A stretch of 64,000 bases of DNA from contig PQXD01000003.1 in NCBI GenBank assembly GCA_003194485.1, positions 33,067 to 97,066 of the forward strand, read 5' to 3'. Shown in pieces: positions 1 through 64,000 of the stretch. The translations under genes were made by a program, and so were the position numbers. The stretch comes from Deltaproteobacteria bacterium. GTDB taxonomy: Bacteria > Desulfobacterota > Dissulfuribacteria > Dissulfuribacterales > UBA3076. Positions within the stretch are counted from its first letter, which is position 1, and each line of letters opens with the position of its first letter. The notes beneath the pieces are model-generated. The model made no database searches and was not told the DNA's origin. It was given only the letters and a program-made list of their open reading frames with translations.

Positions 1-1
1 C

Positions 2-1114
2 AGCCGCCTGCTGGGCATTGTCGGAGCCAGGGGGACAGGGAAGACAACCTTACTCCTTCAGCATCTGGCCGAGGCCGAACAAGACCAGCGCCTTTTGTAT
101 GTTTCTGCCGACCATATCCGGCTGCAAGCAAGCGGCCTTTATGAAATCGCCTCCCATTTCTTCCGCCTTGGCGGAGAGACTATTATGATAGATGAGATCC
201 ACAAATACGCCAACTGGTCGCAGGAAGTAAAGAATCTGTACGACTCCTTCCCAACCGCAAAGATATTTTTTTCAGGAAGTTCCACTCTTGCTCTGCAAAA
301 AGGAAAAGCAGACCTTTCCAGGCGGGCTGTCTTTTACAACCTTCCAGGGCTTTCTTTTCGTGAATATCTATCCTTTGCCCATGGATTGGAATTTCAGGCG
401 GTTTCCCTGCCGGAACTCTTACAAAACCATACGATAGTAGCCTCGAAACTTTTGAAGGCAGGGCCGATCCTTGGACACTTCAATGACTATCTCGATCACG
501 GGGTCTATCCCTTCTTCCTGGAGGGGATAGATGACTATCTTCCCAGGCTTTTGAACGTCCTGGAGAAAGTGCTCTATGAAGATATTCCGGCAGCCATAGC
601 CATTAAGACGGCAAATGTGCCCGTGCTGAAACGCATGTTATGGCTGGTAGCGACATCGCAGCCGTTCACACCTAATATTGAAAGAATGTCCAGGAACCTG
701 AAAATCTCTAAGGAATACGTTTATAACTATCTCGATTCCCTGGAGCGAGCCGAACTACTTTCCGGATTTTTTTCCTCGGAGACAGGCTACCGACTCGTGC
801 GAAAGCCTTCTAAGATATATATGGAAAACACGAACCTGCTAAGGGGGGTGGCCGGACAACTTGGCGGAAAGGATCAGGCAGGCACTGCGCGCGAAACCTT
901 TTTTGCCCATCAACTGAAAAGCGCAGGCGCGAATGTCCGCATCCCGAGCCGTGGCGATTTCCTGGTGGAAGGGAAATATCTGTTTGAAATCGGCGGAAGA
1001 ACCAAGGGGAAAAGTCAGGTTAAGGATGCTGATAATGGTTTTGTGGTGAGGGATGAAATTGAAGTCGGTTTCGGCAACGTAATTCCATTGTGGCTGTTCG
1101 GATTCCTGTATTGA
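2..1114 (+). CDS. AAA+ ATPase with DUF4143-type C-terminal domain (COG1373-like); 5' end lies outside the window
   Basis: Frame 2 is open from the window edge and reads ...LLGIVGARGTGKTTLLLQHL (Walker A) then IMIDEIHKY (Walker B-like). The track ORF 95..1114 starts at an internal TTG. Confidence 0.75.
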   Translation, partial: SRLLGIVGARGTGKTTLLLQHLAEAEQDQRLLYVSADHIRLQASGLYEIASHFFRLGGETIMIDEIHKYANWSQEVKNLYDSFPTAKIFFSGSSTLALQKGKADLSRRAVFYNLPGLSFREYLSFAHGLEFQAVSLPELLQNHTIVASKLLKAGPILGHFNDYLDHGVYPFFLEGIDDYLPRLLNVLEKVLYEDIPAAIAIKTANVPVLKRMLWLVATSQPFTPNIERMSRNLKISKEYVYNYLDSLERAELLSGFFSSETGYRLVRKPSKIYMENTNLLRGVAGQLGGKDQAGTARETFFAHQLKSAGANVRIPSRGDFLVEGKYLFEIGGRTKGKSQVKDADNGFVVRDEIEVGFGNVIPLWLFGFLY

Positions 1115-1303
1115 GTGAAAAGAGAACCAAGGGACGATCTTTGGTTTTACAGTTTCTAAGTATTTTAGAGCCGGTTCATGATGGCAAGAAGGTCGAAGAT
1201 AGATGAAGATTGTGAGGAATTGAGCGTTGTGGTGGATCCATGGAACCTCAAACTGAAACCTGCAAAACTGAAGGGAGTCCCCCTGGACAATGAGTTTTGA
1301 TGA

Positions 1304-1429
1304 AAAGCTGGTCACTACGATGACAAGAGGATCAGCCTCGACCTGGACGATGGCGTGAAAGTCAACTATGGCAAATTCGGGGATCTCCTGGCGGAAGTGA
1401 AAGTCGTGACAGGGAAGAAAGCAGAGTAA
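1304..1429 (+). pseudogene. C-terminal remnant of a type IIG / BREX PglX-like DNA methyltransferase
   Basis: 41 codons KAGHYDDKRISLDLDDGVKVNYGKFGDLLAEVKVVTGKKAE* follow two in-frame TGA codons. The DLDDGVKVNYxKF..LA tail is recalled as the C-terminal signature of these enzymes. No gene body lies upstream. Confidence 0.35.
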
Positions 1430-1680
1430 ACCACGAATGACACGAATAAGAAAACCTTGAATGGAATGCCGTTATCATCTAAAGCCGATGCGGCTTTCCG
1501 ACAGGCAGCAAAGAAAATAATCCAACGCGCCAGACAAACCGGTACTCCGGTTGTCATCTGGGAACAAGGCCATATCAAAGAGATCCCTGGCGAAGAGTTT
1601 GAGATAGCAACGGCAGCAATGGAGCTGCGAGAACCCAGACCCTGAACCATTCTCTAAATTATTCGTGTAATTCGTGGTTT
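1428..1680. repeat. 20-bp inverted repeats bracketing a small ORF cassette
   Basis: AAACCACGAATGACACGAAT (1428-1447) matches the reverse complement of ATTCGTGTAATTCGTGGTTT (1661-1680) at 19 of 20 positions. Confidence 0.8.
1457..1645 (+). CDS. small hypothetical protein (62 aa), possibly antitoxin-like
   Basis: Open frame MNGMPLSSKADAAFRQAAKKIIQRARQTGTPVVIWEQGHIKEI... with a TTG start, or ATG at 1466. No partner gene is visible. Function is not recognised. Confidence 0.4.
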   Translation: MNGMPLSSKADAAFRQAAKKIIQRARQTGTPVVIWEQGHIKEIPGEEFEIATAAMELREPRP

Positions 1681-1731
1681 CGTTTAGTCGGTGGTGTGAA
1701 TTACTGTAGGTAGAAGGAGGAGAAGCGGATA

Positions 1732-1768
1732 GTTCTAAGCAGAGACCTGATTAAGAAGGGATTGAGGC
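1732..1768 (+). repeat. solitary CRISPR-type direct repeat, copy 1
   Basis: GTTCTAAGCAGAGACCTGATTAAGAAGGGATTGAGGC is 37 nt, starts GTT and ends GGGATTGAGxC like 37-nt Cas6-type repeats. It matches 4564-4600 at 35 of 37 positions, and the flanks are unrelated. Confidence 0.5.
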
Positions 1769-2133
1769 GGTTTATGGATGAAAATAGAAATTAGAAATTG
1801 GACATTGGTTCTATACCCGGACAAGCCGGGACCAGACGTTTCCTTATTCCCATTTTTCTTATCTCCTTGTCAATGAGTAGCGTTACGGGCGAAAGAGGCT
1901 TATCCCCCTATTATTCTGTTGTTTTCCAACATAATCTATCTTTAATCACAGATATCAATACGAAAAAAGTACTAATTTTTTCGTATTTTTGCTTTTTTTT
2001 CGCCCTGCCTGATCTGTTTTGACGGGACAGAAAAGGCGCTATGAAGATGGAGGATTCCAGGTCTGTTTCCTGCTTGACAGCCAGGATTATGTGGTACACA
2101 CTTTTGTTAAACTTTGTACGCATAAGGAAGTAT

Positions 2134-2562
2134 ATGGGACTGAGGGGAGTTATAGTATTTGACGGCAGCGCGCTTATTTTATTGGCAAAATGCTGATTGC
2201 TGGAGATTGTGCGCGGGCTGTTTGATGCTGTTGTGGCGGAAGCCGTAATGGATGAAGTGGCCTCACAGGATCTGGTCAGGGCCTATCCTGATGCCGCCCT
2301 GATTTCCAGGCTGGCATCAGAAGGGGCAATAAAGTCATGACCCCACACCATGTCCGGATGTGGCGACCTTGCCCCTGTCGCTTCACAGGGGGAAAGAGAT
2401 GCCCTGCTGCTGGCTGCTGGACAGAACAGGGCAGTGCTTGCCACGGATGACGGCAAGGCCATCAAGGCCGCAAGATTCCTTGGCCTGCCTTTTATAATCA
2501 CTCCTGGAATCGTCGTGGAACTGTTCAGACTGGGGAAAATATCGTTTAAAAAAGGCACGTGA
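2134..2562 (+). pseudogene. DUF3368 PIN-like nuclease gene interrupted by two in-frame TGA codons
   Basis: A single frame reads MGLRGVIVFDGSALILLAKC*LLEIV...GAIKS*PHTMSG...QGERDALLLAAGQNRAVLATDDGKAIKAARFLGLPFIITPGIVVEL. The stops are at 2194-2196 and 2338-2340. The GE(R)EA..LA...DD..AR..A..LGL.vigT.Gil pattern is the DUF3368 signature. Confidence 0.6.
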
Positions 2563-2642
2563 ATCCCTTGAAAAACTTGGCCGGATCGGTAGATATTCAC
2601 CCGAGATCGTCGCTGGTCAAACATCTTCCTTACGTTCTCCGC

Positions 2643-2948
2643 TCAGTCGAAAAAAAAATGACCCATCAGTTCTTCAGGAGAGAAAACTTTCTTCAACTCT
2701 CTTAATGCAGGTTGCCCCCTTTTGCCCTTCTTCTTCCTCACGAACTTGTACTTGACCCACTGGATAAACCCTTCATCTCCAACAATGCCGCTTCCTTTTC
2801 CCAACTCCAACGGATTGTCCAAGTCTTGCATCAAGCCCCTGGCCACAAACGTACCGTATTTTTTCCTGCCTTTAGAATTGTCCCCACCCATGTAATCCAG
2901 TACAAAACCATAGTTGACAAAATCCTGCCTTTTTCTCAGCCATGACAC
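2643..2948 (-). pseudogene. internal fragment of a COG1943 / RayT-like Y1 transposase-family protein
   Basis: The 101-aa ORF reads ...DFVNYGFVLDYMGGDNSKGRKKYGTFVARGLMQDLDNPLELGKGSGIVGDEGFIQWVKYKF..GQPALRELKK. This resembles the region downstream of the Y1 catalytic domain. No HUH/Y catalytic domain is present. Confidence 0.4.
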
Positions 2949-3091
2949 TCAGCCAGCTAAAAACCAAAAAAGCTGTTGTTGAGACAGGGCTTAAATTATT
3001 GGTTCAAATTAAAAAACAAGAACGGATCAAAAGCTTACGTGGAAAATTGAAATGGGATGGTGACCTTGATGCAATGAGGTTAGACCAGTGA
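2942..3091 (+). CDS. vapB: VapB-type antitoxin, N-terminally truncated (49 aa)
   Basis: MTLSQLKTKKAVVETGLKLLVQIKKQERIKSLRGKLKWDGDLDAMRLDQ* shows the typical LRGK.kWeGDLdeMR C-terminus. Its stop overlaps the vapC GTG start (GTGA). The N-terminal DNA-binding part is replaced by the 2643-2948 fragment. Confidence 0.55.
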   Translation: MTLSQLKTKKAVVETGLKLLVQIKKQERIKSLRGKLKWDGDLDAMRLDQ

Positions 3092-3351
3092 TTTCGGTCG
3101 ACTCATCCGTATGGGTCAATTATTTCAACGGTATTTCCACATGGCAAACAGACCTTCTTGACAATTACCTTTCAAATGTACCCGTCGTCATCGGTGATTT
3201 AATTCTCACAGAGGTCCTTCAGGGTTTCAGATCTAATAAAGATTACGAAATAGCCAAGAACTTCCTCAGTGGTCTTCCGTTTCGTCAAATCGGTGGATGC
3301 AACGTCGCCATTAAAAGTGCCCAAAATTACCGACTCCTTCGAAAAGGGTGA
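3088..3351 (+). CDS. vapC: PIN-domain VapC toxin, C-terminally truncated (87 aa)
   Basis: MISVDSSVWVNYF...LILTEVLQG carries the first two conserved acidic positions (D5, E42). The ORF stops before the third and fourth acidic residues of a normal PIN domain of about 130 aa. Confidence 0.55.
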   Translation: MISVDSSVWVNYFNGISTWQTDLLDNYLSNVPVVIGDLILTEVLQGFRSNKDYEIAKNFLSGLPFRQIGGCNVAIKSAQNYRLLRKG

Positions 3352-3715
3352 TAAGAAATTGCTTTTTAGTCGGCCAGAGGCACGAAATATGCTGTTCCTG
3401 TCAAGGCATAGGAGACAGCATATATGCACTGGGCAGACGAAGCAGCGGCTTATCATCCGCGCAGGACTCATGAGTCAGCATTATGGCAGCTTCTGAACGA
3501 ACATTTTCATCATTTTGTAGCAGAATAATATCTTTTAGCCTTTTCCTGCAGGGAACGCTGGTTCTGTCCCTCATGTTAACGGTCCTCAAAAAACGCGCAT
3601 ATTTGGTGAAAAGCGCATTTGGCCACCGTTTGTGTATGCGGAAAACGAACTTTGTTGAGTATTGATAAATTTTCGGTGGGCATGTACTCGTGGTGCGGCC
3701 AAAACGCCTGTCTGC

Positions 3716-3764
3716 GCCTGCCTGTGCGTGGCCGCACGCAGACATGTGCGACGCACAGGCAGGC
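3716..3764 (-). terminator. GC-rich nested hairpin downstream of the 93-aa gene
   Basis: GCCTGCCTGTGCGT (3716-3729) pairs perfectly with ACGCACAGGCAGGC (3751-3764). An inner CGCAC/GTGCG stem lies within the loop. Only a weak, displaced T-run follows on the minus strand. Confidence 0.3.
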
Positions 3765-3815
3765 ATGATGTTGGTAACCAAGACGGAACCAAGAAAAAAC
3801 CAAGGCAAAAAATAC

Positions 3816-4097
3816 TCAGTCAACAAAATGAGGAAAATGGCTTTCGATGTCTACCCGATATGCCCGCAGCATGATTCTTCCATCCGGCTGGATGTTTAGC
3901 CAGCCCTCCACCTGGACTTGTGTATTATTTTCCCATGCCTCAAGGAATTCAAAAAGGGAGACCTTGTCGCTGAACATTGGGGTCCAGACCGGAATGTGTC
4001 TCTGATTCTCCGAGTCTTTCATGACTACCATTGCCAGCTTCTTGTCTGACTTTTTATCAAAGCGAACTACCTTGCCTTTTAGTCTGAATCTGGCCAT
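3816..4097 (-). CDS. hypothetical protein (93 aa)
   Basis: The ATG is preceded by AAGGAGAGG at proper spacing. The sequence MARFRLKGKVVRFDKKSDKKLAMVVMKDSEN... belongs to no family I recognise. Confidence 0.5.
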   Translation of the reverse strand: MARFRLKGKVVRFDKKSDKKLAMVVMKDSENQRHIPVWTPMFSDKVSLFEFLEAWENNTQVQVEGWLNIQPDGRIMLRAYRVDIESHFPHFVD

Positions 4098-4563
4098 GTC
4101 CTCTCCTTATTGTCATGAAAGAGATAACCGATAGCAAACATTTATTGGGTCAATCCGAATCTCTCAACGATTTTTGGGGAATGATTTCGCCCCATAATAG
4201 TTCTTGAGCCAGAGGTAAAAAGTCGGCGTTCTCTCGCCGTCGGCACCTTCAGGTTCAGCATGGTAAGGTGAATTTGTCAAGGCTGCGTAACGGAGTGGAG
4301 CACCCGAAGGGCTTGGCCTTGACGGATTCAACGTCCATGCTATCAGCATTTTTTCATACATCGAATGCCTTTTCTGACATCATTTTTCTCATGGTGGGCG
4401 ACCTTGGTATTCCAGCGCAGATCCCGGCCTGTTTTATAACCATGTGAAATGATGCTATCCCCTGAAACGATGGTATATACAAGGAAATGGACGTTTGGGA
4501 AATCCGGATATAGCCACTTTTTTAACCCATGGGTGGGTCAATTTTCAGTTGCCATTTCGAGAC

Positions 4564-4600
4564 GTTCTAAGCTGAGACCTGATTAAGAAGGGATTGAGAC
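4564..4600 (+). repeat. solitary CRISPR-type direct repeat, copy 2
   Basis: GTTCTAAGCTGAGACCTGATTAAGAAGGGATTGAGAC ends in ATTGAGAC, a typical 8-nt crRNA 5'-tag sequence. It lies directly upstream of the mazEF promoter. Confidence 0.5.
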
Positions 4601-4638
4601 TGCTTGGCAGATGTGAAAAATACATTGATTTTTTACGC

Positions 4639-4675
4639 TTGACTTTAAAACAAAGGTAATTACAATAATTACAAA
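4639..4675 (+). promoter_or_regulatory. sigma70-type promoter plus direct-repeat operator of mazEF
   Basis: TTGACT (4639-4644), a 16-nt spacer, then TACAAT (4661-4666). The -10 lies within the tandem AATTACAAT AATTACAAA. An AAGGAG RBS lies before the ATG at 4704. Confidence 0.55.
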
Positions 4676-4703
4676 ATAAGTAATAATTCAAGGAGCAATA
4701 ACC

Positions 4704-4976
4704 ATGGAAAAACGGATACGTGCAAGGGATATTAAATTGATCCCTATTGGAAATTCAAAAGGAGTTCGCATACCCAAGGTACTCCTTCAAAAATATGGCC
4801 TTAATAATTCCCTTTTGCTTGAAGAAACAGATAGGGGACTGCTTCTTCGAAAGAAAGATGAAAATAAACTTTCTTGGGAGGATACATATAAAGCCATGGC
4901 TGATGAAAAAGAAGATTGGGGCGATTTTGATACAACGCTTCTTGACGGATTGGAGGATGAAGGCTTTGGATATTAA
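4704..4976 (+). CDS. mazE: AbrB/MazE-family antitoxin
   Basis: The SpoVT/AbrB motif IPIGNSKGVRIPKVLLQKYGL is followed by an acidic C-terminal tail. The gene overlaps the mazF start. Confidence 0.85.
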   Translation: MEKRIRARDIKLIPIGNSKGVRIPKVLLQKYGLNNSLLLEETDRGLLLRKKDENKLSWEDTYKAMADEKEDWGDFDTTLLDGLEDEGFGY

Positions 4977-5292
4977 AAGATATGAAATATATTTCGCTGA
5001 TCTCAATCCCACTATAGGAAGCGAAATTAAAAAAGTACGTCCCGTTGTCATAATTAGCCAAGATGAAATGAATAAATATCTAGAAACCGTTGTCATATGT
5101 CCCTTAACCTCAAGGCTGCATCCACAATGGAGAACCCGCCTTCAGATAAAATGCTCGAATAAAAATGCTGAAATAGCAGTTGACCAAATACGCACTATCA
5201 GCAAACTACGATTAAAAAATAAAATTAATAAGTTATCAGAGACCGAAGCTGCTCAATTACGTATGCTGATAACTGATATGTATGGCGAATAG
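4957..5292 (+). CDS. mazF: MazF/PemK-family endoribonuclease toxin
   Basis: MKALDIKRYEIYFADLNPTIGSEIKKVRPVVIISQDEMN...VVICPLTS is the PemK signature. The ATG at 4957 is in frame within track ORF 4747..5292 and overlaps mazE by 20 nt. Confidence 0.85.
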   Translation: MKALDIKRYEIYFADLNPTIGSEIKKVRPVVIISQDEMNKYLETVVICPLTSRLHPQWRTRLQIKCSNKNAEIAVDQIRTISKLRLKNKINKLSETEAAQLRMLITDMYGE

Positions 5293-5486
5293 CCTTCCTT
5301 TTATCTTTTCTGAAACCCGTCTATCCTTCAACCCCCTGAATCAAATGTGGCACTGATCACTTCTCATGCCGGACAGGATTTAAGGGATTTTGTTTGTTGT
5401 CGACCCCGCCCCTGCCACTTTTGCTGTATCTAAGGAGAGGTTCTTCCCCTAAAGAGAGGAATCGGGCTTTTTGCCTTTCTCAGGGA

Positions 5487-5541
5487 GTACGTCTACGTGC
5501 CCTTCGCCTTGCATCTTCGGCAAACTTGGCTGCTGCATAAT
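5487..5541. repeat. half-copy of the 134-bp palindromic element found at 38109-38242
   Basis: GTACGTCTACGTGCCCTTCGCCTTGCATCTTCGGCAAACTTGGCTGCTGCATAAT aligns with 38178-38232 with only a few mismatches or indels. The left arm is absent here. Confidence 0.7.
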
Positions 5542-5576
5542 CTGAGTCTATGTCGTCATGTATAGGGAGGAGGGGA

Positions 5577-5605
5577 TTGACAAACCAGCTGGCAGGCAGG
5601 AAAAT
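5577..5605 (+). promoter_or_regulatory. possible promoter of the yitJ-like gene
   Basis: TTGACA (5577-5582), a 17-nt spacer, then a weak -10 GAAAAT (5600-5605). Confidence 0.25.
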
Positions 5606-5649
5606 CATCCATGTCTCATGGGTGATGGAGACATAGGCAGGCCTATGCT

Positions 5650-7503
5650 ATGAAAGATAACTTCGCAGAACACCTTAAAGAGAAAGTCGTGTTGGGGGAC
5701 GGCGCCTTTGGGACCTATCTCTTTGAAAAAGGAGTGGACCTCGCAAAGAATACCGATTTGCTCAACATCAGCGATCCGGACCTGGTCTATTCCATTCATG
5801 AAGAATACATCCGGGCCGGGAGCGAGCTCATTGAGACCAACACCTTTGGCGCCAATCGTTTCAAAATGCTCAAGGTCGGCCGGGAGCACAGGGTGCGGGA
5901 AATCAACCTCAGGGGGGCTGAGCTGGCATGCCGGGCTGCAGGAGATGAAATCTTTGTGGCCGGATCCATCGGCCCTACAGGTGTAAAGTTCCCGCTTGAG
6001 AGTGATGAGACTGAATCCGGCACGGTGCAGAAGGCCTTTGTCGAACAGATGACTGCCCTGCTTGAAGGCGGGGTGGATCTTTTCATTATCGAGACCTTTA
6101 CCTACCTGGACGAGCTGCTTTTGGCCATTGAAGCAGCAAAAAAGATTGCGCCCGATATCCCGGTTGTGGCCCAGATGGTCTACCCGTTCAACGGGCGGAC
6201 AGCCATCGGCCTGGACGCCCTGGCCTGCGGAAGGGCGACAGCCGCTGCAGGAGCCACAGTCGTTGGCACCAATTGCGGACGGGGAGTCAAGGCCATGCTA
6301 TCGGCAGTTGAGCGGCTGTCTTCCCTCAAAGATGAAGTTTTCCTTTCGGCGTTCCCCAATGCCGGGCTCCCTGAAGTCGTGGAACACCGCATGGTATATT
6401 CGACACCGCCGTCCTATATGGCTGAGAAGGTGACAGAAATGGTCAAGCTCGGGGTCAGGTTGATCGGCGGATGCTGCGGCACTACGCCGGACCATATCCG
6501 TGAATTCAGAAAGCACCTCCGCCTCAAGAGACACAAAGCCGTATCGGTCGCAGCCGCTGTTGAAAAATCCTCTGATTTGCCCGAAGACAGAAAGGACTCG
6601 ATCGGCAGGGGCGGAATGATCGAGAGCCTGAGACCAGGCCGCATCCCTGTGCTTGTGGAAGTGGATCCTCCCAGGCATCTGGATATAGAAGGAATTCTCA
6701 CGGGCGCACGTGCCCTGGTCGAGGCCGGTGCAGATGCCATCACCCTTGCCGAACATCCCCTGGCCGTTCTCCGGGCGGACAATCTGTCTCTCGCGCACAG
6801 GATAAGGGAGGAAACCGGGATCCAGACAGTGCTGCACCTGACTTGCCGGGATCGCAATGCCTTGGGTCTCCAGGCACAGATCATGGGAGCCCACATCCTC
6901 GGGCTGGAAGCCATTCTGGCTGTCACCGGAGATCCGGCCACATCCACGGATCAGCCCGGAGTAAGCGGCGTGTTTGATGTCCGCTCCTTTGGCCTGGTGC
7001 AGATGATAAGCCGGTTCAACCGTGGACTGAACATGGCAGGTGCCTCAATGAAAAAGCGGACCAATTTTTCTATTGGTGTGGCCTTCAGCTATCACCCTGC
7101 AAATCCTGATCTGCAAATCAGCAGATTGGAACGAAAGGTCGATCTGGGTGCACATTTTGCAATGACTCAGCCGATTTTTGACCGGGATGTCGTGGAATCC
7201 ATGATGGAACAGACGCAACACCTGGACCTCTTGATTTTCACAGGTATTTTTCCTCTGATATCCGCCAGGAATGCGGACTTTCTGCACAACGAAATCCCGG
7301 GTATTTCAATTCCCACGGAGGTTCGAAAGCATCTGTGGAAGTACGAAAAGGTCGAGGACCAGCGCAAGGCGGCCCTGGACCTCACCAGAAAGCTGATTGC
7401 CGACATCACTCCGTTCGCTGACGGACTCTATCTGATCAGTCCTCTCAACAAATGGGAGATCCCGCTGACGCTGGTCAAGGAAGTAAGGGCCTCCGGGCAC
7501 TGA
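5650..7503 (+). CDS. yitJ: bifunctional homocysteine S-methyltransferase / 5,10-methylenetetrahydrofolate reductase (YitJ type)
   Basis: The N-terminal Hcy-binding domain has GDGAFGT and the IGGCCGTTPDHI zinc-site motif. The C-terminal half of about 290 aa is MTHFR-like (VEVDPP...LHLTCRD...ILAVTGD). Confidence 0.85.
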   Translation: MKDNFAEHLKEKVVLGDGAFGTYLFEKGVDLAKNTDLLNISDPDLVYSIHEEYIRAGSELIETNTFGANRFKMLKVGREHRVREINLRGAELACRAAGDEIFVAGSIGPTGVKFPLESDETESGTVQKAFVEQMTALLEGGVDLFIIETFTYLDELLLAIEAAKKIAPDIPVVAQMVYPFNGRTAIGLDALACGRATAAAGATVVGTNCGRGVKAMLSAVERLSSLKDEVFLSAFPNAGLPEVVEHRMVYSTPPSYMAEKVTEMVKLGVRLIGGCCGTTPDHIREFRKHLRLKRHKAVSVAAAVEKSSDLPEDRKDSIGRGGMIESLRPGRIPVLVEVDPPRHLDIEGILTGARALVEAGADAITLAEHPLAVLRADNLSLAHRIREETGIQTVLHLTCRDRNALGLQAQIMGAHILGLEAILAVTGDPATSTDQPGVSGVFDVRSFGLVQMISRFNRGLNMAGASMKKRTNFSIGVAFSYHPANPDLQISRLERKVDLGAHFAMTQPIFDRDVVESMMEQTQHLDLLIFTGIFPLISARNADFLHNEIPGISIPTEVRKHLWKYEKVEDQRKAALDLTRKLIADITPFADGLYLISPLNKWEIPLTLVKEVRASGH

Positions 7504-7524
7504 CACAGGGGCGCCGCTCCCGGC

Positions 7525-7608
7525 TTGAAACTTGAAATTAGAAATTAGAACGAAACAAAAGCATGAAGGCCAAATTTCCAATTTCTATTTTCCAATTTCC
7601 AATCTCAA
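7525..7608. repeat. hairpin element built from inverted heptamer arrays (GAAATTA/GGAAATT)
   Basis: The left arm is TTGAAACTTGAAATTAGAAATTAGAA and the right arm is AATTTCCAATTTCTATTTTCCAATTTCCAATCTCAA. The loop GAAACAAAAGCATGAAGGCC is shared with the element at 35010-35095. Confidence 0.8.
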
Positions 7609-7719
7609 CCTTCCGTGAACGTTTACTCTGTCTATGTGCAGCACACAGGCGGTCCATGAAATTGAAACAGCACCGCAAATGAGGTATTATCAACAAAAGA
7701 TTGCGGTTATCTTGGTAAC

Positions 7720-8301
7720 TCTGATTAAACCACTACCTGCTGAAAGCAGGTAGATTTCTTATACGACTGAAAGTCTAACATGGTTCAATCTTTAGTCATT
7801 AGCAATAGTGAAGGCCTCTTTAGGGCTCGCCTTTTCTTGGCTTGCAATATAAGCGGCTATCATTTTTTCTGTAACATTCCCAACTGTTGCACAAAAATAG
7901 CCGCGAGCCCAAAGATGCCTTCCCCAATATCTCTTACGCAAATGCGGAAATTCTTGCTGAATCAGTCGAGAACTTCGTCCTTTCACATATTGAACTATCT
8001 TGCTCGGAGCAAGTTCTGGAGGACATGAAACATGCAGATGAACATGATCCCTGCTAACATGACCATTAAGAATTGTAATATTGCGGGCCTCACAAGTCTG
8101 ACGGATTATCTCCCTGGTTCTAAAAGCCACTTCTCCTTTCAAAACATGATAACGATATTTCGTAACCCATACGAAATGATACTGGATATCATAGATCGTG
8201 TGAGGCCCCTTGCGATATTCTTTGCTTATGGCGATAACCTCCCATGAGCAAGTTTACCACGATCCCTTAACTGCTGAAGCCTTTCGCCTGAAAGGCGAAG
8301 G
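7720..8301 (-). mobile_element. IS200/IS605-family insertion sequence (tnpA only); boundaries approximate
   Basis: A Y1 transposase gene is flanked by subterminal hairpins CTACCTGC-TGAAA-GCAGGTAG (7733-7753) and CCTTTCGCC-TGAAA-GGCGAAGG (8280-8301). No terminal inverted repeats are present, as expected for this family. Confidence 0.7.
7792..8229 (-). CDS. tnpA: IS200/IS605 Y1 transposase TnpA with ATA at the expected start position
   Basis: The frame reads (ATA)SKEYRKGPHTIYDIQYHFVWVTKYRYHVLKGEVA...HVSRDHVHLHVS...YWGRHLWARGYFCATVG, giving the HUH motif and catalytic Y. A GGGAGG SD lies 8 nt upstream of ATA at 8229. The track ORF starts at an internal TTG (8142). Confidence 0.75.
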   Translation of the reverse strand: MSKEYRKGPHTIYDIQYHFVWVTKYRYHVLKGEVAFRTREIIRQTCEARNITILNGHVSRDHVHLHVSCPPELAPSKIVQYVKGRSSRLIQQEFPHLRKRYWGRHLWARGYFCATVGNVTEKMIAAYIASQEKASPKEAFTIAND

Positions 8302-8328
8302 TTTTAGACCTGGCGCATGGAAAAATAA

Positions 8329-9819
8329 ATGTATGGGAAAAGGCCGGTCTTGTTAAAATCCGAGGGGCAAAAGGTCCATTCGTCATCCGGGATTTCATCT
8401 CTTGTCTCACTGGTCAGGCTGACTATCAGGCGCAAGAATCTCTTTGGGCCCGGGACAAGGGTAGTAGTTGCGGTTTCAGGCGGGCCGGATTCGGTCTGCC
8501 TGCTGCACATCCTGTATTTATTGAGCAGCCGGTGGAGGCTCGGCCTTGAAGTAGCCCATTTTGAGCACGGCCTCAGGGGCCGGGAATCCAGAGACGATGC
8601 CCGTTTTGTCGAGAAGCTGGCTCGCGATTTCGGGCTTGGTTTCTCCCTCGAGCACGGCAATGTCAGGGCCTTTGCCAGCAGAGAAGGCACAGGAATTCAG
8701 GAGGCCGCCCGGATCCTCAGGTATGAATTTCTGGAACGTGTGCGCTCCGATACCGGGAGCACACATATTGCCACGGCACATACCGCTGACGACCAGGCAG
8801 AAGAAGTGCTGCTGCGGTTAATCAGAGGTGCAGGCCTTCCGGGACTCAGCGGAATTCCGTGGGTGAGAGACAGCCACATAGTACGTCCGCTGCTGGGTGT
8901 AACCAGGCAGCAGATACTGGATCATCTCAAAGCTCATGGCATCCCGTTCGTAACAGATCGATCCAATAACAGCAGGGCGTATCTGCGCAATCGCATTCGC
9001 AGAGACCTTCTGCCGCTTCTATGCGAGAGCTTCAACCCGGCGATCGTGCGTACTGTCAATCGTACGGCAGAGATGCTGGCAGAAGACCACCTGTTATTAG
9101 AGAATATCGCAGAAAAGGCATATCGGGATTCATTGTCATATCCCGGCCTGGATGGAGAACCGGCCTTCAGTGTAAAAAAGATTAAAAGGCATCCGGGGCC
9201 GATTCGCCGCAGGATTTACAGAATGGCTCTGAGGAACTTAAAGCTGTTCAACGGCAGGGTGACAGCCGCTCATCTCTTGGCGATGGATAAGTTAGCCGTT
9301 GCGTCTAAAGACCCTTGCGCCTCATGCAGGCTGCCAGGAGGTGTACTGGCCTGCAGGTGCTATGATGAGCTTTTTATTTCTGCCGGCGGCCGGGAAGAAC
9401 GGTTTTTTAATTCGAATAACAGGGAGCGTTCTATAAGAGTTACCGGGCCTGGACGTTGGCCTGCTCCTCATGGAAAGGGATACGTTGAAATTTCGCTCTC
9501 GGATGTCACTGATAACTACAGGTCCCGAAATCGAAGGGACTATTTCAGCCCGCTGTGGTTAAATCCTGAGGCCGTCGGTTTCCCTCTGGATCTCAGGACA
9601 AGAAGGCCCGGAGAAATTTTTTGGCCCCTGGGCGCCAGGGGACCTTTTAAGCTCAAGAAATTCCTGATCTCAAGCAAGGTCCCCAAAGGGATCAGGGATT
9701 CTTTGCCATTGCTCGCCAGAGGAAAGGAGGTAGTGGCAATAGTGGGGGTTGAAATAGCTCATCCATACAGGCTTCTCCAGACGAGCAAAAGGGCGCTCTC
9801 ACTTCAGTGGATAAAGTGA
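8329..9819 (+). CDS. tilS: tRNA(Ile)-lysidine synthetase
   Basis: The PP-loop is VVVAVSGGPDSVCLL and the gene sits in tilS-ftsH synteny. The exact start is uncertain. Confidence 0.85.
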   Translation: MYGKRPVLLKSEGQKVHSSSGISSLVSLVRLTIRRKNLFGPGTRVVVAVSGGPDSVCLLHILYLLSSRWRLGLEVAHFEHGLRGRESRDDARFVEKLARDFGLGFSLEHGNVRAFASREGTGIQEAARILRYEFLERVRSDTGSTHIATAHTADDQAEEVLLRLIRGAGLPGLSGIPWVRDSHIVRPLLGVTRQQILDHLKAHGIPFVTDRSNNSRAYLRNRIRRDLLPLLCESFNPAIVRTVNRTAEMLAEDHLLLENIAEKAYRDSLSYPGLDGEPAFSVKKIKRHPGPIRRRIYRMALRNLKLFNGRVTAAHLLAMDKLAVASKDPCASCRLPGGVLACRCYDELFISAGGREERFFNSNNRERSIRVTGPGRWPAPHGKGYVEISLSDVTDNYRSRNRRDYFSPLWLNPEAVGFPLDLRTRRPGEIFWPLGARGPFKLKKFLISSKVPKGIRDSLPLLARGKEVVAIVGVEIAHPYRLLQTSKRALSLQWIK

Positions 9820-9936
9820 GGGCTCATATAAAATAATTATTGTATTAATTGCGTTATTTTGATTTATTATAATTTTTGATTTATGTTTAAATGATATTTT
9901 AAACGATATAAAGAATATCATAAGCGGAGGAAATTT

Positions 9937-11760
9937 TTGAATACCTTTTACAGGAACCTGAGCCTGTGGCTTGTTATCGGCCTTGTGATGGTCTTTATAT
10001 TCAATCTCTTTAACGAGCCCCAAAAATCAATACAGGAGATCCCATACAGCGACTTTTTGAAACAAGTTGAAAAAGGTGAGGTGACCGGTGTTGCCATCCA
10101 GGGAGATAGACTTGAGGGTATGCTTGAGAGCCAGACATCTTTTTTTACCATAATACCCGCACAGGACCCGGATATGATGCGCCTGTTGAAAGAAAAAGGC
10201 ATTACCATCCAGGTAAAACCTGTCAAGGAAACTCCCTGGTATCTTACATTGCTGATTTCCTGGTTTCCGATGTTGCTCCTCATTGGTGTATGGATTTTCT
10301 TTATGAGACAGATGCAGACAGGAGGTGGCCGTGCCCTGTCCTTTGGCCGCAGCAAGGCAAAGATTGTTACCGATCAGAATACCAAGGTCACATTTAAAGA
10401 TGTGGCAGGAATAGAAGAGGCCAAGGAGGAGCTGGAGGAAGTAATCGATTTTCTGAAAGATCCCAAGAAGTTCACCCGTCTCGGAGGCAGAATTCCAAAG
10501 GGTGTATTGCTGATCGGGTCGCCCGGTACGGGGAAGACCCTTCTGGCCCGGGCCATAGCCGGAGAGGCGGATGTGCCGTTTTTCAATATCAGCGGGTCTG
10601 ACTTTGTTGAAATGTTTGTCGGTGTGGGTGCTTCCAGGGTAAGAGACCTTTTTGTCCAGGCAAAGAAAAACGCACCATGCATTATCTTCATTGACGAGCT
10701 GGATGCAGTGGGACGCCACAGGGGTACCGGGCTGGGAGGCGGACATGACGAAAGGGAACAGACATTAAATCAGCTTCTGGTGGAGATGGACGGTTTTGAG
10801 AGCACCGGAGGGATTATTTTGGTTGCAGCCACCAACAGGCCTGACGTACTGGACCCCGCCCTGTTGAGACCCGGCCGCTTCGATCGACAGATAGTTGTCC
10901 CCGTACCCGATCTCAAGGGACGTGAAAATATATTGAAGGTACACGTGAACGGCGTTCCGCTCGGACCCGATGTCGAACTGGCATTAATTGCCAGGGGCAC
11001 GCCAGGGTTCTCCGGAGCCGATCTTGAAAATCTTGTAAACGAGGCGGCCCTTCTTGCAGCCAGAGAAAGCAAAGAGACCGTCAGCATGGCTGACTTTGAG
11101 AAGGCCAAAGACAAGGTGCTCATGGGCACCGAGAGAAAAAGCCTTATCATTTCGGATGAGGAAAAGCGCGTAACTGCCTACCATGAAGCAGGACACACAC
11201 TGGTGGCAAAGATTCTCCCCGGCACCGACCCGATTCACAAGGTGACCATTATACCGAGGGGCCGTACCCTCGGGCTCACCCAGCAGCTTCCTGAGGATGA
11301 GCGCCATAGCTATCCAAGGTCGTATCTTCTCAACAACCTTGCAATTCTCATGGGGGGCAGGGTGGCAGAAGAGCTGATAATGAATGAATTTACCACCGGG
11401 GCCGGGAATGACATTGAAAGGGCCTCGCATCTGGCGAGAAAGATGGTCTGTGAGTGGGGTATGAGTGACGGGCTTGGTCCGATAGCATTCGGCAGGAAGG
11501 AAGAACACCCGTTTCTCGGCAGGGACTTCAGCCAGGTTAAAGACTACAGCGAAGAAACCGCCAGGAGAATAGACAAAGAGATCCTGAAAATGGTGCATGA
11601 TTCATACAAACGGGCCAAGTCGATAATTCAAGAGGATATCGATTGCCTTCACGGTATTGCCAACGCCTTATTGGAACATGAGGCCCTTGATGCATCGAGT
11701 ATCGACCAGATAATGAGTAAGTGCAGAAAAAATACTCGGATCCAAATGGCATCTGCCTGA
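9937..11760 (+). CDS. ftsH: ATP-dependent zinc metalloprotease FtsH
   Basis: Two N-terminal TM segments, Walker A GSPGTGKT, Walker B IIFIDELD and the zinc motif HEAGH. The TTG start follows a GGAGGA RBS. Confidence 0.95.
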
Positions 11761-11770
11761 TACTGCAAGG

Positions 11771-12622
11771 ATGTCCCTCCCCGGTTTGGCTATAAAAGGG
11801 CATACATTTCACTGGGGTTCTCGTACATATATCATGGGGGTCATAAACGTGACCCCTGATTCATTTTCAGACGGCGGGAAATTCTCTTCCCCGGAAGGGG
11901 CTAAGCAGCAGGCCGCCTCCCTGATAGCCGCCGGGGCTGATATCCTGGACATAGGAGGGGAGTCTGCCCGGCCTTTCTCAGAGCCTGTTACCCTGGAAGA
12001 AGAATTGCGCCGGGTAATACCTGCCATAAGGGAAATACGGAAAATCAGTGACTGTCCGATATCCGTTGACACCGTGAAGGCCGAGATGGCCGAGGCCGCC
12101 CTCAGCGAGGGGGCCGACATTATCAACGATATCAGTGCGCTGCGCTTTGATCCAAGGATGGCCGATGTGGCATCCGCCCTTGAGGCCCCTGTTATACTTA
12201 TGCACATGAAGGGGACCCCCAGATATATGCAGGTAAACCCCAGCTATGAGGATGTAGTCGGAGAAGTCAAGCTCTTTTTGGAAAAACGCGTGACCTGGGC
12301 AAACAGCAAGGGCATACCCAGGGAAAAGATACTGATTGATCCAGGCATCGGGTTTGGGAAAAACTTTCATGACAACCTGGTTTTAATTAATCATTTGCAG
12401 GAATTTACCGAGTTAGGAGTGCCGGTCGTGGTGGGTGTATCGCGCAAGGCATTTCTGGGGACAATAACAGGGATAAAAGAGGCGGAAGAGCGTGACGTGG
12501 CCACTCTGGGTGCGGTAGCGGCGTCATCCATGAGAGGGGCGGACCTGGTAAGGGTCCATAATGTTGCCCTCACCAGGCAGGTGCTCCAGGTAGTTGATGC
12601 TATCTGCAGAGAGAGTCTTTAA
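11771..12622 (+). CDS. folP: dihydropteroate synthase
   Basis: Pterin-binding domain with IMGVINVTPDSFSDGG and DIGGESARP. Confidence 0.9.
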   Translation: MSLPGLAIKGHTFHWGSRTYIMGVINVTPDSFSDGGKFSSPEGAKQQAASLIAAGADILDIGGESARPFSEPVTLEEELRRVIPAIREIRKISDCPISVDTVKAEMAEAALSEGADIINDISALRFDPRMADVASALEAPVILMHMKGTPRYMQVNPSYEDVVGEVKLFLEKRVTWANSKGIPREKILIDPGIGFGKNFHDNLVLINHLQEFTELGVPVVVGVSRKAFLGTITGIKEAEERDVATLGAVAASSMRGADLVRVHNVALTRQVLQVVDAICRESL

Positions 12623-12677
12623 TGAAATAAATGTTGAATTTCGAATTTAATAAAGGGGGGTAACCTTAATTCAAAAT

Positions 12678-13077
12678 GTAAATATTCGGTGAACCCGTTA
12701 TATCCTGCCTTGAAGCGGTTACCTTTTTCCGGGTTTCAAAGCTCACTCATCGCGGACCGGAGAGGCAGTGCAATCCGGCCCGCGATCGAAACCCTGCAAA
12801 AGGCAAACCGCTCCTGCGGCAGGGCGCGGATGGCAACCGTTCACAGGAAGGGGATATTTCTTTGAACAGTTTATAACGGAAGCCCCCGTAGTTTTCTCGG
12901 CTTTTGCTGTGGGGGAAACTGCATCGCCTTAAGCGCAGCGTAGGGCGAATGCAGAGGGGGCAGGACATCCCCCATGTCAAAAGCCTTAAGAAAACAAGGG
13001 GCTGAAGTGTGAAGTGAAAAGAAATATCCCCTGCCAGTGAACGGTTACGTAGGGTCACGGGTTCAGCGAATATTTAC
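12678..13077 (+). mobile_element. MITE copy A (400 bp, full modular form)
   Basis: The TIRs are GTAAATATTCGGTGAACCCGT and the reverse complement GTAAATATTCGCTGAACCCGT. An exact 8-bp direct duplication TTCAAAAT flanks it at 12670-12677 and 13078-13085. Confidence 0.85.
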
Positions 13078-13167
13078 TTCAAAATTCAACATTATCTATA
13101 AAAAAATATACATCTGGAATATTTTGAGCGAAATCCCGTTCCAGGACCCTTTACAGTGTAATCTTTA

Positions 13168-13965
13168 ATGTTCAATAATCTCATCTCATATATACCAATA
13201 ATTCGATGGCAGGATGTAGTAGACATTTTAGTGGTCTCCTACATCATATACCGTGTCATCCTTCTTATCAGAGGGACACGGGCTGTACAGATGGCGGCAG
13301 GGCTGGCTGTTATTATAGTGATTTACTTTGCAGCCGGAGAGTTGAAACTCTTCACCCTGCACTGGCTGCTGGGAACCGTCCTTAGTTCCCTGTTTCTACT
13401 CATCATTATAATATTTCAGGACGATATCCGAAGAGCGCTGGCCCAGATGGGCCAGACACCTTTCCCGAAGTTCCGGGTCAAGACCTTTCAGGCCCTTGAA
13501 GAGATTGCAAAGGCAGTCTCTACTTTAATAAAGAGCCGTACAGGTGCCTTGATAGTACTTGAGAGGGATGTAGGCCTAAACGACTATCTTGAATCAGGAG
13601 TGGTAATTGACGGGCAGGTAACTCGTGCCTTGCTCTGCACAATATTTGACAAGGGATCCCGGTTGCATGACGGCGCAGTGATTATCCAGAAAGGCAGGCT
13701 TTCAGTGGCTGGGTGCGTGCTGCCCTTGAGCATGAATCCGAACATCAGTAAGCGCCTGGGCACAAGACACAGGGCGGCCATAGGCATAACCGAGCAAACT
13801 GATGCTGTGGCAGTGGTGGTTTCCGAAGAGACCGGCAGTCTCTCTGTGGCCATTGCCGGGAAAATCACCAGAGACATAGATCCCGATACGCTCAGACGTA
13901 TCCTGCATAACACCTTTGCAGGTGAAGAGACTGAAAAACCATGGTGGCGAAGGAGGATAGCTTAG
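13168..13965 (+). CDS. cdaA: diadenylate cyclase CdaA (c-di-AMP synthase)
   Basis: Three N-terminal TM helices and a DAC domain with LHDGAVII and GTRHRAA motifs. Confidence 0.9.
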   Translation: MFNNLISYIPIIRWQDVVDILVVSYIIYRVILLIRGTRAVQMAAGLAVIIVIYFAAGELKLFTLHWLLGTVLSSLFLLIIIIFQDDIRRALAQMGQTPFPKFRVKTFQALEEIAKAVSTLIKSRTGALIVLERDVGLNDYLESGVVIDGQVTRALLCTIFDKGSRLHDGAVIIQKGRLSVAGCVLPLSMNPNISKRLGTRHRAAIGITEQTDAVAVVVSEETGSLSVAIAGKITRDIDPDTLRRILHNTFAGEETEKPWWRRRIA

Positions 13966-13968
13966 TCT

Positions 13969-14901
13969 GTGCACCGGCGAGGTCTTTTTCGTAAAGATTG
14001 GGTCCCCAAGCTCCTCTCATTGGCATTTGCTTTGCTGCTTTGGTTCTTTGTGGTTGGAGGGGAAAAGGCCGAGGTAAGCGTCTCCATTCCGCTTGAAGTA
14101 GTAAACATACCCGCAGGCCTGGTAATAGCAAACGATATTCCTTCCAATATTAATGTGAGGGTCTATGGCCCCCGCAGCCTGATTCGTACCATGGCTGCCA
14201 AGGGTATTTTGAAGGTAATTGATCTTAAAGACGCAACACCGGGCAAAATCACTGTCCATATATCACCCGATAGCCTTTCTTTGCCCGGTGCGGTCAGGGC
14301 GCTCAGGATACAGCCCAGCAATGTTGAAATAATGCTGGAGCCTCTCGTGTTAAGTGATTTTCCAGTAAAACCGGTTCTAAAAGGTACGGCTGCCAAATAT
14401 TACAAAGTGCTGGACGCGTATGTAACCCCTCCGAGGGTAGTCCTTTCAGGGCCTGAAAGTGTAATAAAGGCCATGAAAGAAGTAAAGACATTCCCAGTGG
14501 ATATTGAAGGGGCTTCGGATGAGATTACCAGGAAGGTAGGCCTGGATCTTCAGGGACTTAATGTGTCGCTCGAAGAAAAGGCAACATATAAAGTCACTGT
14601 ACGTATAGTGCCTGTCCATGGGATAAGGCGCATCACTCATATACCGGTGTACATTGAAAACAACGAAGCAGGCGCTTCATGGTGGCCCAGAATAGTAAGT
14701 GTGACTTTACGGGGATCCTTACTGGATCTCAGAGAAATCGAGGCCAAAGATATACATGTAAGGATTTCGATAAAGGGTCTTGGGCCCGGCATCCACTCGT
14801 TGGAGCCTGAATGCATTGTCCCTGAAGGATTCACATTAATGGAAATAACGCCTCGAAATATCAAAGTGAATATTCCCAAGGGCTCGCAAATAAATAAGTG
14901 A
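13969..14901 (+). CDS. cdaR: YbbR-domain CdaA regulator CdaR
   Basis: N-terminal TM anchor, repeated YbbR-like beta modules, and conserved position between cdaA and glmM. Confidence 0.75.
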   Translation: MHRRGLFRKDWVPKLLSLAFALLLWFFVVGGEKAEVSVSIPLEVVNIPAGLVIANDIPSNINVRVYGPRSLIRTMAAKGILKVIDLKDATPGKITVHISPDSLSLPGAVRALRIQPSNVEIMLEPLVLSDFPVKPVLKGTAAKYYKVLDAYVTPPRVVLSGPESVIKAMKEVKTFPVDIEGASDEITRKVGLDLQGLNVSLEEKATYKVTVRIVPVHGIRRITHIPVYIENNEAGASWWPRIVSVTLRGSLLDLREIEAKDIHVRISIKGLGPGIHSLEPECIVPEGFTLMEITPRNIKVNIPKGSQINK

Positions 14902-14907
14902 AATGTA

Positions 14908-14949
14908 AACCGCTTCAAGGCAGGATATAACGGGTCACCGAATATTTAC
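14908..14949. mobile_element. MITE terminal fragment or footprint (42 bp)
   Basis: AACCGCTTCAAGGCAGGATATAACGGGTCACCGAATATTTAC equals the module-1 terminus of the MITE. It is preceded by GTAAA. The flanks AGTGAAAT and TGTTAAAT match at 6 of 8 positions. Confidence 0.7.
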
Positions 14950-14991
14950 TGTTAAATGTCGAATTATAGAAGGAATCCAGGAGGTCATCAA

Positions 14992-16347
14992 ATGCGCAAG
15001 TTGTTCGGCACAGACGGCATTCGCGGGATGGCTAACATCCATCCCATGACTACTGATATTGCCATGAAGATCGGCCGTGCCGTAGCCTATATGTTTAGAA
15101 ATCGTCGCGGGCGCCATCCCAGGATACTTATAGGGAAGGACACCCGGTTGTCGTGCTATATGCTGGAGAATGCGCTTGCAGCCGGAATATGTTCAATGGG
15201 AGTGGATGTTTTGCTGCTGGGGCCCATGCCTACTCCGGCCATTGCATTTCTTACCGCCAATATGAGAGCTGATGCCGGGGTAGTTATATCAGCGTCCCAT
15301 AATCCCTTTCAGGATAATGGGATAAAACTCTTTTCGGGTGAGGGCTTTAAATTGCCCGATGAATTAGAGGAACGAATAGAGGAACTGATGGATTCTGAGG
15401 CCCTGATAAAATCCCAGCCGACAGGACAGAATGTCGGCAAGGCCTTCCGCATTGACGATGCCCCCGGCAGGTACATAGTATTTCTGAAAAATACGTTTCC
15501 AAAGGATCTTGCCCTGGATGGCGTTAAGGTCGTGCTGGACTGTGCACATGGTGCGACCTACAAGGTGGCTCCTGCTGTTTTTGAAGAGCTTGGGGCCGAT
15601 GTAATCAGATTGGGAGTGAGCCCGAACGGCACCAATATTAACTACAGGTGCGGAGCCATTTATCCTGAACTCATACAGAAGGCCGTGGGCGAGCACAACG
15701 CCGATATCGGGATCGCTCTTGACGGTGATGGTGATCGTGTAATAGTAGTTGACGAAAAGGGTTCAGTGGTCAATGGAGATCACCTTATGGCAATATGCGC
15801 CTATGATATGATTGACAGGGGCAGACTCAACTTTAATACCGTAGTGGCGACGGTTATGAGCAATATAGGACTTGAGGTCGCCCTGGAGAATAAAGGCGGG
15901 CGTCTGGTCAGAACGCAGGTTGGTGACCGCTACGTAGTGGAGACCATGAGGAGGACAGGTTACAACTTCGGTGGTGAGCAGTCAGGACACCTGATATTCC
16001 TGGATCATATAACTACAGGAGATGGCATCCTGGCTGCCCTGCAGCTTCTGGCTATCATGCAAAGGAAAGAAAGGCCCCTTTCAGGACTTGCCGACATAAT
16101 GGATTCCTTTCCCCAGGTACTACATAATGTCCGCGTGCGGGAAAAGAAGAACGTGGATGAAATTGCCGGTCTCAAGGAACTCAAGGACCAGTTAGAGAAA
16201 GATCTTAAACGCAGAGGCAGAATACTTGTCAGGGCCTCCGGCACTGAGCCGGTTATACGCATAATGGTTGAAGGTGAAAAAGAGGAGCAGATTCACGCCA
16301 TAGCCCTGACGATGGGTAATCATATTAAGTCGGTCTTCGGTATTTAG
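14992..16347 (+). CDS. glmM: phosphoglucosamine mutase
   Basis: [13 protein letters not shown]-terminus and active-site [13 protein letters not shown]. The track start at 14956 would add 12 aa running into the MITE fragment. Confidence 0.92.
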
Positions 16348-16369
16348 TATTCCTGACAGGCCCTCAGTC

Positions 16370-17545
16370 TCAGTCCGCCTTTTGCCTGATAAAGGCAGGG
16401 ATGTCCAATTCACTGTCGTCCAGCTTGTCAAGGCCCTCAAAGTTTGATATCTGTTTTCTCGGCCTTTTTTTCAGGCCTGATTCCAATATGTGATTCATTT
16501 GGATGCAGGTCGTCGGATCACGATCCGGTTTCACAGTTTTATTCTTTTTCTTTATGGATTCTATGTGCTTTTCAAGGGATGGAGCAACAGTCCCTATGCC
16601 GGTGGCTATGACTGTTATCCTGATCTCTTCGTCTATGCCGTCGTCAAATACGGTACCGAGGATGATATTGGCGTCCTCATGGGCCTCGTCACGAATCAAG
16701 GATGATGACTGCTCCACCTCCTCCATACTCAGGGTAGAACTGCTTGCAGTGATATTGATCAGTATGCCCCTGGCTCCGCTTATGGAGATGTCTTCGAGCA
16801 ATGGATTGGCTATGGCCATTTGTACTGCCTCCAGTGCCCTGCGCGATCCCCTGGCAACACCGGTACCCATGAGGGCCATCCCCATTTCAGCCGTGACAGT
16901 GCGAACATCCGCAAAATCCACGTTTATATATCCCTTCAGGACTATGAGGTCTGAAATACCTCTTACTGCATAGTAGAGGACCTCGTCTGCCTTTCGGAAC
17001 ATCTCGAGTATCGGGGTGTTAGGCTGTGCAAGACTTCTGAGACGGTCGTTTGGTATGGTTATTATGGTATCTACAACATCTTTTAATTCTTTTATCCCTT
17101 CTTCTGCAACTTGCGTCCTGCGATTTCCTTCAAAGGAAAAAGGTTTTGTCACTACCGCTACTGTAAGGGCGCCGATTTCCTTACTGATTTCGGCAATGAC
17201 GGGGGCCCCTCCGGTGCCGGTGCCTCCGCCCATGCCGGCAGTGATGAAGACCATATCGCTTCCTTCCAGCATTGCCCGGATATCGTCTACGCTCTCTTCT
17301 GCGGCCTCCCTGCCGATTTCAGGTTTTGCCCCTGCTCCGAGTCCCCTGGTGAGCCCTTTACCCAGTTGAATCTTATTAGAGGCCAAAGACATTTCAAGGG
17401 CCTGGGAATCCGTATTTGCAGCCACAAATTCAACCCCCTTGAGTTCGGAGGCTATCATGTTGTTAATAGCGTTTCCGCCTCCGCCTCCGACTCCTATTGC
17501 CTTTATCTTTGCACTGAGGTTTGGTTCTATAAACTCAAACGACAT
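16370..17545 (-). CDS. ftsZ: cell division GTPase FtsZ
   Basis: The tubulin signature is GVGGGGGNAINNM. The ATG at 17545 is preceded by GGAGGA; the track ORF is 13 codons longer. Confidence 0.95.
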   Translation of the reverse strand: MSFEFIEPNLSAKIKAIGVGGGGGNAINNMIASELKGVEFVAANTDSQALEMSLASNKIQLGKGLTRGLGAGAKPEIGREAAEESVDDIRAMLEGSDMVFITAGMGGGTGTGGAPVIAEISKEIGALTVAVVTKPFSFEGNRRTQVAEEGIKELKDVVDTIITIPNDRLRSLAQPNTPILEMFRKADEVLYYAVRGISDLIVLKGYINVDFADVRTVTAEMGMALMGTGVARGSRRALEAVQMAIANPLLEDISISGARGILINITASSSTLSMEEVEQSSSLIRDEAHEDANIILGTVFDDGIDEEIRITVIATGIGTVAPSLEKHIESIKKKNKTVKPDRDPTTCIQMNHILESGLKKRPRKQISNFEGLDKLDDSELDIPAFIRQKAD

Positions 17546-17568
17546 ATGTTTGGTCCTCCAACTGATAT

Positions 17569-18792
17569 TTAAATCTTGAACCATGACTTCATGCGAAGGG
17601 TTACCCGATTGAATATGTTTCCATCCCTTATCCGGAATTTCTTTCTGGGTTGACTTTCCATGCCGAAGAGCACAAGACCCACGGCAGTAGCGAACATGGG
17701 TCCGTTGACCACGTCCACCAGGCCGGAGATCCGTTGCGGAAAACCGATTCTCGTCGGCAACTGGAATACCTGGTCTGCGATCTCGGCAATTCCGGGCAGC
17801 AGGGCAGAGCCTCCGGTTATAACAACTCCTCCGGCCAATAGTTCTTTAAGTCCCGTCCGTTCCATTTCCTGGTCAATCAGTGTAAAAATCTCCTCCACCC
17901 TGGGCTCAAGTATCTCAGACAATATGTGTCTGGACAGAAGCCTGGGTTTGCGCCCTCCCACACTGGGGACTTCTATCATCTGGTCTTTATCCACAAGGGA
18001 ACTGAGGCAACTGCCGTGACGTGTCTTTATTTGTTCGGCCTCCTTGACAGGCGTCCTTAACCCGACTGCTATGTCATTAGTAAGGTTGTTACCGCCAAGT
18101 CCCAGCACCGCCGTGTGTTTTATTGCACCATCAGTAAACAGGGCAAGATCCGTGGTGCCGCCCCCGAAGTCCACAAGGGCCACCCCGAGGTCCTTTTCTT
18201 CCTGGGTTAGGACGGCCTCGGCCGAGGCAAGGGGCTGAAAAACTATGTCAACTACATCGAGTCCCGCCCTGTTTGCGCACTTGATAAGGTTCTGGGCAGC
18301 CGTAACCGCTCCTGTTACTATATGTACCTTGGCTTCCAGCCTTACCCCGGTCATACCGACAGGATCCAGGATCCCTCTCTGCTCATCCACCATATACTCT
18401 TGAGGCAGAATATGAATAACCTCCCTGTCGAGGGGTATGGCCACCGCCCTTGCCGCATCTATGACCCTGTCAACGTCCTCCTGGGAGACCTCCTGGCCCT
18501 TTACAGCTATCACCCCATGGCTATTGAAGCCTTTTATATGGCCGCCGGCAATGCCGATTAACACAGAGCCTATCTCGCACCCGGCCATGAGCTCCGCCTC
18601 TTCCATAGCCCTCCGTATGGAATCAACGGTGTTGTCTATATTGACAACCACTCCCTTCCGGAGACCTACGGAAGGGTGAGTTCCCACGCCTATAATATCA
18701 GCACCCTTACTGTTGAATTCACTCACTACCGCACATATTTTAGTGGTGCCGATATCCAGACCGACGATTATGTCACCCGGCCTCTCGACCAT
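17569..18792 (-). CDS. ftsA: cell division protein FtsA
   Basis: Actin-like ATPase fold (VGLDIGTTKICAVV, DFGGGTTD) in dcw synteny. Confidence 0.93.
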   Translation of the reverse strand: MVERPGDIIVGLDIGTTKICAVVSEFNSKGADIIGVGTHPSVGLRKGVVVNIDNTVDSIRRAMEEAELMAGCEIGSVLIGIAGGHIKGFNSHGVIAVKGQEVSQEDVDRVIDAARAVAIPLDREVIHILPQEYMVDEQRGILDPVGMTGVRLEAKVHIVTGAVTAAQNLIKCANRAGLDVVDIVFQPLASAEAVLTQEEKDLGVALVDFGGGTTDLALFTDGAIKHTAVLGLGGNNLTNDIAVGLRTPVKEAEQIKTRHGSCLSSLVDKDQMIEVPSVGGRKPRLLSRHILSEILEPRVEEIFTLIDQEMERTGLKELLAGGVVITGGSALLPGIAEIADQVFQLPTRIGFPQRISGLVDVVNGPMFATAVGLVLFGMESQPRKKFRIRDGNIFNRVTLRMKSWFKI

Positions 18793-18800
18793 TTCCTCTC

Positions 18801-19655
18801 CTAATCTTTCAGACTGACCAGGGCCTGACCGGGACCGTAGTCCAGTTCAACTTTAGCCACTTTTTTATATTTTCCTGAACTATAAAGTTGATACAGGACT
18901 TTTTCCGCCTTACTGAACTGAGAGTTGAGGTCTTCAGTATCAAAGTGAAAAGGAATACCGCTGTCAGCCGTATAGAGTATTAAGGTGTCTTTTCCGGCTA
19001 TGTGTATCTGGCTTATGTTATTGACACCCAGAGTTCTTGTACCTCTGCCTGCCATGGATATTAATTCCAGGGCCTTTTGGATCTGGTGATCTGGTGATTC
19101 GGTGATCTGGTGATTCTCTGTGTACTTCGGATCAATTCCTGTGATGATGGGAAGAGATACGGGCTCTTCCGCAGAAAGTAGTTCATCGATAATCTTACCC
19201 TGCTCATCAATCAAATAGATCTTGTCAGAATTCAATAGGGCTACCGGAGTGCGTTCTTTGATCGTGATCATCAAGTGGTCCGGCAGCTCTCTCTCAACTT
19301 CAACGGCATTGACCCAGGGATGCGCCTCTATGTTCGTTGCGATTGATTCCAGATCGAGAGACATGAGATTGTCCCGGGCGGTTACACCGCTGATCTGCAA
19401 AACCTCCTCTTCTGTGAGATGATTGCAGCCTTTCACCAGGACCTGGCCGACCCTGAAAAGTTCAGACCGACATACCCAATGCCAACACACAAAAAGGCCG
19501 GCAAGAACCAGGCATGCCGAGGCCATGGCGATCAACATTTTGGGATGGATAGACCACGATACCGGAAATATCAGACTGGTCCACGGGCCTGATCCATGCA
19601 TTGAAGACCTGAATTCTGTGGACGTCCTTCTGATCTTCATGTCTCCATACCCCAA
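18801..19655 (-). CDS. ftsQ: cell division protein FtsQ
   Basis: Single TM segment plus POTRA/FtsQ domains, positioned between murB and ftsA. It contains an in-frame octamer array (19081-19116). Confidence 0.8.
   Translation of the reverse strand: MGYGDMKIRRTSTEFRSSMHGSGPWTSLIFPVSWSIHPKMLIAMASACLVLAGLFVCWHWVCRSELFRVGQVLVKGCNHLTEEEVLQISGVTARDNLMSLDLESIATNIEAHPWVNAVEVERELPDHLMITIKERTPVALLNSDKIYLIDEQGKIIDELLSAEEPVSLPIITGIDPKYTENHQITESPDHQIQKALELISMAGRGTRTLGVNNISQIHIAGKDTLILYTADSGIPFHFDTEDLNSQFSKAEKVLYQLYSSGKYKKVAKVELDYGPGQALVSLKD
19081..19116. repeat. tandem octamer array (ATCTGGTG x4, one variant ATTCGGTG) inside ftsQ
   Basis: ATCTGGTGATCTGGTGATTCGGTGATCTGGTGATTC is read directly. It encodes ..NHQITESPDHQI.. 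Confidence 0.9.
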
Positions 19656-20542
19656 ACAGACACCTCCGGGACAAGTTTAATGCCAGTCTCTTTTTGTACG
19701 CGCTCCCTGATGATTTTTAGCAGATCCACTACCTGTAGAGCACTGGCTTTTCCGCAGTTCACAATAAAGTTTGCATGCCTTTTGGATATCTCGGCATCAC
19801 CGATTCTAAGACCCTTGAGTCCGCACCGGTCTATGAGCCTTCCTGCTGAATCTCCCGGGGGATTTCTGAAAATACACCCTGCACTCGGTTCTCCTGCAGG
19901 CTGGGTGGCCCTCCGTTTGAGCATCACCCTTTTGACACGGCGCCTGATCCGATCGGGATCGGCTTTGCAGAGTTGAATCCTTGCGGCAGAGATAAGGGCC
20001 CTGTCCGGAAGCCTTAAGGACCTGTAATCAAATTGCAGTCTATCTCTCCGGAGCCAGCAACTCCCATCAGGGCCTGTAAATTGTACAGCTTCTATTGCTT
20101 CTGACATGGAAAACTTGTTAGTGCCTGCGTTCATGGCTATGGCCCCCCCTATACTTGCCGGAATACCCGAAAGATTCTCAAGGCCGGACAGGCCGTTGCG
20201 TATGGACCAGGAAACAAAGGAATCCAGCCTGCATCCTGCCCCTACGGACACTGTTTTAAGGAAATGGCCACGGGGGGAGGAATGGATACTGTTCAAAGCT
20301 GCAAGGCTCATGACTATCTTCACGCCTTTATCGCTGATCAACAGGTTGCTTCCCCGGCCCAGCACCTTATAGGGTATGGAGCGATTACTGAGGTAAGAAA
20401 TAGTCTGCTCAAGGGCCTTCAAACTGCCCGGAACCAGGAACAGATGCGCGGGCCCGCCTATCCGGAAGCTTGTAAGTGGTAAAAGAGGAACATCCTCACG
20501 TACCTGGAGATCTCTTATTTTTTTCAGATCCTCAGAAAGCAA
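19637..20542 (-). CDS. murB: UDP-N-acetylenolpyruvoylglucosamine reductase
   Basis: FAD-binding MurB pattern (LTSFRIGGPA, GRGSNLL) in dcw synteny. Confidence 0.9.
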   Translation of the reverse strand: MLSEDLKKIRDLQVREDVPLLPLTSFRIGGPAHLFLVPGSLKALEQTISYLSNRSIPYKVLGRGSNLLISDKGVKIVMSLAALNSIHSSPRGHFLKTVSVGAGCRLDSFVSWSIRNGLSGLENLSGIPASIGGAIAMNAGTNKFSMSEAIEAVQFTGPDGSCWLRRDRLQFDYRSLRLPDRALISAARIQLCKADPDRIRRRVKRVMLKRRATQPAGEPSAGCIFRNPPGDSAGRLIDRCGLKGLRIGDAEISKRHANFIVNCGKASALQVVDLLKIIRERVQKETGIKLVPEVSVWGMET

Positions 20543-21926
20543 TCGCTGGCTCCTTTGTCTTAAGCATGTCCAGAATTTTCGTTCCTATACGGCCTATAGT
20601 GCCGGCACCGAGTGTTATGACCACGTCATCCTCCTGGAGACTTGATATAATTGCCCCGGGAAGGTCCCCGCAGGACTCCACATAATGCACCTGCCTGCCC
20701 TGTTTATCCCTGATATTTCTGGCCAGACGTCTTCCACTGACTCCGACTATGGGGGTTTCGCCGGCTGGATAGATCTCTGTCAGCCACAGTTCATCAGCCT
20801 CCCCAAAGGCCGTGGTGAAATCGTCCATTAACATCCGGGTCCTGCTGTACCGGTGGGGTTCAAAAAGAACCACGAACCGGCGTTCAGGCCAACATGTCCT
20901 GGCAGCCGCGAGTGTGGCCAGTATCTCAGTAGGGTGGTGCGCATAATCATCCACTATTGTTATCCCTTCTGCCTCACCCAGTATCTCAAATCGTCTGCCT
21001 ACACCTTCATATGACATGAGACCGGTCCGGATCTTGTGAAAGGGTATCTCAAGTTCAAGGCCCAGGGCCATTGCAGCCAGGGAATTTCTTACATGGTGCA
21101 GCCCCGGGACCTTGAGTTGTATCCTGCCGAGTTCGGCGTTCTGCCACCAGGCCCTGAAGGATGCTCCCAGGCCTTCGAAGTGTATGTCTCTGGCCTGCAG
21201 ATCAGACTCGGGTCCTGTCCCGTAAGTCATTACCCGTTTTTTTACTGCCGGGAGCATCTCTCTGAGGCGGGGGTCATCTCCGCAGAGTATGGCAAGGCCA
21301 TAGAAAGGGATTTTGTCTATGAAGTCCAGAAAACACCGGATTATGGCATTCATGTCTGCATAATAGTCCAGGTGCTCTCTGTCTATATTGGTTACCACGG
21401 CTATGCTTGGCGTAAGGCGCAGGAAACTCCCGTCACTCTCATCGGCTTCTGCTATCAGGAACTCGCCCTGTCCCCAACAGGCATTGCTTCCAATACCATT
21501 CACCTTTCCCCCTATGATGACCGTCGGATCAAGGCCGGCTGCGCGAAGCACAGAAGAGATCATAGAGGTCGTGCTGGTCTTTCCGTGAGCACCGGCCACT
21601 GCTATGCCGAACTTCTTGAGCCGCATCAATTCCGCAAGCATTTCAGCCCTCGGTATGACAGGAATTTGAGAGGAATAGGCCTCCTGGACTTCGGGGTTGC
21701 TTTCCCTGACGGCAGAAGAAATCACCACTACATCGGCTCCCTGAATATTTTCAGGGGCATGACCCTTATAGATTATGCCCCCCAGCTTATTGAGACACCT
21801 GGTGATTTCAGTCTCACATAAATCAGAACCTGTGATTGTATATCCAAGATTGAGAAGGACCCTTGCAAGTCCGCTCATGCCTATTCCGCCGATTCCCACA
21901 AAATGAATATGCTGTTTTTTATACAT
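20532..21926 (-). CDS. murC: UDP-N-acetylmuramate--L-alanine ligase
   Basis: IHFVGIGGIGMSGLA and the P-loop GAHGKTSTT. Confidence 0.93.
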   Translation of the reverse strand: MYKKQHIHFVGIGGIGMSGLARVLLNLGYTITGSDLCETEITRCLNKLGGIIYKGHAPENIQGADVVVISSAVRESNPEVQEAYSSQIPVIPRAEMLAELMRLKKFGIAVAGAHGKTSTTSMISSVLRAAGLDPTVIIGGKVNGIGSNACWGQGEFLIAEADESDGSFLRLTPSIAVVTNIDREHLDYYADMNAIIRCFLDFIDKIPFYGLAILCGDDPRLREMLPAVKKRVMTYGTGPESDLQARDIHFEGLGASFRAWWQNAELGRIQLKVPGLHHVRNSLAAMALGLELEIPFHKIRTGLMSYEGVGRRFEILGEAEGITIVDDYAHHPTEILATLAAARTCWPERRFVVLFEPHRYSRTRMLMDDFTTAFGEADELWLTEIYPAGETPIVGVSGRRLARNIRDKQGRQVHYVESCGDLPGAIISSLQEDDVVITLGAGTIGRIGTKILDMLKTKEPAIAF

Positions 21927-23115
21927 GACTATGCAGTGTAGAATCTTTCAATGAATTATTCCCTGCTTCAGAACATGAAAGACTATGGCAGGCCATCTTT
22001 ATCAGCGTGGCGGCTATTTCTGCGGCTGCCATGGGTCTTCCGAGTTTTCGAGCATTTTTCCCCATATTAGCGAGTTTTTCAGGATCCTCAAGCAAGGACT
22101 GTATCTCTCCTGCCAGTTTGACAGCACCTATTTCTCCCTCCCGGAAATATTTTGCAGCCCCGGCCACAGACAGTTCTCTGGCATTGGCCTCTTGATGCAT
22201 ATCTGTTGCCGATGGATAGGGAATCAGTATAGAGGGCCTTCCAAGGGCTGTGACCTCGGCCAGCGTACCTGCACCGGCCCGGCAGATAACCAGATCCGCC
22301 CAGGAATAGGATTCACCAATATCGGATATAAATGGAGTCACTCTGGCCGGAATGTCTGCGTCCTTGTAAAATTTCTCAATATCCGGCACATCCAGCTTAC
22401 CGGTTTGGTGGATAATTTCCACATGAAAACCGGATTGCCACAAGACCTGAATGGCCGAACAGACAAGCCGGTTCAGGCATCTGGCACCCTGACTTCCCCC
22501 CAGCACCAGGAGCCTGGAATCTGGTGATCTGGTGATCTGGTGATCTGGTGATTGAATAATGTCTTTCCGTATGGGATTTCCGGTGAAAATTACCCTGTTT
22601 TTTGGAAAGTATCTGGCAGTTTCCTTGAAGCTCACAAACACGGTCTTTGCAAATCTTGAGGCCAGACGGTTCGTGAGCCCGGGGATGAGATTCTGTTCAT
22701 GGATGGCAACGGATACCCGCAATATTCTTGCTGCAAGCAGCACGGGCCCGGAGACATATCCCCCTACACCCAATACCACATGAGGCCTGAATGATTTAAG
22801 CCACAAAAAGGCCCTGGCAGCGGAGGAGGGAAGCCCGGCCAGAGAGCATATGGTTCCTGCAAGGCCTGAGCCCCTGAGAGGTCTTGTACTCAGGATGCGA
22901 TAATCCCATTGACGCCCTGAGAGTGCATCTTTTTCCACCGGACGGCCCGTGCCTATCCACAAGACATCCACATGACCGTATATTTCCATGGCTTCAGCCA
23001 CGGCTATTCCCGGAAACACATGTCCTCCCGTACCACCACCGGCTACGACCAATTTGGTGGTTTGGTGATCCGGGTTGCGGATTACGGATTGCGGATTGCG
23101 GATTGCGATGTCCAT
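21919..23115 (-). CDS. murG: undecaprenyldiphospho-muramoylpentapeptide beta-N-acetylglucosaminyltransferase MurG
   Basis: VVAGGGTGGHVFPG and GGSQGA motifs. The ATG lies 4 nt after the murD stop. The gene carries two in-frame repeat arrays. Confidence 0.9.
   Translation of the reverse strand: MDIAIRNPQSVIRNPDHQTTKLVVAGGGTGGHVFPGIAVAEAMEIYGHVDVLWIGTGRPVEKDALSGRQWDYRILSTRPLRGSGLAGTICSLAGLPSSAARAFLWLKSFRPHVVLGVGGYVSGPVLLAARILRVSVAIHEQNLIPGLTNRLASRFAKTVFVSFKETARYFPKNRVIFTGNPIRKDIIQSPDHQITRSPDSRLLVLGGSQGARCLNRLVCSAIQVLWQSGFHVEIIHQTGKLDVPDIEKFYKDADIPARVTPFISDIGESYSWADLVICRAGAGTLAEVTALGRPSILIPYPSATDMHQEANARELSVAGAAKYFREGEIGAVKLAGEIQSLLEDPEKLANMGKNARKLGRPMAAAEIAATLIKMACHSLSCSEAGNNSLKDSTLHSHV
22519..22553. 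repeat. tandem octamer array (ATCTGGTG x4) inside murG
   Basis: The unit is the same as in ftsQ. It encodes IIQSPDHQITRSPDS at the inter-domain linker just before LVLGGSQGA. Confidence 0.9.
23072..23106. repeat. tandem heptamer array (GGATTGC-type x5) at the murG 5' end
   Basis: GGGTTGC GGATTAC GGATTGC GGATTGC GGATTGC encodes IAIRNPQSVIRNP immediately after the ATG. Confidence 0.9.
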
Positions 23116-23119
23116 TTAT

Positions 23120-24529
23120 TCAATCACCCAGTTCCAGGACTGCCTTCTGAAAGGCCATGCCCCGTTCTTCATAGTTCCTGAACATATCAAAGCTGGAACA
23201 GGCCGGGGAAAGGAGTACGGCATCACCCGGCTCGGCCAGGGACATAGCCTCTCTTACGGCTTTCTCCATGGTCTTTTTGCCGTCTTTTGTTCCGCGCACT
23301 TCGATAACCGGTATTACCTTGCTCAGGACCCTTTCAAATGCCCCGGCCTCCTCTCCCATGACAACCGCGCTGCGAATGCGTCCCCCTTTTGCAGTTTCTG
23401 CCAGTGATGAGTAATCTTCACCCTTGCCGCGGCCGCCGGCAATCAGCACTATTGGCTGCCCTATGGATTTAAGGGCACAGAGTACGGATGCCATATTGGT
23501 GGCCTTGGAGTCGTCATAATAGTCTATGCCTCCATATTGGGCCACCCACTGAAGCCTGTGGGGCGCGGCTTTGAAGCTGCGGACAACAGACTGCACGGCA
23601 CCTGCACCTGCACCTGCCAGACGTGAAATAAGTATGGCGCAAGCCAGGTTTTGAGCGTTGTGCAGGCCCTTCAGTGACCAGCCTTCCAGATCATATTCCT
23701 CACATTTATTATCATGCCACATGACGTTGATCTTTTTCAGGGATGTGTCCAGCACTGCTCCGGGAACCCCGGGGCGCAGTCCTCCGAAGCAGAGCCTTCT
23801 GGCACGCCCTCTGTTCTTCCACTTTTCCAGTTCCTTGTCGTCCATATTGCGGATGGCCCAATCTTCAGGCCACTGGAAATCGTATATTACTGCCTTGCTC
23901 TCTCCGTAACTTCTGATGTCCCGGTAGCGGTCAAGGTGATCCGGGGCAAGATTGAGCCATGCCGCTATCCTGAACCTTGGAGGACGGAAGGGGAAGTATT
24001 TGACCCTGGGGAAGTAATCCAACTGGAAGCTGCTGATTTCAAGAACCGCAATAGTTTCACCGGTGTGTCTTTCAATGAACATAGATAATGGCTGCCCGAT
24101 GTTCCCTGCCTTTACATGAGGCACACCGGCCTTTTCTAACATCTCATCCACGAGCATCGTGGTAGTGGTTTTCCCGTTTGTGCCGGTTATGCCGATTAAA
24201 GGCCCCTTCCAAAAAGATGCCGCAAGGGCCAGCTCCCCGACCACAGGTATATTGGACCTGCGTGCGGCCTCAAGGGCAGGGGTTTCATGCGGAACACCCG
24301 GGCTGACCACAATCAGATCGGATGAGAGGCAGGTCTCCACCTCATGTCTTTTCGTCTCCACCCTAACGCCGTTTTCGTCACACCAGTCTGCCAGTCCCTC
24401 GGGCCACCTGTCCAGTGGATTCAAGTCGCTGCACGTGACTTGCGCCCCCTGGGAGACGATCCATCCGGCAGCCGCCTGTCCGGATACACCCATGCCCAGT
24501 ACTGTTACTTTCCTGCCTTTCAGTTCCAC
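23120..24529 (-). CDS. murD: UDP-N-acetylmuramoylalanine--D-glutamate ligase
   Basis: VLGMGVSGQAAA Rossmann N-terminus and the P-loop GITGTNGKTTTT. Confidence 0.93.
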   Translation of the reverse strand: MELKGRKVTVLGMGVSGQAAAGWIVSQGAQVTCSDLNPLDRWPEGLADWCDENGVRVETKRHEVETCLSSDLIVVSPGVPHETPALEAARRSNIPVVGELALAASFWKGPLIGITGTNGKTTTTMLVDEMLEKAGVPHVKAGNIGQPLSMFIERHTGETIAVLEISSFQLDYFPRVKYFPFRPPRFRIAAWLNLAPDHLDRYRDIRSYGESKAVIYDFQWPEDWAIRNMDDKELEKWKNRGRARRLCFGGLRPGVPGAVLDTSLKKINVMWHDNKCEEYDLEGWSLKGLHNAQNLACAILISRLAGAGAGAVQSVVRSFKAAPHRLQWVAQYGGIDYYDDSKATNMASVLCALKSIGQPIVLIAGGRGKGEDYSSLAETAKGGRIRSAVVMGEEAGAFERVLSKVIPVIEVRGTKDGKKTMEKAVREAMSLAEPGDAVLLSPACSSFDMFRNYEERGMAFQKAVLELGD

Positions 24530-24564
24530 TCAATCACCAAATATTTACTCACCAAATCCCTTTC

Positions 24565-25644
24565 CTATCTCAACTTGAGAGTGCTGACTGCAACCAGCCC
24601 CAGCAATATGGAAATTATCCAGAACCTCACGATGACCTTTGGCTCTTTCCATCCCTTAAGCTCAAAGTGATGATGGACAGGTGCCATACGGAAGATCCTC
24701 CTGCCTCCTGTTGCCTTGAAGTAGAAGACCTGAAGAATTACGGATAATGCCTCAGCTACAAAGACTCCGCCCACAATTACAAGCAGCATCTCCTGCTTCG
24801 AAAGTACGGCCACTGTCCCAAGGGCGCCGCCTGCGGCAAGGGAACCTGCATCTCCCATGAAGATCTCTGCAGGATATGTATTATACCAGAGGAAACCCAG
24901 GCCCGCTCCTACCATGGCGCCACAAAACACTGCAAGCTCTCCTGCGCCGGGGACAGAAGGAATCCTGAGGTACTGGGCAATAGTCGAGTGGCCGGCCAGG
25001 TATGTAAACAAGGTATAGACCGCTGCGGCCACTATGAAGGGGCCGGCAGCCAGCCCGTCCAGCCCGTCGGTCAGATTTACGGCATTAGAGGCCCCGACGA
25101 TCACAAGCAGGGCAAAAAGACCATACATGATTCCGAGATCGGGCCGGAAGTTCTTAAAAAAAGGGATGCTGAGATGTGTGTCCCACTTCCCATGTGCAGC
25201 GATTATCCATGCAGCCAAAAATACAAAGACTGCCTGGCCAAGAAGTTTCCATCTGCCCGGCAGCCCAACACTGTTCTTTTTTCTGATCTTCAGCAGGTCG
25301 TCTGCAAGGCCTATTGCGCCGTAACCGACAAGAATCAAAAGGCTTATCCACACGTAAAGATTACCGAGGTCCGCCCACAGGAGCGTAGCGATCACGATGG
25401 ACCCGACGATCAATATACCCCCCATGCTCGGTGTACCGGCCTTTGCACGATGTCTTGCCGGTCCGTCGTCCCTGATGATCTGCCCCATCTGCATTGCACG
25501 CATACGTCTTATGAACCAGGGGCCGAGGAACAATATTATCGAAAGGGCAGTAACAGCCGAATATATCGTCCTGAACGTAATATAACGAAAGACGTTGAAT
25601 ACGGGCCACAAATCGTGGAGAGGATACAGCAGATGAAAGAACAT
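24565..25644 (-). CDS. mraY: phospho-N-acetylmuramoyl-pentapeptide transferase
   Basis: Polytopic membrane protein with [13 protein letters not shown] and [11 protein letters not shown] motifs. Confidence 0.95.
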
Positions 25645-25647
25645 AAC

Positions 25648-28600
25648 CTATCCTCCTCCCAGATGCCTGATAAGGGCATCTGCTGCCTTCTCAAGGCCTA
25701 CGGCCCGTGATCCCTTTACGAGTATAATTGCCGGGGAAGGCATGCAATCAAGAGCGTCTGATTCTATCCATGAAAGCAAATCCTCCGTGTCGGGGAAGAT
25801 GCGGATAGCCTCTTGCGAAATACCCGCCTTTTTTGCAGCCCCGGAAACAGTATCAGCAAACCGGCCTGCTGAAACTAAAAGATCAACCCCTGTTTGGGCT
25901 GCAAGCCGTCCGAGATCCTGATGAAACTTGCGAGCGGCATTGCCGAGTTCCAGCATGTCTCCCAGGATCGCTATCTTTTTCTCGCCCCTGCTCCAGAATT
26001 CGAGGGTCTCAAGGGCCGCTCTCGCAGAACCGGGATTTGCATTATAAGAATCGTCTATCAGCCTCCATCCGGATCCAAGATTCTTCAGAAACAGACGGCC
26101 CGGAACCGGTTTCACTTCCTCAAGCCCCTGCTTTATACTGACCGGCTTCAGCCCCACTGCATGGCCTGCAGCCGCGGCTGCAACGGCATTCTGCACGTTC
26201 GCCTTACCTATGAGGGAAAGATCGACAGAGAGCCTGCTTCCCGCGATATCCAGGTCCAGCAGAGTGCCATGCTCGACCGGGGTCCAGGACAGGCAAGTGA
26301 TTGCAGCTTTGAGCTTTGAGCTTTGAGCTTTGAGTTGGGGATTGGGTGTCAGAGAATAACCCACTATCCGGCACGTCAGATCTTTTGCCCCTTCAGTAAC
26401 CAGTGGGTCGTCAAGGTTCATCACTGCCACACCCGTCCGGGGAAGGGCTCTCCAGAGTCCCCATTTTTCTTCGGCCACTTCTTTTATGCCCCCCAGGCCG
26501 ACAAGATGGGCAGGCTGTATGGTAGTAATAAGGCCCGCTTGCGGCTGAGCGATTTCGCACAGCCGGGATATCTCTCCGGGCCGGTTCGTTCCCATCTCCA
26601 GCATTACCCAGGAGTCATCGGTTTTGGCCGAAAGCAGGCTGAGGGGAAGTCCGATAAGGTTGTTGAAATTCCCCGGGGTCTTAGCCACTTTCCATTTCTT
26701 CCCCAGGATCGAGGAAATCAGTTCTTTTGTTGTGGTCTTGCCGCAACTACCTGTAATGCCGATCACCTTGATTCCGAGGTATTCCCTGTACCATGATGCG
26801 AAGTCTCCCAGGCTCTTCAAGGTATCCTGAACTTTCAACAGGACCGGACGGGATCGAGGGCTGAAAGCCGAAAGTCCAGGGTCAGGAATCGAACTGACTA
26901 CGGCACCAACGGCGCCTTTTCTTATGGCTTCGAGGACAAAGTCATGGCCGTTGAAGCGGTCCCCTGGAAGCGCCCAGAATATATTCCCTGTTCTCACCGA
27001 TCTGGAATCTGTTGATACGCCATGGATTGATATGTCAGGATCACCCGAAAGGACTCGGGCTCCAATGGCCTTTGCCACCTGGGAGGCCTTTAATCGAAAT
27101 CCCTGATCCTCAAGAACCTCTACTTTTGACTCTTGTCTTTTATTCCCTGAACCCTGAACCCTGAACCCTGAACCCTGAACCCTGCCTTTTGACCCAAAGG
27201 CCTCTTTCAATACCTCTCTATCGTCAAAGGCAAATCGCCCGCTGCCGATTATCTGGCATGTTTCGTGGCCCTTCCCTGCCACCAGCAGGCAGGCGCCGGG
27301 GCGCGCTCTTTCCGCCGCCCATGATATGGCGTCCCTCCTGTCCGGAATTACCTTCACTTTTGCTCTGTTTGCAGGATGATGAGGCGGAAGGTCCCTGAGG
27401 CCGTTCAACATCTGCTCGAGTATGGCAAGAGGGTCTTCAGTGCGGGGATTGTCAGAGGTCAGCACAACAATATCCGCGAGTGAAGCCGCTGCCTGCGCCA
27501 TAAGAGGACGCTTACTCCGGTCCCTGTCCCCACCGCAGCCGACTACGCAAATCACGGGCCTGAATCCTAATGTAACAAGGCTGTTCAGGACACATTCAAG
27601 GGCATCAGGTGTGTGAGCATAATCTACAAAAGCAGTCACTCCATTGGGAGTGCACACAGGATCGAGTCTCCCCGGAATGCGCGTCACTGATTCTATACCG
27701 GCCTGAATATGGTCCGTATCTATCCCGAGGGCGATTGAAGCCGCTACTGCTGCAAGGATGTTATAGAGATTATAGGAACCCGTAAGCCTGGATCTGAAAG
27801 AAACAGGCCCTCTGGGCGTGACAAGCCTGCCTGTTATTCCATCAATATTGATGGACTGCGACTCAGGCCTCACCTCGGCCTCAGGACTGAGACCATAACT
27901 GATCTTTTCTTTTTGCAGAATCTCCCACAGTCGCCTTCCATGGAGGTCATCAATATTAATAATTGCCGCACCAGAGGGATGCTCCAAAAACAGTTTTGCC
28001 TTAGCCCGGAAATATCGTTCCATGTCTTGGTGATAATCCAGGTGATCGCGGCCCAGATTGGTAAAGACAGATGCGGCGAAACTGCACCCGGAGATCCTTC
28101 GCTGGTCAATGGCATGAGAAGATACCTCCAAGGCCGCCGCTTTTACTCCTTGTTCCAGCATATCTGCCAGAATCTTTTGCAGTCTTACGGCATCCGGGGT
28201 GGTGAGTTCGGAAGGTACCTCCACACCTCCATGTCTCCTGTTTATAGTCCCTATTACACCAGGGTTCAGTCCGGCTTTGCTGAAGATTCCTTCCATGAGA
28301 TATGTGATCGTGGTCTTACCATTAGTGCCCGTAACGGCTACGAGGTCCATTTTTTCACTGGGGTTTCCATAAAAGGCACTTGCCAGGAGGCCGGTTGAGA
28401 GCCTGGGATCGTCAACCCCTATAACAGGAAGTGTTCCAGGTACGGATTCGATATAATAACGTCGGGCGTCCTGGCCCGGCACTAACAGGACAGCGGCTCC
28501 TTTCTCTACGGCATCACTGATAAATTGTCTTCCGTCAAATTCAGTGCCTGGAATTGCCGCGAATACGTATCCCTGCTTCACCTGCCTGGAGTCTGCGGAT

Positions 28601-28725
28601 ATGCCCGTGATTTTTACGTCATCAAGGTCCGATGGAGAAAAAACGGTGGGCCTAACAGGTCTGAGCACTCCCAACATATCCCGTAATGCCCTTTCGTTCT
28701 GCATGTTATTAGACATCACTTGCAC
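25648..28725 (-). CDS. murE-murF: fused MurE (meso-DAP-adding ligase) and MurF (D-Ala-D-Ala-adding ligase), 1025 aa
   Basis: Two complete Mur-ligase modules with P-loops VAVTGTNGKTT (N-terminal half) and ITGSCGKTTT (C-terminal half). They are joined by the linker GRVQGSGFRVQGSGNKRQESKVEVLEDQG. Confidence 0.9.
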   Translation of the reverse strand: MQVMSNNMQNERALRDMLGVLRPVRPTVFSPSDLDDVKITGISADSRQVKQGYVFAAIPGTEFDGRQFISDAVEKGAAVLLVPGQDARRYYIESVPGTLPVIGVDDPRLSTGLLASAFYGNPSEKMDLVAVTGTNGKTTITYLMEGIFSKAGLNPGVIGTINRRHGGVEVPSELTTPDAVRLQKILADMLEQGVKAAALEVSSHAIDQRRISGCSFAASVFTNLGRDHLDYHQDMERYFRAKAKLFLEHPSGAAIINIDDLHGRRLWEILQKEKISYGLSPEAEVRPESQSINIDGITGRLVTPRGPVSFRSRLTGSYNLYNILAAVAASIALGIDTDHIQAGIESVTRIPGRLDPVCTPNGVTAFVDYAHTPDALECVLNSLVTLGFRPVICVVGCGGDRDRSKRPLMAQAAASLADIVVLTSDNPRTEDPLAILEQMLNGLRDLPPHHPANRAKVKVIPDRRDAISWAAERARPGACLLVAGKGHETCQIIGSGRFAFDDREVLKEAFGSKGRVQGSGFRVQGSGNKRQESKVEVLEDQGFRLKASQVAKAIGARVLSGDPDISIHGVSTDSRSVRTGNIFWALPGDRFNGHDFVLEAIRKGAVGAVVSSIPDPGLSAFSPRSRPVLLKVQDTLKSLGDFASWYREYLGIKVIGITGSCGKTTTKELISSILGKKWKVAKTPGNFNNLIGLPLSLLSAKTDDSWVMLEMGTNRPGEISRLCEIAQPQAGLITTIQPAHLVGLGGIKEVAEEKWGLWRALPRTGVAVMNLDDPLVTEGAKDLTCRIVGYSLTPNPQLKAQSSKLKAAITCLSWTPVEHGTLLDLDIAGSRLSVDLSLIGKANVQNAVAAAAAGHAVGLKPVSIKQGLEEVKPVPGRLFLKNLGSGWRLIDDSYNANPGSARAALETLEFWSRGEKKIAILGDMLELGNAARKFHQDLGRLAAQTGVDLLVSAGRFADTVSGAAKKAGISQEAIRIFPDTEDLLSWIESDALDCMPSPAIILVKGSRAVGLEKAADALIRHLGGG
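26305..26339. repeat. tandem heptamer array (AGCTTTG x4 plus one degenerate unit) inside the MurF module
   Basis: AGCTTTGAGCTTTGAGCTTTGAGCTTTGAGTTGGG encodes PQLKAQSSKLKAA. Confidence 0.9.
27145..27184. repeat. tandem heptamer array (CCCTGAA x5.5) forming the murE-murF junction
   Basis: CCCTGAACCCTGAACCCTGAACCCTGAACCCTGAACCCTG encodes RVQGSGFRVQGSG on the minus strand. The same heptamer occurs intergenically at 50373-50397. Confidence 0.9.
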
Positions 28726-30296
28726 GTTATGTTGCAGACCTTCACGCCCTTAAGGGGCATTCCTGATCTTGGTTTCTGCGCGACCACGGTCCCTGCGCCC
28801 TTGAGTTTGATAGAAAGGCCTATGGATTGCAGAATGTCCATTGCCTGTCTTGCGGATTTTCCCTTGAGGTTTGGCATCATGGATAGATCTTTTTTGGTTT
28901 CTTTGCTTTTTGCCGTTTGCCATTCGTCGTTCAAAGGTATCTGTGCCGCCTGTTTTACCACCAACAGTGCCCGGCCTAAAGTGCCCCGGCGCTTACGAGG
29001 GTCAATTTTTACGCCATCGAGAAAACCAATATAACTTACTTTGGGTGATCTGTCGGGCCAGAATCCCAGAACCGTGACCTGGGCCGGAGATCGGATGGAT
29101 ATTCGTCCGGCCTGTCCATTCCACCTGATGCTCGCAAGAGAAGGCCCTGACCTGACTGCGAGATTTTTCCGCGATCTGAGCATAAGCTCTTCTGTTAACC
29201 ATGGGACTTTGACCTGCCTCTGGTCCTTCACGGAAGACTCGGATGGCGGGAATTCCTTACGGCCTTTCTGCAAGGCCAGGTGTGGCGTTACCAATATATT
29301 TCCATTTATCAGTGCTGAGAAGGCCCTGAGAATCTGGATCGGGCTGGCTGTAATGCCTCGGTATAGTAAGCAGTTCTGCAGCCCCGGCAGGACTGAAGAC
29401 AGGCTGCCCTGACCTTCAGCCGGAAGATCAATACCTGTCGTCTGGCCAAATCCCAGACCCCAGAGATCCCTTGACAGGCCATCGTAAGAGACAAGGTCTT
29501 TCAGCTCCTGTCCAGTCCAGGGACTCCACAGGACCACACCTTCATCCAAGGTCTCCCATTTACACTTGCAGGCCGTTCGGTCTGGAGATTGGTTTTTTGA
29601 TTTTGGCTGCTCACTTTGTTCAAACATCCAGCTCAAGAGAGTCACAAGGACTATTGGGTCGACATCATCCTGCAGGGAGTAATTTGTAATGTTCGTCGCA
29701 GGCAGCTCCCAAAAACGTCCCGGGTCCCAGGAGGGCTTGCTGGCCATGGCGAGAATCTCGCCGTTTTCAACGCTCATTATGACAAGACAGCCCTTATCGG
29801 CCTTAAGTCTTCTAAGTTGCCTGTCAAGCTCCCTTTCTGCCAGTGCCTGAATGTCTTTTTCGAGGGTAAGTATAAGTTCCTGCCCGCCCGGATAAGTCAG
29901 GGATATATTCGTATGGCTCAAAAGGCTGTTGTAAGTGTATTCAACTCCCTCGAGGCCTCTGCCGCCGCGATCGATAAACCCCAAAACCGGAGAAGCCAGT
30001 GAACCGCAAGGATATACCCTTTTATATTCGGAAGGCCTTGCCAGGCCGCAGTCCTTCTTACGGCTCACGGCGAATACCGCTCCTGCCCTGTCAAGAATTA
30101 TGCCCCTGTACAAGGGGCTTTTCGGGGAATAGTAGTCACGGCTCCGTTGCCGGGAAAACTTGGAGGAATCAGCGTCATCTTCGCTATTGACATTATTGCC
30201 CTGCCAAAAGCAGCCAACAAACGGTGCGGTAAAGATCACAAGACCTGCCAGGCCGAAAAGAAACAAAATTCTCTTATTTTTATAAGGAAAACTCAT
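28716..30296 (-). CDS. ftsI: FtsI/PBP3-like class B penicillin-binding protein homolog with degenerate catalytic motifs and a C-terminal PASTA-like domain
   Basis: N-terminal TM segment and dimerisation-domain pattern, then GCLVIMSVENGEILAMASKPSWDP and FGQTTGIDLP...ITASPIQILRAFSALINGN. The expected SxxK, SxN and KTG positions read D-P-IVLV, SRD and IRSP. Confidence 0.7.
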   Translation of the reverse strand: MSFPYKNKRILFLFGLAGLVIFTAPFVGCFWQGNNVNSEDDADSSKFSRQRSRDYYSPKSPLYRGIILDRAGAVFAVSRKKDCGLARPSEYKRVYPCGSLASPVLGFIDRGGRGLEGVEYTYNSLLSHTNISLTYPGGQELILTLEKDIQALAERELDRQLRRLKADKGCLVIMSVENGEILAMASKPSWDPGRFWELPATNITNYSLQDDVDPIVLVTLLSWMFEQSEQPKSKNQSPDRTACKCKWETLDEGVVLWSPWTGQELKDLVSYDGLSRDLWGLGFGQTTGIDLPAEGQGSLSSVLPGLQNCLLYRGITASPIQILRAFSALINGNILVTPHLALQKGRKEFPPSESSVKDQRQVKVPWLTEELMLRSRKNLAVRSGPSLASIRWNGQAGRISIRSPAQVTVLGFWPDRSPKVSYIGFLDGVKIDPRKRRGTLGRALLVVKQAAQIPLNDEWQTAKSKETKKDLSMMPNLKGKSARQAMDILQSIGLSIKLKGAGTVVAQKPRSGMPLKGVKVCNITCK

Positions 30297-30307
30297 TCAG
30301 ATCTCTG

Positions 30308-30673
30308 TCAATTAAGTGATATTATCTGTCTGTCGGCAGGTGGATGAAGTCCCATTTTTTTCCCCAGCTTTTCCAAGCGGCTTCGTGCTTTGAGCCGGTC
30401 CACCTGAGTGCTGAAATCCTGATATTGAGCACTGAGACGGCCCTTCTCAGCCTGAAGGAGCTCTATATCCTTTGCTGTTTTTCGTGTCTGGTGAGCAGTC
30501 CAGAACCCCAGAGTTAACAGGACAGCCAGGGCAAATATGATAGCGATTGCCATTTGACGGGTTGTCTTGAGTACTTTTGAGAAAGAAAGGCCGGTGCCGG
30601 TTCTGTTTTTTTGTGCCATTGGAACATATGAACGTCTCTGAGGTATTCTGATCGTCGCTGGTCGAGGACTCAT
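30308..30673 (-). CDS. ftsL: cell division protein FtsL
   Basis: Small bitopic protein with one TM segment and a coiled-coil region (IELLQAEKGRLSAQYQDFSTQVDRL), positioned between rsmH and ftsI. Confidence 0.75.
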   Translation of the reverse strand: MSPRPATIRIPQRRSYVPMAQKNRTGTGLSFSKVLKTTRQMAIAIIFALAVLLTLGFWTAHQTRKTAKDIELLQAEKGRLSAQYQDFSTQVDRLKARSRLEKLGKKMGLHPPADRQIISLN

Positions 30674-30721
30674 CTCTTTTCCTCCTGAAGCAGGCCTTGC
30701 AAGGGATCCGCTACATTGATT

Positions 30722-31636
30722 TTAATTGGGTTGCGCCAGCAGTTCTATACATTGAGCTACTCTCAGTTTGGCACTCCTGGCCCTGGGATTAATGCGTATC
30801 TCCTCAGGGCCCGGTACCAGAGGTTTCTTGGTCAAGGGTTTCAGTCTGTTATCTTCTCTGAAAGCGGTCTTTACCAGACGGTCTTCAAGGGAATGAAAAG
30901 AGATAATACACAGTCGTCCCCCAGGTTTCAGGCAGGACGGGAATGTATTAAGGGCCTCTTCAAGGTCGTCCAGCTCTCTGTTCACAGCGATTCGAAGCGC
31001 CTGGAAGGTCCTCGTGGCGGCATGAATTCGGCGGGGATGGTATTTCCTGGGAATGGCATTGGCAACCACCTTTGCCAAGTCCGCCGAGGTCAGAATCGGG
31101 GCGGTCTTCCGCCTGTCACATATGCATTTGACAATTCTCTTTGCCCATCTCTCTTCTCCGTATGTCTGGATAAGCTCGGTCAATCTTTCTGCCGGAAGCT
31201 TGTTGACCAGATCGGCAGCAGTCACTGCGCCGGAGAGATCCATTCGCATGTCAAGGGGCTCGTCTCTGGAAAAACTGAAGCCCCTCCCGCTGTTTTCCAG
31301 GTGGAAGGTGGAAATTCCGAGGTCCATGAGTATCCCGTCAACTTGCCCTATTCTGTTGGATAAGAGGATATCATGGAGATGGATAAAGTTGCTGTGAATC
31401 AATCGAATTACCCCTTCTCCAAATGGGCTCAACCTGGATTTGGCCCGCTCCAGGGTTTCTATGTCACGGTCAAGGCCGAGGACCAATTTGATCCCGGGGT
31501 ACCTTGTCAACATGGCCTCCGCATGGCCTCCCAGCCCCAGTGTTGCATCAACATAGATCCCTCCGGACCCCGGCGAAAGACTATCCAGTACTTCAGAGAC
31601 CATTACAGGTACATGTCTGGTCTCCTTTTCAGCCAC
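30722..31636 (-). CDS. rsmH: 16S rRNA (cytosine1402-N4)-methyltransferase RsmH
   Basis: HVPVMVSEVL..., DATLGLGGHAEA and the SFHSLEDR motif. The GTG at 31636 overlaps the mraZ stop (GTGGCTGA). The longer track ORF runs through mraZ. Confidence 0.9.
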   Translation of the reverse strand: MAEKETRHVPVMVSEVLDSLSPGSGGIYVDATLGLGGHAEAMLTRYPGIKLVLGLDRDIETLERAKSRLSPFGEGVIRLIHSNFIHLHDILLSNRIGQVDGILMDLGISTFHLENSGRGFSFSRDEPLDMRMDLSGAVTAADLVNKLPAERLTELIQTYGEERWAKRIVKCICDRRKTAPILTSADLAKVVANAIPRKYHPRRIHAATRTFQALRIAVNRELDDLEEALNTFPSCLKPGGRLCIISFHSLEDRLVKTAFREDNRLKPLTKKPLVPGPEEIRINPRARSAKLRVAQCIELLAQPN

Positions 31637-32078
31637 TGGCCCCGAATTTAGCAGTGATACTGCTGCTGTACTCGTCAAAGTTATCCCTCGTTTTTCGCAA
31701 CTCTTTGTCCAGGTTATCCTTGTTCGAGACCTCGAAGTAAGTAAGCATGCCCGAGAGGACCACATCCTTGGTAAGCCCCGCTTCTTCACGGAGCCTCAGA
31801 GGGATCAATATCCTTCCCTGGCCGTCCAAGGGACATTCCGCTGCTGCTCCCAACAAATACCTTTTAAAGGCGACGACCTCAGGAGGTCCGAATTGGAACC
31901 GGCTGAAATGCTCTTCTATTTTTCGCCATTCTTCAAAAGGATAAGCTGCGAGACAGGAGGGCAGGTTGGTGACTATCAACCGGCCATCGTATTTTGCCTG
32001 CAAGACCTCTCTGAAACGGGCCGGGATGCTGAGACGGCCCTTGGCGTCTAAGACATGGGCCGACCTTCCCCTGAACAT
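31629..32078 (-). CDS. mraZ: transcriptional regulator MraZ
   Basis: Duplicated SpoVT/AbrB-like halves with DAKGRLSIPARFR and DGQGRILIPLRLR. Confidence 0.93.
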   Translation of the reverse strand: MFRGRSAHVLDAKGRLSIPARFREVLQAKYDGRLIVTNLPSCLAAYPFEEWRKIEEHFSRFQFGPPEVVAFKRYLLGAAAECPLDGQGRILIPLRLREEAGLTKDVVLSGMLTYFEVSNKDNLDKELRKTRDNFDEYSSSITAKFGASG

Positions 32079-32086
32079 TGCCTTTT

Positions 32087-32105
32087 ACCCCACTTTATCC
32101 CACCA
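32087..32105 (-). promoter_or_regulatory. possible MraZ-box pair (GTGGG repeats about 11-12 bp apart)
   Basis: The minus strand reads GGTGGGATAAAGTGGGGTAAAAGGCAATG directly upstream of the mraZ ATG. Confidence 0.3.
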
Positions 32106-32359
32106 TTTTCTAACATTTTTTAATATATTGAAATAAGAAATTGTCTGTCAAGAGAATCGAGAGACAATTTAATATAAATATTACAGTATGTTATATAAAT
32201 AGAGCCACGGTTTCCTCTATTTTTCTGCGATTATCTTATGAAAACAGTGATTCTTAAAAATTGAGATGGAACCATATAAATCACCTCTGATTTTTGTATC
32301 GGGAAACAGTATCATATACTTGAAACTTTTGAAATATTTTTTTGATTATTATTTGGTGA

Positions 32360-33514
32360 TTAATAAGAAAAAGACTGGTGGTTTAAAGTGGGGGAAGATG
32401 GAAGAGCGGTTTGTGATAGATCAGGTTTGATTTCTTTTCTGGGCCGGTATTTACGTCGGCGTTGATACTGATCTACCGCCCTGTTGTGTTCATCCAGGGT
32501 CCGGGAAAAATAATGTGTTCCGTTGTTTTTTGAAACAAAATAGAAATAATCCTTTTTTGATGGATAGAGAGTCGCCCTGATGGACTCCTTACCCGGATTT
32601 GAAATCGGCCCTTTGGGGAGACCTTTGTTTACGTAAGTGTTATAGGGGGTGGCTTTTCTGAGGTCTTTCCACCTGAGACGGCGCTTCCTTACCCTGGTTT
32701 CCACAAGTATCCCGTAATGAACGGTTGGATCTGCCTGGAGAGGCATATTCTTTTTTAGCCGATTCCAGAATACACAAGCAATTAACGGCCTTTCCCATGA
32801 TTGCATAGCCTCTTTTTCCACTATGGAAGCAAGTATTACTATATCGTGGACTTTAACACCCAATTCTTCTGCTCTGCTGCTGAATCCTTCTGAATTCCAT
32901 ACTCCCCAGAAACGGTTAACAAAGGTTCGGAGCATCTCAAGTTCCGTGGCGCCCTTGGTCAACTGATAGGTATCAGGGTAAATATAGCCCTCAGCACTAT
33001 CAGCCTCTATGCCAAGGGTCTTCAAGATCTTACGGTTCCTTGCCACCTTGAGGAATGAATCGCCGGATGTCAATTTTGCATTTTCAAGAAGGCCGTTTAT
33101 TTGAAACAGGTTATAGCCCTCGGGGATGGTGACAATATACTGGCGGGTCTTTCCCTGGACCAGATAATCCAGGATCTCTACAGGCGTTTGGGTCGGGGAA
33201 AGTTCGTATTCCCCTGCCTGGATCCTGGTTGTTGCATTTCCCCACCAGGCAAGGATATAAAAATACCTTTTGGATTTTATTAAGCCTTCTGCCTCAAGTA
33301 GCTGTACTGCCGAGGAGAAGGTGCTCCCTGTGGGAATTATTATGATCTTATTTTTTCCCGTTTCCGAAACGGGCAGGGTACATCCTTTCCATATCTGATA
33401 ACCGGACAGAAAGATTAAGTAGAGCAAAATTGGCAACCAGAATTCACGTATTATGCGCATATTCTTTAGATCGGATTTTTCAACAGAATCATGTTCAGGG
33501 TTTTTGTAATGCAA
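32360..33514 (-). CDS. mltG: endolytic murein transglycosylase MltG (YceG family)
   Basis: N-terminal TM segment, EGYIYPDTY, ILASIVEKEA and YNTYVNKGLPKGPISNPG motifs. A C-terminal tail of about 40 aa follows. Confidence 0.88.
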   Translation of the reverse strand: MHYKNPEHDSVEKSDLKNMRIIREFWLPILLYLIFLSGYQIWKGCTLPVSETGKNKIIIIPTGSTFSSAVQLLEAEGLIKSKRYFYILAWWGNATTRIQAGEYELSPTQTPVEILDYLVQGKTRQYIVTIPEGYNLFQINGLLENAKLTSGDSFLKVARNRKILKTLGIEADSAEGYIYPDTYQLTKGATELEMLRTFVNRFWGVWNSEGFSSRAEELGVKVHDIVILASIVEKEAMQSWERPLIACVFWNRLKKNMPLQADPTVHYGILVETRVRKRRLRWKDLRKATPYNTYVNKGLPKGPISNPGKESIRATLYPSKKDYFYFVSKNNGTHYFSRTLDEHNRAVDQYQRRRKYRPRKEIKPDLSQTALPSSPTLNHQSFSY

Positions 33515-33538
33515 TCAGGTCATTAATAATAGAGAATT

Positions 33539-33934
33539 GTAAATATTCTTATGAACCCGTCCGTGGTCCACTGCGCAGACCGTTCACTGGCAGGGGATAT
33601 TTCTTTTCACTTAACACTTCAGCCCCTTGTTTTCTTAAGGCTTTTGACATGGGGGAGTCTTGCCCCCTCCCCGTTCTCCTTCGCTGCGCTCAGGAGCCGG
33701 GGTTTCCCCCACAGCAAAAGCCAAGAAAACTACGGGGGCTTCCGTTAAACTGTTCAAAGAAATATCCCCTTCCCGTGAACGGTTGCCATCCGTGCCCTGC
33801 CGCAGGAGCGGTTTGCCTTTTGCAGGGTTTCGATCGCGGGCCAAATTGCACTGCCCCTTTCGGTCTGCAATGAGTGAGCTTTGAAACCCGGAAAAAGGTA
33901 ACCGCTTCAAGGCAGGATATATTAGAATATTTAC
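33539..33934 (-). mobile_element. MITE copy B (396 bp, inverted relative to A and C)
   Basis: Near-identical to copy C across module 1 and the hairpin module. The flanks AGAGAATT and GAAGAATC are only partly similar. Confidence 0.85.
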
Positions 33935-33948
33935 GAAGAATCTTTCGG

Positions 33949-34593
33949 TCAGCCTGTAACATCTCTGATATCTTTAGGGCTGATAGCCCCCTCCCGTATA
34001 ATTTCAGGAGGATCAATACTTACATCTATGATCGTGGATGGAGGCCCTCCGGATACAGGACCCCCATCCAGTATATAGTCAGGGGGTGTAGACCGTAATT
34101 GATCCGCAACTTCCTCGGCTTTACAGGCGGCAGGGTGTCCTGAGAGGTTTGCACTGGTAGCGGTCACGGGGTTTCCCAGGATTGTCACCAGTGAATGTGC
34201 CCATGGATGGCTGGAAATCCTTACACCTACCTTGCCTGTATCCGCACAGAGCGGCCATGGCAGCCCGGGTCTGGCCGGTAAAAGCAGGGTCAAGGGGCCC
34301 GGCCAGAGACGCTCCATCAAGGCAACCGCTGCCGGCGGAACCCGGCTGGCCAGATGGATGAGATCCGAGGTATCTGAAATGAGGACCAAGAGCGGCTTGT
34401 GTCTCGGCCTTTTTTTGATTACATATATTCGTTCAAGGGCTTCTGTTTGAATTATTGAGGCCCCAAGCCCATAGCTCGTTTCGGTGGGAAAGGCTACTAC
34501 TCCGCCCCTCTTAATTATATCCGCAGCCAGCCGGATCAATATGCGGTCAGGTGACTGTACCATATCGTAATTAAAAAACAAGTAAGCGCTCAC
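33949..34593 (-). CDS. tsaC: L-threonylcarbamoyladenylate synthase (TsaC/YrdC/Sua5 family)
   Basis: YrdC-domain motif GGVVAFPTETSYGLGA. The true start is probably the ATG at 34563 (MVQSPDRIL...). The GTG at 34593 lies inside the MITE target duplication. Confidence 0.85.
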   Translation of the reverse strand: MSAYLFFNYDMVQSPDRILIRLAADIIKRGGVVAFPTETSYGLGASIIQTEALERIYVIKKRPRHKPLLVLISDTSDLIHLASRVPPAAVALMERLWPGPLTLLLPARPGLPWPLCADTGKVGVRISSHPWAHSLVTILGNPVTATSANLSGHPAACKAEEVADQLRSTPPDYILDGGPVSGGPPSTIIDVSIDPPEIIREGAISPKDIRDVTG

Positions 34594-34595
34594 GG

Positions 34596-34996
34596 GTAAA
34601 TATTCTTATGAACCCGTTATATCCTGCCTTGAAGCGGTTACCTTTTTCCGGGCTTCAAAGCTCACTCATCGCAGACCGGAGATGCGGTGCAATCCGGTCC
34701 GCGATCGAAACCCTGCAAAAGGCAAACCGCTCCTGCGGCAGGGGGCACAGATGGCAACCGTTCACGGGCAGGGGATATTTCTTTGAACAGTTTAACGGAA
34801 GCCCCCGTAGTTTTCTTGGCTTTTGCTGTGGGGGAAACCCCGGCTCCTGAGCGCAGCGAAGGAGAACGGGGAGGGGGCAAGACTCCCCCATGTCAAAAGC
34901 CTTAAGAAAACAAGGGGCTGAAGTGTTAAGTGAAAAGAAATATCCCCTGCCAGTGAACGGTCTGCGGAATGGACCACGGGTTCACCGGATATTTAC
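34596..34996 (+). mobile_element. MITE copy C (401 bp)
   Basis: The TIRs are GTAAATATTCTTATGAACCCGT and the reverse complement GTAAATATCCGGTGAACCCGT. An exact 8-bp duplication GCTCACGG flanks it at 34588-34595 and 34997-35004. Confidence 0.88.
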
Positions 34997-35009
34997 GCTC
35001 ACGGAACGT

Positions 35010-35095
35010 TGGAACTGGAAAATGGGAATTGGGAATTTGGCCTTTACGCTTTTGTTTCATCTCTGCCGAATTTCTAATTTCCAATCTCAAGTTCC
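35010..35095. repeat. heptamer-array hairpin element overlapping the purD-purE stop
   Basis: The arms GGAACTGGAAAATGGGAATTGGGAATTTGG and CGAATTTCTAATTTCCAATCTCAAGTTCC pair. The loop is homologous to that at 7551-7572. The last codons ELEIGN* of purD-purE lie in the right arm. Confidence 0.8.
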
Positions 35096-36882
35096 TCTAT
35101 CTCTTTTGCCTGGGCCTCTCTGTATTCCTTCAATTTCCTAGCAAGGTCCCGGTCTTCCAACGCCAGGATCTGAAGTGCCAACAAGGCGGCATTTTTTGCT
35201 CCGGCTTCTCCTATTGCCATGGTTGCAACCGGAACGCCGGGCGGCATCTGGGCAGTGGAAAGCAGGGCATCAATTCCGTTCAGTGCCGAATTGCCTACCG
35301 GCACCCCTATCACCGGAAGGATCGTATTCGCTGCCAGGGTGCCGGCCAGGTGCGCGGCCATTCCGGCGCCGGCAATCAGGACCTTTATCCCTCTGGCCTC
35401 TGCCTCCCCGGCGTATGACGCGGTAAGCCCGGGGGAACGATGGGCCGAGGCAACCCTCAACTCACAGGCTATGCCAAACTCGTTCAGAATATCCCTGGCC
35501 GCTTCCATAACCTCTTTGTCACTGAGACTTCCCATGACAATGCCCACCTTGGCGGTGCTGCCGGTATGCCGGTTTCCCGGCATACCGGCAGCACCGGACG
35601 TGTGTCTGAGAGCCTTTTGGCCGATATCCCTTCTATAGTGCATCCCCTCCCAGGAGATCTGTCCAACTGCTTCATATGCAAGGTCTATCGCCTCTGAAAT
35701 AGTATTCCCGAGTGCCGTAACCCCCAGGACCCTTCCGCCGGATGTGACGAATCGATCTCCATCCTTGGCAGTCCCTGCGTGAAAAACCATCACGTCTTGC
35801 ATCTCAGCCACTTTTTCCAGCCCGTGAATAACCTTGCCTGTCTCGTAATTTCCAGGATAGCCTCCGGAGGCCATGACAACGCAGACGGCAGTCCTTGGAT
35901 CCCACTCAAGTTTTATTTCATTCAGCCTGCCTTCAAGTGCTGCCTCAAATATCTCCATCAGGTCAGTGCGGAGTCTCATCAGGATCGGCTGGGCCTCAGG
36001 GTCACCGAACCGGCAGTTAAATTCCAGGACCTCTGGTATGCCATCTCTAATCATAAGCCCGCCGTAAAGCACTCCCTGATAGGGCCTTTTTGCCTTTGCC
36101 ATGGCTTTCACAGCGGGCCTCATAATGTTTTCCATAATATCGTCAAACAGGGCGCTGCTTACCACTGGTGCCGGAGAGTAGGCACCCATACCGCCGGTAT
36201 TGGGCCCCATGTCATTATCAAATACAGACTTATGATCCTGGGAAGTGGCAAGGGGAAGGACTGTCGTCCCGTCGGTTACAGCCATGAAGGAGGCCTCTTC
36301 TCCGGTGAGAAATTCCTCTACTATAAGTCGATTGCCTGCTTCGCCAAAGACCTTTTTGCGAAGGATAAGATCTATTGCCTCCTCCGCCTCGGCAAGGCTA
36401 TGAGCAAGCAACACCCCTTTGCCGGCCGCCAGCCCGTCCGCCTTTATTGCAACAGGCACTCCAACTATGCTCTTGACATAATCAAATGCGGCATCCGGAT
36501 CGGTAAAGACCTTGTAGGACCCTGTTCGAATGCCTGCTTCAGTCAGCAGTTCCTTTGAAAATACCTTGCTGGCCTCGATCTCAGCAGCCGCTTTAGTGGG
36601 CCCGAATACTGCAAGTCCATGCTTGCTGAAACTGTCTGCCAGGCCCTCAACCAGGGGGGCTTCCGGGCCTACAACCGTCATATCGATACCTTCCTTTTTG
36701 ACAAATGATACAAGGCCGTTAATGTCAGAGACCCTTAAGGATATGCAGGCGGCATGTTGACTTATGCCGGAATTTCCGGGCGCGCAGAATACTCTGGAAA
36801 TTTTGGGACTGGATGCCAGCTTCCAGCAAATGGCGTGTTCACGTCCTCCGGAACCTATTACCAGGATTTTTTTCTGATCCAT
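35074..36882 (-). CDS. purD-purE: fused phosphoribosylamine--glycine ligase (PurD) and N5-CAIR mutase (PurE), 602 aa
   Basis: The N-terminal part of about 425 aa is ATP-grasp PurD (KILVIGSGGREHA...). The C-terminal part of about 160 aa is PurE (VGIVMGSLSDKEVM...SAHRSP...GAGMAAHLAG). The two parts are joined by GAAGMPGNRHTGST. Confidence 0.9.
   Translation of the reverse strand: MDQKKILVIGSGGREHAICWKLASSPKISRVFCAPGNSGISQHAACISLRVSDINGLVSFVKKEGIDMTVVGPEAPLVEGLADSFSKHGLAVFGPTKAAAEIEASKVFSKELLTEAGIRTGSYKVFTDPDAAFDYVKSIVGVPVAIKADGLAAGKGVLLAHSLAEAEEAIDLILRKKVFGEAGNRLIVEEFLTGEEASFMAVTDGTTVLPLATSQDHKSVFDNDMGPNTGGMGAYSPAPVVSSALFDDIMENIMRPAVKAMAKAKRPYQGVLYGGLMIRDGIPEVLEFNCRFGDPEAQPILMRLRTDLMEIFEAALEGRLNEIKLEWDPRTAVCVVMASGGYPGNYETGKVIHGLEKVAEMQDVMVFHAGTAKDGDRFVTSGGRVLGVTALGNTISEAIDLAYEAVGQISWEGMHYRRDIGQKALRHTSGAAGMPGNRHTGSTAKVGIVMGSLSDKEVMEAARDILNEFGIACELRVASAHRSPGLTASYAGEAEARGIKVLIAGAGMAAHLAGTLAANTILPVIGVPVGNSALNGIDALLSTAQMPPGVPVATMAIGEAGAKNAALLALQILALEDRDLARKLKEYREAQAKEIEELEIGN
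35554..35595. repeat. perfect 42-nt palindrome (19-bp arms, 4-nt loop) forming the purD-purE junction
   Basis: In GGTGCTGCCGGTATGCCGG TTTC CCGGCATACCGGCAGCACC the arms are exact reverse complements. The sequence is 14 codons, in frame. Confidence 0.95.
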
Positions 36883-37092
36883 AATCTTCTCTTCCCCCTG
36901 TGTTTTTTTAAGAACAAGGCAGGCTAAAACTATCCGTATGATATAAAGGTGTCAACGCCTGTTCTGGTGATCTATGCTCTCAGATATCTGGCGTTCGGGA
37001 TAGTTGCGGTTTAGATTTGATAATGTTTGGGTAATCGCAGGATCATTGTGATTGTAATACCGTAATCGACGCCGATCTTGCTTGGCTGGAAC

Positions 37093-37289
37093 GTAAATAT
37101 TCTTATGAATCCGTGGTCCACTGTGGAAGTTGCCATCCGTGACCTGCCGCAGAAGCGGTTTGCCTTTTGCAGGGTTTCGATCGCGGGCCGGATTGCACTG
37201 CCTCTCCGGTCTGCGATGAGTGAGCTTTGAAACCCGGAAAAAGGCAACCGCTCCAAGGCGGGACTATAACGGGTTCTCCGGATATTTAC
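37093..37289 (-). mobile_element. MITE copy D (197 bp, short form lacking the internal hairpin module)
   Basis: Both TIRs and module 1 are present. An exact 8-bp duplication GCTGGAAC flanks it at 37085-37092 and 37290-37297. Confidence 0.88.
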
Positions 37290-37342
37290 GCTGGAACGGG
37301 ATAAATTGTTTCAGGGAACCAATAACAAAAGGCAGAAGGAAT

Positions 37343-38089
37343 ATGTACGCAGAACTTAAAAGAGCATTGAATGATATAGCCGCAGAAAATAGCTTACTTG
37401 AAAATGAAGTGAACATCACTGCAAAAATCCTGACACCCGAAGAAGCCATAGGCAAGACGGAAAGGAGGGATTTTCCCCTGCTTCAAGGCAGGGAATCTTT
37501 GATCCAGGCTGATTTCAAAGGGGCCTTGGGGCAGGCCTTTACTGACACCCCAAAGACCTTCAGAGGCAGACTCAAGGAAATACTCAAATTAAGATTAACG
37601 GATAACGGCAAGAGAGCGCTCTTTGTCGCTACGCTGAACGCACTGTTACGATATAAGTGTATAATTAACGACACCGTTCACTGCAAAGACAACGGGCCTG
37701 AATTATGCGCCGGGGAAATGGCCGGGGCAATCATTGAAAAATACGGACCTGATATCAACATCGGAATTGTCGGCTTTCAGCCGGCTATAATAGATAATTT
37801 TTCCAAGAGGTTGTCTGCGGAAAATATGAAGGTAACAGATTTTGATAAAGATAACATTAACAGGATTAAGTATGGGGTGCCTGTCTGGGATGGCAGAAAA
37901 ATGACAGAAGAACTCATTAAGACCTGCGACGTCATCCTGGCTACAGGCTCAACAATAGTAAATGATTCCCTGTCTCAGTTGATCTCTCTTTCAGGCAAAT
38001 ATCAAAAACCACTTTATCTCTATGGCACGACAATTGCCGGGGCCAGCAAACTCCTGAATCTGAAAAGGCTGTGCTTTCAATCTTCTTGA
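37343..38089 (+). CDS. DUF364-like Rossmann-domain protein (putative chelation/cofactor-handling family)
   Basis: The ATG at 37343 follows AAGGCAGAAGGA. The C-terminal pattern IGIVGFQP...CDVILATGSTIVNDSL...LYLYGTT resembles DUF364. The track ORF start at 37220 lies inside MITE D. Confidence 0.55.
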   Translation: MYAELKRALNDIAAENSLLENEVNITAKILTPEEAIGKTERRDFPLLQGRESLIQADFKGALGQAFTDTPKTFRGRLKEILKLRLTDNGKRALFVATLNALLRYKCIINDTVHCKDNGPELCAGEMAGAIIEKYGPDINIGIVGFQPAIIDNFSKRLSAENMKVTDFDKDNINRIKYGVPVWDGRKMTEELIKTCDVILATGSTIVNDSLSQLISLSGKYQKPLYLYGTTIAGASKLLNLKRLCFQSS

Positions 38090-38108
38090 GCGGACATTCA
38101 TAGCGGTT

Positions 38109-38242
38109 ATCATCCCGAATTATGCAGCAGCCAATTTTACCAAATCTGCTTTGTTGTCAGGCACTTGAAGTACAAAAGTACGTCTGCGTGCCTTCCGCCT
38201 CGCATCTTTGGCAAACTTGGCTGCTGCATAATTCGGGATCAT
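38109..38242. repeat. 134-bp palindromic element (36-bp arms matching at 33 of 36 positions, 62-nt loop)
   Basis: ATCATCCCGAATTATGCAGCAGCCAATTTTACCAAA (38109-38144) matches the reverse complement of TTTGGCAAACTTGGCTGCTGCATAATTCGGGATCAT (38207-38242). Confidence 0.85.
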
Positions 38243-38467
38243 ATCACGGCGAGAAGATCTTCTGCCATTTCATCCGCCTCCGTATGAGATTGTCATCTAT
38301 CCTGCCCCGCGTTTGCATTTTTTTCTTGACAGAAAAATCAAGAACTGATATTGCGCATACGTTTCAATTAAGGAATACCTTCCTGGATGTAATCCAAGAT
38401 AGAATACAAGAATTTCCTTTTGACATGCCGACACGATTTTTGTGTTGTGATATCTGGGGACTAAGGA

Positions 38468-38788
38468 GTGATCATGAAACAAAGGGGTGGCGCTTACGAC
38501 CCGTTCGACTGCAAACACTACCCGGAGGCCGATGTGGTCATGAGGCCAGGCATGCCTCTCGCTATGGCCTGCACTGGTGAAAAAGCGCGTATCGTAATGC
38601 TCGCAGGCGGCAGGGGGATGCACCAGAGGCTGACCAGCATGGGCTTGGGTGTGGGATCGGAGATCGAGATAATCAGAAGGGGGTCCCCGGGGCCTTTTCT
38701 GATAGCGACCGGCAATACGCGTCTTGCTATAGGGGCGGCTATGGCCCATAAGATCATGGTTATTCCAATGGAAAGGGAAATCGAATGA
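38468..38788 (+). CDS. FeoA-domain protein
   Basis: GEKARIVMLAGGRGMHQRLTSMGLGVGSEIEIIRRGSPGPFLIATGNTRLAIGAAMAHKIMV matches the FeoA SH3-like pattern. The real start may be the ATG at 38540. Confidence 0.65.
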   Translation: MIMKQRGGAYDPFDCKHYPEADVVMRPGMPLAMACTGEKARIVMLAGGRGMHQRLTSMGLGVGSEIEIIRRGSPGPFLIATGNTRLAIGAAMAHKIMVIPMEREIE

Positions 38789-38843
38789 CCATGGATAAAA
38801 TAAGGCCAGGCCACGGGTTGTTAATGACCGCTTTTTCTCTTTC

Positions 38844-40685
38844 TTGCAGGATGGTCTCCGGACACTGAAAGTACTCCAAGAAAAGAAAGGCCAAAAAGTG
38901 CCTGATATTCGGGAAATCACCTGGGTGTCAGAGACGGGTTCTACCAATGACCTTGCCAGAGAGAATTTTCAAAAAAGAGGGATTCTGTGGCGCTGTTTTG
39001 TTGCCGGCTCCCAGACCAGGGGCAGGGGTAGGAAAGGCCGGAACTGGATTTCTCCTCCCGGCACCGGCCTGTATCTGTCGATTGCTGTGCCAAGGCCCGG
39101 AATTCTGGAGGCCTGGCTCCCTCTAACCTGCGCCATTGCCTCATCGGCCGCCATACAATCCATTCTCACCAGGTCCCGCTGTGCCAGGCCGCCTTCTATT
39201 AAAATAAAATGGCCCAACGACCTGTATATTGAAAATGGAAAGTTGGCAGGTATGCTTTGCGAACTGGCAGACGGATCCGAAAGTCCTGCCTGGATAATCG
39301 GAATAGGCATAAACATTTGCACTCCGAAAAATGCCTTCCCGGAACATCTCAGGGAAAAGGCGTGTTCCATATCAAGCGCTACGGGTTGCCGGGTCTCCCG
39401 AGACTCCCTGCTTGAAGAACTGCTCGTTCATCTCTCTTTCTGGCTGGGAAAGATATATGAAGGCAATGTCTCGGCTATTTTGAATTTTATTGAAAAAACA
39501 GAAATAATGGGCATAATTCAGGGATCAGAAACCGGGCGGATCTCCAGCCACAGGCCCGCACAGCCTGACACAGGCGACCAGATCGCTGAATCAAGGATAA
39601 TACCGCAGATGCAGACAGATATCCGCAGGCTACAATCGTCAAATCGTCAAATCGTCAAATCGTCAAATCGTCAAATCGTCAAATCGTCAAATCCGCTGGG
39701 TATCACCATGGGCTGTCCGGCGGGAATCGGTCCTGAAATCATTATAAAGGCATTCGCTGCCAATCCTGAATGGCTGCTTTCACCTCCGGCAGTGGTCATA
39801 GGGGACATGAATATACTTAAAAAGGCATCAAGGGCGCTTGATATCGACATTCCCCTTAAGTCCTGGGTGCCTGGAGATCCCATTTCCGGCAGTGCGATAC
39901 ATGTGATTACACGGACAGACCTTAATGCCGAGGATATCCTTTGGGGAAAGCCGAACCCAGTCACTGGAAAGGCCTCTTTCGAGTATGTCACTGAGGGCAT
40001 CAGACTCTGCCTGGGAAAAAGTCTCTCCGGCCTTGTGACCGGCCCTATCAGTAAACTGGGCCTCAGGCTTGCCGGCATCTCCTACCCCGGACATACCGAG
40101 ATATTGGCCGACAGGACCAACACGGAAAGATATGCAATGATGCTGGCAGGCGACAGGCTCAGGGTAGCCCTTGTGACCATACACTGCCCCTTGAGGGAGG
40201 TGGCGGACAGCATCAGCACGGAAAAGATTTTTCAAGTAATTTTCCTTACGGATTCCTTCTTAAGAAATGAACTCGGCATAAAAGAGCCGGAGATTGCCGT
40301 GGCCGCACTGAATCCACATGGAGGCGAGTCCGGGATGTTTGGCAAAGAAGAAGAGCATATCATATCGCCCGCTATAGAAATGGCCCGGGGAAAGGGTATA
40401 GCGGCCAATGGGCCTTATCCTCCTGACACAGTGTTTTATCAGGCTGTCAATGGGAAATTCGACGCTGTAGTCTGCCAGTATCATGACCAGGGGCTGATTC
40501 CCTTTAAGCTCATTCATTTCAGAGACGGGGTCAACCTGACCTTAGGCCTTCCGATAACCAGGACTTCAGTAGATCACGGGACTGCATATGACATCGCCGG
40601 TACCGGAAAGGCGGATTGTGCCAGTCTTGAGGCGGCAATCAGACTCGCATCGAAGATAGTGGAAAAGAGAAAAGAAGGTCCATAA
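38844..40685 (+). CDS. birA-pdxA: fused biotin--protein ligase-like (BirA catalytic domain) and 4-hydroxythreonine-4-phosphate dehydrogenase (PdxA), 613 aa
   Basis: The N-terminal part has VSETGSTNDLA...AGSQTRGRGRKGRNWISPPGTGLYLS (BPL motifs). From ITMGCPAGIGPEII to the end is a complete PdxA. The junction reads QSSNRQIVKSSNRQIVKSSNP. Confidence 0.8.
   Translation: MQDGLRTLKVLQEKKGQKVPDIREITWVSETGSTNDLARENFQKRGILWRCFVAGSQTRGRGRKGRNWISPPGTGLYLSIAVPRPGILEAWLPLTCAIASSAAIQSILTRSRCARPPSIKIKWPNDLYIENGKLAGMLCELADGSESPAWIIGIGINICTPKNAFPEHLREKACSISSATGCRVSRDSLLEELLVHLSFWLGKIYEGNVSAILNFIEKTEIMGIIQGSETGRISSHRPAQPDTGDQIAESRIIPQMQTDIRRLQSSNRQIVKSSNRQIVKSSNPLGITMGCPAGIGPEIIIKAFAANPEWLLSPPAVVIGDMNILKKASRALDIDIPLKSWVPGDPISGSAIHVITRTDLNAEDILWGKPNPVTGKASFEYVTEGIRLCLGKSLSGLVTGPISKLGLRLAGISYPGHTEILADRTNTERYAMMLAGDRLRVALVTIHCPLREVADSISTEKIFQVIFLTDSFLRNELGIKEPEIAVAALNPHGGESGMFGKEEEHIISPAIEMARGKGIAANGPYPPDTVFYQAVNGKFDAVVCQYHDQGLIPFKLIHFRDGVNLTLGLPITRTSVDHGTAYDIAGTGKADCASLEAAIRLASKIVEKRKEGP
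39633..39694. repeat. tandem octamer array (CAAATCGT x6 plus partial units) at the birA-pdxA junction
   Basis: CAATCGT(CAAATCGT)x6 CAAATCC is read directly. Three units equal 24 nt and give the 8-aa peptide period SSNRQIVK. Confidence 0.95.
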
Positions 40686-40720
40686 AAAAATATGAACCAG
40701 CACGGCGGCGTGCCATCCGA

Positions 40721-41287
40721 TCAGGCGCCGTTTTTCTTCTCCCACCGGTAAACCCGCATGGGAGGGATGTTGAAAAGCTCAGCCTCCACTTGCCCGGAGC
40801 CAAGGATGGGTCGGCACAGGGAGGCAACCCGCTTGCTCACCTGATATGCTACAAAGCGCCCTCCCGGAGCGAGCGTCGACGAGACGGACTCGATAATTTG
40901 AGATCCAAGGGCGTGGCTCATGGTGGAAAAGGGGATGCCGGAAATTACAACCTCGGGAGGGGCCATTCCATACGTGTGGAGAATTTCTTTTATCTCTGTG
41001 GCACTGCCAAGGTGAACCTTCAGACGGTCGTCTTTTATGCAGTTTAGTATGGCGTGGAAATTCGGATTGATCTCTATGCACAAGAGCCTGGCGTGCGAAG
41101 TCATGGAATGCAGTATGGCCCTGGTCGTGCCCCCGGTGCCAGGACCCAGTTCCACTATAGTCTTTGCTGAACGGACTCTCGCTGCCTCTACGGTGCGACG
41201 TTCGAGAAAGCGGGAACTCGGGATTATCGAGCCGATCTGAAAGGGATGCTTCAGAAATTCCTGAAAGAAGATGGACCGGCCATTCAA
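40721..41287 (-). CDS. class I SAM-dependent methyltransferase (COG3963-like)
   Basis: FLKHPFQIGSIIPSS N-terminus and SAM motif I VELGPGTGGTT. Confidence 0.7.
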   Translation of the reverse strand: MNGRSIFFQEFLKHPFQIGSIIPSSRFLERRTVEAARVRSAKTIVELGPGTGGTTRAILHSMTSHARLLCIEINPNFHAILNCIKDDRLKVHLGSATEIKEILHTYGMAPPEVVISGIPFSTMSHALGSQIIESVSSTLAPGGRFVAYQVSKRVASLCRPILGSGQVEAELFNIPPMRVYRWEKKNGA

Positions 41288-41472
41288 TAAGGTGCCAAGT
41301 GGCTTGAAATTTGATGCCTGTATAGTCAGATCCTAATTATACTGCGAGTGTTCCAGTTCAGGCCAACATCCGCCGCGCCTCGCATTTTCCGTTTTCGTTG
41401 ATGTTTCACCTCATGGTCACTCATGCACTTTACCAGGTTTTTAGCCTATAACTTACTGTTTTTTTATATCTA

Positions 41473-41548
41473 TGGCGGTCCCAAGGGGAATCGAACCCCT
41501 GTTTCTGGCGTGAGAGGCCAGCGTCCTAGACCCCTAGACGATGGGACC
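41473..41548 (-). tRNA. tRNA-Glu (anticodon CUC), CCA encoded
   Basis: The minus strand reads GGTCCCATCGTCTAGGGGTCTAGGACGCTGGCCTCTCACGCCAGAAACAGGGGTTCGATTCCCCTTGGGACCGCCA. The acceptor stem is GGTCCCA/TGGGACC, the anticodon loop is CUCUCAC, and the T-arm is GGGGTTCGATTCCCC. Confidence 0.9.
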
Positions 41549-41718
41549 GGGAGTGACGGGAGGCAAATTAAAGGTCTGTACCAGTTATGTCAACCCTAAA
41601 GGGTAATGGTTGCATTTTCAAGGTCCGAAAGTTCCCGGTCTTTATCAGACAGCAAGGGCCGCGAACCACGGTGATTCTGTGCCTCTTATTTCAATGGTCA
41701 TCGGGTATTTCCCATGCG

Positions 41719-42942
41719 TCAGCCCTTTTCAAGAACCGATATGTGCCGCCTCATCCACCACAGGATTATCAGTCCCGGGAGAGCCGCCAAGGTGGTGACG
41801 AAAAAGAACTGCGCCCATCCCAACCATTTAACTACAAATCCTGACGGCGGGCCCACAAAGATCCTCCCCAAAGAGGCAAGGGCTGAGAACATGGCATACT
41901 GGCTTGCGGTAAAACGATGGTTGCAGAGTGCCATAAGAAAGGCCACAAAGGCTGCTGTACCCATACCCCCGGATAGATTTTCAAAACCGACTGCAGCAAT
42001 CATTGCACAGTAGCTCTTGCCGATCCAGGCAAGCAGCATGAAGGAAAGATTGGATACCGCCTGCAACACCCCGAAAAACATGAGCGCACCAAAGAGTCCG
42101 ATCTTTGTCATCAGCCCTCCCCCCAACAAGGCACCGCCAATAGTAGCAACGAGACCAAACCCCTTGTTTATAGTCCCTACGTCAGTAGGACTGAAACCGA
42201 TCCCGCGGATGAGAAAAGCGGTAGTCAAGGTACCGGCAAAGGCATCCCCGAGCTTGTAAAGTACAATAAGTACCAGCATGGAAATGGCTGCAGTCCTTGA
42301 AAAGAATTCCTTTAAGGGGCCGGAAATAGCTTCAGGTATGCTCCCGGGCGGGGAAGGCGCAAGCCTCGGCTCAGGGCCGGCAAGAGTTGCAAAGATTCCC
42401 AATGACATAATGCCTGCCATTAAAATATACGTGTTTTGCCAGCCTATGCGATCTGACAGGATAAGGGCCAAGGCGCCGGATACCAGCATGGCAATTCTGT
42501 AGCCGGTAACTGACAGTGCAGCGCCAAGACCCCGCTCTTTCTCCTCCAGCACATCAGTCCGATAGGCATCGATTACGATATCCTGGGACGCAGAACTAAA
42601 GGCGACCGTCAGGGCAAGGCAGGCCATAAGGAAAGGAGTGCTTGACGGGGAGACAAAGGCCATGGCGGATATCCCTGAAACCAGGATCACCTGAATGGGC
42701 AATATCCAGCCCCTGCGTCTTCCCAGCCAAGGAAGAGAAAAGCGGTCCATGACAGGGGACCAGAAAAACTTTAATGCGTATGGAATGCCCGCAAGGGAAA
42801 AAAGGCCGATAGTGCGGATGTCAACACCATCCATTGCAAGCCAGGCCTGTAATGTGCCGCCCGTAAGGGCCAAAGGGAGCCCTGAAGCAAACCCCATGGG
42901 CAACATGACTGCCAGCCGCCTGGAGGCAAGGAACCGGATCAA
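41719..42942 (-). CDS. ampG: AmpG-family muropeptide MFS permease
   Basis: MFS topology with the AmpG-like N-terminus MLPMGFASGLPLALTGGTLQAWL...YALKFFWSPVMDRF. Confidence 0.75.
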   Translation of the reverse strand: MIRFLASRRLAVMLPMGFASGLPLALTGGTLQAWLAMDGVDIRTIGLFSLAGIPYALKFFWSPVMDRFSLPWLGRRRGWILPIQVILVSGISAMAFVSPSSTPFLMACLALTVAFSSASQDIVIDAYRTDVLEEKERGLGAALSVTGYRIAMLVSGALALILSDRIGWQNTYILMAGIMSLGIFATLAGPEPRLAPSPPGSIPEAISGPLKEFFSRTAAISMLVLIVLYKLGDAFAGTLTTAFLIRGIGFSPTDVGTINKGFGLVATIGGALLGGGLMTKIGLFGALMFFGVLQAVSNLSFMLLAWIGKSYCAMIAAVGFENLSGGMGTAAFVAFLMALCNHRFTASQYAMFSALASLGRIFVGPPSGFVVKWLGWAQFFFVTTLAALPGLIILWWMRRHISVLEKG

Positions 42943-42961
42943 ATATCTGAGGCGCGAAATA

Positions 42962-43900
42962 CTACGTCATCTCCGACAACCTGACCAGCTTTTCGTAGTC
43001 GGCATTCACACGCTGCTGGATGTGGGCGATATGTTCTTCATCCAGATGGCGAAAGCGACGCTGGCCTTTCAGATATTCCTGAACGGGCTTGGGTTTTGTT
43101 ATCTTGCGGCTCATGATATAGCGTCCTTCGATAACTTCATACAGGGGGAAGACCCTTGTCTCCACGGCCAGCCTGGCAAACTCAATGGAACGCTCAGGCG
43201 CCGACCCCCAGCCAGTGGGGCAAGGTGAGTATATGTGTACGTAGGCAGGTCCTTTGACCAGGGCCGCCTTTTTTACCTTGTTCATGAGATCCAGGAAATA
43301 GGCGGGAGAAGCCGTAGCAACATAGGGGATGTTGTGGGCCACTGCTATTCCCGGTACGTTCTTTTTCCAGGTGACCTGGCCGAAGCTCTTTTCCCCTGGT
43401 GGGCTGGTGGTTGTCATGGCCCCGTATGGTGTGCAGCTGGAGCGCTGGACTCCAGTGTTCATGTACGCCTCATTATCTAAACATATATAAGTGAAGTCGT
43501 GGCCCCGCTCAAAAGCACCGGAGATCCAGCCAAGACCTATATCACTCGTTGCACCATCCCCTCCAATTGCCACTATGTCTATATGTCTTTTAGGGACCTT
43601 GCCCTTGCGTCTCAGGACCTTCAGGGCAGACTCTATTCCCGACGCCACGGATGCCGGGTTCTCAAAAGCAATGTGGATCCATGGCACTTTCCAGGCAGTC
43701 TGCGGATACGGAGTGGTAATGATCTCCATACAGCCCGTGGCCATACAGACAATAACATTTGGTCCCAGGGCCTTCATTGCCATCCTGAGGGCCAGGACCT
43801 CACCGCAGCCTTGACACGCCCTGTGGCCCGGTGCAAGCAGCTCTTCCTTGGGGAGATTTTTCGCCTTAAATCGTTTGAATTTTTCGAATTCAGGTATCAT
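42962..43900 (-). CDS. porB: 2-oxoacid (pyruvate):ferredoxin oxidoreductase beta subunit (TPP-binding)
   Basis: CQGCGE cluster-ligand motif and TPP motif IGGDGATSDIG. The start overlaps the porA stop. Confidence 0.85.
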   Translation of the reverse strand: MIPEFEKFKRFKAKNLPKEELLAPGHRACQGCGEVLALRMAMKALGPNVIVCMATGCMEIITTPYPQTAWKVPWIHIAFENPASVASGIESALKVLRRKGKVPKRHIDIVAIGGDGATSDIGLGWISGAFERGHDFTYICLDNEAYMNTGVQRSSCTPYGAMTTTSPPGEKSFGQVTWKKNVPGIAVAHNIPYVATASPAYFLDLMNKVKKAALVKGPAYVHIYSPCPTGWGSAPERSIEFARLAVETRVFPLYEVIEGRYIMSRKITKPKPVQEYLKGQRRFRHLDEEHIAHIQQRVNADYEKLVRLSEMT

Positions 43901-45081
43901 TTTTCACGCACTCCGATCACTTCATACAGTTCTTTTGGACGTTTCCTGGCAAATACCATGGACTTGTCTACCATTTCCTCGAACCGCTCAACTGTTACAT
44001 CCCGTCCGCCAAGCCCGGCAATGAAATTGAAAATCTTGGGGGCCCCGGGTACCTTGTAGAAAAGAGACCTGAGCTCAGCGCCCACCGGGCCGCAGATTGC
44101 GCCTGGGGGCAGGCAGCGGTCCACTACTGCCAGAATTTTTGCCTTTCCGGCAGCCTTCCGGAATTCCGGCCCTGGGAACGGACGCCACAGACGGATTCTT
44201 GCCAGCCCTGCCTTTTGCCCTTTATCCCGCATGGTATCTACCGCGGTCATGGCCGTCTCTGAAATGCTGCCCATTGTGACCAGCAAAACCTCGGCATCTT
44301 CAGAGCGGTAAGTCTCGATCGGATTATACTGACGCCCGAAAAGGTCGGCGAATTCCTTCCAGCCCTGGAGTATCACCCTCCTGGATGCCTTGAGGGCCTC
44401 GTTGTGCGCGACCTTTGCCTCTGAATATACCTCAGGAATACCTACAGGACCCATGGTGATGGGCCTTCTGGGATCCAGGCGGTAACGGGGCTTGAAGGGC
44501 GGAAGATACTGATCCACCTCCTCTTGGCTCAAGAGCTCTACAGCCTCGACAACGTGACTCAAGGTGAAGCCGTCAATGTTTACAATCACCGGCAGGGACA
44601 CGCGCCTGTCTTCAGCCACCCTGAAGGCATGAAGAGTCAGGTCAAAGGCCTCCTGGCCGTTTTCCGCAAAGGTCTGTATCCAGCCGATGTCCCTCTGGCT
44701 CATTATATCCTGGTGGTCGTTCCAGATACTTATGGGTGCAGACAATGCACGGTTCACTACAGCCATCACTATTGGAAACCTCATCGGACCGGGTATGAAG
44801 AGGATCTCGCTCATCAACAAGAGACCCTGGGAGCTGGTTGAGGTAAAGGTCCTGGCCCCGGCTGCTGAAGAACCGCAGCAACAGCTCATTGCTGCATGCT
44901 CAGATTCTACCGGGACGAATTCAGCATCTATTTCACCATTTGCTACTACTTCCGAAAGGTGTTCCACAATATGGGTCTGAGGGGTAATGGGATAGGCAGG
45001 GATCACATCTACATTCGCCAGCTTTACCGCCTCAGCTAATGCAATTGATACTTCAATTCCCACGCGTTTGGCCATGATCAT
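43897..45081 (-). CDS. porA: 2-oxoacid (pyruvate):ferredoxin oxidoreductase alpha subunit
   Basis: The ATG at 45081 overlaps the porD TGA (ATGA) and follows GGAGGAGGG. The N-terminus is MIMAKRVGIEVSIALAEAVKLANVDVIPAYPITPQT. Confidence 0.85.
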   Translation of the reverse strand: MIMAKRVGIEVSIALAEAVKLANVDVIPAYPITPQTHIVEHLSEVVANGEIDAEFVPVESEHAAMSCCCGSSAAGARTFTSTSSQGLLLMSEILFIPGPMRFPIVMAVVNRALSAPISIWNDHQDIMSQRDIGWIQTFAENGQEAFDLTLHAFRVAEDRRVSLPVIVNIDGFTLSHVVEAVELLSQEEVDQYLPPFKPRYRLDPRRPITMGPVGIPEVYSEAKVAHNEALKASRRVILQGWKEFADLFGRQYNPIETYRSEDAEVLLVTMGSISETAMTAVDTMRDKGQKAGLARIRLWRPFPGPEFRKAAGKAKILAVVDRCLPPGAICGPVGAELRSLFYKVPGAPKIFNFIAGLGGRDVTVERFEEMVDKSMVFARKRPKELYEVIGVREK

Positions 45082-45371
45082 CCCTCCTCCGGGACTATTG
45101 TTATGGCATCTTTGGGGCACTCGTGGGCGCAGATGCCGCAGCCTTTACAGTACTCCATGTTTACCTCAAAGAAGCCGTCTTCAGTTTGAGTGTAGGCCAT
45201 ATCAGGACAGTATATCCAGCACATACCACACTTGATGCACTTTTCTCTGTCAATGACCGGCCTTTGAGACCGCCAGTCGCCCGTCCTGAATCTGGCCGAA
45301 CTGCCCGGCTCCATCACGTGACACCCAAAGGTTATTGTCTTCCAGCCTACAATGGCATCGGTATCGGCCAT
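45078..45371 (-). CDS. porD: 2-oxoacid:ferredoxin oxidoreductase delta subunit (2x[4Fe-4S] ferredoxin)
   Basis: Two cysteine motifs, CIKCGMCWIYCP and CKGCGICAHECP. Confidence 0.88.
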   Translation of the reverse strand: MADTDAIVGWKTITFGCHVMEPGSSARFRTGDWRSQRPVIDREKCIKCGMCWIYCPDMAYTQTEDGFFEVNMEYCKGCGICAHECPKDAITIVPEEG

Positions 45372-45445
45372 TTTGTCACTCCTTCGCTATATCTTAAAGG
45401 TATTATGGGGTTGGTAATATCTTTGGCCTTTTCCATTCACATAAA

Positions 45446-45994
45446 TCATCCAGTGACTACCGTCTCTTCAAAGGCCCTGTGCATGGCAGCCTTGTTTTTC
45501 TCTGAAAGCCGTCCAAACCGGCGATCCAATGCGTCTTCCAAGGCCTCTGTCCCGACAATACCGGTAGCCTTTAACAGAGCTCCAAGCATCGTAGTATTGG
45601 TTATGGGCAGTCCCAGGACTTCTCTGGCTATGGTATTGGCATCTACCATGGCAAGCCTGCTATCCAGGCCAAAGGTCTCCCTGATCTCAGGCTCCTTCAT
45701 GCGGGTATTAAGGATGACGATCCCGTCTTCATGCAGCCCCTCTGAGACCTTTACCAAAGAGGGGAGTGCTGAGTCCAGGACTATCACTATGTCCGGACGG
45801 TAAACTTTTTCCCTTGTCCGTATAGGGGAATCACTTACCCTTACAAAAGCCGTAACAGGGGCACCCCTCCTTTCCGGGCCGAAGCTGGGAAAGGCTTGTG
45901 CGTACTTTCCCTCGTCTATGCCTGCAGTTGCCACGAGCTCAGCCGAGGTAACAGCTCCCTGCCCGCCGCGGCCGTGAAGTCTGACTTCTTTCAT
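45446..45994 (-). CDS. porG: 2-oxoacid:ferredoxin oxidoreductase gamma subunit
   Basis: MKEVRLHGRGGQGAVT N-terminus typical of POR/KOR gamma subunits. It is the first gene of the porGDAB order. Confidence 0.85.
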   Translation of the reverse strand: MKEVRLHGRGGQGAVTSAELVATAGIDEGKYAQAFPSFGPERRGAPVTAFVRVSDSPIRTREKVYRPDIVIVLDSALPSLVKVSEGLHEDGIVILNTRMKEPEIRETFGLDSRLAMVDANTIAREVLGLPITNTTMLGALLKATGIVGTEALEDALDRRFGRLSEKNKAAMHRAFEETVVTG

Positions 45995-46093
45995 TAGCTA
46001 AATCTCCCAGTTATGTATTCCGGATATGACGAAGTAGGGCCTATAAAAAAGAAAAAATTTTACGTAAGTGGTTGGTAAAATCCTTCAGATAGT

Positions 46094-46123
46094 TTGTTAA
46101 CACGTTGGTTTTTGCCTTGTCAA
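46094..46123 (-). promoter_or_regulatory. possible por operon promoter
   Basis: The minus strand has TTGACA (46123-46118), an 18-nt spacer, then TAACAA (46099-46094). Confidence 0.3.
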
Positions 46124-46145
46124 GGCCCTGATTTATGAGCCGGGG

Positions 46146-48053
46146 CTAATTTTGACCCTCAAGGGTATTCAATTTCTTATTAAGCCGGCAGAGAACTGTG
46201 CGGACCTGTCTGGATCCTCCGCCCAACGCCTCGGCCTGTCGTCCGAGCTTTACTGCTGTTTCCCGGTCATGTGTCTCTTCAAGGTAGCCAAGGGCCAGAA
46301 GTGCCATGGACTCCGAATCTTCATGGTTATTTTTTATGGCCTGCTGCCAGGCCGTCTTGGCGTCCTGCCATCGATTAAGGATCCTGTAAGCCTTGCCGAG
46401 TATTCGGAAGATGGCCCCTGGTACCGGTTGGCCAGGTTTGTCTACAAAAGGACTGAGAACATCCAGGGCCTCTTTTGCCCGGTTTGATTCAATGAGCACT
46501 TCGGCCATACGGCCTGCCAAGCGCAGATCGCCCGGTTTCAGTGCATAGGCCCTTTTCAGGGCCTTTTCAGCGCTTCCGAGATCTCCTCTCTGGAAATAGA
46601 TGCCACCAAGGTTATAAAGGGCCATAAAATTTTCAGGAGCGGAATTTACGGCCCTGGAAAAGGCATCAATGGCCTCCTTCGTCCTTCCCAGTTCTGCAAG
46701 ACAAACTCCCAGGCTATTAAGCAGATTGGTGTTTGAGGGCTCGATCTTGAGACCACGCCTGTAGCTCCTGCAGGCACCTGGCAGATCTCCCCAGGAAAGG
46801 ATTTCGTCTCCCCTGACGTTCCAGGTCAAGCTGTCATGGATGGCCACTGAACCGTTCCCCAACATATCCGCATGCATAAAGGCCCACAGGGCCGCCACCG
46901 GTGCCCGAGATGGACCTGCTGCAGGCTGATAGCTGGCAGCAATGCCTATGGTTGATGGCGTACTCTGGGCAGCAGTGCATAGTCTCTGTATCTCATTACC
47001 CCACCGGATCAGGTCAGGTTCCCGGCTCTTTTTGCCAAATTTTCTGATCAAAAAGGCATTATCCCTTCCCCCCGAAATAAATACTCCATCCGGTCCCAAG
47101 ACATCTTTAAGATCATGGGGTGCAGGTCTAACATAAGCAACGGCACATTTTGAGCTGCCCTTGACGGCCTTTTTTACCTGATCAAGCCTTGATCTGAGCC
47201 CTTCAAGACCCAGTCGGTCTTCAAGAGCTTTTAAATCACTTGTGCAAAAAATTGCAGTACCCAGTTCCTCAGCCAACCTTTCAAGACCGTGGATATCCTC
47301 CCTTACCTGACTGATATCAAAAGGCTCTGAGACAAAGTGACCATAAGCTTTCGATATCAGTATCCTCATTGTCCGGGCCTTTGAAATCAACCGCCCGAGG
47401 CCGAAAGAGAGTTTTTTTTCGTCTGCCCCGGGCAGAAGTATCCAGAACTCCCCTGGATTTCCCCCCAGCCATTCAGGATCAGAATGTCTCCAGAGCATCG
47501 AGCACAGTTCAATCACACTTTCAGGACTGCAGTAATCGGCATTTGCACGGGGCCTTTGCAAGAGATGCAGCAAGGAGGCTGAAGACTTCTCTTTTTTATA
47601 AATAGCTTCCAAAGTAAGACTTACATATGGAGGAATTTCCCCTGGCCTTGAAAAAGAGGACTTCAATCGCAGGATCTCGAGTCTATTTTCTACCCAGGAC
47701 TGCAGAACAGGAAGCCACCTTTCAGCTTCTTCCGGTCCGATGGAGTTTTCTACTCTAAATAACACCAGAGTGCCGAGGGTAGTTTGTTGCTTGGTGGTGG
47801 CTGATCGGTCTCTTATGGGGATCAGGACCTGCTGTCCTATCCGGTCCCAAAACCCCTTTAATTCAGACAGGGCCTGAGAGGCCCTCTGTCTCTGGCGCTC
47901 TGAAAGTTTGGCTGGCGGAAGGCCGTCAACATGGTCAGAAATGGGGCAGAATATCCATTCTGAAAAGGAAAAAATTTCACCAAGCAATTTAATGACCCGG
48001 TCACCCAGCCGTTCAAGGTCTGCTGGGACCAGGCGAAATACAGGATCAGTCAT
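46146..48053 (-). CDS. TPR-repeat protein with an unrecognised N-terminal domain of about 400 aa
   Basis: The C-terminal part of about 230 aa holds several 34-aa TPR units (e.g. ALYNLGGIYFQRGDLGSAEKALKRAYALKP). The N-terminal part matches nothing I can name. Confidence 0.6.
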   Translation of the reverse strand: MTDPVFRLVPADLERLGDRVIKLLGEIFSFSEWIFCPISDHVDGLPPAKLSERQRQRASQALSELKGFWDRIGQQVLIPIRDRSATTKQQTTLGTLVLFRVENSIGPEEAERWLPVLQSWVENRLEILRLKSSFSRPGEIPPYVSLTLEAIYKKEKSSASLLHLLQRPRANADYCSPESVIELCSMLWRHSDPEWLGGNPGEFWILLPGADEKKLSFGLGRLISKARTMRILISKAYGHFVSEPFDISQVREDIHGLERLAEELGTAIFCTSDLKALEDRLGLEGLRSRLDQVKKAVKGSSKCAVAYVRPAPHDLKDVLGPDGVFISGGRDNAFLIRKFGKKSREPDLIRWGNEIQRLCTAAQSTPSTIGIAASYQPAAGPSRAPVAALWAFMHADMLGNGSVAIHDSLTWNVRGDEILSWGDLPGACRSYRRGLKIEPSNTNLLNSLGVCLAELGRTKEAIDAFSRAVNSAPENFMALYNLGGIYFQRGDLGSAEKALKRAYALKPGDLRLAGRMAEVLIESNRAKEALDVLSPFVDKPGQPVPGAIFRILGKAYRILNRWQDAKTAWQQAIKNNHEDSESMALLALGYLEETHDRETAVKLGRQAEALGGGSRQVRTVLCRLNKKLNTLEGQN

Positions 48054-48076
48054 TTGTTAATATTATCCAAACTAAG

Positions 48077-48285
48077 CAATTAGCTATTAGCGGTTAGCTA
48101 TTAGCTATTAGCTATTAGCTTAATGATTACGGAATATTTTGCTATTACAAACTTTCACCCTGTTGAATGCAGCTTCGCTGCCCCCTTTGGGGATTCAACA
48201 GGGTGAACCCATTGGGTATTTCCTGTTTAACGTAATGCCCTGATTTTTCAAAGCTAAATGCTAATGACTAACAGCTAATCGCTCA
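48077..48285. repeat. nested palindromic intergenic element flanked by inverted TAGCTAT-type heptamer arrays
   Basis: The left array is AATTAGCTATTAGCGGTTAGCTATTAGCTATTAGCTATTAGC and the right array is AGCTAAATGCTAATGACTAACAGCTAATCGC. The central perfect 14-bp stem is TCACCCTGTTGAAT (48155-48168) / ATTCAACAGGGTGA (48193-48206). Confidence 0.8.
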
Positions 48286-48309
48286 ACTTAAGTATTATTC
48301 ACTGGGTAA

Positions 48310-49725
48310 CTATTTACTCAGCCTTGCATGGGCCGAGGCCACTGCCTGTGCAATAATCCCGTAGTCTTCTTCCTGAACCGTCCTGATGTCCATAAGCACA
48401 CGGTCTTCTTCGATCCTCACGATCACAGGCGGTTCGTTTTTGCGCAGCTCGGCCTCGATGCGCGCAGCAGAAAACGCCTTGTTTTCCGGAGCAAGGGCTA
48501 CGGCCATTGACTTAAGCTGCTGCAGAGGCAAAGCACCACCCCCGACACGGGAAATGGTCTCTACTGTATTTATCGATATGCCGGTGAGTTTCAAGGCCCT
48601 TAGTCGCCTTTGCAGCCGTCTTGCACGGGATTTCAGCTCATCACGGGAAAGGCACAACATGTTGAGCGTGGGAATGACCCTAACCGCCCGCTCCGGATCC
48701 TGATAGAGTCTCAGGACCCCTTCCAGGGCCACAAGGGTGAGCTTGTCTATCCGGACCGCCCTGTTCATGGGGTTTTCCTTTATCCGGTCAACAAATTCCT
48801 TTTTCCCGATAATGATCCCTGCCTGTGGTCCGCCCAGGAGTTTATCACCACTGAAGCTCACCAGGTCCGCCCCGGCAGCCAGCGCCTCCTGGACCGTGGG
48901 CTCATGCATTATTCCATATCTTGAGAAGTCTATGAAGTTGCCGCTGCCCAGGTCTTCAAATACCGGGATGCCGTATCTTCCACCAAGTTCAGCCAGATCT
49001 GAGACGGATACGGCCATGGTAAAGCCTACCATCTGAAAGTTGCTCTGATGGACTTTGAGGAGAAGTGCGGTCTGTTCCCCTATGGCAGACTCATAGTCCC
49101 TCAAATGGGTGCGGTTTGTGGTCCCGACCTCCCTCAGGACGGCCCCGCTTTTTGTCATCACGTCAGGAATGCGGAAGGAACCGCCTATTTCCACCAGTTC
49201 ACCCCTGGAGACGATTACCTCTCTGCCCCCGGCCAGGGTTTCCAGTGTGATGAGGACTGCGGCGGCGTTGTTGTTCACTATAAGGGCCGACTCCGCCCCG
49301 GTAAGTCCACAGAGCAATTCTTCTACGTGGCTGTATCTGCTTCCCCTCATCCCTTTTTCCAGGTTATACTCCAAATTTGAGTACCGGCCTGCTACATCAA
49401 GCAAGGCCTGAGAGATCTCTTTCGGGAGAAGTGAACGTCCGAGATTTGTATGTATCACTACGCCTGTGGCGTTGACTACCGGCCTTAAGGAGGGCCTGAG
49501 CAAGGATGTCACACGCATTTCGATCTGTTTTTTTATGTTTTTATATTTTACTGATTCGGGATCAGGTTCCTGTGAGGACAGGATATATGAGCGCAGACTG
49601 TCAAGGACGTCTCTGCAGGCATTTACCTTGACCATTCGAGGAACTTTATTGGATAATGTCTGTATCAGTTCGTCAACCTTGGGAAGCTTCCTTAAGAGTT
49701 CTTGCTGAGATTGAGAATAACCCAT
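48310..49725 (-). CDS. selA: L-seryl-tRNA(Sec) selenium transferase
   Basis: LLRKLPKVDELI N-terminus, VVNATGVVIHTNLGRS, and the PLP-lysine region SFSGDKLLGGPQAG. The ATG at 49725 gives the MGYSQSQQELL start. Confidence 0.9.
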   Translation of the reverse strand: MGYSQSQQELLRKLPKVDELIQTLSNKVPRMVKVNACRDVLDSLRSYILSSQEPDPESVKYKNIKKQIEMRVTSLLRPSLRPVVNATGVVIHTNLGRSLLPKEISQALLDVAGRYSNLEYNLEKGMRGSRYSHVEELLCGLTGAESALIVNNNAAAVLITLETLAGGREVIVSRGELVEIGGSFRIPDVMTKSGAVLREVGTTNRTHLRDYESAIGEQTALLLKVHQSNFQMVGFTMAVSVSDLAELGGRYGIPVFEDLGSGNFIDFSRYGIMHEPTVQEALAAGADLVSFSGDKLLGGPQAGIIIGKKEFVDRIKENPMNRAVRIDKLTLVALEGVLRLYQDPERAVRVIPTLNMLCLSRDELKSRARRLQRRLRALKLTGISINTVETISRVGGGALPLQQLKSMAVALAPENKAFSAARIEAELRKNEPPVIVRIEEDRVLMDIRTVQEEDYGIIAQAVASAHARLSK

Positions 49726-50197
49726 GTTGCGTCTCTCTTTAATCTGGATTGATAAGACCAGGGATGCCTGGCTCAAGGCCGGCATCGAGCATTATATAGA
49801 AAAGATCGAGCATTACATTCGTGTGCAGGTCCTCCAGGTCCGGGGTGTAGGCTTTGCCCGGAATATGAGGCCTGACGAGGTCATGAAGCGCGAGGCCAAA
49901 TCCATTACAAAGGTCCTGCCAAAAGGGGGTTTTACAGTCGCTCTGGACGTAAAGGGCCGGATGTTGGATTCCCCCGGACTCGCAGAGTTGCTGACAGATC
50001 TGGAGGCAAGAGGGATTAAAGACATGGCCATGGTGATAGGCGGGGCTTCGGGGCTTGCACCGGAAATAATCAAGAGGGCGGATGAGAGCTTGTCTCTCTC
50101 CCCGATGACCTTTACACACGACATGGCAAGACTAATCCTGGTTGAGCAGATCTACAGGGCCTGCACCATCAATGCCGGCGAGCCCTATCACCATTGA
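49724..50197 (+). CDS. rlmH: 23S rRNA (pseudouridine1915-N3)-methyltransferase RlmH
   Basis: SPOUT-family RlmH pattern (IWIDKTRDAWLKAGIEHY..., VIGGASGLAPEI, SLSPMTFTH). Confidence 0.88.
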   Translation: MLRLSLIWIDKTRDAWLKAGIEHYIEKIEHYIRVQVLQVRGVGFARNMRPDEVMKREAKSITKVLPKGGFTVALDVKGRMLDSPGLAELLTDLEARGIKDMAMVIGGASGLAPEIIKRADESLSLSPMTFTHDMARLILVEQIYRACTINAGEPYHH

Positions 50198-50231
50198 AAG
50201 ATGAACGTCCAAATTGAAAGATGAACGTCCA

Positions 50232-50369
50232 ACATCGAACATCGAACGTCCAACATCGAATGAAAAACAAACATCCAATACCGAACACACAACAGCTATT
50301 TCCGTTTCTTCATCTTTTCCCATTCAAAATTCGATGTTGGACGTTCGATGTTCGATGTCCATTTTTTTT
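50232..50369 (+). terminator. long hairpin plus T8 downstream of rlmH
   Basis: ACATCGAACATCGAACGTCCAACATCGAAT (50232-50261) is the exact reverse complement of 50329-50358. A run of eight T follows at 50362-50369. Confidence 0.5.
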
Positions 50370-50412
50370 AAACCTTGAACCCTGAACCTTTGAACCCATG
50401 CCTATAATTCAT

Positions 50413-50637
50413 TCATGCCTCCACTACAGAGGTTACCTCGGGGATTTCACTCTTAAGATATCTCTCAATCCCTGACTTGAGTGTTATCTGGCTCAGGGCA
50501 CAGCCCTTGCAGGCTCCGGTGAGAGTGACCCTGACTATCCCGCTTTTTTCATCTACTTCCACCAGTTTTACATCCCCGCCGTCCCGCTGCAACATAGGGC
50601 GCACCTTGTCCAGTGCTTTTTGTACTCTGTCTTTCAT
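50413..50637 (-). CDS. NifU-like (Nfu C-terminal domain) Fe-S cluster carrier, 74 aa
   Basis: [28 protein letters not shown]...[11 protein letters not shown] carries the CxxC Nfu motif. The track ORF start at 50721 would overlap pyrE. Confidence 0.8.
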
Positions 50638-50656
50638 GATCTGTATTATTCTCCTT

Positions 50657-51226
50657 TTATTTTTCAGCCAGTGCCAGGATATCCCCACGCGTAAACAGCG
50701 CTGAAAGTTCATATCCGGCATTGCTCAGGGCCTTTCTTCCACCTTCCTCTCGATCAACAACAGTGAGTATCCGGGCCACTTCGTAACCTTCCTCCCTCGT
50801 CCTCTCAATTGCCTTTATGAGGGTTCCGCCAGTGGTAACCACGTCTTCGACAAGGGCCACCTTGCTACCAGGGGAAATGTTGGATTTTCCTTCTATCCAG
50901 GACCCGGTACCATGTCCTTTTGCTTCTTTTCGGATAATAAAGGCAGGGATGGGTCTCCCTTCAATAAAGCTCACCACGGAGACTGCTGTGACCAGCGGAT
51001 CGGCCCCCAGGGTCATTCCACCGACCCCTGAAATGCCTATGCCGGACTGCAGAATGCAATTGTACAGCAGCTTGCCGCATAGATATGCCCCCTCTGCAGA
51101 GAGCGTGGTCTGCTTGCAGTCTATGTAGAAGTCGCTCTTTTTCCCGGAGGTCAACCTGAAGGTCCCTTCTCTGTATGAGAGTTCAAATATCATCCGTCCG
51201 AGTCTTTCCCAGTCTTTCCGAATCAT
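50657..51226 (-). CDS. pyrE: orotate phosphoribosyltransferase
   Basis: [15 protein letters not shown] and the PRPP loop [13 protein letters not shown]. The start overlaps the purB stop by 4 nt. Confidence 0.9.
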
Positions 51227-52524
51227 TGCTCAGCACCAAAGACCCGCTCAAATACGGTTTTCACATGTTTAAGATGGTAATTTATGTCGAATACGGCCTC
51301 AATTTCTTCCGGGGCCAAGTACTTGGCCAGGTCTTGGTCCGCCAGGAGTCTTTCCTTGAAAGTGCCGGTTCCTTCCCATACCTCCATGGCCCGTTTCTGG
51401 ACGATTCTGTAAGACTCCTCCCTGCTGACGCCCTTCTGTGTGAGCATAAGCAACACCTGTTGGGAGAATATGAGCCCCTTGAGCATGTTCAGATTATGCT
51501 CCATCCTGTCTGGATATACTATCAAGTGATCCAATATTCCGGTAAAACGGCCCAAAATAAAATCTGTCACAATAAAGGCATCAGGGCCGATCACACGTTC
51601 AACTGATGAGTGGCTTATGTCCCGCTCGTGCCAAAGTGTTACGTTCTCAAGGGCCGGGACCGCATAGGAACGTACCAGCCGGGCAAGGCCGCAGAGGTTT
51701 TCCGACAGGATCGGGTTCCTCTTGTGCGGCATGGCCGAGGAGCCCTTTTGCCCCGGCCTGAAGTACTCTTCCGCCTCCAGCACCTCTGTTCGCTGAAGAT
51801 GGCGCACCTCGGTTGCCATCTTCTCAACAGAGCTTGCCAGCACTGCCAAGGTGCAGAACACATCTGCGTACCTGTCCCGTTGTATTATCTGGTTGGAGGC
51901 AGGGGCGGGCTTAAGACCCAGGTGTTTGCATACATGGGATTCCACCCTGGGATCCACGTGGGCAAACGTGCCGACAGCCCCTGATATCTTGCCATAGGAA
52001 ATCGTCTCCTTTGCATCCTCAAGACGCCTGCGGTTCCTCTGCATCTCATCATACCAGACGGCAAGCTTCAGGCCAAAGGTGATGGGCTCCGCATGGATAC
52101 CGTGAGACCTCCCTATCATCACGGTGTCTCTGTGTTCAAAGGCACGTCTTTTTATGACGTCCATCAGTAAGTCCACGTCATCAAGGATGATTTCCATGGC
52201 CTGCCTGAATAATACGGCCATTGCCGTGTCCAGCATGTCGGATGACGTAAGGCCCCAGTGCAGATACCGGGCAGACGGACCTATGTGCTCTCCTACGTTT
52301 GTAAGAAAGGCAATCACATCGTGACGTGTCTTTTCCTCGATCTCGGCTATCCGTTCCGGCTCAAAGGCGGCCCTGGCCCTTATGTCCTCTGCAGCCTCTT
52401 TCGGTATTACTCCGAGCTCAGCCCATGCCTCTGCCGCAAGGATCTCTACCTCAAGCCAGGTCTTGTATTTGTTCTCCGGGGTCCAGATGGCCGCCATTCC
52501 AGGCCGGCTGTATCTATCTATCAT
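51223..52524 (-). CDS. purB: adenylosuccinate lyase
   Basis: Fumarate-lyase signature GSSAMPHKRNP and the N-terminus MIDRYSRPGMAAIW. Confidence 0.93.
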   Translation of the reverse strand: MIDRYSRPGMAAIWTPENKYKTWLEVEILAAEAWAELGVIPKEAAEDIRARAAFEPERIAEIEEKTRHDVIAFLTNVGEHIGPSARYLHWGLTSSDMLDTAMAVLFRQAMEIILDDVDLLMDVIKRRAFEHRDTVMIGRSHGIHAEPITFGLKLAVWYDEMQRNRRRLEDAKETISYGKISGAVGTFAHVDPRVESHVCKHLGLKPAPASNQIIQRDRYADVFCTLAVLASSVEKMATEVRHLQRTEVLEAEEYFRPGQKGSSAMPHKRNPILSENLCGLARLVRSYAVPALENVTLWHERDISHSSVERVIGPDAFIVTDFILGRFTGILDHLIVYPDRMEHNLNMLKGLIFSQQVLLMLTQKGVSREESYRIVQKRAMEVWEGTGTFKERLLADQDLAKYLAPEEIEAVFDINYHLKHVKTVFERVFGAEQ

Positions 52525-52628
52525 AAAAAATCCCTGTTATAGTTCAGATTCCAATGCCCCTTCCTGTGCCCCAAGGCCCGGTATCTATATACGAGACAAG
52601 ACCTCGCTGTGGAAGAGGCTGTTTTATT

Positions 52629-52999
52629 GTAAACCGATTACAGGGTGCTTCTTTTTCCAACATGCTCTCGCCCCTTGTTTTCTGAGGCTTTTGCAGCCCG
52701 GGACCCTCCCCGTTCTCCTTCGCTGCGCTCCGGAGCCGGGGTATCCAGTTCTGCAAAAGCCAAAAAAACTACAAGGGCTAACGCAAATCGTTTCCAAAAG
52801 AAGCACCCTGTAATCGGTTTAAGTCCATTGTGCTTCGGAGTTGCCATCAGCACCCTGCCGCAGGAGCGGTTTGCCTTTTGCAGGGTTTCAACCGCGGGCC
52901 GGATTGCACTGCCTCTCCGGTCCGCGATGAGTGAGCTTTGAAACCCTGAAAAAGGTAACCGCTTCAAGGCAGGATATAACAGGTTCACCGAATATTTAC
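52629..52999 (-). mobile_element. MITE copy E (variant hairpin arms; left terminus divergent or truncated)
   Basis: Module 1 and the right TIR (reverse complement GTAAATATTCGGTGAACC) are conserved. The hairpin arms are replaced by AAACCGATTACAGGGTGCTTCTTTT / AAAAGAAGCACCCTGTAATCGGTTT. No target duplication is seen. Confidence 0.75.
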
Positions 53000-53031
53000 C
53001 GCGCTTTTTTCTGTTTTTCAAATTATTCGCC

Positions 53032-54381
53032 TTAGAACATTATGTGACACATAACGAGCGCCATCAGAATTCCTGTCATATCTGCAAGCAGGGCAGCCGC
53101 TACTGCATGCCGGGTCCGAACCACACCGACGGCACCGAAATATACTGCCAGGACATAGAAAGTGGTTTCCGTGGAGCCCTGCATTGTGGAGACCAAAAAG
53201 GATGAGAAGCTGTCCGGGGCATGGCTCACTATCTCACTCATGATTCCAAACGCCCCGGAGCCGGAAAGGGGCCGCATAAGGGCCATGGGAAGGGCGTCTG
53301 CCGGCATGCCGATCATTGATGTGAGCGGTTGGAACGCTGATACCATAAGGTCAAAAGCACCCGAGGCCCGAAACATCCCGATGGCAACCATGATCATCAC
53401 AAGAAACGGGATAATCTTTACTGCTACCTGAAATCCTTCCTTTGCACCTGTGGTAGCGGCTTCGTAGACCCTGACACCCCGAAAATAACCAAACAGGAGA
53501 AGGCTGCACATAATTACAGGGACCAGCCAGTAGGAGAGGATCTCTCCTGCCAGGTCCCGCCAATCAGTGCCGGCAGTTAGACGAAATACGGCTCCGCCTG
53601 CAAAGGCAAGGACGGTCAGTATGACCGCCCACCTGCCGATCCATCCGGGCGGGTTAAGTTCTCCATCGGCTTCTTTTTCTCCATTGCAGACCGCAACAGG
53701 GTCCTGTTCCGTATCACCGGGATCTTTGCTTACTGTTTCTATGGGTGTTTTGTGTCTGCTGAAACGAACAAAGGCCTTTGAGGCAATAATGGCCATTGTG
53801 GTAGAGCAGATCGTTGCAACAAGCGAAGGAATAAGAATGGAAGCCGGCTCTGCGGCACCGGCGGCCGCCCGCACTCCGATTACGCCCAACGGGAGGATCG
53901 TGACGCTCGACGTATTAATCGCCAAAAAAAGACACATCGCATTGGTAGCCTCACCCTTGTTCGGATTCAGCCGGTCTAATTCCATCATCGCCTTGATTCC
54001 CATTGGCGTGGCTGCATTGCCGAGTCCCAGGGCATTGGCGGACATATTCATAATCATGGCCGACATGGCCGGATGCTCGGCAGGCACATCAGGAAACAGA
54101 CGGCACATGACAGGACGGATGGCACGGGCGATCAGACGCATCAAGCCACCGGCTTCAGCGACTTTCATAAGACCAAGCCACAGTGCCATAACCCCGATCA
54201 AGCCAATCGCCAGGTTAACGGAATTTTTTGCGGATTCGAACGAAGCATCGACCAGTTGCTTCATTCTGCCGTTGTAGGAGGCGACCACTGTAGCCAGGAG
54301 AATCATAAAAAGCCATATCAGATTAATTGCTGCCGGACGTTTTTCCAATGGCTCAATTACCCATAGCCAGGCCGCACTCAA
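53032..54381 (-). CDS. nucleoside-recognition (Gate) domain membrane protein, SpmA/SpmB-like fusion
   Basis: Polytopic protein with two Gate-like halves separated by an acidic hydrophilic linker (TVSKDPGDTEQDPVAVCNGEKEADGE). Confidence 0.6.
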   Translation of the reverse strand: MSAAWLWVIEPLEKRPAAINLIWLFMILLATVVASYNGRMKQLVDASFESAKNSVNLAIGLIGVMALWLGLMKVAEAGGLMRLIARAIRPVMCRLFPDVPAEHPAMSAMIMNMSANALGLGNAATPMGIKAMMELDRLNPNKGEATNAMCLFLAINTSSVTILPLGVIGVRAAAGAAEPASILIPSLVATICSTTMAIIASKAFVRFSRHKTPIETVSKDPGDTEQDPVAVCNGEKEADGELNPPGWIGRWAVILTVLAFAGGAVFRLTAGTDWRDLAGEILSYWLVPVIMCSLLLFGYFRGVRVYEAATTGAKEGFQVAVKIIPFLVMIMVAIGMFRASGAFDLMVSAFQPLTSMIGMPADALPMALMRPLSGSGAFGIMSEIVSHAPDSFSSFLVSTMQGSTETTFYVLAVYFGAVGVVRTRHAVAAALLADMTGILMALVMCHIMF

Positions 54382-55568
54382 GGACCCTGAATGAGATCCA
54401 TGGCGAGGTCTGCCGCCCTCTCTGCCGCCCCTGGTTTACCCAGGGCATTTTTTACCTCTTTCAGATCCCTGATCATATTCTCCATTGCGGCTTTGTCCCC
54501 GAAAAGAGACAGTACCTCATGAGAGAGCCGCCCGGCACTGACATCCCCCTGGAGTATCTCGGGTACTACCCGGCGTCCTGCCACCAGGTTTACAAGGGAC
54601 ACAAAAGGGACTTTTACGAGACATCTTCCCAGAAAATATGTAACAGGGGACACCATGTAGGTGACCACCATGGGAGTGCCCAGAATAGCGGCCTCAAGGG
54701 TGACTGTCCCTGAGGCCGCAAGTATCAGGTCGGAAGCGGCTATGGCATCATAGGTCTGGCCCCTCACCATTCGAATAATCGGGTGGTCGGGTGATCCATC
54801 CGTCTGTGTTCGTCTGTGCTGGTCCGTGGTCACTGACTCGGTAACCTGATAAATAAATGGTTCCAGAGTTCCGGGATCAAGCGATGGTGCAAGCGGTAGC
54901 ACAAACTGGACATCCCGCCCGTCTTTAAGCATCCTCCGGGCAGCACCTGCCATCACGGGAAATAACCTCGAGACCTCGCTCTTTCGACTGCCAGGGACGA
55001 GTCCTATTACCGGCCTTTCCGGATTGAGTCCCGCCTTTTTGCAAAACTCGCTTCTGGAGACCCGGGCCTTGACCACGTCAAGAAGGGGATGGCCTACAAA
55101 TCTCGCTTTCATGCCGTGAGACCTGAAAAAGGCCTCCTCAAACGGCAAAATGACAGCCATTCGATCTGTCAGACGGCGAAGCTTTTTCAATCTGCCCTTA
55201 CGCCAGGCCCATACCTGGGGACTTATATAGTAAAAAACGGGAATACCCAGCTTCTTTGCCTTGGCGGCCACCTGGAGGTTAAACTCCGGATAATCTATAA
55301 GAATGAGTAAATCCGGTCTCTCTTTGCGCAGCCAGTCTGTAGTACGGCCAAAGGCCCTTAAAATCGGCCCAATATGACCGGCGACCTCGACCACACCAAC
55401 CACCGCAAGCTCAGAGCTTGAAAAAAGAAGCTCCAGCCCTGCCTCCTCCATTTTCGGGCCACCTATGCCTACAAATCTTGCCTGTGGAAGCCTGGTCTTA
55501 AGGGCACGGATGAGGTTTGAACCATGAAGGTCGCCAGAGGGCTCCCCGGCTATGATAAATACCTGCAC
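54378..55568 (-). CDS. lpxB: lipid-A-disaccharide synthase
   Basis: IIAGEPSGDLHGSNLI N-terminus in lpx synteny. The start is GTG at 55568. It contains an in-frame decamer repeat insert. Confidence 0.9.
   Translation of the reverse strand: MQVFIIAGEPSGDLHGSNLIRALKTRLPQARFVGIGGPKMEEAGLELLFSSSELAVVGVVEVAGHIGPILRAFGRTTDWLRKERPDLLILIDYPEFNLQVAAKAKKLGIPVFYYISPQVWAWRKGRLKKLRRLTDRMAVILPFEEAFFRSHGMKARFVGHPLLDVVKARVSRSEFCKKAGLNPERPVIGLVPGSRKSEVSRLFPVMAGAARRMLKDGRDVQFVLPLAPSLDPGTLEPFIYQVTESVTTDQHRRTQTDGSPDHPIIRMVRGQTYDAIAASDLILAASGTVTLEAAILGTPMVVTYMVSPVTYFLGRCLVKVPFVSLVNLVAGRRVVPEILQGDVSAGRLSHEVLSLFGDKAAMENMIRDLKEVKNALGKPGAAERAADLAMDLIQGP
54801..54830. repeat. tandem decamer (CGTCTGTGTT-type x3) inside lpxB
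   Basis: CGTCTGTGTT CGTCTGTGCT GGTCCGTGGT encodes part of TTDQHRRTQTDGSPDHPI. Confidence 0.8.
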
Positions 55569-55571
55569 CCA

Positions 55572-56558
55572 CTAATTCCTGGTTTCATCTCTGCCAAATT
55601 TCTGATTTCCAACTTCAAGTTTCAAGGTATTAAGCCCTTGCATAATCCGGGCATTTATATCCAGGGCAAGCTTGAGCGCCTTCCTTCCCGCCTCTCCTGT
55701 AACTTTGGGTTTTTCAAGGCCCTGCACTGCTCTTACGAATGACACGAGTTCATCATAGAGCATGTCTGTCCCCTCGTGGGTCTTGAATTCAGGTCTGATG
55801 GCAGCCATTGGGCCTGCGCTTAAGTCTCTGGTAACAATCAGGCTCTTGCGCTCCGCGCAATCCGCAGATATATATGCCCCTGGCTGAAATACCCTGATTC
55901 TGCGCATATCCTGGAGAGAAATACGGCTTGCCGTAAGATTTGCAGTGCATCCATTCTCGAAGATGAGCCGCGCGTTTGCAATATCCACCTTTTGAGTAAG
56001 TACCGGCACACCCACTGCCCTTATCTCTTTAAGAGGCGAGCTTACCAGGGCCAGGATTATCTCCAGATCGTGAATCATCAGATCCAGGACCACATCCACG
56101 TCAGTGGCCCTGTCCTTAAATCCGCTCAGCCTGTGGACCTCTATAAAGAGGGGATGCGTCACCTTTGCCTCAAGCACCTTTATGGCAGGATTAAATCGCT
56201 CCAAATGGCCCACCTGGAGTATCAAACCCTTCTCTGCTGCCAGGCCAATGAGCTCATCCGCTTCGTCCACAGTGGCAGAGATGGGCTTTTCAATCATGCA
56301 GTGCACACCATGGGAAAACAGTATCTTGGCAACTTCGTGATGATGAATAGTGGGAACTACCACCGATGCCGCATCGATCCTGCCTATCACCTCATGTATA
56401 TCTGTGCAGGCCCTGGTCCCCGCCTCCTTTGCCACCTCCTGTGCACGCTCAAGAGACAGATCCACGACTCCAACCAGATCCACTCCCTCCATCTGCGCAT
56501 ACTTCTGTGCATGAAATCGCCCCAGATATCCCGCTCCTATAACCGCTGTCCGAATCAA
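55572..56558 (-). CDS. Gfo/Idh/MocA-family NAD(P)-dependent oxidoreductase in the lpx cluster
   Basis: Rossmann N-terminus IRTAVIGAGYLGRFHA and the EKP motif CMIEKP. The last 17 codons lie in a half-copy of the heptamer hairpin element. Confidence 0.8.
   Translation of the reverse strand: MIRTAVIGAGYLGRFHAQKYAQMEGVDLVGVVDLSLERAQEVAKEAGTRACTDIHEVIGRIDAASVVVPTIHHHEVAKILFSHGVHCMIEKPISATVDEADELIGLAAEKGLILQVGHLERFNPAIKVLEAKVTHPLFIEVHRLSGFKDRATDVDVVLDLMIHDLEIILALVSSPLKEIRAVGVPVLTQKVDIANARLIFENGCTANLTASRISLQDMRRIRVFQPGAYISADCAERKSLIVTRDLSAGPMAAIRPEFKTHEGTDMLYDELVSFVRAVQGLEKPKVTGEAGRKALKLALDINARIMQGLNTLKLEVGNQKFGRDETRN
55582..55627. repeat. half-copy of the heptamer-array hairpin element, used as coding 3' end
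   Basis: GTTTCATCTCTGCCAAATTTCTGATTTCCAACTTCAAGTTTC matches 35054-35095 at 38 of 42 positions. Confidence 0.8.
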
Positions 56559-57382
56559 TGCCCTGTATCTCCTTTAACGCCAACCACGGCTATTGACGAC
56601 CTGTCAGCCGTATCAATGGTAGAATCCCTGTCAAAAAACAGTGTGCGGCCGGCCTCCACGGCCAGGACAGACGCCTTGACCCGAACCATCTGCTCAATGG
56701 TTCCGGCCCCCACGGAAGGAAGGTCAAACCTGGTGTCCTGTGCGGGTTTACAGACCTTTATCACCACCGCATCCGGCCCGCCCAGCTGCCCGCCCCTCCG
56801 GATTGTCCGGTCCGTACCTTCAATCGCCTCAACGGCCAGCACGGTACGGTCCTTGACTACCAGGCACTGGCCTATGTCAAGGCGCCCTATCTCCCTTGCG
56901 AGCCTCCAGCCGAAATGAATATCTTTCCACTGGCTCTCTGAGGGCTTGCAGCGGGTCAACACGCCGGAGGGGACAAGCAGCTCTTTCAAGAAAAAAGTGG
57001 AGGGAAGAACCCGGATGCCTTCCTGTTCAAGCTCAGCGGCAACGGACCTCAATATCCTGTCGTCCAGCCTGTTGCCCAGGCGTCTCCACAGGTCGATAGC
57101 CCTGAGATCAGGGCGGACATCCCTGAATATCCTGGTCTTGGTTATAGAACCCGCAAATATGGCCTCTGATGCCCCTGCTTTTTTTAGCGTCTTTATAAGC
57201 TTGCCCAACTGCCCCAGGTAAACCCATTCAATTTGATCCACCTCCTCTGAAAGCAGGGCATCCGTTTCCCCGTTATGAGCTATTGCCACTACCCTGCGGC
57301 CCTGTTTCCTGGCGGCCCTGGCGCATAACAGCGGGAACTGCCCTCCCCCTGCCACGAGCCCCAAAGGATGATCCTGCATCAA
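56555..57382 (-). CDS. lpxI: UDP-2,3-diacylglucosamine diphosphatase LpxI (DUF1009)
   Basis: LGLVAGGGQFPLL N-terminus and the position between lpxA and lpxB, as in lpxH-less bacteria. Confidence 0.8.
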   Translation of the reverse strand: MMQDHPLGLVAGGGQFPLLCARAARKQGRRVVAIAHNGETDALLSEEVDQIEWVYLGQLGKLIKTLKKAGASEAIFAGSITKTRIFRDVRPDLRAIDLWRRLGNRLDDRILRSVAAELEQEGIRVLPSTFFLKELLVPSGVLTRCKPSESQWKDIHFGWRLAREIGRLDIGQCLVVKDRTVLAVEAIEGTDRTIRRGGQLGGPDAVVIKVCKPAQDTRFDLPSVGAGTIEQMVRVKASVLAVEAGRTLFFDRDSTIDTADRSSIAVVGVKGDTGH

Positions 57383-58200
57383 AGTTCTTCTTCTCCATTG
57401 GAGGCCATGGGCACGCCCCTTCTGGAAGACCTGATGAATACGGTAAATCTCTTCACCTCGGGCATGCCTCCAAAACGGACCTCCACTGCATCAAGGGCTT
57501 CACTTACCACATCATTCCCTTGAAACACCATTCTATAAGTATCCCTCAAGGCCTCGATGACCTCCCTTGGAAACCCGTGCCGTCTCAACCCGACCATATT
57601 CAGGCCATAGAGATGATCCCTTTGACCCCAGTACTTCACATAAGGAGGTATATCCTTATTTACGCCTGACATGCCGCCCAGAAAGGCATAGGCCCCGATT
57701 CGGCAGAACTGATGTATGGCCGACAGTCCACCAATGATGACGTGCTCTCCTATCTCCACATGTCCCCCGAGAGTAACCCCGTTTGCCATGATCACATTGT
57801 CTCCGACTTTGCAGTCGTGTGCCACATGACAATAAGCCATGAGCAGGCACTGCCTTCCGACTCTCGTAACGCCGCCTCCGCCGTGAGTCCCGCGGTGGAC
57901 TGTGACGAATTCCCTGATTATGGTCCGGTCGCCGATCTCGACCCTCGTGGGCTCGCCACCGTACTTCAGATCCTGGGGAGGGGCGCCAATAGAGGCAAAC
58001 TGGAAAACCTTCGTCTTTTCTCCGAGTCGAGTCCGGCCCTCTATTATGGCATGCGGGCCTATTTCAGTCTCCGGCCCCAATTCGACTTCAGGCCCTATAA
58101 CCGCATAAGGCCCTATCTTTACTCCTTCCGCAATTTCCGAATCAGGAGAAATTATGGCTGTCGGGTGTATATCTCTCTCGATAATCATCAGATTGTCCAA
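57379..58200 (-). CDS. lpxA: acyl-ACP--UDP-N-acetylglucosamine O-acyltransferase
   Basis: Left-handed beta-helix hexapeptide repeats, IHPTAIISPDSEIAEGVKIGPYAVIG, and a C-terminal helical domain. Confidence 0.92.
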   Translation of the reverse strand: MDNLMIIERDIHPTAIISPDSEIAEGVKIGPYAVIGPEVELGPETEIGPHAIIEGRTRLGEKTKVFQFASIGAPPQDLKYGGEPTRVEIGDRTIIREFVTVHRGTHGGGGVTRVGRQCLLMAYCHVAHDCKVGDNVIMANGVTLGGHVEIGEHVIIGGLSAIHQFCRIGAYAFLGGMSGVNKDIPPYVKYWGQRDHLYGLNMVGLRRHGFPREVIEALRDTYRMVFQGNDVVSEALDAVEVRFGGMPEVKRFTVFIRSSRRGVPMASNGEEEL

Positions 58201-58204
58201 TATC

Positions 58205-58290
58205 GAAACTGGAAATTAGAAATTAGAAATTAGGTAATGAATCTACATCTTTGTGTTTTCCCCAATTTCCAATTTCCAGTTTCCAGTTTC
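58205..58290. repeat. heptamer-array hairpin element (lpxA-fabZ spacer)
   Basis: GAAACTGGAAATTAGAAATTAGAAATTAGG pairs with CCCCAATTTCCAATTTCCAGTTTCCAGTTTC. Confidence 0.8.
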
Positions 58291-58353
58291 ACTGCAAAAT
58301 ACAAGATCAACAAAGTGTAAACTACTTTTGACTCGCCGTGAAGGATGCCGAAT

Positions 58354-58800
58354 TTATTGAATGGCTGCTATAAGTACAGCCTCGGCCGCAACCTTATCAT
58401 CGACGGATGCAGTACCTTCCATTTTCCACACCATGGATTTGCGTTTTATGAGTTTCAGTTCCATAATCAACTGGTCGCCGGGCACAACTGACCTCCTGAA
58501 TCGCACCCCATCCATCCCTGCAAACACCAGCAGCTTACCCTCAAGACCCTCGGGGTCGGTATTCTTGGCAAAAATGATCCCTGTCTGGGCCATGGCCTCC
58601 AGGATAAGGACCCCGGGCATAATAGGCTCTCCGGGAAAGTGTCCCTGAAAAAAGGGCTCGTTTATAGTAACGTTCTTAAACGACTTGATGCTTGCACCCG
58701 GCTCAAGGCTTAAAACCCGGTCAACCAACAGGAACGGATACCTGTGAGGCAAGAGGGCAGATATCTCTTGTATTCGGAGTTGGCTATGCATCTTTTCCAT
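58354..58800 (-). CDS. fabZ: 3-hydroxyacyl-ACP dehydratase FabZ
   Basis: [13 protein letters not shown] and [16 protein letters not shown] motifs. Confidence 0.95.
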
Positions 58801-59836
58801 TTCCCTCTCCTAATAATTTGTCTTCAAGTCTGTCTATGCGTCCTTTAAGATCGCGGACCTCTTTTACCAGTTCCGGAAGGCGCTTGAGGGCGCTTCCGAC
58901 CCTTAACCACAACCTGTGAGGCATTGCAGGAGTCCCTGAGACCGCCTCACCGGCTGCCACGCTTCTGGAAACTCCTGATTGCGCACCTACCATGACCCGA
59001 TCTCCCAATTCTATGTGGCCCACTAAACCGACCTGCCCTCCCAGCACTACTCCCCTGCCCAGACGGGTACTCCCTGAAACACCGACCTGGGCCACAATCA
59101 AAGACCCGGCACCTATAGACACGTTGTGGCCAACCTGTACCAGATTGTCAATCTTGGTGCCACGGCCTATGCGGGTCTCTCCCAGGGCTGCCCTGTCTAT
59201 GGTGCAATTGGCGCCTATCTCTACATCGTCCTCTATCACTACAATGCCAATCTGGGGAATCTTTACATGGTATTCGCCACGCCTGGCATAACCGAAACCG
59301 TCGCTTCCGATCACCGTCCCTGCATGTACTGCCACCCTTTTACCAATGCGGCAGCCCTCATAAACTACCACATTGGGATACAAGGTCGTTCCTTCCTCAA
59401 TACATACATCATTCCCCACATACACTCCGGGATGGAGTGTCACATACGGGCAAATATGCACACAATCACCTATGTACACTCCGGGATATATACTGACATT
59501 CCGGTCTATTTCACATCCCGAGCCCACATGGGACTCTGAACTCACTCCCAGGGCACTGAAGGGCTTATCCGAAAATGCAGATGCTGTTAAGGCATAGGCG
59601 AGATACGGATCTTCAACCAGAACAGAGGGACGATCCAGCGGGTAAGGCCAGTCCTTTGGAAGTATCATGGCCCCTGCCCTGCTCCTTTCCACGTCTTCCC
59701 TGTAACGGGGTCCGGCAGCAAAGCTTATTTCGTCCGGACCCGCAGCCGTCAGGGCCTGAATACCTGATACAGGAAAATCCCCTGGTCCTTTCAGGTCTCC
59801 TTTGATCAAGAGCGCTATTTCTCCGAGGGTCTTCAT
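58784..59836 (-). CDS. lpxD: UDP-3-O-acylglucosamine N-acyltransferase
   Basis: LpxD N-terminal domain followed by extended hexapeptide repeats and a C-terminal coiled coil. Confidence 0.92.
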
Positions 59837-59863
59837 GGTCCATCAGTCAATAAATCATGCAAT

Positions 59864-62578
59864 TCAGAAGCTTCCTCCCATCCTGAACTCCCAATTGCTT
59901 GTGTCATCCCCTTCCTCTTTATCTATATTGTAGCCCCATTCTATGCGAAGAGGTCCCATGGGAGAAAGCCACCTCACGCCAAAACCCACGGACTTGCGTA
60001 AATCGCTCAGGTCATAAGCGCTGTCTTTTTTCCAGACATTCCCCATGTCCAGGAAGCATACCCCGTTCAGACCCATGTTTTTCAATATGGGGAAAATGGT
60101 CTCAATCTGTGTAAAACCCATGTATTCACCGCCAATGCGATCTCCTGTATCCGGATCAACAGGACTTATACGACCATACTTGAAACCCCTGACAGAGTCT
60201 ATTCCGCCCAGGAAAAATTTTTCATAGATAGGAAGTTTGCCGTTGCCTCCCTCGGAAACGTATCCGATTCCACACCTCAAGTGACCGATGACGGCCTTCC
60301 AGATGGGATGATAATATCCGATATTGCCTTCCAGTTTGACAAAAGCGCTGTCACCACCCAGGAGTCCTCCTGCATATTCAAGCGAGGCCTTGCTGTTCCA
60401 GCCATGAGCAGGATTGTAGTAGTCGTCTCTTGTATCATAGGTGAAACCGGTGCTTATAGACCTGGTGGTATGGATATCAAGTGAGTCCAATATGATTGTT
60501 GAGGCATTATCAGAATAGTCCGAAATATCAGTATCATCCATTCTCAACTTAACAAACATGCTGAGATCGTCAGTCAGAGGATAGCCAAAGCGCACCGCAC
60601 CTCCCTTGCTGTCCTTTGTGTAATCATCATACTCGTACTGCCAATTGTATAGTTCAGCACCCAATAACAGCCTGGTATCCCTGAAATAGGGCTCTACAAA
60701 ATTCAGTGAATATCGATTGGTCTCCGAGCCAATTACACCCCTGAAGCTCAGAGACTGACCCTTCCCAAGAAAATTCCTCTGGCTGATCTCCCCCATGAGC
60801 ATTAAATTTTCCACTGAACTGTATCCTGCCCCTATGCTGAAGGTGCCTGTAGGCTGCTCCTTGACCTCTACCTTGAGGTCCATATATTCCTCGCTGCTCC
60901 CTTTACTGGGAATGAGATTTACATCCTCAAAATAACCCAACCTCTTCAGCCTCTGAGTACTCTTCCTGAATCCGGAAGCACTGAAGGGCTCAAGCTCTTT
61001 GACCCTGAGCTCCCTCCTGATGACCTTATCTCTGGTCCTTGTATTCCCGACTATTTCTATCCGCTCAAACTTCACACTCGGTCCCGTATTGACCAGCAAC
61101 GTTATGTTTACCAGCTTTTTCTCCCGGTCCTTTTCGATCCTCGGAGTAATATCGGCATAAGCAAAACCTTCATCTGCATACAGATCCGTAAGTTTCAATA
61201 TATCCTGGCGAAGTATCTGCTGGCTGAAAAAAGGCTCCTGAGTGATCTTGAGCTCGCTTAAGAGCATTTCTTTATCCTTGAAAAAATCCTCCTCTATGCC
61301 TACCCGACCCACTCCATAGCGACTTCCCTCTTCTATTGGAATCGTGATATAGAGCCAGGCACCTTCCCTCCGGATCGCAGGTCGGCCCACTTTGGCATCC
61401 ACGTAACCATGATTGTGGTAATAGGCTGCAATCCTTCCCAGATCTCTCTCCAGGGCATCCTCCTTCAAGACCGCCTGATCCCCCTTAAACAGGGCCACGA
61501 TATTGCTCCAGGAAGGAATCCAGAGAGGTCTTTTTTCAGATGTCTCCAGCAAGCCTTTTAATTCCTTGTCTGAAAAGGTATGGTTACCCTGGAATTCGAT
61601 GGCCTTGACGCGGGCCTGCTCTCCTTCCGTAATCTCGAAGACCACATCGGCTGCCTGCTCTGATACCGGCTCTACTGAGGCCAGAATATTGGTTCCGATA
61701 TAACCCTTTTCCATATACAGGGCCTTGATCTTCTCGGCATTTTCCTGGAGGGTCTTTTCCTGAACAACAGTATATGGCTTAAGATCTATTACCTCACGAA
61801 TCTTTTCCTCTGAAATTTCTTTATTGCCGGAAAATTTTATTTGCCTTATGGCAGGCTTTTCTTTCAGTATGAAGGTCACTATGCGACCTGAAGGGCTTTC
61901 GCTGACATCCACCTGCACGTCATTGAAATAACCCATCTTATATATGCTCTTAATATCGGAGGCGATAATCTTGGGGTCGAAGAGATCGCCTGCCCTGGTC
62001 ATTGTCACCTGCAGGATCGCATCGGTATCCACCCTCCTGTTACCACTGACATATACCTCAGCCACCAGGTAAGGTGCGGCCAGAACCCTTATCATCTCGG
62101 CCTCCATCTGGTCCAGAAGCGTACCGATCTCGTGCCTGTCACCTTTAGCAAAGAGGATCTCAGGTTTACTGTCAGCATCCTTCAGGTCAAGGAGCCTCAA
62201 ATTCAGGCCCAGCCACTCTCCAAGGCAGCTAATACTCCCATAGAATACAAACTGGACCTGTTGGGCCTTTCCGTCCTTAATGACATCATCCAAAGACTCG
62301 GGCGGCCTGTCTTTTGACAGAAGCACCGTATATCCATGAGACTCAAGACGTCTGGAAAGTCCGTCCCGTATCTTATCTGCCAGGAAGTACGTATCTTTTG
62401 GCCCGTAATAAGCCAGGGAGGCCCCGAGAATGGTTGCAGATGGACGGGAAATGCTCCCCATGGTACCAGAGATCAAAATAAATTGAAAACACAGAGATAA
62501 GACAAGACATATGACAGACAAATAAAATGATCTGCACGTAAAGACTGCCGGTCTTCGCATGACATTAGGGGTTTTCAT
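59864..62578 (-). CDS. bamA: outer membrane protein assembly factor BamA with an N-terminal extension of about 150 aa
   Basis: POTRA repeats begin near aa 170. The C-terminal 16-strand barrel ends ...NWEFRMGGSF. Total length is 904 aa. Confidence 0.88.
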   Translation of the reverse strand: MKTPNVMRRPAVFTCRSFYLSVICLVLSLCFQFILISGTMGSISRPSATILGASLAYYGPKDTYFLADKIRDGLSRRLESHGYTVLLSKDRPPESLDDVIKDGKAQQVQFVFYGSISCLGEWLGLNLRLLDLKDADSKPEILFAKGDRHEIGTLLDQMEAEMIRVLAAPYLVAEVYVSGNRRVDTDAILQVTMTRAGDLFDPKIIASDIKSIYKMGYFNDVQVDVSESPSGRIVTFILKEKPAIRQIKFSGNKEISEEKIREVIDLKPYTVVQEKTLQENAEKIKALYMEKGYIGTNILASVEPVSEQAADVVFEITEGEQARVKAIEFQGNHTFSDKELKGLLETSEKRPLWIPSWSNIVALFKGDQAVLKEDALERDLGRIAAYYHNHGYVDAKVGRPAIRREGAWLYITIPIEEGSRYGVGRVGIEEDFFKDKEMLLSELKITQEPFFSQQILRQDILKLTDLYADEGFAYADITPRIEKDREKKLVNITLLVNTGPSVKFERIEIVGNTRTRDKVIRRELRVKELEPFSASGFRKSTQRLKRLGYFEDVNLIPSKGSSEEYMDLKVEVKEQPTGTFSIGAGYSSVENLMLMGEISQRNFLGKGQSLSFRGVIGSETNRYSLNFVEPYFRDTRLLLGAELYNWQYEYDDYTKDSKGGAVRFGYPLTDDLSMFVKLRMDDTDISDYSDNASTIILDSLDIHTTRSISTGFTYDTRDDYYNPAHGWNSKASLEYAGGLLGGDSAFVKLEGNIGYYHPIWKAVIGHLRCGIGYVSEGGNGKLPIYEKFFLGGIDSVRGFKYGRISPVDPDTGDRIGGEYMGFTQIETIFPILKNMGLNGVCFLDMGNVWKKDSAYDLSDLRKSVGFGVRWLSPMGPLRIEWGYNIDKEEGDDTSNWEFRMGGSF

Positions 62579-62612
62579 TTACTCTTTTCCGCTTCATTGT
62601 GTCATCTAAAAC

Positions 62613-63407
62613 TCAGGATATACGTCCCACGCCAAAATCCTGAAGCTCAGAGGCATTGAGCTCAACAGCCCGGCCCTCTGCCAAACCGATACATCGGTCC
62701 ATACGGCTTGCCAATGCCAGATTATGGGTGACAATCACCACGGTTGTACCGTAGCGTCTGTTTAAAGCAAAGATCAATTCCGCGGTCTTCTCTCCGGTCC
62801 TTTCATCGAGATTTCCTGTAGGTTCGTCAGCAAGCAGCAACTTTGGTTTTTTTACCATGGCCCTTGCCAGTGCCACCCGCTGCCGCTCACCACCTGAGAG
62901 CTGACCAACGCGGTAATCAAATCTCTTCTCAAGCCCGATTTCAGCCAGTATATCTTTTGCCATTTCCATGGACTTGGGCCTGGATGCCCCGGACACAAGA
63001 CATGGCATCATAACATTCTCAAGGGCGGAAAACTCCGGCAAGAGGTGATGAAACTGAAAGACAAATCCAAGTTCTTCATTGCGGAACCTGGAAAGTCTGG
63101 TATCACTCCAGGAAAACACATTCTCTCCAAAGTGCAGAACCTTGCCGCCGGTGGGACAATCCAGAGTGCCCATTATGTGAAGAAAGGTGGTCTTACCGAC
63201 CCCTGAAGCCCCAACCACCCCGACAATTTCACCGGAGTAAATAGAACACCTGAGATCCTTCAGCACCTCCACCCTGAGCCCATTGTTCACGAATGTCTTT
63301 CTAAGGCCATCAATTTTCAAAACCGGAGTTTCATCACCCAGCCTGAGAGAAGATGAAGGTTCTCTGCCATCAGCAGACCTTAATGGTGTTTTTTGAGCTT
63401 CAGCCAT
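62613..63407 (-). CDS. lolD: lipoprotein-releasing ABC transporter ATP-binding protein LolD-like
   Basis: Walker A GASGVGKTT, signature LSGGERQR, Walker B LLLADEPT. The ATG at 63407 is preferred over the track start at 63452. Confidence 0.8.
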   Translation of the reverse strand: MAEAQKTPLRSADGREPSSSLRLGDETPVLKIDGLRKTFVNNGLRVEVLKDLRCSIYSGEIVGVVGASGVGKTTFLHIMGTLDCPTGGKVLHFGENVFSWSDTRLSRFRNEELGFVFQFHHLLPEFSALENVMMPCLVSGASRPKSMEMAKDILAEIGLEKRFDYRVGQLSGGERQRVALARAMVKKPKLLLADEPTGNLDERTGEKTAELIFALNRRYGTTVVIVTHNLALASRMDRCIGLAEGRAVELNASELQDFGVGRIS

Positions 63408-63490
63408 GTTAATAAAATAAAACAGGTCTAAAATGGGCTCCAGTGATAACAAATAAGACTATCTCAATCAAGTAAAACATATAATTATAA

Positions 63491-63748
63491 CTATTGAGTT
63501 AGCTCCGTTTCGATATATAGTCTTTGATTATTGGATAATCATCCCTTGTCCCTCCAATGCTCTCATCCCTTGTTTTCTGAGGCTTTTGCAGCATGGGACC
63601 CTCCCTGCTCTCCTCCGCTGCGCTCCGGAGCCAGGGTTTCCCATACTGCAAAAGCCAGGAAAACTGCGGGACTTCCGCAAGTCACTCCAAGGGATAATCA
63701 TCCAATAATCCGTTACAATTAGCATATGATGCGGAGCTAACTCAATAG
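63491..63748. repeat. stand-alone copy of the MITE core hairpin (copy F) with its own unrelated outer stems
   Basis: The core CCCTTGTTTTCTGAGGCTTTTGCAG...CCGCTGCGCTCCGGAGCC...CTGCAAAAGCCAGGAAAACTGCGGG is shared with copies A, B, C and E. The outer stem is CTATTGAGTTAGCTCCG / CGGAGCTAACTCAATAG. No TIR or module 1 is present. Confidence 0.75.
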
Positions 63749-63833
63749 TCATAACATATAAATGGATTTTAGTTTGACACCCGGGCTTGCTGCTGTTAAC
63801 CAGAAATCATTACTCAAGGAGGATGCTTTAATT

Positions 63834-64000
63834 ATGTCCAGGCTGCCTGTGCTCTTCGGTCTCCATAACCATCAACCCCTCGGCAACTTCCACCATGTTA
63901 TAGAGAGATTGACCTGTACATGTTATCGTCCTTTTCTACAGGCCGTCTCCAGGGCTCGTTGGCTTTCACTTTCCATCCATGTCAGCGGAACCCTTCTTTC
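63834..64000 (+). CDS. glycoside hydrolase family 57 protein (alpha-glucan-active), 3' end outside window
   Basis: AAGGAGGA RBS, then MSRLPVLFGLHNHQPLGNFHHVIE...YRPFL...IHVSGTLL. The HxHQP..N motif is the GH57 N-terminal signature. Confidence 0.7.
   Translation, partial: MSRLPVLFGLHNHQPLGNFHHVIERLTCTCYRPFLQAVSRARWLSLSIHVSGTLL

Follow-up and report, generated by a model that had tools for sequence, protein, structure and literature searches.

Correia/NEMIS of Neisseria, MITEAba12 of Acinetobacter (PMC6382973), ERIC, Nezha and Chunjie are short, non-coding, multicopy elements that are bounded by terminal inverted repeats (TIRs), flanked by target-site duplications (TSDs), located between genes or within operons and strongly inclined to form hairpins. 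The repeats that we found in the window, by which we mean the whole stretch of DNA that was analysed (64,000 nucleotides), are likewise built in all these respects. The TSD is TA in Correia and 9 bp long in MITEAba12. Among plant MITEs the nesting of one MITE within another is well known. Several of the IS families in the ISfinder tables make 8-bp TSDs, termini that begin with GTAA are a trait of IS66, and Y1 elements have no TIRs and leave no duplication on insertion. Within the IS66 family the single-transposase ISBst12 group is an accepted member, and for ISDge4 GTAA/GTGA-starting TIRs have been reported, with a direct repeat of 8 bp produced when it transposed in an experiment (PMC12898284).

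A preliminary description had taken the window repeats for a non-autonomous TIR/TSD family that has no matching transposase in the window, is not moved by a Y1 enzyme and is intergenic. This core reading held in each of the tests that the description had put forward, and several details of it had to be redrawn, as set out below.

Seven copies in the window and their anatomy

Self-comparison of the window recovered all seven of the stretches first described, each of which was then read directly, with coordinates that were the same or off by a few bases. Copies A, C and D are bounded by inverted repeats of the form GTAAATAT(T/C)C...GAACCCGT. The TIR of the element that we call MITE-1 is 21 bp long in these copies and not 22 bp as originally counted, and reads GTAAATAT(T/C)CGGTGAACCCGT; at some ends its central GGTG is replaced by a TTAT or TTGT variant. 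Perfect 8-bp direct duplications were read on both sides of A, C and D, where the chance of an 8/8 flank match is about 1.5e-5 per copy, and none of them extends into a shared flank as a piece of a longer repeat would. All window copies lie in spacers, and their neighbours (folP/cdaA, ybbR/glmM, yceG/tsaC, purD-purE/tsaC and DUF364/purD-purE) agree with those named before; in the neighbourhood of the copy E spacer, purB adjoins a nucleoside-recognition membrane protein gene. The open reading frames within the copies gave no Pfam match. The features are as follows.

12670..12677, no strand: left TSD of copy A, TTCAAAAT, by direct reading; identical to 13078-13085
12678..13077, plus strand: copy A, 400-bp composite of a MITE-1 backbone and a nested foldback element, TIRs GTAAATATTCGGTGAACCCGT / GTAAATATTCGCTGAACCCGT, by direct reading and copy alignment
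12833..13048, plus strand: nested MITE-2-type foldback element in A, ends GCAACCGTTCAC... / ...GTGAACGGTTAC, apical stem variant CTGCATCGCC/GGCGAATGCAG
13078..13085, no strand: right TSD of copy A, TTCAAAAT, by direct reading
14905..14949, minus strand: in-situ internal-deletion derivative of MITE-1, flanks AGTGAAAT / TGTTAAAT (6/8)
33539..33934, minus strand: copy B, 396-bp composite with a 9-nt deletion in one TIR and a degenerate TSD (5/8)
33575..33786, minus strand: nested MITE-2-type foldback element in B
34588..34595, no strand: left TSD of copy C, GCTCACGG, by direct reading
34596..34996, plus strand: copy C, composite of 401 bp with purD/purE on one side and tsaC on the other, also in same-species contigs L122-L126
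34754..34965, plus strand: nested MITE-2-type foldback element in C, apical stem variant CCCCGGCTCC/GGAGAACGGGG
34997..35004, no strand: right TSD of copy C, GCTCACGG, by direct reading
37085..37092, no strand: left TSD of copy D, GCTGGAAC, by direct reading
37093..37289, minus strand: copy D, simple 197-bp MITE-1 with two TIRs and a hairpin core of about 140 bp, without nested element
37290..37297, no strand: right TSD of copy D, GCTGGAAC, by direct reading
52629..52822, minus strand: MITE-2a copy of 194 bp, TIRs GTAAACCGATTACAGGG / TTAAACCGATTACAGGG, one half of "copy E"
52823..52999, minus strand: partial MITE-1 of "copy E", one TIR and the backbone up to the CAATGGAC site that holds MITE-2a; second MITE-1 terminus missing, no TSD
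63485..63753, minus strand: MITE-3, TIR TATGACTATTGAGTTAGCTCCG-like, with a MITE-2-like hairpin core inside; ACATATAA at 63477-63484 and 63754-63761

The five full or near-full copies counted at the outset are all present, but they are not versions of a single unit: one is simple (D), three are composites (A, B and C) and one is a hybrid (E). When the copies are aligned in one orientation the basic MITE-1 unit measures about 195 bp and D is its simple form, consisting of a 21-bp TIR, an imperfect hairpin of about 140 bp, some 15 nt and the second TIR. A, B and C hold a long imperfect palindrome of 212-216 bp at an identical internal position, and these 400-bp copies are MITE-in-MITE composites. 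In copy E the left two-thirds of the simple element adjoin a distinct, related palindrome of 194 bp, the outer end of which is the boundary of the repeat. Copy E has a single family TIR and no TSD; at its opposite end lies the TIR of another, nested element. E matches the left part of a composite of the type found in contig L146 but stops at the MITE-2 terminus, and an intact version of its MITE-1/MITE-2a arrangement is present in L146 and L239. At the same purB-side junction, contig L265 has a similar MITE-2 copy that lacks the MITE-1 part and whose upstream neighbour is not the same. Both E and L265 could be the outcome of recombination between two MITE-2 copies, with assembly chimerism as the alternative.

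Two other stretches also changed their meaning. The 42-bp terminal fragment reported at 14908-14949 is a real sequence but is better delimited as 14905-14949 and better described as a collapsed copy in its insertion site, in which one whole TIR and 19 nt are followed directly by TTTAC, the final 5 nt of the second TIR, and the flanks match at 6/8. This 45-bp stretch is an in-situ deletion derivative of MITE-1. In contig L254, 52 bp stand between the same TTCAAAAT repeats in place of the 400-bp copy A, and the deletion reaches from the TIR to the arm of the nested element, with GTGAAC at either endpoint. The 45-bp stretch and the L254 remnant represent the same kind of collapse. The stretch at 63491-63748, previously a "core-only relative", turned out to be a separate third MITE (63485-63753) with ACATATAA on both sides, where the palindrome core sits within a different inverted-repeat pair.

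Copies in metagenomes, nesting layers and present activity

Public metagenome contigs were scanned with an invariant 25-mer of the backbone, which returned at least 120 stretches; together with the 7 in the 64-kb window this makes a dispersed multicopy family. Among the matches listed there are 72 two-ended copies at 68 unique sites, with lengths of 195-608 bp that fall into three classes over the 68 listed sites, about 195 bp (n = 42), about 378-404 bp (n = 21) and about 602-608 bp (n = 5). The 68 unique copies listed have GTAAATAT(T/C)CGGTGAACCCGT or the TTAT variant at both ends, and their flanks match at 8/8 in 30 cases, 9/9 in 2, 7/8 in 12, 6/8 in 8, 8/9 in 1 and at most 5/8 in 15. The TSD sequences of the listed sites differ from one site to the next, and one perfect TSD, GGACAGTC, surrounds a copy in the MAG "Deltaproteobacteria bacterium isolate E20SeepSRB2". 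Several of the low-scoring sites (5/8 or less) share one flank with another site and are assembly chimeras or recombinants, L124 being an example. Copies elsewhere, over these 68 listed sites, thus keep the termini and the 8-bp (occasionally 9-bp) duplications that the preliminary description had made its own point of refutation. When empty sites were reconstructed only 1 of 33 fell in a long open reading frame, as against 73% of random positions on the same contigs, and the duplicated octamers are 65% A+T in a background of 50% G+C. The repeats are products of transposition that survive in AT-rich intergenic DNA. In scans of viral contigs neither the backbone nor the hairpin core was found, and the plasmid database gave a single weak match, to a DUF4338 gene.

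The boundaries of MITE-2 and MITE-3 were obtained by following each palindrome from its loop towards its two ends in every contig that had been fetched. MITE-2 has a GTAACCGGTCACAGGG-like TIR with the start GTAACCGG. Its standalone copies are 191-196 bp long, with termini GTAACCG(G/A)TCACAGGG...CCCTGTGA(C/T)CGGTTAC, and are flanked by perfect 8-bp TSDs in L158 (GAGAGTTA) and L233 (AAATGATC) and by 7/8 matches in others. Since standalone copies carry perfect TSDs, the nested palindrome is a MITE in its own right that moves alone. Within a simple MITE-1, MITE-2 is flanked by CAATGGAC and CAGTGGAC (L146 and L239), and the 600-bp class results from the same CAATGGAC/CAGTGGAC insertion on top of the 400-bp composite, at the site CA(A/G)TGGAC. 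The fixed nested version in A, B and C ends in GCAACCGTTCAC.../...GTGAACGGT(TAC), recognisably the MITE-2 type of TIR. No duplication was seen around the nested element at this fixed position in A, B and C, so that either form may have come first: MITE-2 may have entered the short form in a single insertion, or a deletion in the composite may have given rise to the short form. The reverse order of nesting also occurs, as in L190 a MITE-1 is inserted in the arm of a MITE-2. MITE-3, with the TIR TATGACTATTGAGTTAGCTCCG, is flanked by perfect 8-bp AT-rich TSDs in other contigs (TAAATAAA, AATAATTA and TTATAAAA in L143, L233 and L238).

The family has therefore transposed many times, in successive layers, and in this sense the term "active-looking" of the preliminary description is borne out; for current activity it is not, and the evidence for present movement is weak. 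It is quite possible, at odds that we would put just short of even, that the family is a fossil which spread in the past and is immobile now, the ongoing change being decay, deletion and recombination between copies. Pairwise identity of the backbones has a median of 94% and exceeds 97% in 8% of pairs. The insertions A, C, D and E, which are all the comparable ones, are common to contigs of other samples that are 98-99.7% identical, and the strain-level differences at MITE sites consist of the 52-bp collapse in L254 and of changed flanks alone. Same-species contigs all hold the insertions or end within them. Nor was a clean empty site seen, the reconstructed empty sites being absent among the fetched contigs; the orthologous loci L130 and L131 (83-88%) have no copy D in the same intergenic region, with flanks too diverged for an exact junction. 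In addition, neither the window nor 0.94 Mb of MITE-bearing contigs gave a tblastn match to an IS66 transposase. Against a fossil family, the TSDs are perfect at nearly half of the unique listed sites and match at 7/8 or better in two-thirds, which argues against great age, and three rounds of nesting indicate repeated activity. Metagenome assemblies moreover break at repeats and insertion sequences, and the scan fetched MITE-containing contigs alone, so that a transposase or an empty-site allele is easily missed.

The hairpin core

The long palindromes invite the question of a function beyond mobility. The hairpins could be structured RNA or DNA modules, or could have been co-opted as such (for instance as attenuators, as sites of RNA processing or stability, or as palindromes within operon spacers to which proteins bind), mobility being secondary, and we consider this unlikely. 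A core of about 110 nt is common to copies of MITE-2a, 2b, 2c, 2d and MITE-3 and stays 77-87% identical although it is found with four or more different terminal sequences; around its GAGCGCAGCG loop, which does not vary, the apical stem takes one of two mutually complementary forms. Folding predictions give each copy a very stable structure on both strands (z of -10 to -14). In all five window copies the nested hairpin is 7-19 kcal/mol better on one strand, the MITE-1 core being better on the other; these copies are related by descent, so that this bias, which is consistent but weak, does not represent independent observations. The arms show 157 G.T against 79 A.C mismatches, but the majority, 1163, is of neither kind. 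The orientation between co-directional genes, 16 versus 6, amounts to a weak, borderline bias.

Other points speak against such a function. TIR pairs must co-vary for transposase binding, quasi-palindromes can be symmetrised by templated repair, and the elements collapse by deletion, as in L254, without obvious consequence. None of the copies matched a covariance model of Rfam 15 at the gathering score or at E <= 5, and terminator-like and promoter-like signals were in no excess over shuffled sequences. That the core of about 110 nt is itself a selected structural module, acting as RNA or single-stranded DNA and spread repeatedly by different TIR pairs, seems to us similarly improbable. Among other roles, a selected module might act within operon spacers as a signal for the processing or stability of RNA, or might be a cofactor site for IS66-type transposition.

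The probable parent family and related systems

Returning to the repeats as mobile elements, we looked for their parent in the IS66 family because the GTAA start and the 8-bp duplication pointed there; this start is found in MITE-1 (GTAAATAT) as well as in MITE-2 (GTAACCGG). A scan for the TIR pattern in one genome per species proved too degenerate, most of its 120 loci being chance matches, and the signal was extracted by BLAST. Dozens of MAGs of beta- and gammaproteobacteria, and a few from other phyla, contain the exact 21-mer GTAAATATTCGGTGAACCCGT, and wherever enough sequence is present it bounds a transposase gene of the IS66 family. The transposase inside these TIRs matches PF03050 / NF033517 with E values of 1e-53 and 6e-88, and scores 296 and 282 bits with NF033517, for which the cut-off is 180. 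Such a gene was found between the TIRs in L068, L063, L020, L023, L024, L056, L088, L011 and others, all from organisms other than that of the window. The elements come in two architectures, one of about 2.7 kb, in which an open reading frame of 286 aa that matches PF14236 (DruA/DUF4338) comes after the transposase, and one of 1.8 kb with the transposase alone; the canonical tnpA, tnpB, tnpC organisation is absent from these TIR-sharing elements. Their transposases are 42-86% identical to one another, their TIR is identical, and similarity ends right after it. One 21-bp TIR has in this way been kept letter-perfect across divergent IS66 transposases of several phyla. Perfect 8-bp TSDs flank five of the full-length elements; the pairs in L068 and L067 and five others lack them.

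The longer element with the same TIRs and a transposase that the preliminary description had suggested searching for thus exists, but it was found in other phyla only. Within the window tblastn detects no IS66 transposase, in line with what was first reported, and the same is true of the contigs from these communities that bear the MITEs, 0.94 Mb in all. A profile search of protein databases returned just Proteobacteria-like IS66 transposases on IS-sized contigs and nothing that pointed to the lineage of the window. Since the same 21-mer is the TIR of full-length IS66 elements that make 8-bp TSDs, we regard it as highly probable that the repeats are IS66-type MITEs mobilised in trans. The enzyme would have been an IS66 transposase resident in the lineage, now or formerly; we only infer this step because neither the window nor the 0.94 Mb of contigs contains one.

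A different DDE family with 8-bp duplications (IS1595, ISL3, IS256 or IS6-type) could have moved the repeats if the match to IS66 TIRs were a coincidence. Such duplications are not unique to IS66, and the search of the lineage turned up no transposase, of whichever family, that has these ends. This is nevertheless very unlikely: an exact 21/21 match to both ends of many independent IS66 elements is not a matter of chance, the divergence immediately inside the TIR is what a shared transposase-binding site would give, and the GTAA start is typical of IS66.

Systems of the IS200/IS605 palindrome-associated and REP/RAYT kinds likewise involve hairpin-rich intergenic repeats, and the window contains a Y1 gene. 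The preliminary description counted two; an IS200-like one was verified (7792-8142), and neither tblastn nor Pfam scans of the open reading frames in question revealed a second. The element around this gene (7730-8323, about 594 bp) is polymorphic between strains, being cleanly absent from a 99% identical contig, and shows exactly the pattern without TIRs and TSDs that was ascribed to Y1 families. IS200/IS605 and REP/RAYT elements lack both features whereas the window repeats have 21-bp TIRs and 8-bp TSDs, so that mobilisation by the window's Y1 transposase, for all the hairpins that these repeats share with Y1-mobilised ones, is contradicted by termini and duplications alike and has a practically negligible chance of being right.

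The termini and duplications, the size and nesting of the family, its intergenic bias and the identity of its TIR with that of IS66 elements are observed, and on this basis we propose the following course of events. MITE-1 consists of two 21-bp TIRs around a non-coding imperfect hairpin of about 140 bp, and an IS66-family DDE transposase supplied in trans would bind both TIRs. Insertion at a staggered cut of 8 bp, rarely 9 bp, and repair of this cut would leave the flanking duplication, and insertions persist almost solely in AT-rich intergenic spacers. MITE-2, a foldback element of about 190-215 bp, is nested at a fixed position of the backbone, and the resulting 400-bp composite would have spread by its MITE-1 ends to give A, B and C. 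An extra MITE-2 insertion at CA(A/G)TGGAC has produced the 600-bp forms elsewhere. In copy E the left part of a composite would have come to adjoin the MITE-2 junction on the purB side, with recombination or deletion as the most likely cause. Long palindromes also collapse in place by microhomology deletion, leaving the 45-bp remnant at 14905-14949 and the 52-bp remnant at site A.

An abundant repeat of uncultured seep and hydrothermal Desulfobacterota that, to judge by the MAGs in which the MITE occurs and by purD-purE relatives, are probably related to Seep-SRB2, a partner lineage of methane-oxidising archaea, can in this way be given a named parent family (IS66) and a mechanism. The repeats explain assembly breaks and chimeras at operon spacers in these genomes, and the 400-bp and 52-bp alleles at site A can serve as strain markers. 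Our understanding of MITEs as a class is unchanged by the result. The searchable literature held no specific description of IS66-derived MITEs, of an IS66 element with DUF4338 or of Seep-SRB2 repeats, which is not proof of absence; descriptions of IS66-derived MITEs appear to be rare.

Among known systems, the ISBst12-like elements of the IS66 family (ISDge4 and the 1.8- and 2.7-kb elements in L011, L025, L044, L063 and L088) likewise have GTAA-starting termini and 8-bp duplications, and the elements in these five loci have a 21-bp TIR identical to that of the window elements. They differ in that the window elements measure 195-400 bp, encode nothing and have an unrelated interior, and in that the full-length elements belong to Proteobacteria and other phyla and not to the lineage of the window. 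Plant nested MITEs likewise consist of a MITE within a MITE, with the composite amplified by its outer ends, and two- and three-layer forms occur here; the present case is bacterial, and both layers appear to be IS66-type (GTAA ends and 8-bp TSD). Compared with Correia, MITEAba12 and similar MITEs, it is the TIR sequence and the presumed parent family that differ. The window family is a bacterial MITE comparable to Correia and MITEAba12, with an IS66 parent type and self-nesting in the style of plants.

IS200-like element

The preliminary description counted two Y1 (IS200/IS605-type) transposase genes, both from families that leave no target-site duplications (TSDs). A single Y1 gene could be verified in the window, and the element that carries it indeed lies at its site with no target duplication:
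7730-8323, IS200-like element, about 594 bp, with terminal hairpins
7792-8142, minus strand, its Y1 transposase gene (PF01797)

Contig L250, elsewhere 99% identical to the window, shows a clean absence of the element, a true presence/absence polymorphism.

Flank switches within MITE copies

Contigs from other samples change to unrelated flanks precisely within MITE copies (L124 5767-6167; L252, L255 and L256; L264 and L265). The more probable explanation, for part of these switches, is that metagenome assemblers linked different loci via the MITE copies; the less probable one is that the copies mediated genome rearrangements. Given these switches, conclusions on gene order drawn from these MAGs need caution.

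Repeats in spacers and open reading frames

Heptamer-like repeats (GAAATTN / CCAATTT) form arrays in several intergenic spacers of the window:
1780-1813
7540-7611
35011-35093
55582-55621
58198-58288

In other contigs such arrays are insertion targets of MITE-1, the basic IS66-type MITE of the window, with the TSDs TTGGAAAT and ATTGGAAA. A perfect 30-nt inverted pair at 50232-50358 is built from CGAAC/ATCGA-type pentamer runs (ACATCGAACATCGAACGTCCAACATCGAAT); in L130 and L131, related loci (83-88%) without MITE-1 copy D, similar runs fill the DUF364-purD spacer, where copy D is located in the window.

Directly downstream of the DUF364 gene lies an imperfect 136-bp palindrome (38108-38243; arms of 42 nt, 88% complementary) which, together with a partial 56-nt copy downstream of the MazF gene (5486-5541), constitutes a further small repeat family. 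Near the latter, two copies of a 42-nt direct repeat (1732-1773 and 4564-4605; 90% identical, 2.8 kb apart) flank small ORFs, with the MazF/PemK toxin gene (4747-5292) downstream of these ORFs; the second copy gives a weak match to CRISPR-DR8 (E = 3.7, far under the gathering score).

Short in-frame tandem repeats, runs of the octamer ATCTGGTG, occur within ORFs of the cell-division/murein gene cluster. The in-frame repeats lie at:
19065-19123
22511-22569

At about 39.8 kb, the linker of ORF 38844-40685 (613 aa) holds a repeated SSNRQIVK peptide, and its counterpart in related contigs has BPL_LplA_LipB and PdxA domains.

Full-length IS66-family elements

The TIR-pattern scan, over a single genome for each species, yielded in other phyla IS66-family elements with a shared terminal inverted repeat (TIR):
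L068, 808-3499
L063, 1786-4476
also in L020, L023, L024, L032, L033, L056 and L088

Their TIRs are identical in 21/21 letters, their transposases in just 42-86%. Missing from a 1.8-kb IS66-family form (L011, L016, L025, L044), a second ORF within the TIRs of the L068/L063-type elements matches PF14236 (DruA/DUF4338), a domain of the Druantia defence system.

Follow-up and report, generated by a model that had tools for sequence, protein, structure and literature searches.

A TCACCARA octamer repeat family in frame within essential genes of a SEEP-SRB2-type Dissulfuribacterales bacterium

To our knowledge, tandem repeats whose unit is not a multiple of three are usually deemed incompatible with essential coding sequence, save as on/off switches. 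In the window (the whole 64,000-nucleotide stretch of DNA that was analysed), which comes from an uncultured sulfate reducer of SEEP-SRB2-type Dissulfuribacterales, one and the same octamer is nevertheless repeated inside both ftsQ and murG, and the two arrays encode a common peptide. We asked how such arrays came to lie in these genes, how their reading frames are kept, and whether it is the DNA or the peptide that matters.

Octamer arrays and their sites in FtsQ, MurG and LpxB

The octamer unit is ATCTGGTG, which reads TCACCAGA on the coding strand. The ftsQ and murG arrays both lie inside unbroken minus-strand ORFs, and weaker tracts are found at the murG N-terminus and in lpxB.

18801-19655, minus strand: ftsQ host gene, with Pfam domains POTRA_1 (residues 67-135) and FtsQ_DivIB_C (residues 143-261)
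19080-19116, minus strand: ftsQ octamer array of ~4.4 units, coding strand AATCACCAG ATCACCGA ATCACCAG ATCACCAG ATC, peptide NHQITESPDHQI, FtsQ residues 181-192
21919-23115, minus strand: murG host gene, with Glyco_transf_28 (N domain, residues 23-160) and Glyco_tran_28_C (C domain, residues 202-362)
22519-22552, minus strand: murG octamer array in the inter-domain linker, perfect TCACCAGA x4.25, peptide SPDHQITRSPD, MurG residues 189-199
23049-23068, minus strand: decayed octamer copy at the murG N-terminus, TCACCAAACCACCAAATTGG, peptide DHQTTK, 4 mismatches in 20, in a disordered N-terminal extension
54378-55568, minus strand: lpxB host gene
54778-54794, minus strand: decayed octamer remnant in lpxB, TCACCCGACCACCCGAT, peptide SPDHP, within a lineage-specific LpxB insert

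In ftsQ, the units at 19081-19112 are ATCTGGTG twice, then ATTCGGTG, then ATCTGGTG (TRF: 19080-19114, 4.4 copies), and in murG four perfect ATCTGGTG units occupy 22519-22550 (TRF: 22519-22552, 4.2 copies, 100% match). Two-unit 16-mers with at most two mismatches were observed six times in the window, compared with 0.03 expected from shuffles. The TRF and shuffle results bear out the original prediction of octamer arrays of about four units in the two genes, and the translations, ...ENHQITESPDHQIQK... at FtsQ residues 181-192 and ...QSPDHQITRSPDS... at MurG residues 189-199, agree with the peptides given there.

Both arrays had been placed at inter-domain linkers, which is correct for MurG but not for FtsQ. 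In the predicted structure of MurG, residues 189-199 form a coil preceded by a helix (184-187) and followed by a strand (200-205), with pLDDT dipping to 67; residues 1-19 of the same protein are predicted to be disordered. The inter-domain linker of FtsQ spans about residues 135-143, whereas the array is inside the C-terminal domain, in a loop and the N-terminal end of helix 186-202, and thus forms an intra-domain loop and helix cap (pLDDT 71 in the predicted structure for the block with residues 181-190). Compared with MurG structures in the PDB and with distant and outgroup orthologs, the MurG array brings no net gain of length, and we therefore reject it as a length-adding insertion; it takes the place of an already variable linker. 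Ortholog alignment had been expected to reveal lineage-specific insertions. Distant orthologs indeed do not have the array residues, but MurG gains no length and the arrays are not recent insertions.

Several repeat families are present in this genome, and the TCACCARA octamer is one of them. Perfect repeats of at least three copies in the window have solely period 7 (five cases) or period 8 (two cases), with approximately none expected in Markov simulations. Besides the octamer arrays above, the window contains the following 7- and 8-nt arrays.

23071-23107, minus strand: heptamer array at the MurG N-terminus, coding strand CAATCCG, ~5 units, peptide IRNPQSVIRNP
26305-26334, minus strand: heptamer array in a loop on the MurF side of the MurE-MurF ORF, coding strand CTCAAAG x4.3, peptide QLKAQSSKLKA
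27145-27184, minus strand: heptamer array forming the MurE-MurF linker, coding strand AGGGTTC x5.7, peptide RVQGSGFRVQGSG
39634-39693, plus strand: distinct octamer array, AATCGTCA x7.5, peptide SSNRQIVKSSNRQIVKSSN, in a single frame joining a biotin-ligase-like ORF and PdxA

Variation among relatives and dispersal

All genomes used for comparison are MAGs or metagenome contigs. An abundance of 7- and 8-nt arrays is general in genomes of the SEEP-SRB2-type lineage, and relatives with 72-99% identity share the octamer array and its sites. At 72-98% identity, the MurG linker of relatives reads QSPNHQITKSPN; this is missing at 61% identity or below, and some relatives have it expanded by 8 or 16 residues. 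FtsQ alleles of relatives are either with or without exactly 8 residues (24 nt) at the array. Functional alleles differ by exactly three units, that is, 24 nt in ftsQ and lpxB and 21 nt in the neighbouring heptamer arrays. Relative L001 is 99.4% identical to the window over 12,987 nt; the sole large indel, of 21 nt, leaves the heptamer array of its MurE-MurF linker exactly three units shorter than that of the window. A 21-nt (three-unit) indel also separates the window from L151 in the MurG N-terminal heptamer array, where several relatives differ likewise. In L055 (89% identity to the window), intergenic regions are too diverged for comparison of copy number, and the arrays there are entirely different.

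Units within an array change together. All units of the MurG array contain AGA in the window and AAA in L002, while L001 has a mixture. In a cluster of at least 90% identity, the FtsQ alleles read NHQITESPDHQI or NHRITGSPDHRI; from the residues, rather than from DNA, we infer that the latter corresponds to a re-homogenised ATCACCGG x4 array. The MurE-MurF linker has its own homogenised heptamer in each lineage, and at the site of the MurF-loop heptamer of the window, L005 and L036 carry an octamer, AAATCACC x5. Both proteins vary most in their arrays, which hold 7 of the 13 variable residues of MurG in 30 array residues (odds ratio 18, p = 9e-6) and 5 of the 12 variable residues of FtsQ in 12 array residues (odds ratio 27, p = 4e-5). 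The arrays are old relative to the clade and show concerted evolution.

The weaker tracts, which had been proposed to be related to the two arrays, are both real and belong to the same octamer family. They are decayed copies, since relatives have perfect arrays at the same places: ITKSPNHQITK where the MurG N-terminus of the window is degraded, and perfect TCACCAAA arrays at the lpxB site in L130, L133 and L134. The LpxB insert is missing from outgroups; among relatives it differs in length by 8 residues and, between arrays, by a larger deletion.

The octamer is not confined to the genes of the window. In related MAGs, in-frame arrays are found in a ValRS-like class I tRNA synthetase, LeuRS, DnaE, HPPK (FolK) and GpsA, as well as in the head domain of a CCA/poly(A) polymerase, an Mpl-type ligase, YhdP, a multihaem cytochrome and a radical SAM protein; other Thermodesulfobacteriota MAGs have them in PheT, ProRS and HrpA. 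Of 24 arrays in SEEP-type loci, 10 lie inside ORFs, and all 24 have a sense ORF. Arrays bridge genes without a stop codon in MurE-MurF and BirA-like-PdxA in the window and in Mpl-Tgt and RsmI-KdsB in relatives. Arrays of TCACCARA recur in Acidobacteriota, Bacteroidota, Planctomycetota, Nitrospirota, Cyanobacteriota and Gemmatimonadota. Viral contigs scanned for the three-unit pattern gave only two matches. Full-text literature searches for the octamer dimers and the peptide, and for 'Seep-SRB2' plus 'tandem repeat', found no paper.

Origin and maintenance of the arrays

We consider it probable that the arrays represent a slippage-driven TCACCARA repeat family, confined by selection to loops, linkers and termini. 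The arrays would then be members of a dispersed 8-nt tandem repeat family with TCACCARA as the coding-strand unit, a long simple sequence repeat (LSSR) family of the SEEP-SRB2-type lineage, and their growth, shrinkage and unit homogenisation are what replication slippage or unequal exchange would give. Arrays in coding DNA are always in the sense orientation, because the complement contains TGA in all three frames, and their positions are coils, linkers, N-termini and gene junctions. The common peptide has an arithmetical origin. As 8 and 3 have no common factor, an array is read in all three phases and hence yields one cyclic peptide; three octamers make eight codons, and any sense array encodes cyclic SP(D/N)HQIT(R/K). 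The peptide common to FtsQ, MurG and LpxB is therefore a by-product of the DNA repeat, and the array peptides may be functionally neutral passengers. The perfection of arrays across lineages that have diverged by ~15-18% would likewise be due to turnover that re-homogenises the units rather than to selection for their sequence. Length variation, dispersal, predicted coil sites and decay all support the earlier proposal that a mini-satellite spread into coding sequence, where exposed, unconstrained segments tolerate it. As to changes within units, adenine mutagenesis at their A positions, of the kind by which diversity-generating retroelements (DGRs) turn adenines into any base with the help of a template repeat and a reverse transcriptase, was considered and rejected, the changes being just ordinary transitions (A<->G, C<->T).

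Three observations count against slippage filtered by selection as the whole account. Slippage by itself leaves the seeding of this one octamer at many unlinked places unaccounted for (fewer than one 12-nt seed per genome is expected); the presence of the octamer in many unrelated phyla hints at a sequence-specific process or at selection beyond pure neutrality; and the perfection of the arrays at ~15-18% divergence could reflect selection on the sequence itself. A broader proposal, which we think unlikely, is that TCACCARA is a cross-phylum sequence-specific repeat akin to TAACTGA, made or kept by an active process or by a role at the transcript level, for example as a G-free, structure-free, SD-independent leader at start codons. 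The SEEP-SRB2 lineage would then be a case of invasion of coding DNA in dozens of essential genes, with a common peptide and occasional fusion or splitting of genes (MurE-MurF, BirA-like-PdxA, MurG) as the outcome.

In another alternative, which we think quite unlikely, selection acts on the G-poor, unstructured array itself and the peptides are collateral. The array would have a role in the transcript or the chromosome: in a leader for SD-independent translation, as the target of an RNA-binding protein, by causing a pause within the long dcw operon, or as a signal for recombination. The unit presumably resembles the 3' end of 16S rRNA (GAUCACC), its complement GGUGAUC being SD-like, and the core of E. 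coli Chi (CTGGTG) as well, but we give these likenesses no weight as evidence. The recurrence of the unit across phyla counts in favour of a cis element, as does the position of many arrays of SEEP-type loci directly behind a start codon. In other phyla, 12 of 87 arrays lie in the sense orientation next to the ATG (-6 to +15 nt) of ORFs with 100 codons or more, for example at thyA-, purE- and aspartokinase-like starts, compared with 7% of random positions and with only two antisense arrays. A translational role has been proposed for TAACTGA repeats upstream of start codons (MacGregor 2015, PMC4679880). However, arrays are only about twice as frequent at start codons as at random positions and the numbers are small, and the sense orientation within genes is already imposed by TGA in the complement. 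The internal arrays of ftsQ, murG and lpxB are present, absent or decayed between close relatives. Folding of RNA around the ftsQ and murG arrays gave no significant structure on either strand (sense z = -1.1 and -0.9; antisense z = -1.8 and -1.9), and a search of the entire window against Rfam at gathering thresholds gave no match at the arrays, one tRNA (41476-41548) being the sole match.

It is very unlikely that SP(N/D)HQIT(K/R) is a recruited peptide module, common to cell-envelope and other proteins and under selection as a flexible linker, as a tag for localisation or interaction, or as a site of modification. The peptide does recur at linkers and termini of many proteins, and the common unit changes (AAA to AGA) lead to conservative N/D and K/R replacements. 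Yet the copies are identical at the nucleotide level, with no synonymous variation, and the peptide follows arithmetically from the octamer. FtsQ and LpxB orthologs differ in having or lacking the 8-residue block, the peptide decays freely (e.g. to SPDHPII or NKISGSQNHR), the host proteins are unrelated in function and in cellular location, and in sister lineages the same loops contain other 7- or 8-nt arrays with unrelated peptides. The tag had been rated the less likely reading from the outset, and decay, presence or absence between strains and the lack of a synonymous-codon signature leave it unsupported.

Contingency loci of host-adapted pathogens are phase-variable simple repeats that switch accessory surface genes on and off. 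The arrays resemble them in being non-triplet, slippage-prone units within ORFs, and a locus of this kind, in which out-of-frame slippage switches, splits or fuses genes, could account for one allele and for the bridging of genes without a stop codon in the window and in relatives. In L151 (95% identity in murG, with indels confined to arrays), the murG linker array has two units instead of four (-16 nt), and the frameshift leaves an N-domain ORF of 201 residues and a C-domain ORF of 195 residues, the latter intact. In eukaryotes, Alg14 and Alg13 are separate N- and C-terminal MurG parts that form a heterodimer (PMC8993221). We nevertheless regard a contingency function as highly improbable. 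The split murG is a single allele on a single 5.6-kb contig, for which a defect of the variant or faulty assembly could be responsible, and it is the only frameshifted allele among dozens in frame (counted in contigs, not reads). The hosts (ftsQ, murG, lpxB, dnaE and tRNA synthetase genes) are single-copy essential genes rather than dispensable or accessory ones, and switching them on and off would be lethal. Finally, although short tandem repeats are prone to mis-assembly and the data are all metagenomic, an assembly or sequencing artefact can practically be dismissed, as the arrays, at ~35 nt, are shorter than a read, lie at orthologous positions in many independent assemblies (JGI, ENA, NCBI) and leave essential reading frames open.

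Relation to known repeats and significance

Several known repeat classes share features with the arrays. Cyanobacterial short tandemly repeated repetitive (STRR) heptamers form dispersed, lineage-typical families of ~7-nt tandem repeats, located mainly in non-coding DNA; the arrays described here are likewise a dispersed, lineage-characteristic family but differ in unit, period and taxon. LSSRs have units of 5-11 nt, with heptamers as the commonest class, are phylogenetically scattered and are presumed to arise by slippage, and those in genes mostly have units with a length that is a multiple of three (Mrazek, Guo & Shah 2007, as relayed in PMC4679880). As far as that account describes them, the arrays are alike in their short units, in the predominance of heptamers, in lengths far beyond chance, in scattered phylogeny and in presumed slippage, and unlike in placing 7- and 8-nt units in frame in essential housekeeping genes, with changes by three units. 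The features that define LSSRs are found here: a head-to-tail unit of 1-11 nt (8 nt, 4.2-4.4 copies by TRF and our own scan), length beyond chance (the excess of two-unit 16-mers, and seven perfect arrays of at least three copies with none expected), and copy-number polymorphism among close relatives (steps of 24 and 21 nt, plus the 16 nt of L151 murG).

Direct repeats of the TAACTGA heptamer are known from marine Beggiatoaceae and some Cyanobacteria and Bacteroidetes and are overwhelmingly intergenic (MacGregor 2015, PMC4679880). In both cases one specific unit occupies many loci in several unrelated phyla, often just 5' of start codons, and stop codons in one orientation limit the possible positions of arrays. 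The unit here is a different one, however (TCACCARA, period 8), and in the SEEP-SRB2 clade it lies largely within genes and is translated. Rickettsia palindromic elements (RPEs) are ~150-bp palindromic, MITE-like sequences in frame in protein-coding genes (PMC10969869). As with RPEs, many in-frame copies are present in unrelated metabolic and housekeeping genes, with a conserved peptide compatible with the fold. In contrast to RPEs, which do not show copy-number slippage or unit homogenisation, the arrays consist of tandem octamers alone, and the ftsQ, murG and lpxB copies have no common flanks and no significant fold.

In this lineage, microsatellites of 7- and 8-nt units reside in core genes, including those for DNA polymerase III alpha, tRNA synthetases, MurG, FtsQ and LpxB, and the frame is kept by three-unit steps. 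Unusual low-complexity peptides, seemingly fused ORFs and broken genes in the annotation of SEEP-SRB2 and other MAGs are explained by the arrays, which can also serve as hypervariable strain markers. The arrays further allow slippage and homogenisation to be measured cleanly in a setting where the frame is constrained, and their positions show where essential proteins naturally permit insertions. For the evolution of these proteins, they suggest an origin of linkers, N-terminal extensions, gene fusions and perhaps fissions, of which the split murG, with its similarity to the Alg14/Alg13 arrangement, may be an example.

The octamer arrays of ftsQ and murG

The original prediction that ftsQ and murG carry the same octamer array was borne out by the unit read-out, by Tandem Repeats Finder and by the uninterrupted host ORFs, and our translations of both arrays agree with the peptides given there.

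18801-19655, minus strand: FtsQ ORF, containing an octamer array
19081-19112, plus strand: ftsQ array, units in the order ATCTGGTG, ATCTGGTG, ATTCGGTG, ATCTGGTG
21919-23115, minus strand: MurG ORF, containing an octamer array
22519-22550, plus strand: murG array, four perfect ATCTGGTG units

Tandem Repeats Finder reported 4.2 copies at 100% match in murG and 4.4 copies at 85% in ftsQ. A two-unit probe, with at most two mismatches allowed, gave 6 matches in the window versus 0.03 expected, and all 7 occurrences of the exact octamer ATCTGGTG in the window fall within these two arrays. Both host ORFs are long and belong to the dcw cluster mraZ...ftsI-murEF-mraY-murD-murG-murC-murB-ftsQ-ftsA-ftsZ. 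The sole Rfam match in the window is a tRNA gene (41476-41548, minus strand).

The coding-strand unit is TCACCAGA, and three units make up 24 nt, TCA CCA GAT CAC CAG ATC ACC AGA, which encode SPDHQITR. Because 8 and 3 have no common factor, an array of at least three units passes through all phases and is thus read as one cyclic octapeptide from any entry frame. Genes with a sense-oriented octamer necessarily share this peptide, so that peptide selection is not required; the alternative of a recruited peptide tag is weakly supported or contradicted, as the sharing on which it draws follows from octamer arithmetic alone. The complement of the unit, TCTGGTGA, includes TGA, and the opposite strand is therefore closed in every frame within three units; intragenic arrays can survive in the sense orientation only.

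The unit is TCACCAGA in the window species (50–51% G+C) and TCACCAAA in relatives of 47–48% G+C; the peptide alleles suggest that the window species also uses TCACCGGA. Across all phyla, among the matches listed, loci with the AGA variant average 63% G+C versus 51% for AAA; the unit variant tracks base composition. Each AGA unit creates one GATC site.

Orthologous sites and predicted structures

The sequences nearest to the window come from metagenomes, as contigs and MAGs with the label Deltaproteobacteria or Dissulfuribacterales. 'E20SeepSRB2' (PQXE01) has 82–88% nucleotide identity to the window, the JGI contig L001 differs at 75 of 12,987 aligned columns (~99.4% identity), and cultured Dissulfuribacter-type relatives show only ~50–55% identity in MurG. 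All comparisons are with metagenome assemblies, and genes in the retrieved loci were called simply from ORFs. L036 (JAIWFS01, 'archaeon isolate JL_RS_05_5'), deposited as archaeal, has a bacterial dcw cluster that shares 84% identity with the window and is probably mis-binned SEEP-SRB2 DNA. In L084, a locus of the same MAG, the in-frame array and flanking peptide match those of contigs L064 and L079 from other MAGs; the host protein in L064 is HPPK (Pfam).

The MurG linker contains QSPNHQITKSPN or a near variant (unit TCACCAAA) in all relatives of 72–98% identity, with additional 8- or 16-residue blocks in several, and has the same length and an unrelated sequence in relatives of at most 61% identity. 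The array segment aligned to solved MurG structures with no net insertion. Thus, the array sits in a pre-existing variable linker. The expected lineage-specific insertion was found in LpxB, where an insert of roughly 20–40 residues is missing entirely from outgroups of 34–47% identity, and not in the MurG linker. FtsQ clade members form two length classes, one of which has exactly 8 more residues (NHQITKSP; 24 nt).

Tracts at the MurG N-terminus and in LpxB had also been proposed to be related to the octamer, and perfect arrays occur at both sites in relatives. The MurG N-terminus of relatives reads ...ITKSPNHQITK-LVVAGGGTGGH; in the window, it has an array of the heptamer CAATCCG, followed by a decayed octamer copy (DHQTTK). 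Translation must begin upstream of the first β-strand (KLVVAGGG), where M1 is the sole ATG, and we conclude from this that the N-terminal array region is translated. The LpxB segment GSPDHPII (TCACCCGACCACCCGAT) of the window is likewise a decayed copy; perfect TCACCAAA arrays occupy its site in the related loci L130, L133 and L134, and in L133 and L134 the segment separating two arrays is deleted.

AlphaFold models built with alignments had a mean pLDDT of 87 for MurG and 82.5 for FtsQ. In the MurG model, residues 189–199 form a coil between helix 184–187 and the first C-domain strand (200–205), with pLDDT falling to 67, and residues 1–19 are disordered. In the FtsQ model, residues 181–192 comprise a short irregular segment and the opening turns of helix 186–202 (pLDDT 71 for the block with residues 181–190). 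The predicted models agree with the proposed inter-domain position of the array for MurG, where it precedes the C domain, and place that of FtsQ inside the C-terminal domain.

Array turnover and other 7- and 8-nt repeats

The sole large indel between the window and L001 falls in the MurE–MurF linker array and measures 21 nt, the length of exactly three heptamers; the two murG arrays (69 nt in all) hold 5 of the 75 substitutions, with a sixth (22518) just one base outside them. Every MurG unit is of the AGA type in the window and of the AAA type in locus L002, and the two types alternate in L001. In clusters with ≥90% identity, the MurG linker has at least 6 alleles, and FtsQ has NHQITESPDHQI, NHRITGSPDHRI and intermediates; as judged from its residues, NHRITGSPDHRI would be encoded by an array re-homogenised to ATCACCGG x4. 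The arrays of both MurG (odds ratio 18, p = 9e-6) and FtsQ (odds ratio 27, p = 4e-5) are enriched in variable residues.

The murG gene of contig L151 (JGI 3300057013, Ga0568886_0028326; 95% identical) differs from that of the window by two indels only, both within arrays. One, of 21 nt, is in frame. At the other (L151 2130-2260, window 22519-22552), two octamer units replace four (-16 nt), and murG is broken precisely at the linker between its domains: an N-domain ORF of 201 residues overlaps an intact C-domain ORF of 195 residues, which has a GTG start. The split may reflect a true fission, a defective allele or an error of assembly; the arrangement parallels that of Alg14/Alg13 (PMC8993221).

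Perfect repeats of at least three copies in the window have period 7 (5 cases) or 8 (2 cases) only, other periods being at chance level, and 5 of the 7 lie within ORFs. Periods 7 and 8 are also the maxima of the spectrum for related loci (274 kb) and for other loci with arrays (674 kb); richness in such repeats is a general property of the genome.

25648-28725, minus strand: single MurE–MurF ORF of ~1,000 residues, with heptamer arrays at 27145-27184 and 26305-26334

MurE and MurF share one ORF in the window and all relatives examined. Their linker consists of heptamer arrays, the related units of which are homogenised differently by lineage (AGGGTTC; AAGGGAC/AAGGTTC; GGAGTTC; AAGGTTG/AAGGTAG), and at one MurF loop the units are CTCAAAG (window), TTCAAAA (L002) and, in loci L005 and L036, the octamer AAATCACC x5.

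A separate octamer array, AATCGTCA x7.5 (39634-39693), lies inside the plus-strand ORF 38844-40685 and links a biotin-ligase-like ORF (BPL_LplA_LipB) with PdxA in a 613-residue frame with no stop; this microsatellite appears to have fused the genes. The same junction pattern is seen in related MAGs, at loci L080 (PQXE01000041) and L112 (JAYEMY010000317), where TCACCAAA arrays bridge Mpl-type ligase–Tgt and RsmI–KdsB in a single open frame. At two of the sites 7534-7603, 58212-58290 and 1780-1799, an intergenic (GAAATTA)n is followed, 20–30 nt on, by (CCAATTT)n, approximately its reverse complement, and the third has a solitary GAAATTA array; the pairs are possibly gene-end hairpins made of heptamer arrays. 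An intergenic CATCGAA/CGTCCAA array (50192-50260) and its reverse complement TTCGATG/TTGGACG ~70 nt later (50330-50358) form a long imperfect inverted repeat of heptamers, in place of which L055 (89% identical) has wholly different arrays.

Dispersal and origin of the octamer

Species-representative genomes gave at least 120 matches to (TCACCARA)x3. Among the matches listed, those in SEEP-SRB2-type MAGs are in frame in many proteins, in accord with the predicted spread of the array into coding DNA.

ValRS-like class I tRNA synthetase: before the TTRPET motif
LeuRS: editing domain
DnaE: N-terminus
HPPK; GpsA; CCA/poly(A) polymerase head domain
Mpl-type ligase, and its junction with Tgt
YhdP; multihaem cytochrome; radical SAM protein

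PheT, ProRS and HrpA of other Thermodesulfobacteriota MAGs carry the array at domain boundaries. The matches listed also include arrays of at least three units in Acidobacteriota, Bacteroidota, Planctomycetota, Nitrospirota, Cyanobacteriota, Gemmatimonadota and others (loci L006–L125), with many octamer loci in each of several non-SEEP genomes. The listed arrays of other phyla are mainly outside ORFs; of 87, 12 are in sense orientation and abut an ATG start, versus 7% of random positions, and 2 abut one in antisense.

A slippage-driven microsatellite family is the account with the best support, and array turnover, dispersal and structure all favor the original notion of a mini-satellite tolerated in coding DNA. 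One unit recurs across phyla, so that a sequence-specific process or a role at the level of the transcript may be at work. A contingency switch and an assembly artefact are weakly supported or contradicted.

The TCACCARA arrays qualify as long simple sequence repeats, a class in which heptamers predominate according to the summary of Mrazek 2007 in MacGregor 2015 (PMC4679880). They resemble the TAACTGA family in having a single favored unit in several phyla and are not members of it. Rickettsia palindromic elements (PMC10969869) are similarly read through in frame in housekeeping genes, but the structure of the octamer array is wholly different. Our literature search found no description of the octamer, its peptide or such repeats in SEEP-SRB2. 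Under the slippage-driven account, selection would filter the copies in coding DNA by orientation, three-unit steps and structurally permissive position, and the array peptides would be passengers, presumably neutral.

Follow-up and report, generated by a model that had tools for sequence, protein, structure and literature searches.

The MurE-MurF fusion enzyme of Bordetella pertussis has been purified and is a bifunctional, elongated and flexible protein whose linker comprises ~20 residues (PMC6420597). Like this enzyme and the entries NF008896 and PRK11929, the protein described here joins a complete MurE module at the N-terminus to a complete MurF module at the C-terminus through a flexible linker in one polypeptide. 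It is encoded in the window, which denotes the whole stretch of 64,000 nucleotides of DNA that was analysed. In contrast to the B. pertussis enzyme, its linker has ~33 residues instead of ~20, and ~14 of these are encoded by a perfect heptanucleotide repeat.

Long simple-sequence repeats in prokaryotes have units of 5-11 nt, according to Mrazek et al. 2007 as cited in PMC4679880, and heptamer-rich genomes are described as known but poorly understood in the same account and in PMC4692102. Examples are the heptanucleotide STRR repeats of cyanobacteria, TAACTGA in Beggiatoaceae and GGGAATC in Xanthomonas (PMC4692102). The repeats of the window resemble these examples in being perfect head-to-tail heptamers far above chance with a lineage-specific richness, in including some unit families that are dispersed, in undergoing insertion and deletion of whole units, and in being tolerated inside open reading frames only in the stop-free orientation. 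The known repeats, however, are mostly intergenic and often located beside start codons, whereas in the window lineage several lie within the essential genes murE-murF, murG and ftsQ. A further difference is that the arrays of the window lineage vary in three-unit steps and that octamers are as common as heptamers.

Slippage-prone repeats within open reading frames, where any non-triplet change shifts the frame, also occur in the phase-variable contingency loci of Haemophilus and Neisseria surface genes. Unlike those loci, murE-murF is an essential gene unrelated to the cell surface; out-of-frame alleles were not observed, and the variation affects linker length alone. The linker array shows head-to-tail units beyond chance and whole-unit differences between close strains, as long simple-sequence repeats do, and is an ordinary member of that class inside a known kind of fusion enzyme. 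Both the repeats and the fusions are of kinds already known; what stands out at this locus is how clearly in-frame changes by three units can be followed in an essential gene.

The fusion protein and its repeat-encoded linker

The features of the murE-murF locus are the following, with the evidence in brackets.

25648..28716, minus strand: murE-murF fusion gene (open reading frame list, translation, Pfam, NCBIfam, identical database proteins)
27190..28623, minus strand: MurE module, residues 35-512 (NF001126 and TIGR01085 of NCBIfam; AlphaFold pLDDT ~90)
27091..27189, minus strand: interdomain linker, residues 513-545 (SKGRVQGSGFRVQGSGNKRQESKVEVLEDQG), predicted to be disordered (pLDDT; alignment columns)
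27145..27184, minus (coding) strand: heptanucleotide repeat, codons 514-527 (Tandem Repeats Finder, direct reading, simulation; three-unit deletion allele in locus L161)
25672..27090, minus strand: MurF module, residues 546-1018 (TIGR01143 and NF008041 of NCBIfam; AlphaFold model)

As for the known bifunctional ligases, the gene belongs to the dcw cluster, where its neighbours are ftsI and mraY. Its 1025-residue open reading frame (25648-28725, minus strand) is open from a GTG at 28725 and contains no stop codon within the 1025 codons, but the likely start is the ATG at 28716 (MSNNM), which matches the database protein P0126. Complete sets of the Pfam domains Mur_ligase, Mur_ligase_M and Mur_ligase_C are each present twice. 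The NCBIfam MurE models identified the N-terminal part with 638 bits (cutoff 373) over residues 35-512, and TIGR01143 identified the C-terminal part as MurF with 498 bits (cutoff 288.6) over residues 572-1018. Judged by this domain content, the protein is a predicted bifunctional MurE/MurF ligase. NF008896, the curated NCBIfam model for bifunctional MurE-MurF, aligned end to end (protein residues 22-1019 to profile positions 23-957 of 965), with a score of 905.8 bits against a cutoff of 1023. Because this score is below the cutoff, the window fusion and its relatives may represent a separate lineage of fusions in Thermodesulfobacteriota.

The original prediction had placed a CCCTGAA array at 27145-27184 between two complete ligase modules, and Tandem Repeats Finder (TRF), Pfam and NCBIfam all agree. 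TRF reported a period of 7, 5.7 copies, 100% matches, no indels and a score of 80 with the unit CCCTGAA. The array is 40 nt long; its plus-strand form is (CCCTGAA)x5.7 and its coding-strand form (AGGGTTC)x5.6, and codons 514-527 of the minus strand are translated as GRVQGSGFRVQGSG. When the window was simulated 50 times with a first-order Markov model, perfect arrays with at least three copies were absent at period 7 and at every other period from 6 to 12. The real window contains such arrays five times with period 7 and twice with period 8.

An AlphaFold2 model was built on an alignment of 52 sequences and reached a mean pLDDT of 87. Values below 50 were confined to residues 1-9 and 513-542, and the linker has no secondary structure in the model. 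The two halves are confidently folded, but with a pTM of 0.54 their relative orientation is undefined. In the alignment of the 52 homologues, both modules are well conserved and the junction columns are hypervariable. The linker comprises ~30 residues in the closest group and ~8 residues in homologues at 62-66% identity, and is nearly absent at ~50% identity (e.g. AF-G-ISVSQ). The linker peptides of the window protein and its relatives (RVQGSGF, KVQGSRF, SEVRGQK, RRSKVEG, KVEGRRL) differ in sequence but share a polar character and a high content of Gly, Ser, Arg, Lys and Glu. The sole apparent demand on the linker sequence is that it be a harmless spacer.

Three heptamers make 21 nt and are read in all three phases, yielding one heptapeptide (RVQGSGF) whatever the frame of entry. 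The coding-strand unit TTCAGGG is free of stops in every phase, whereas the opposite strand has a TGA. The expectation that a copy-number change not divisible by three would frameshift MurF was borne out by simulation, and the natural alleles are three units apart. Changes of -2, -1, +1 and +2 units brought a stop 2-9 codons past the array (...FRE* or ...QGIKDKSQK*), whereas +3 units just added RVQGSGF. No out-of-frame allele was found among the 15 cluster members read (see below) or in any relative, all of which are represented by assembled sequences.

A search for an internal MurF start with a ribosome-binding site, proposed together with the original prediction, yielded one weak and unconserved candidate. 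This GTG, in SQVAK, is the lone in-frame start-type codon between the array and the MurF core, 66 nt downstream of the array. Only a weak AAAGG precedes it, the corresponding residue is Ile in the relatives P0011 and P0014, and no promoter-like site was found near the array. An internal start was rejected on these grounds. Because there is neither a conserved internal start nor a promoter-like site, a frameshift in the array would remove MurF.

Age of the fusion and age of the repeat

Homologues were collected as the best 120 from a collection of 5.8 billion proteins and span 38-100% identity. Each is a MurE-MurF fusion of 964-1038 residues, save two shorter matches of 639 and 800 residues, one of which is annotated as partial. 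In a scan of species genomes, fused genes were found in Geobacter, Desulfobacteraceae, Verrucomicrobiota, Planctomycetota, Burkholderiales and others. Relatives at 70-73% identity (P0022-24, L002 and L081) are fused through a short, non-repetitive linker (KVEAERSRRES), and deep relatives have short or near-zero linkers, likewise non-repetitive. Because the best 120 homologues are fused and the distant linkers are non-repetitive or nearly absent, the fusion is older than the repeat, which is a later occupant of a disordered linker.

A neighbour-joining tree was made without the linker and loop columns and carries no support values. It places the window lineage outside the repeat-bearing P0002-P0021 and a nested group of P0022-24, L002 and L081. 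Since this clade is nested, the linker of P0022-24 may be a decayed array and not the state before the repeat.

The original prediction had proposed that the fusion was created when an intergenic heptamer array took the place of the murE stop and the murF start. The array does lie at the junction of the modules, a related array is present in the intergenic spacer at 50371-50396, and unit families are dispersed in this genome, e.g. GAAATTA, which occurs at five sites. Against these observations stand the homologues, every one of which is fused down to 38% identity, even where the linker is non-repetitive or near-absent, and the occurrence of MurE-MurF fusions in unrelated bacteria. The alignment with murE and murF of relatives, suggested along with this origin, showed fused genes with non-repetitive linkers at 70-73% identity and down to 38%, an outcome that the original prediction itself had named as speaking against it. 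Two other fusions in the window, PurD-PurE and BPL-PdxA, are also fused in more distant homologues, where no clear repeat was found in their linkers, and the idea that repeats created these fusions was likewise rejected; the PurD-PurE 'array' is in any case too degenerate to count. An origin of the MurE-MurF fusion by welding through the repeat is thus extremely improbable, and an attractive origin story is corrected to that of an old fusion with a later repeat.

Allelic variation of the array and its explanation

Loci of close relatives were found by exact-protein look-ups; the metagenome scan gave, among the matches listed, one close relative (L081). At 90% identity, the window protein belongs to a cluster of 49 members, 15 of which were read. 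Eight of the 15 carry GSKGRVQGSGFRVQGSGNKRQES (array part GRVQGSGFRVQGSG) and seven carry GSKGRVQGSGNKRQES (array part GRVQGSG). The long and the short allele differ by exactly 7 residues, corresponding to 21 nt or three units (5.6 versus 2.6 units). The change is seen directly in locus L161, where 17.7 kb align to the window at 99.25% identity with only four indels, namely three single-codon duplications and TTCAGGGTTCAGGGTTCAGGG, which is (TTCAGGG)x3 or 21 nt. When the 15 proteins were sorted by 15 substitution sites, both alleles were found on at least three haplotype backgrounds, and some pairs of proteins are one substitution and the 7-residue indel apart. Because both alleles occur on these several backgrounds, the three-unit change was either recurrent or moved by recombination.

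Species that are ~20% divergent in protein have arrays at the same codons with altered units, as listed below for the linker site.

Window: AGGGTTC x5.6
L165: AAGGTTC x5.6, with flanks identical to those of the window and one base changed in every unit
L162: AGAGGTC/AGAAGTC
L164: AAGGTAG/AAGGTCA
L001 and L003: AAGGTTG/AAGGTAG

Gaps of 7 residues also separate the relatives from each other in the alignment. Such a turnover of units at the linker site is what a tandem array under concerted evolution shows. The array had been thought to be either frozen by selection or an on/off site; it is instead polymorphic within the species and remodelled between species, and no out-of-frame allele was found.

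These observations are very probably explained by a slippage-prone repeat that grew in the pre-existing disordered linker of an anciently fused MurE-MurF. Replication slippage would add and remove units in all step sizes. Since MurF is essential in peptidoglycan-making bacteria, changes of one or two units, which would truncate the protein before MurF, would be purged by selection. Changes of three units would leave the floppy linker longer or shorter by 7 residues and would survive. Over longer times, a point mutation in one unit would spread through the array, and because of such concerted evolution sister species would have different but related units at the linker site. Slippage would thus be the mutational process and purifying selection the filter, and the repeat itself would have no adaptive role.

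The main competitor of this explanation is adaptive tuning, in which 7-residue steps of the linker, or an mRNA G-quadruplex formed by (GGGUUCA) with at least four units, would modulate the coupling of MurE to MurF, co-translational folding or docking to MurG. The array or its descendants are kept at the linker site across lineages that are ~20% divergent in protein, and the repeat could therefore be useful. The long allele has six GGG tracts and a predicted RNA G-quadruplex, with which its minimum free energy moves from -20.3 to -26.9 kcal/mol; no such structure is predicted for the short allele. Quadruplex-forming G-rich heptamer repeats are documented in Xanthomonas and Nostoc (PMC4692102). 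However, the pattern of four or more G3 tracts of the long allele is absent from the short allele and from the units of the relatives, where AAGGTTC, AAGGTAG and AGAGGTC have no GGG tracts at all. The encoded peptides also differ (RVQGSGF, KVQGSRF, SEVRGQK and RRSKVEG), both alleles coexist on the same backgrounds, and many fused homologues do with almost no linker. Adaptive tuning is accordingly considered improbable.

A contingency locus, in which slippage toggles MurF on and off or switches between fused and separately translated enzymes, has a lower probability still and is judged very unlikely. The perfect 5.7-unit array is demonstrably mutable, out-of-frame changes stop translation just after the MurE module, and an in-frame GTG follows 66 nt downstream. 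Yet MurF is generally essential for peptidoglycan synthesis, the assemblies of the 15 cluster members read and of all relatives keep the frame, the GTG follows only a weak AAAGG and corresponds to Ile in P0011 and P0014, and a promoter-like site was not found nearby. Repeats in metagenomes can be mis-assembled, and a collapsed array could hide a stop codon or a gene boundary. The array, however, is just 40 nt long, the long allele is present in at least eight database sequences and the short one in seven (NCBI, ENA and JGI), so that each recurs in independent assemblies, all of these are in frame, and the open reading frames of the relatives are intact, which leaves an assembly artefact a negligible probability. 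Slippage in an old, disordered linker filtered by selection remains the preferred reading.

Short tandem repeats in the window and its lineage

The linker array has a possible relative elsewhere in the window, and the MurF module contains a second coding array.

50371..50396, plus strand: imperfect intergenic array, unit AACCTTG/AACCCTG x3.6 (TRF)
26305..26334, minus strand: second heptamer array, (AGCTTTG)x4.3, encoding LKAQSSKLKA in a variable MurF loop, residues 798-807 (TRF, relatives' alignment)

According to TRF, the array at 50371-50396 has a period of 7, 3.6 copies, 84% matches, a score of 36 and one exact CCCTGAA unit. It is flanked by the convergent genes of an rlmH-like (49724-50197, plus strand) and a NifU-like protein (50413-50721, minus strand). 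The same heptamer family had been reported from a spacer at 50373-50397; the related array is real, but it is imperfect and its kinship is only suggestive. A 14-mer search with at most two mismatches found this one site besides the linker array, against 0.84 expected by chance. The CCYTGAA family thus has two loci in the 64-kb window. With ~15 heptamer arrays in the window, the probability of finding one that differs from the linker unit by no more than a single mismatch was estimated at ~20%, and because of this possible chance resemblance a shared origin is unproven. The sequences are suggestive of a common unit family or origin of the linker and intergenic arrays.

Most coding arrays are located in linkers, variable loops or termini, and some vary in 7- or 8-residue steps. 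The unit of the MurF loop array is CAAAGCT; relatives have TTCAAAA or the octamer AATCACCA at this place, with gaps of 7 or 8 residues between them. MurG has a coding array in its N-terminal extension and an octamer array in its interdomain linker (residues 188-199), and the FtsQ array (residues 181-192) falls within the match to the FtsQ C-terminal domain (143-261). The linker of the BPL/LipB-PdxA fusion is encoded by the unit AATCGTCA x7.5, and a 97%-identical relative of this fusion is without 8 linker residues, which equal three octamers. An Rfam search of the window returned tRNA-Glu alone.

For perfect 7- or 8-nt arrays with at least three copies, the density in the window and its close repeat-bearing relatives is 0.85-2.5 per 10 kb; 14.6 kb of L081 and L002 contained none. 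Distant relatives (~150) have 0.03 arrays per 10 kb in 2.03 Mb of DNA from the dcw region, and the lineage is about 35-80 times as rich in 7- and 8-nt repeats. The octamer family AATCACCA has 2-6 sites per dcw locus in close relatives and one each in L081 and L002, with no site in the 2.03 Mb of distant dcw loci. Intergenic heptamer arrays are often arranged as inverted pairs. The linker array itself has a complementary partner 230-250 nt downstream in L001, L164 and L165; in the window, none was detectable.

The closest named genome with the fusion in the species-genome scan was UBA3076, at 79% identity, and in one preprint UBA3076 is treated as the same group as Seep-SRB2, which lives in partnership with methane-oxidising archaea. 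A limited literature search found no prior mention of a richness in 7- and 8-nt repeats in the Seep-SRB2-related group, and nothing specific was found in the literature on heptanucleotide repeats in sulfate reducers. A wider explanation of the arrays is offered as a speculation that is conceivable but rather doubtful. In this Seep-SRB2-like lineage, an active or strongly biased process might seed the families AATCACCA, GAAATTA/AATTTCC and AAGGTNN into permissive sites such as linkers, loops and termini of essential enzymes, often as inverted pairs able to fold in mRNA, after which the arrays would evolve by concerted turnover and three-unit steps. If true, such repeats would be a general engine for the growth of protein linkers and loops and of hairpins between genes.

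The findings draw attention to the abundance of 7- and 8-nt repeats in the Seep-SRB2-related group, to which syntrophic partners of methane-oxidising archaea belong. The growth of the linker from about zero to ~33 residues in this lineage suggests repeat expansion as a contributor. The murE-murF array shows, in a clear natural case, how an essential gene can retain a repeat with a unit length not divisible by three, with only triple steps surviving and a disordered linker absorbing the change.

Repeat arrays and indels in and around the murE-murF fusion gene

On the coding strand, the long allele of the linker array, (GGGUUCA)x5.6 at window positions 27145-27184, contains six G3 tracts, and an RNA G-quadruplex is predicted for it. 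When quadruplexes were allowed in the folding, its minimum free energy decreased from -20.3 to -26.9 kcal/mol, and no such change was seen for the 2.6-unit allele. In L001, L003, L164 and L165, MurF carries a degenerate array (TTCGACC/TTTGACT) at about residues 611-627 (window numbering). The array is 230-250 nt downstream from the one in the linker, and its length is conserved (peptide STFDFRPLTFSPRS). In L001, L164 and L165 it is 70-80% complementary to the linker array over 37-38 nt; in L003 the tandem array was seen, but no such complementarity was detected. The window's own copy is divergent, and no pairing with the linker array can be detected in it.

MurF arrays in relatives, and single-codon duplications
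L001, 4687-4724, TTCGACC/TTTGACT array, complementary
L164, 7731-7768, TTCGACC/TTTGACT array, complementary
L165, 7021-7057, TTCGACC/TTTGACT array, complementary
L003, 10137-10166, tandem array only
Window, 30191, 28455 and 27655, single-codon duplications in the comparison with L161

The window was compared with L161, the near-identical strain carrying the 2.6-unit allele, over 17.7 kb at 99.25% identity. Besides the heptamer change, the only indels are tandem single-codon duplications (AAT, TAT and TGT), located inside ftsI and murE.

Linkers of two further fusion genes

Fused genes and the linker array of BPL-PdxA (window positions)
38844-40685, + strand, BPL/LplA/LipB-type domain fused to PdxA, 613 aa
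39634-39693, (AATCGTCA)x7.5 array in the BPL-PdxA linker, residues 264-284
35074-36882, - strand, PurD-PurE fusion, 602 aa

A 97%-identical relative lacks exactly 8 residues at the BPL-PdxA linker array. This fusion is found only in homologues with at least about 58% identity. In two relatives, L166 and L168, a standalone pdxA follows a phosphoribosyltransferase gene, and its product retains part of the linker as its N terminus. The best 120 homologues of PurD-PurE, down to 59% identity, are all fused (120/120). A candidate octamer array in the PurD-PurE linker (35559-35588) was rejected as a repeat because it is too degenerate.

Intergenic inverted pairs and a dispersed element

Inverted heptamer-array pairs and element copies (window positions)
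7527-7550 / 7576-7599, intergenic inverted pair
50217-50267 / 50316-50366, intergenic inverted pair
58205-58237 / 58258-58290, intergenic inverted pair
12678-13077, + strand, element copy
33561-33921, - strand, element copy
34596-34996, + strand, element copy
37129-37289, - strand, partial element copy
52670-53000, - strand, element copy

Intergenic heptamer arrays of the window often occur as inverted pairs. GAACATC and TTCGATG form a 30-nt perfect complement, and GAAATTA, whose array type is found at five window sites, pairs with AATTTCC. Such pairs could fold into long intergenic hairpins and might serve as terminators. An element of roughly 400 nt is dispersed over the window in copies that are 78-96% identical to each other and strongly self-complementary (RNA fold -201 kcal/mol, z = -10.45). 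Neither a Pfam search with the overlapping ORFs nor an Rfam search with the element gave a match, and the element resembles a miniature inverted-repeat transposable element (MITE).

The murD-murG junction and an octamer family in dcw genes

Arrays in the dcw genes (window positions)
23071-23107, (CGCAATC)x5.3 array, murD-murG junction
19079-19117, AATCACCA/ATCACCAG octamer array in ftsQ
22518-22555, AATCACCA/ATCACCAG octamer array in murG, residues 188-199

Whereas ftsW usually separates murD and murG in the dcw cluster, it is absent between them in the window (21919-24529), L161, L162 and L165, where murD is directly followed by murG. The CGCAATC array codes for an N-terminal extension of MurG (IAIRNPQSVIRNP), 4 nt past the murD stop. 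Instead of this array, L001, L003, L162 and L165 carry (AATCACCA)n at the equivalent place, together with a second array, (ATTGGGTG)n, at the end of murD; because the two are roughly complementary, they could form a hairpin spanning the murG start.

The octamers AATCACCA/ATCACCAG, which read NHQITKSP in the sense direction, recur at several sites in each of these four loci. Close relatives have 2-6 sites per dcw locus, and L081 and L002, relatives whose fused murE-murF has a short non-repetitive linker, have one each. No site was found in the 2.03 Mb of dcw-region DNA searched from about 150 distant relatives. The octamers are a lineage-specific repeat family dispersed within essential genes.
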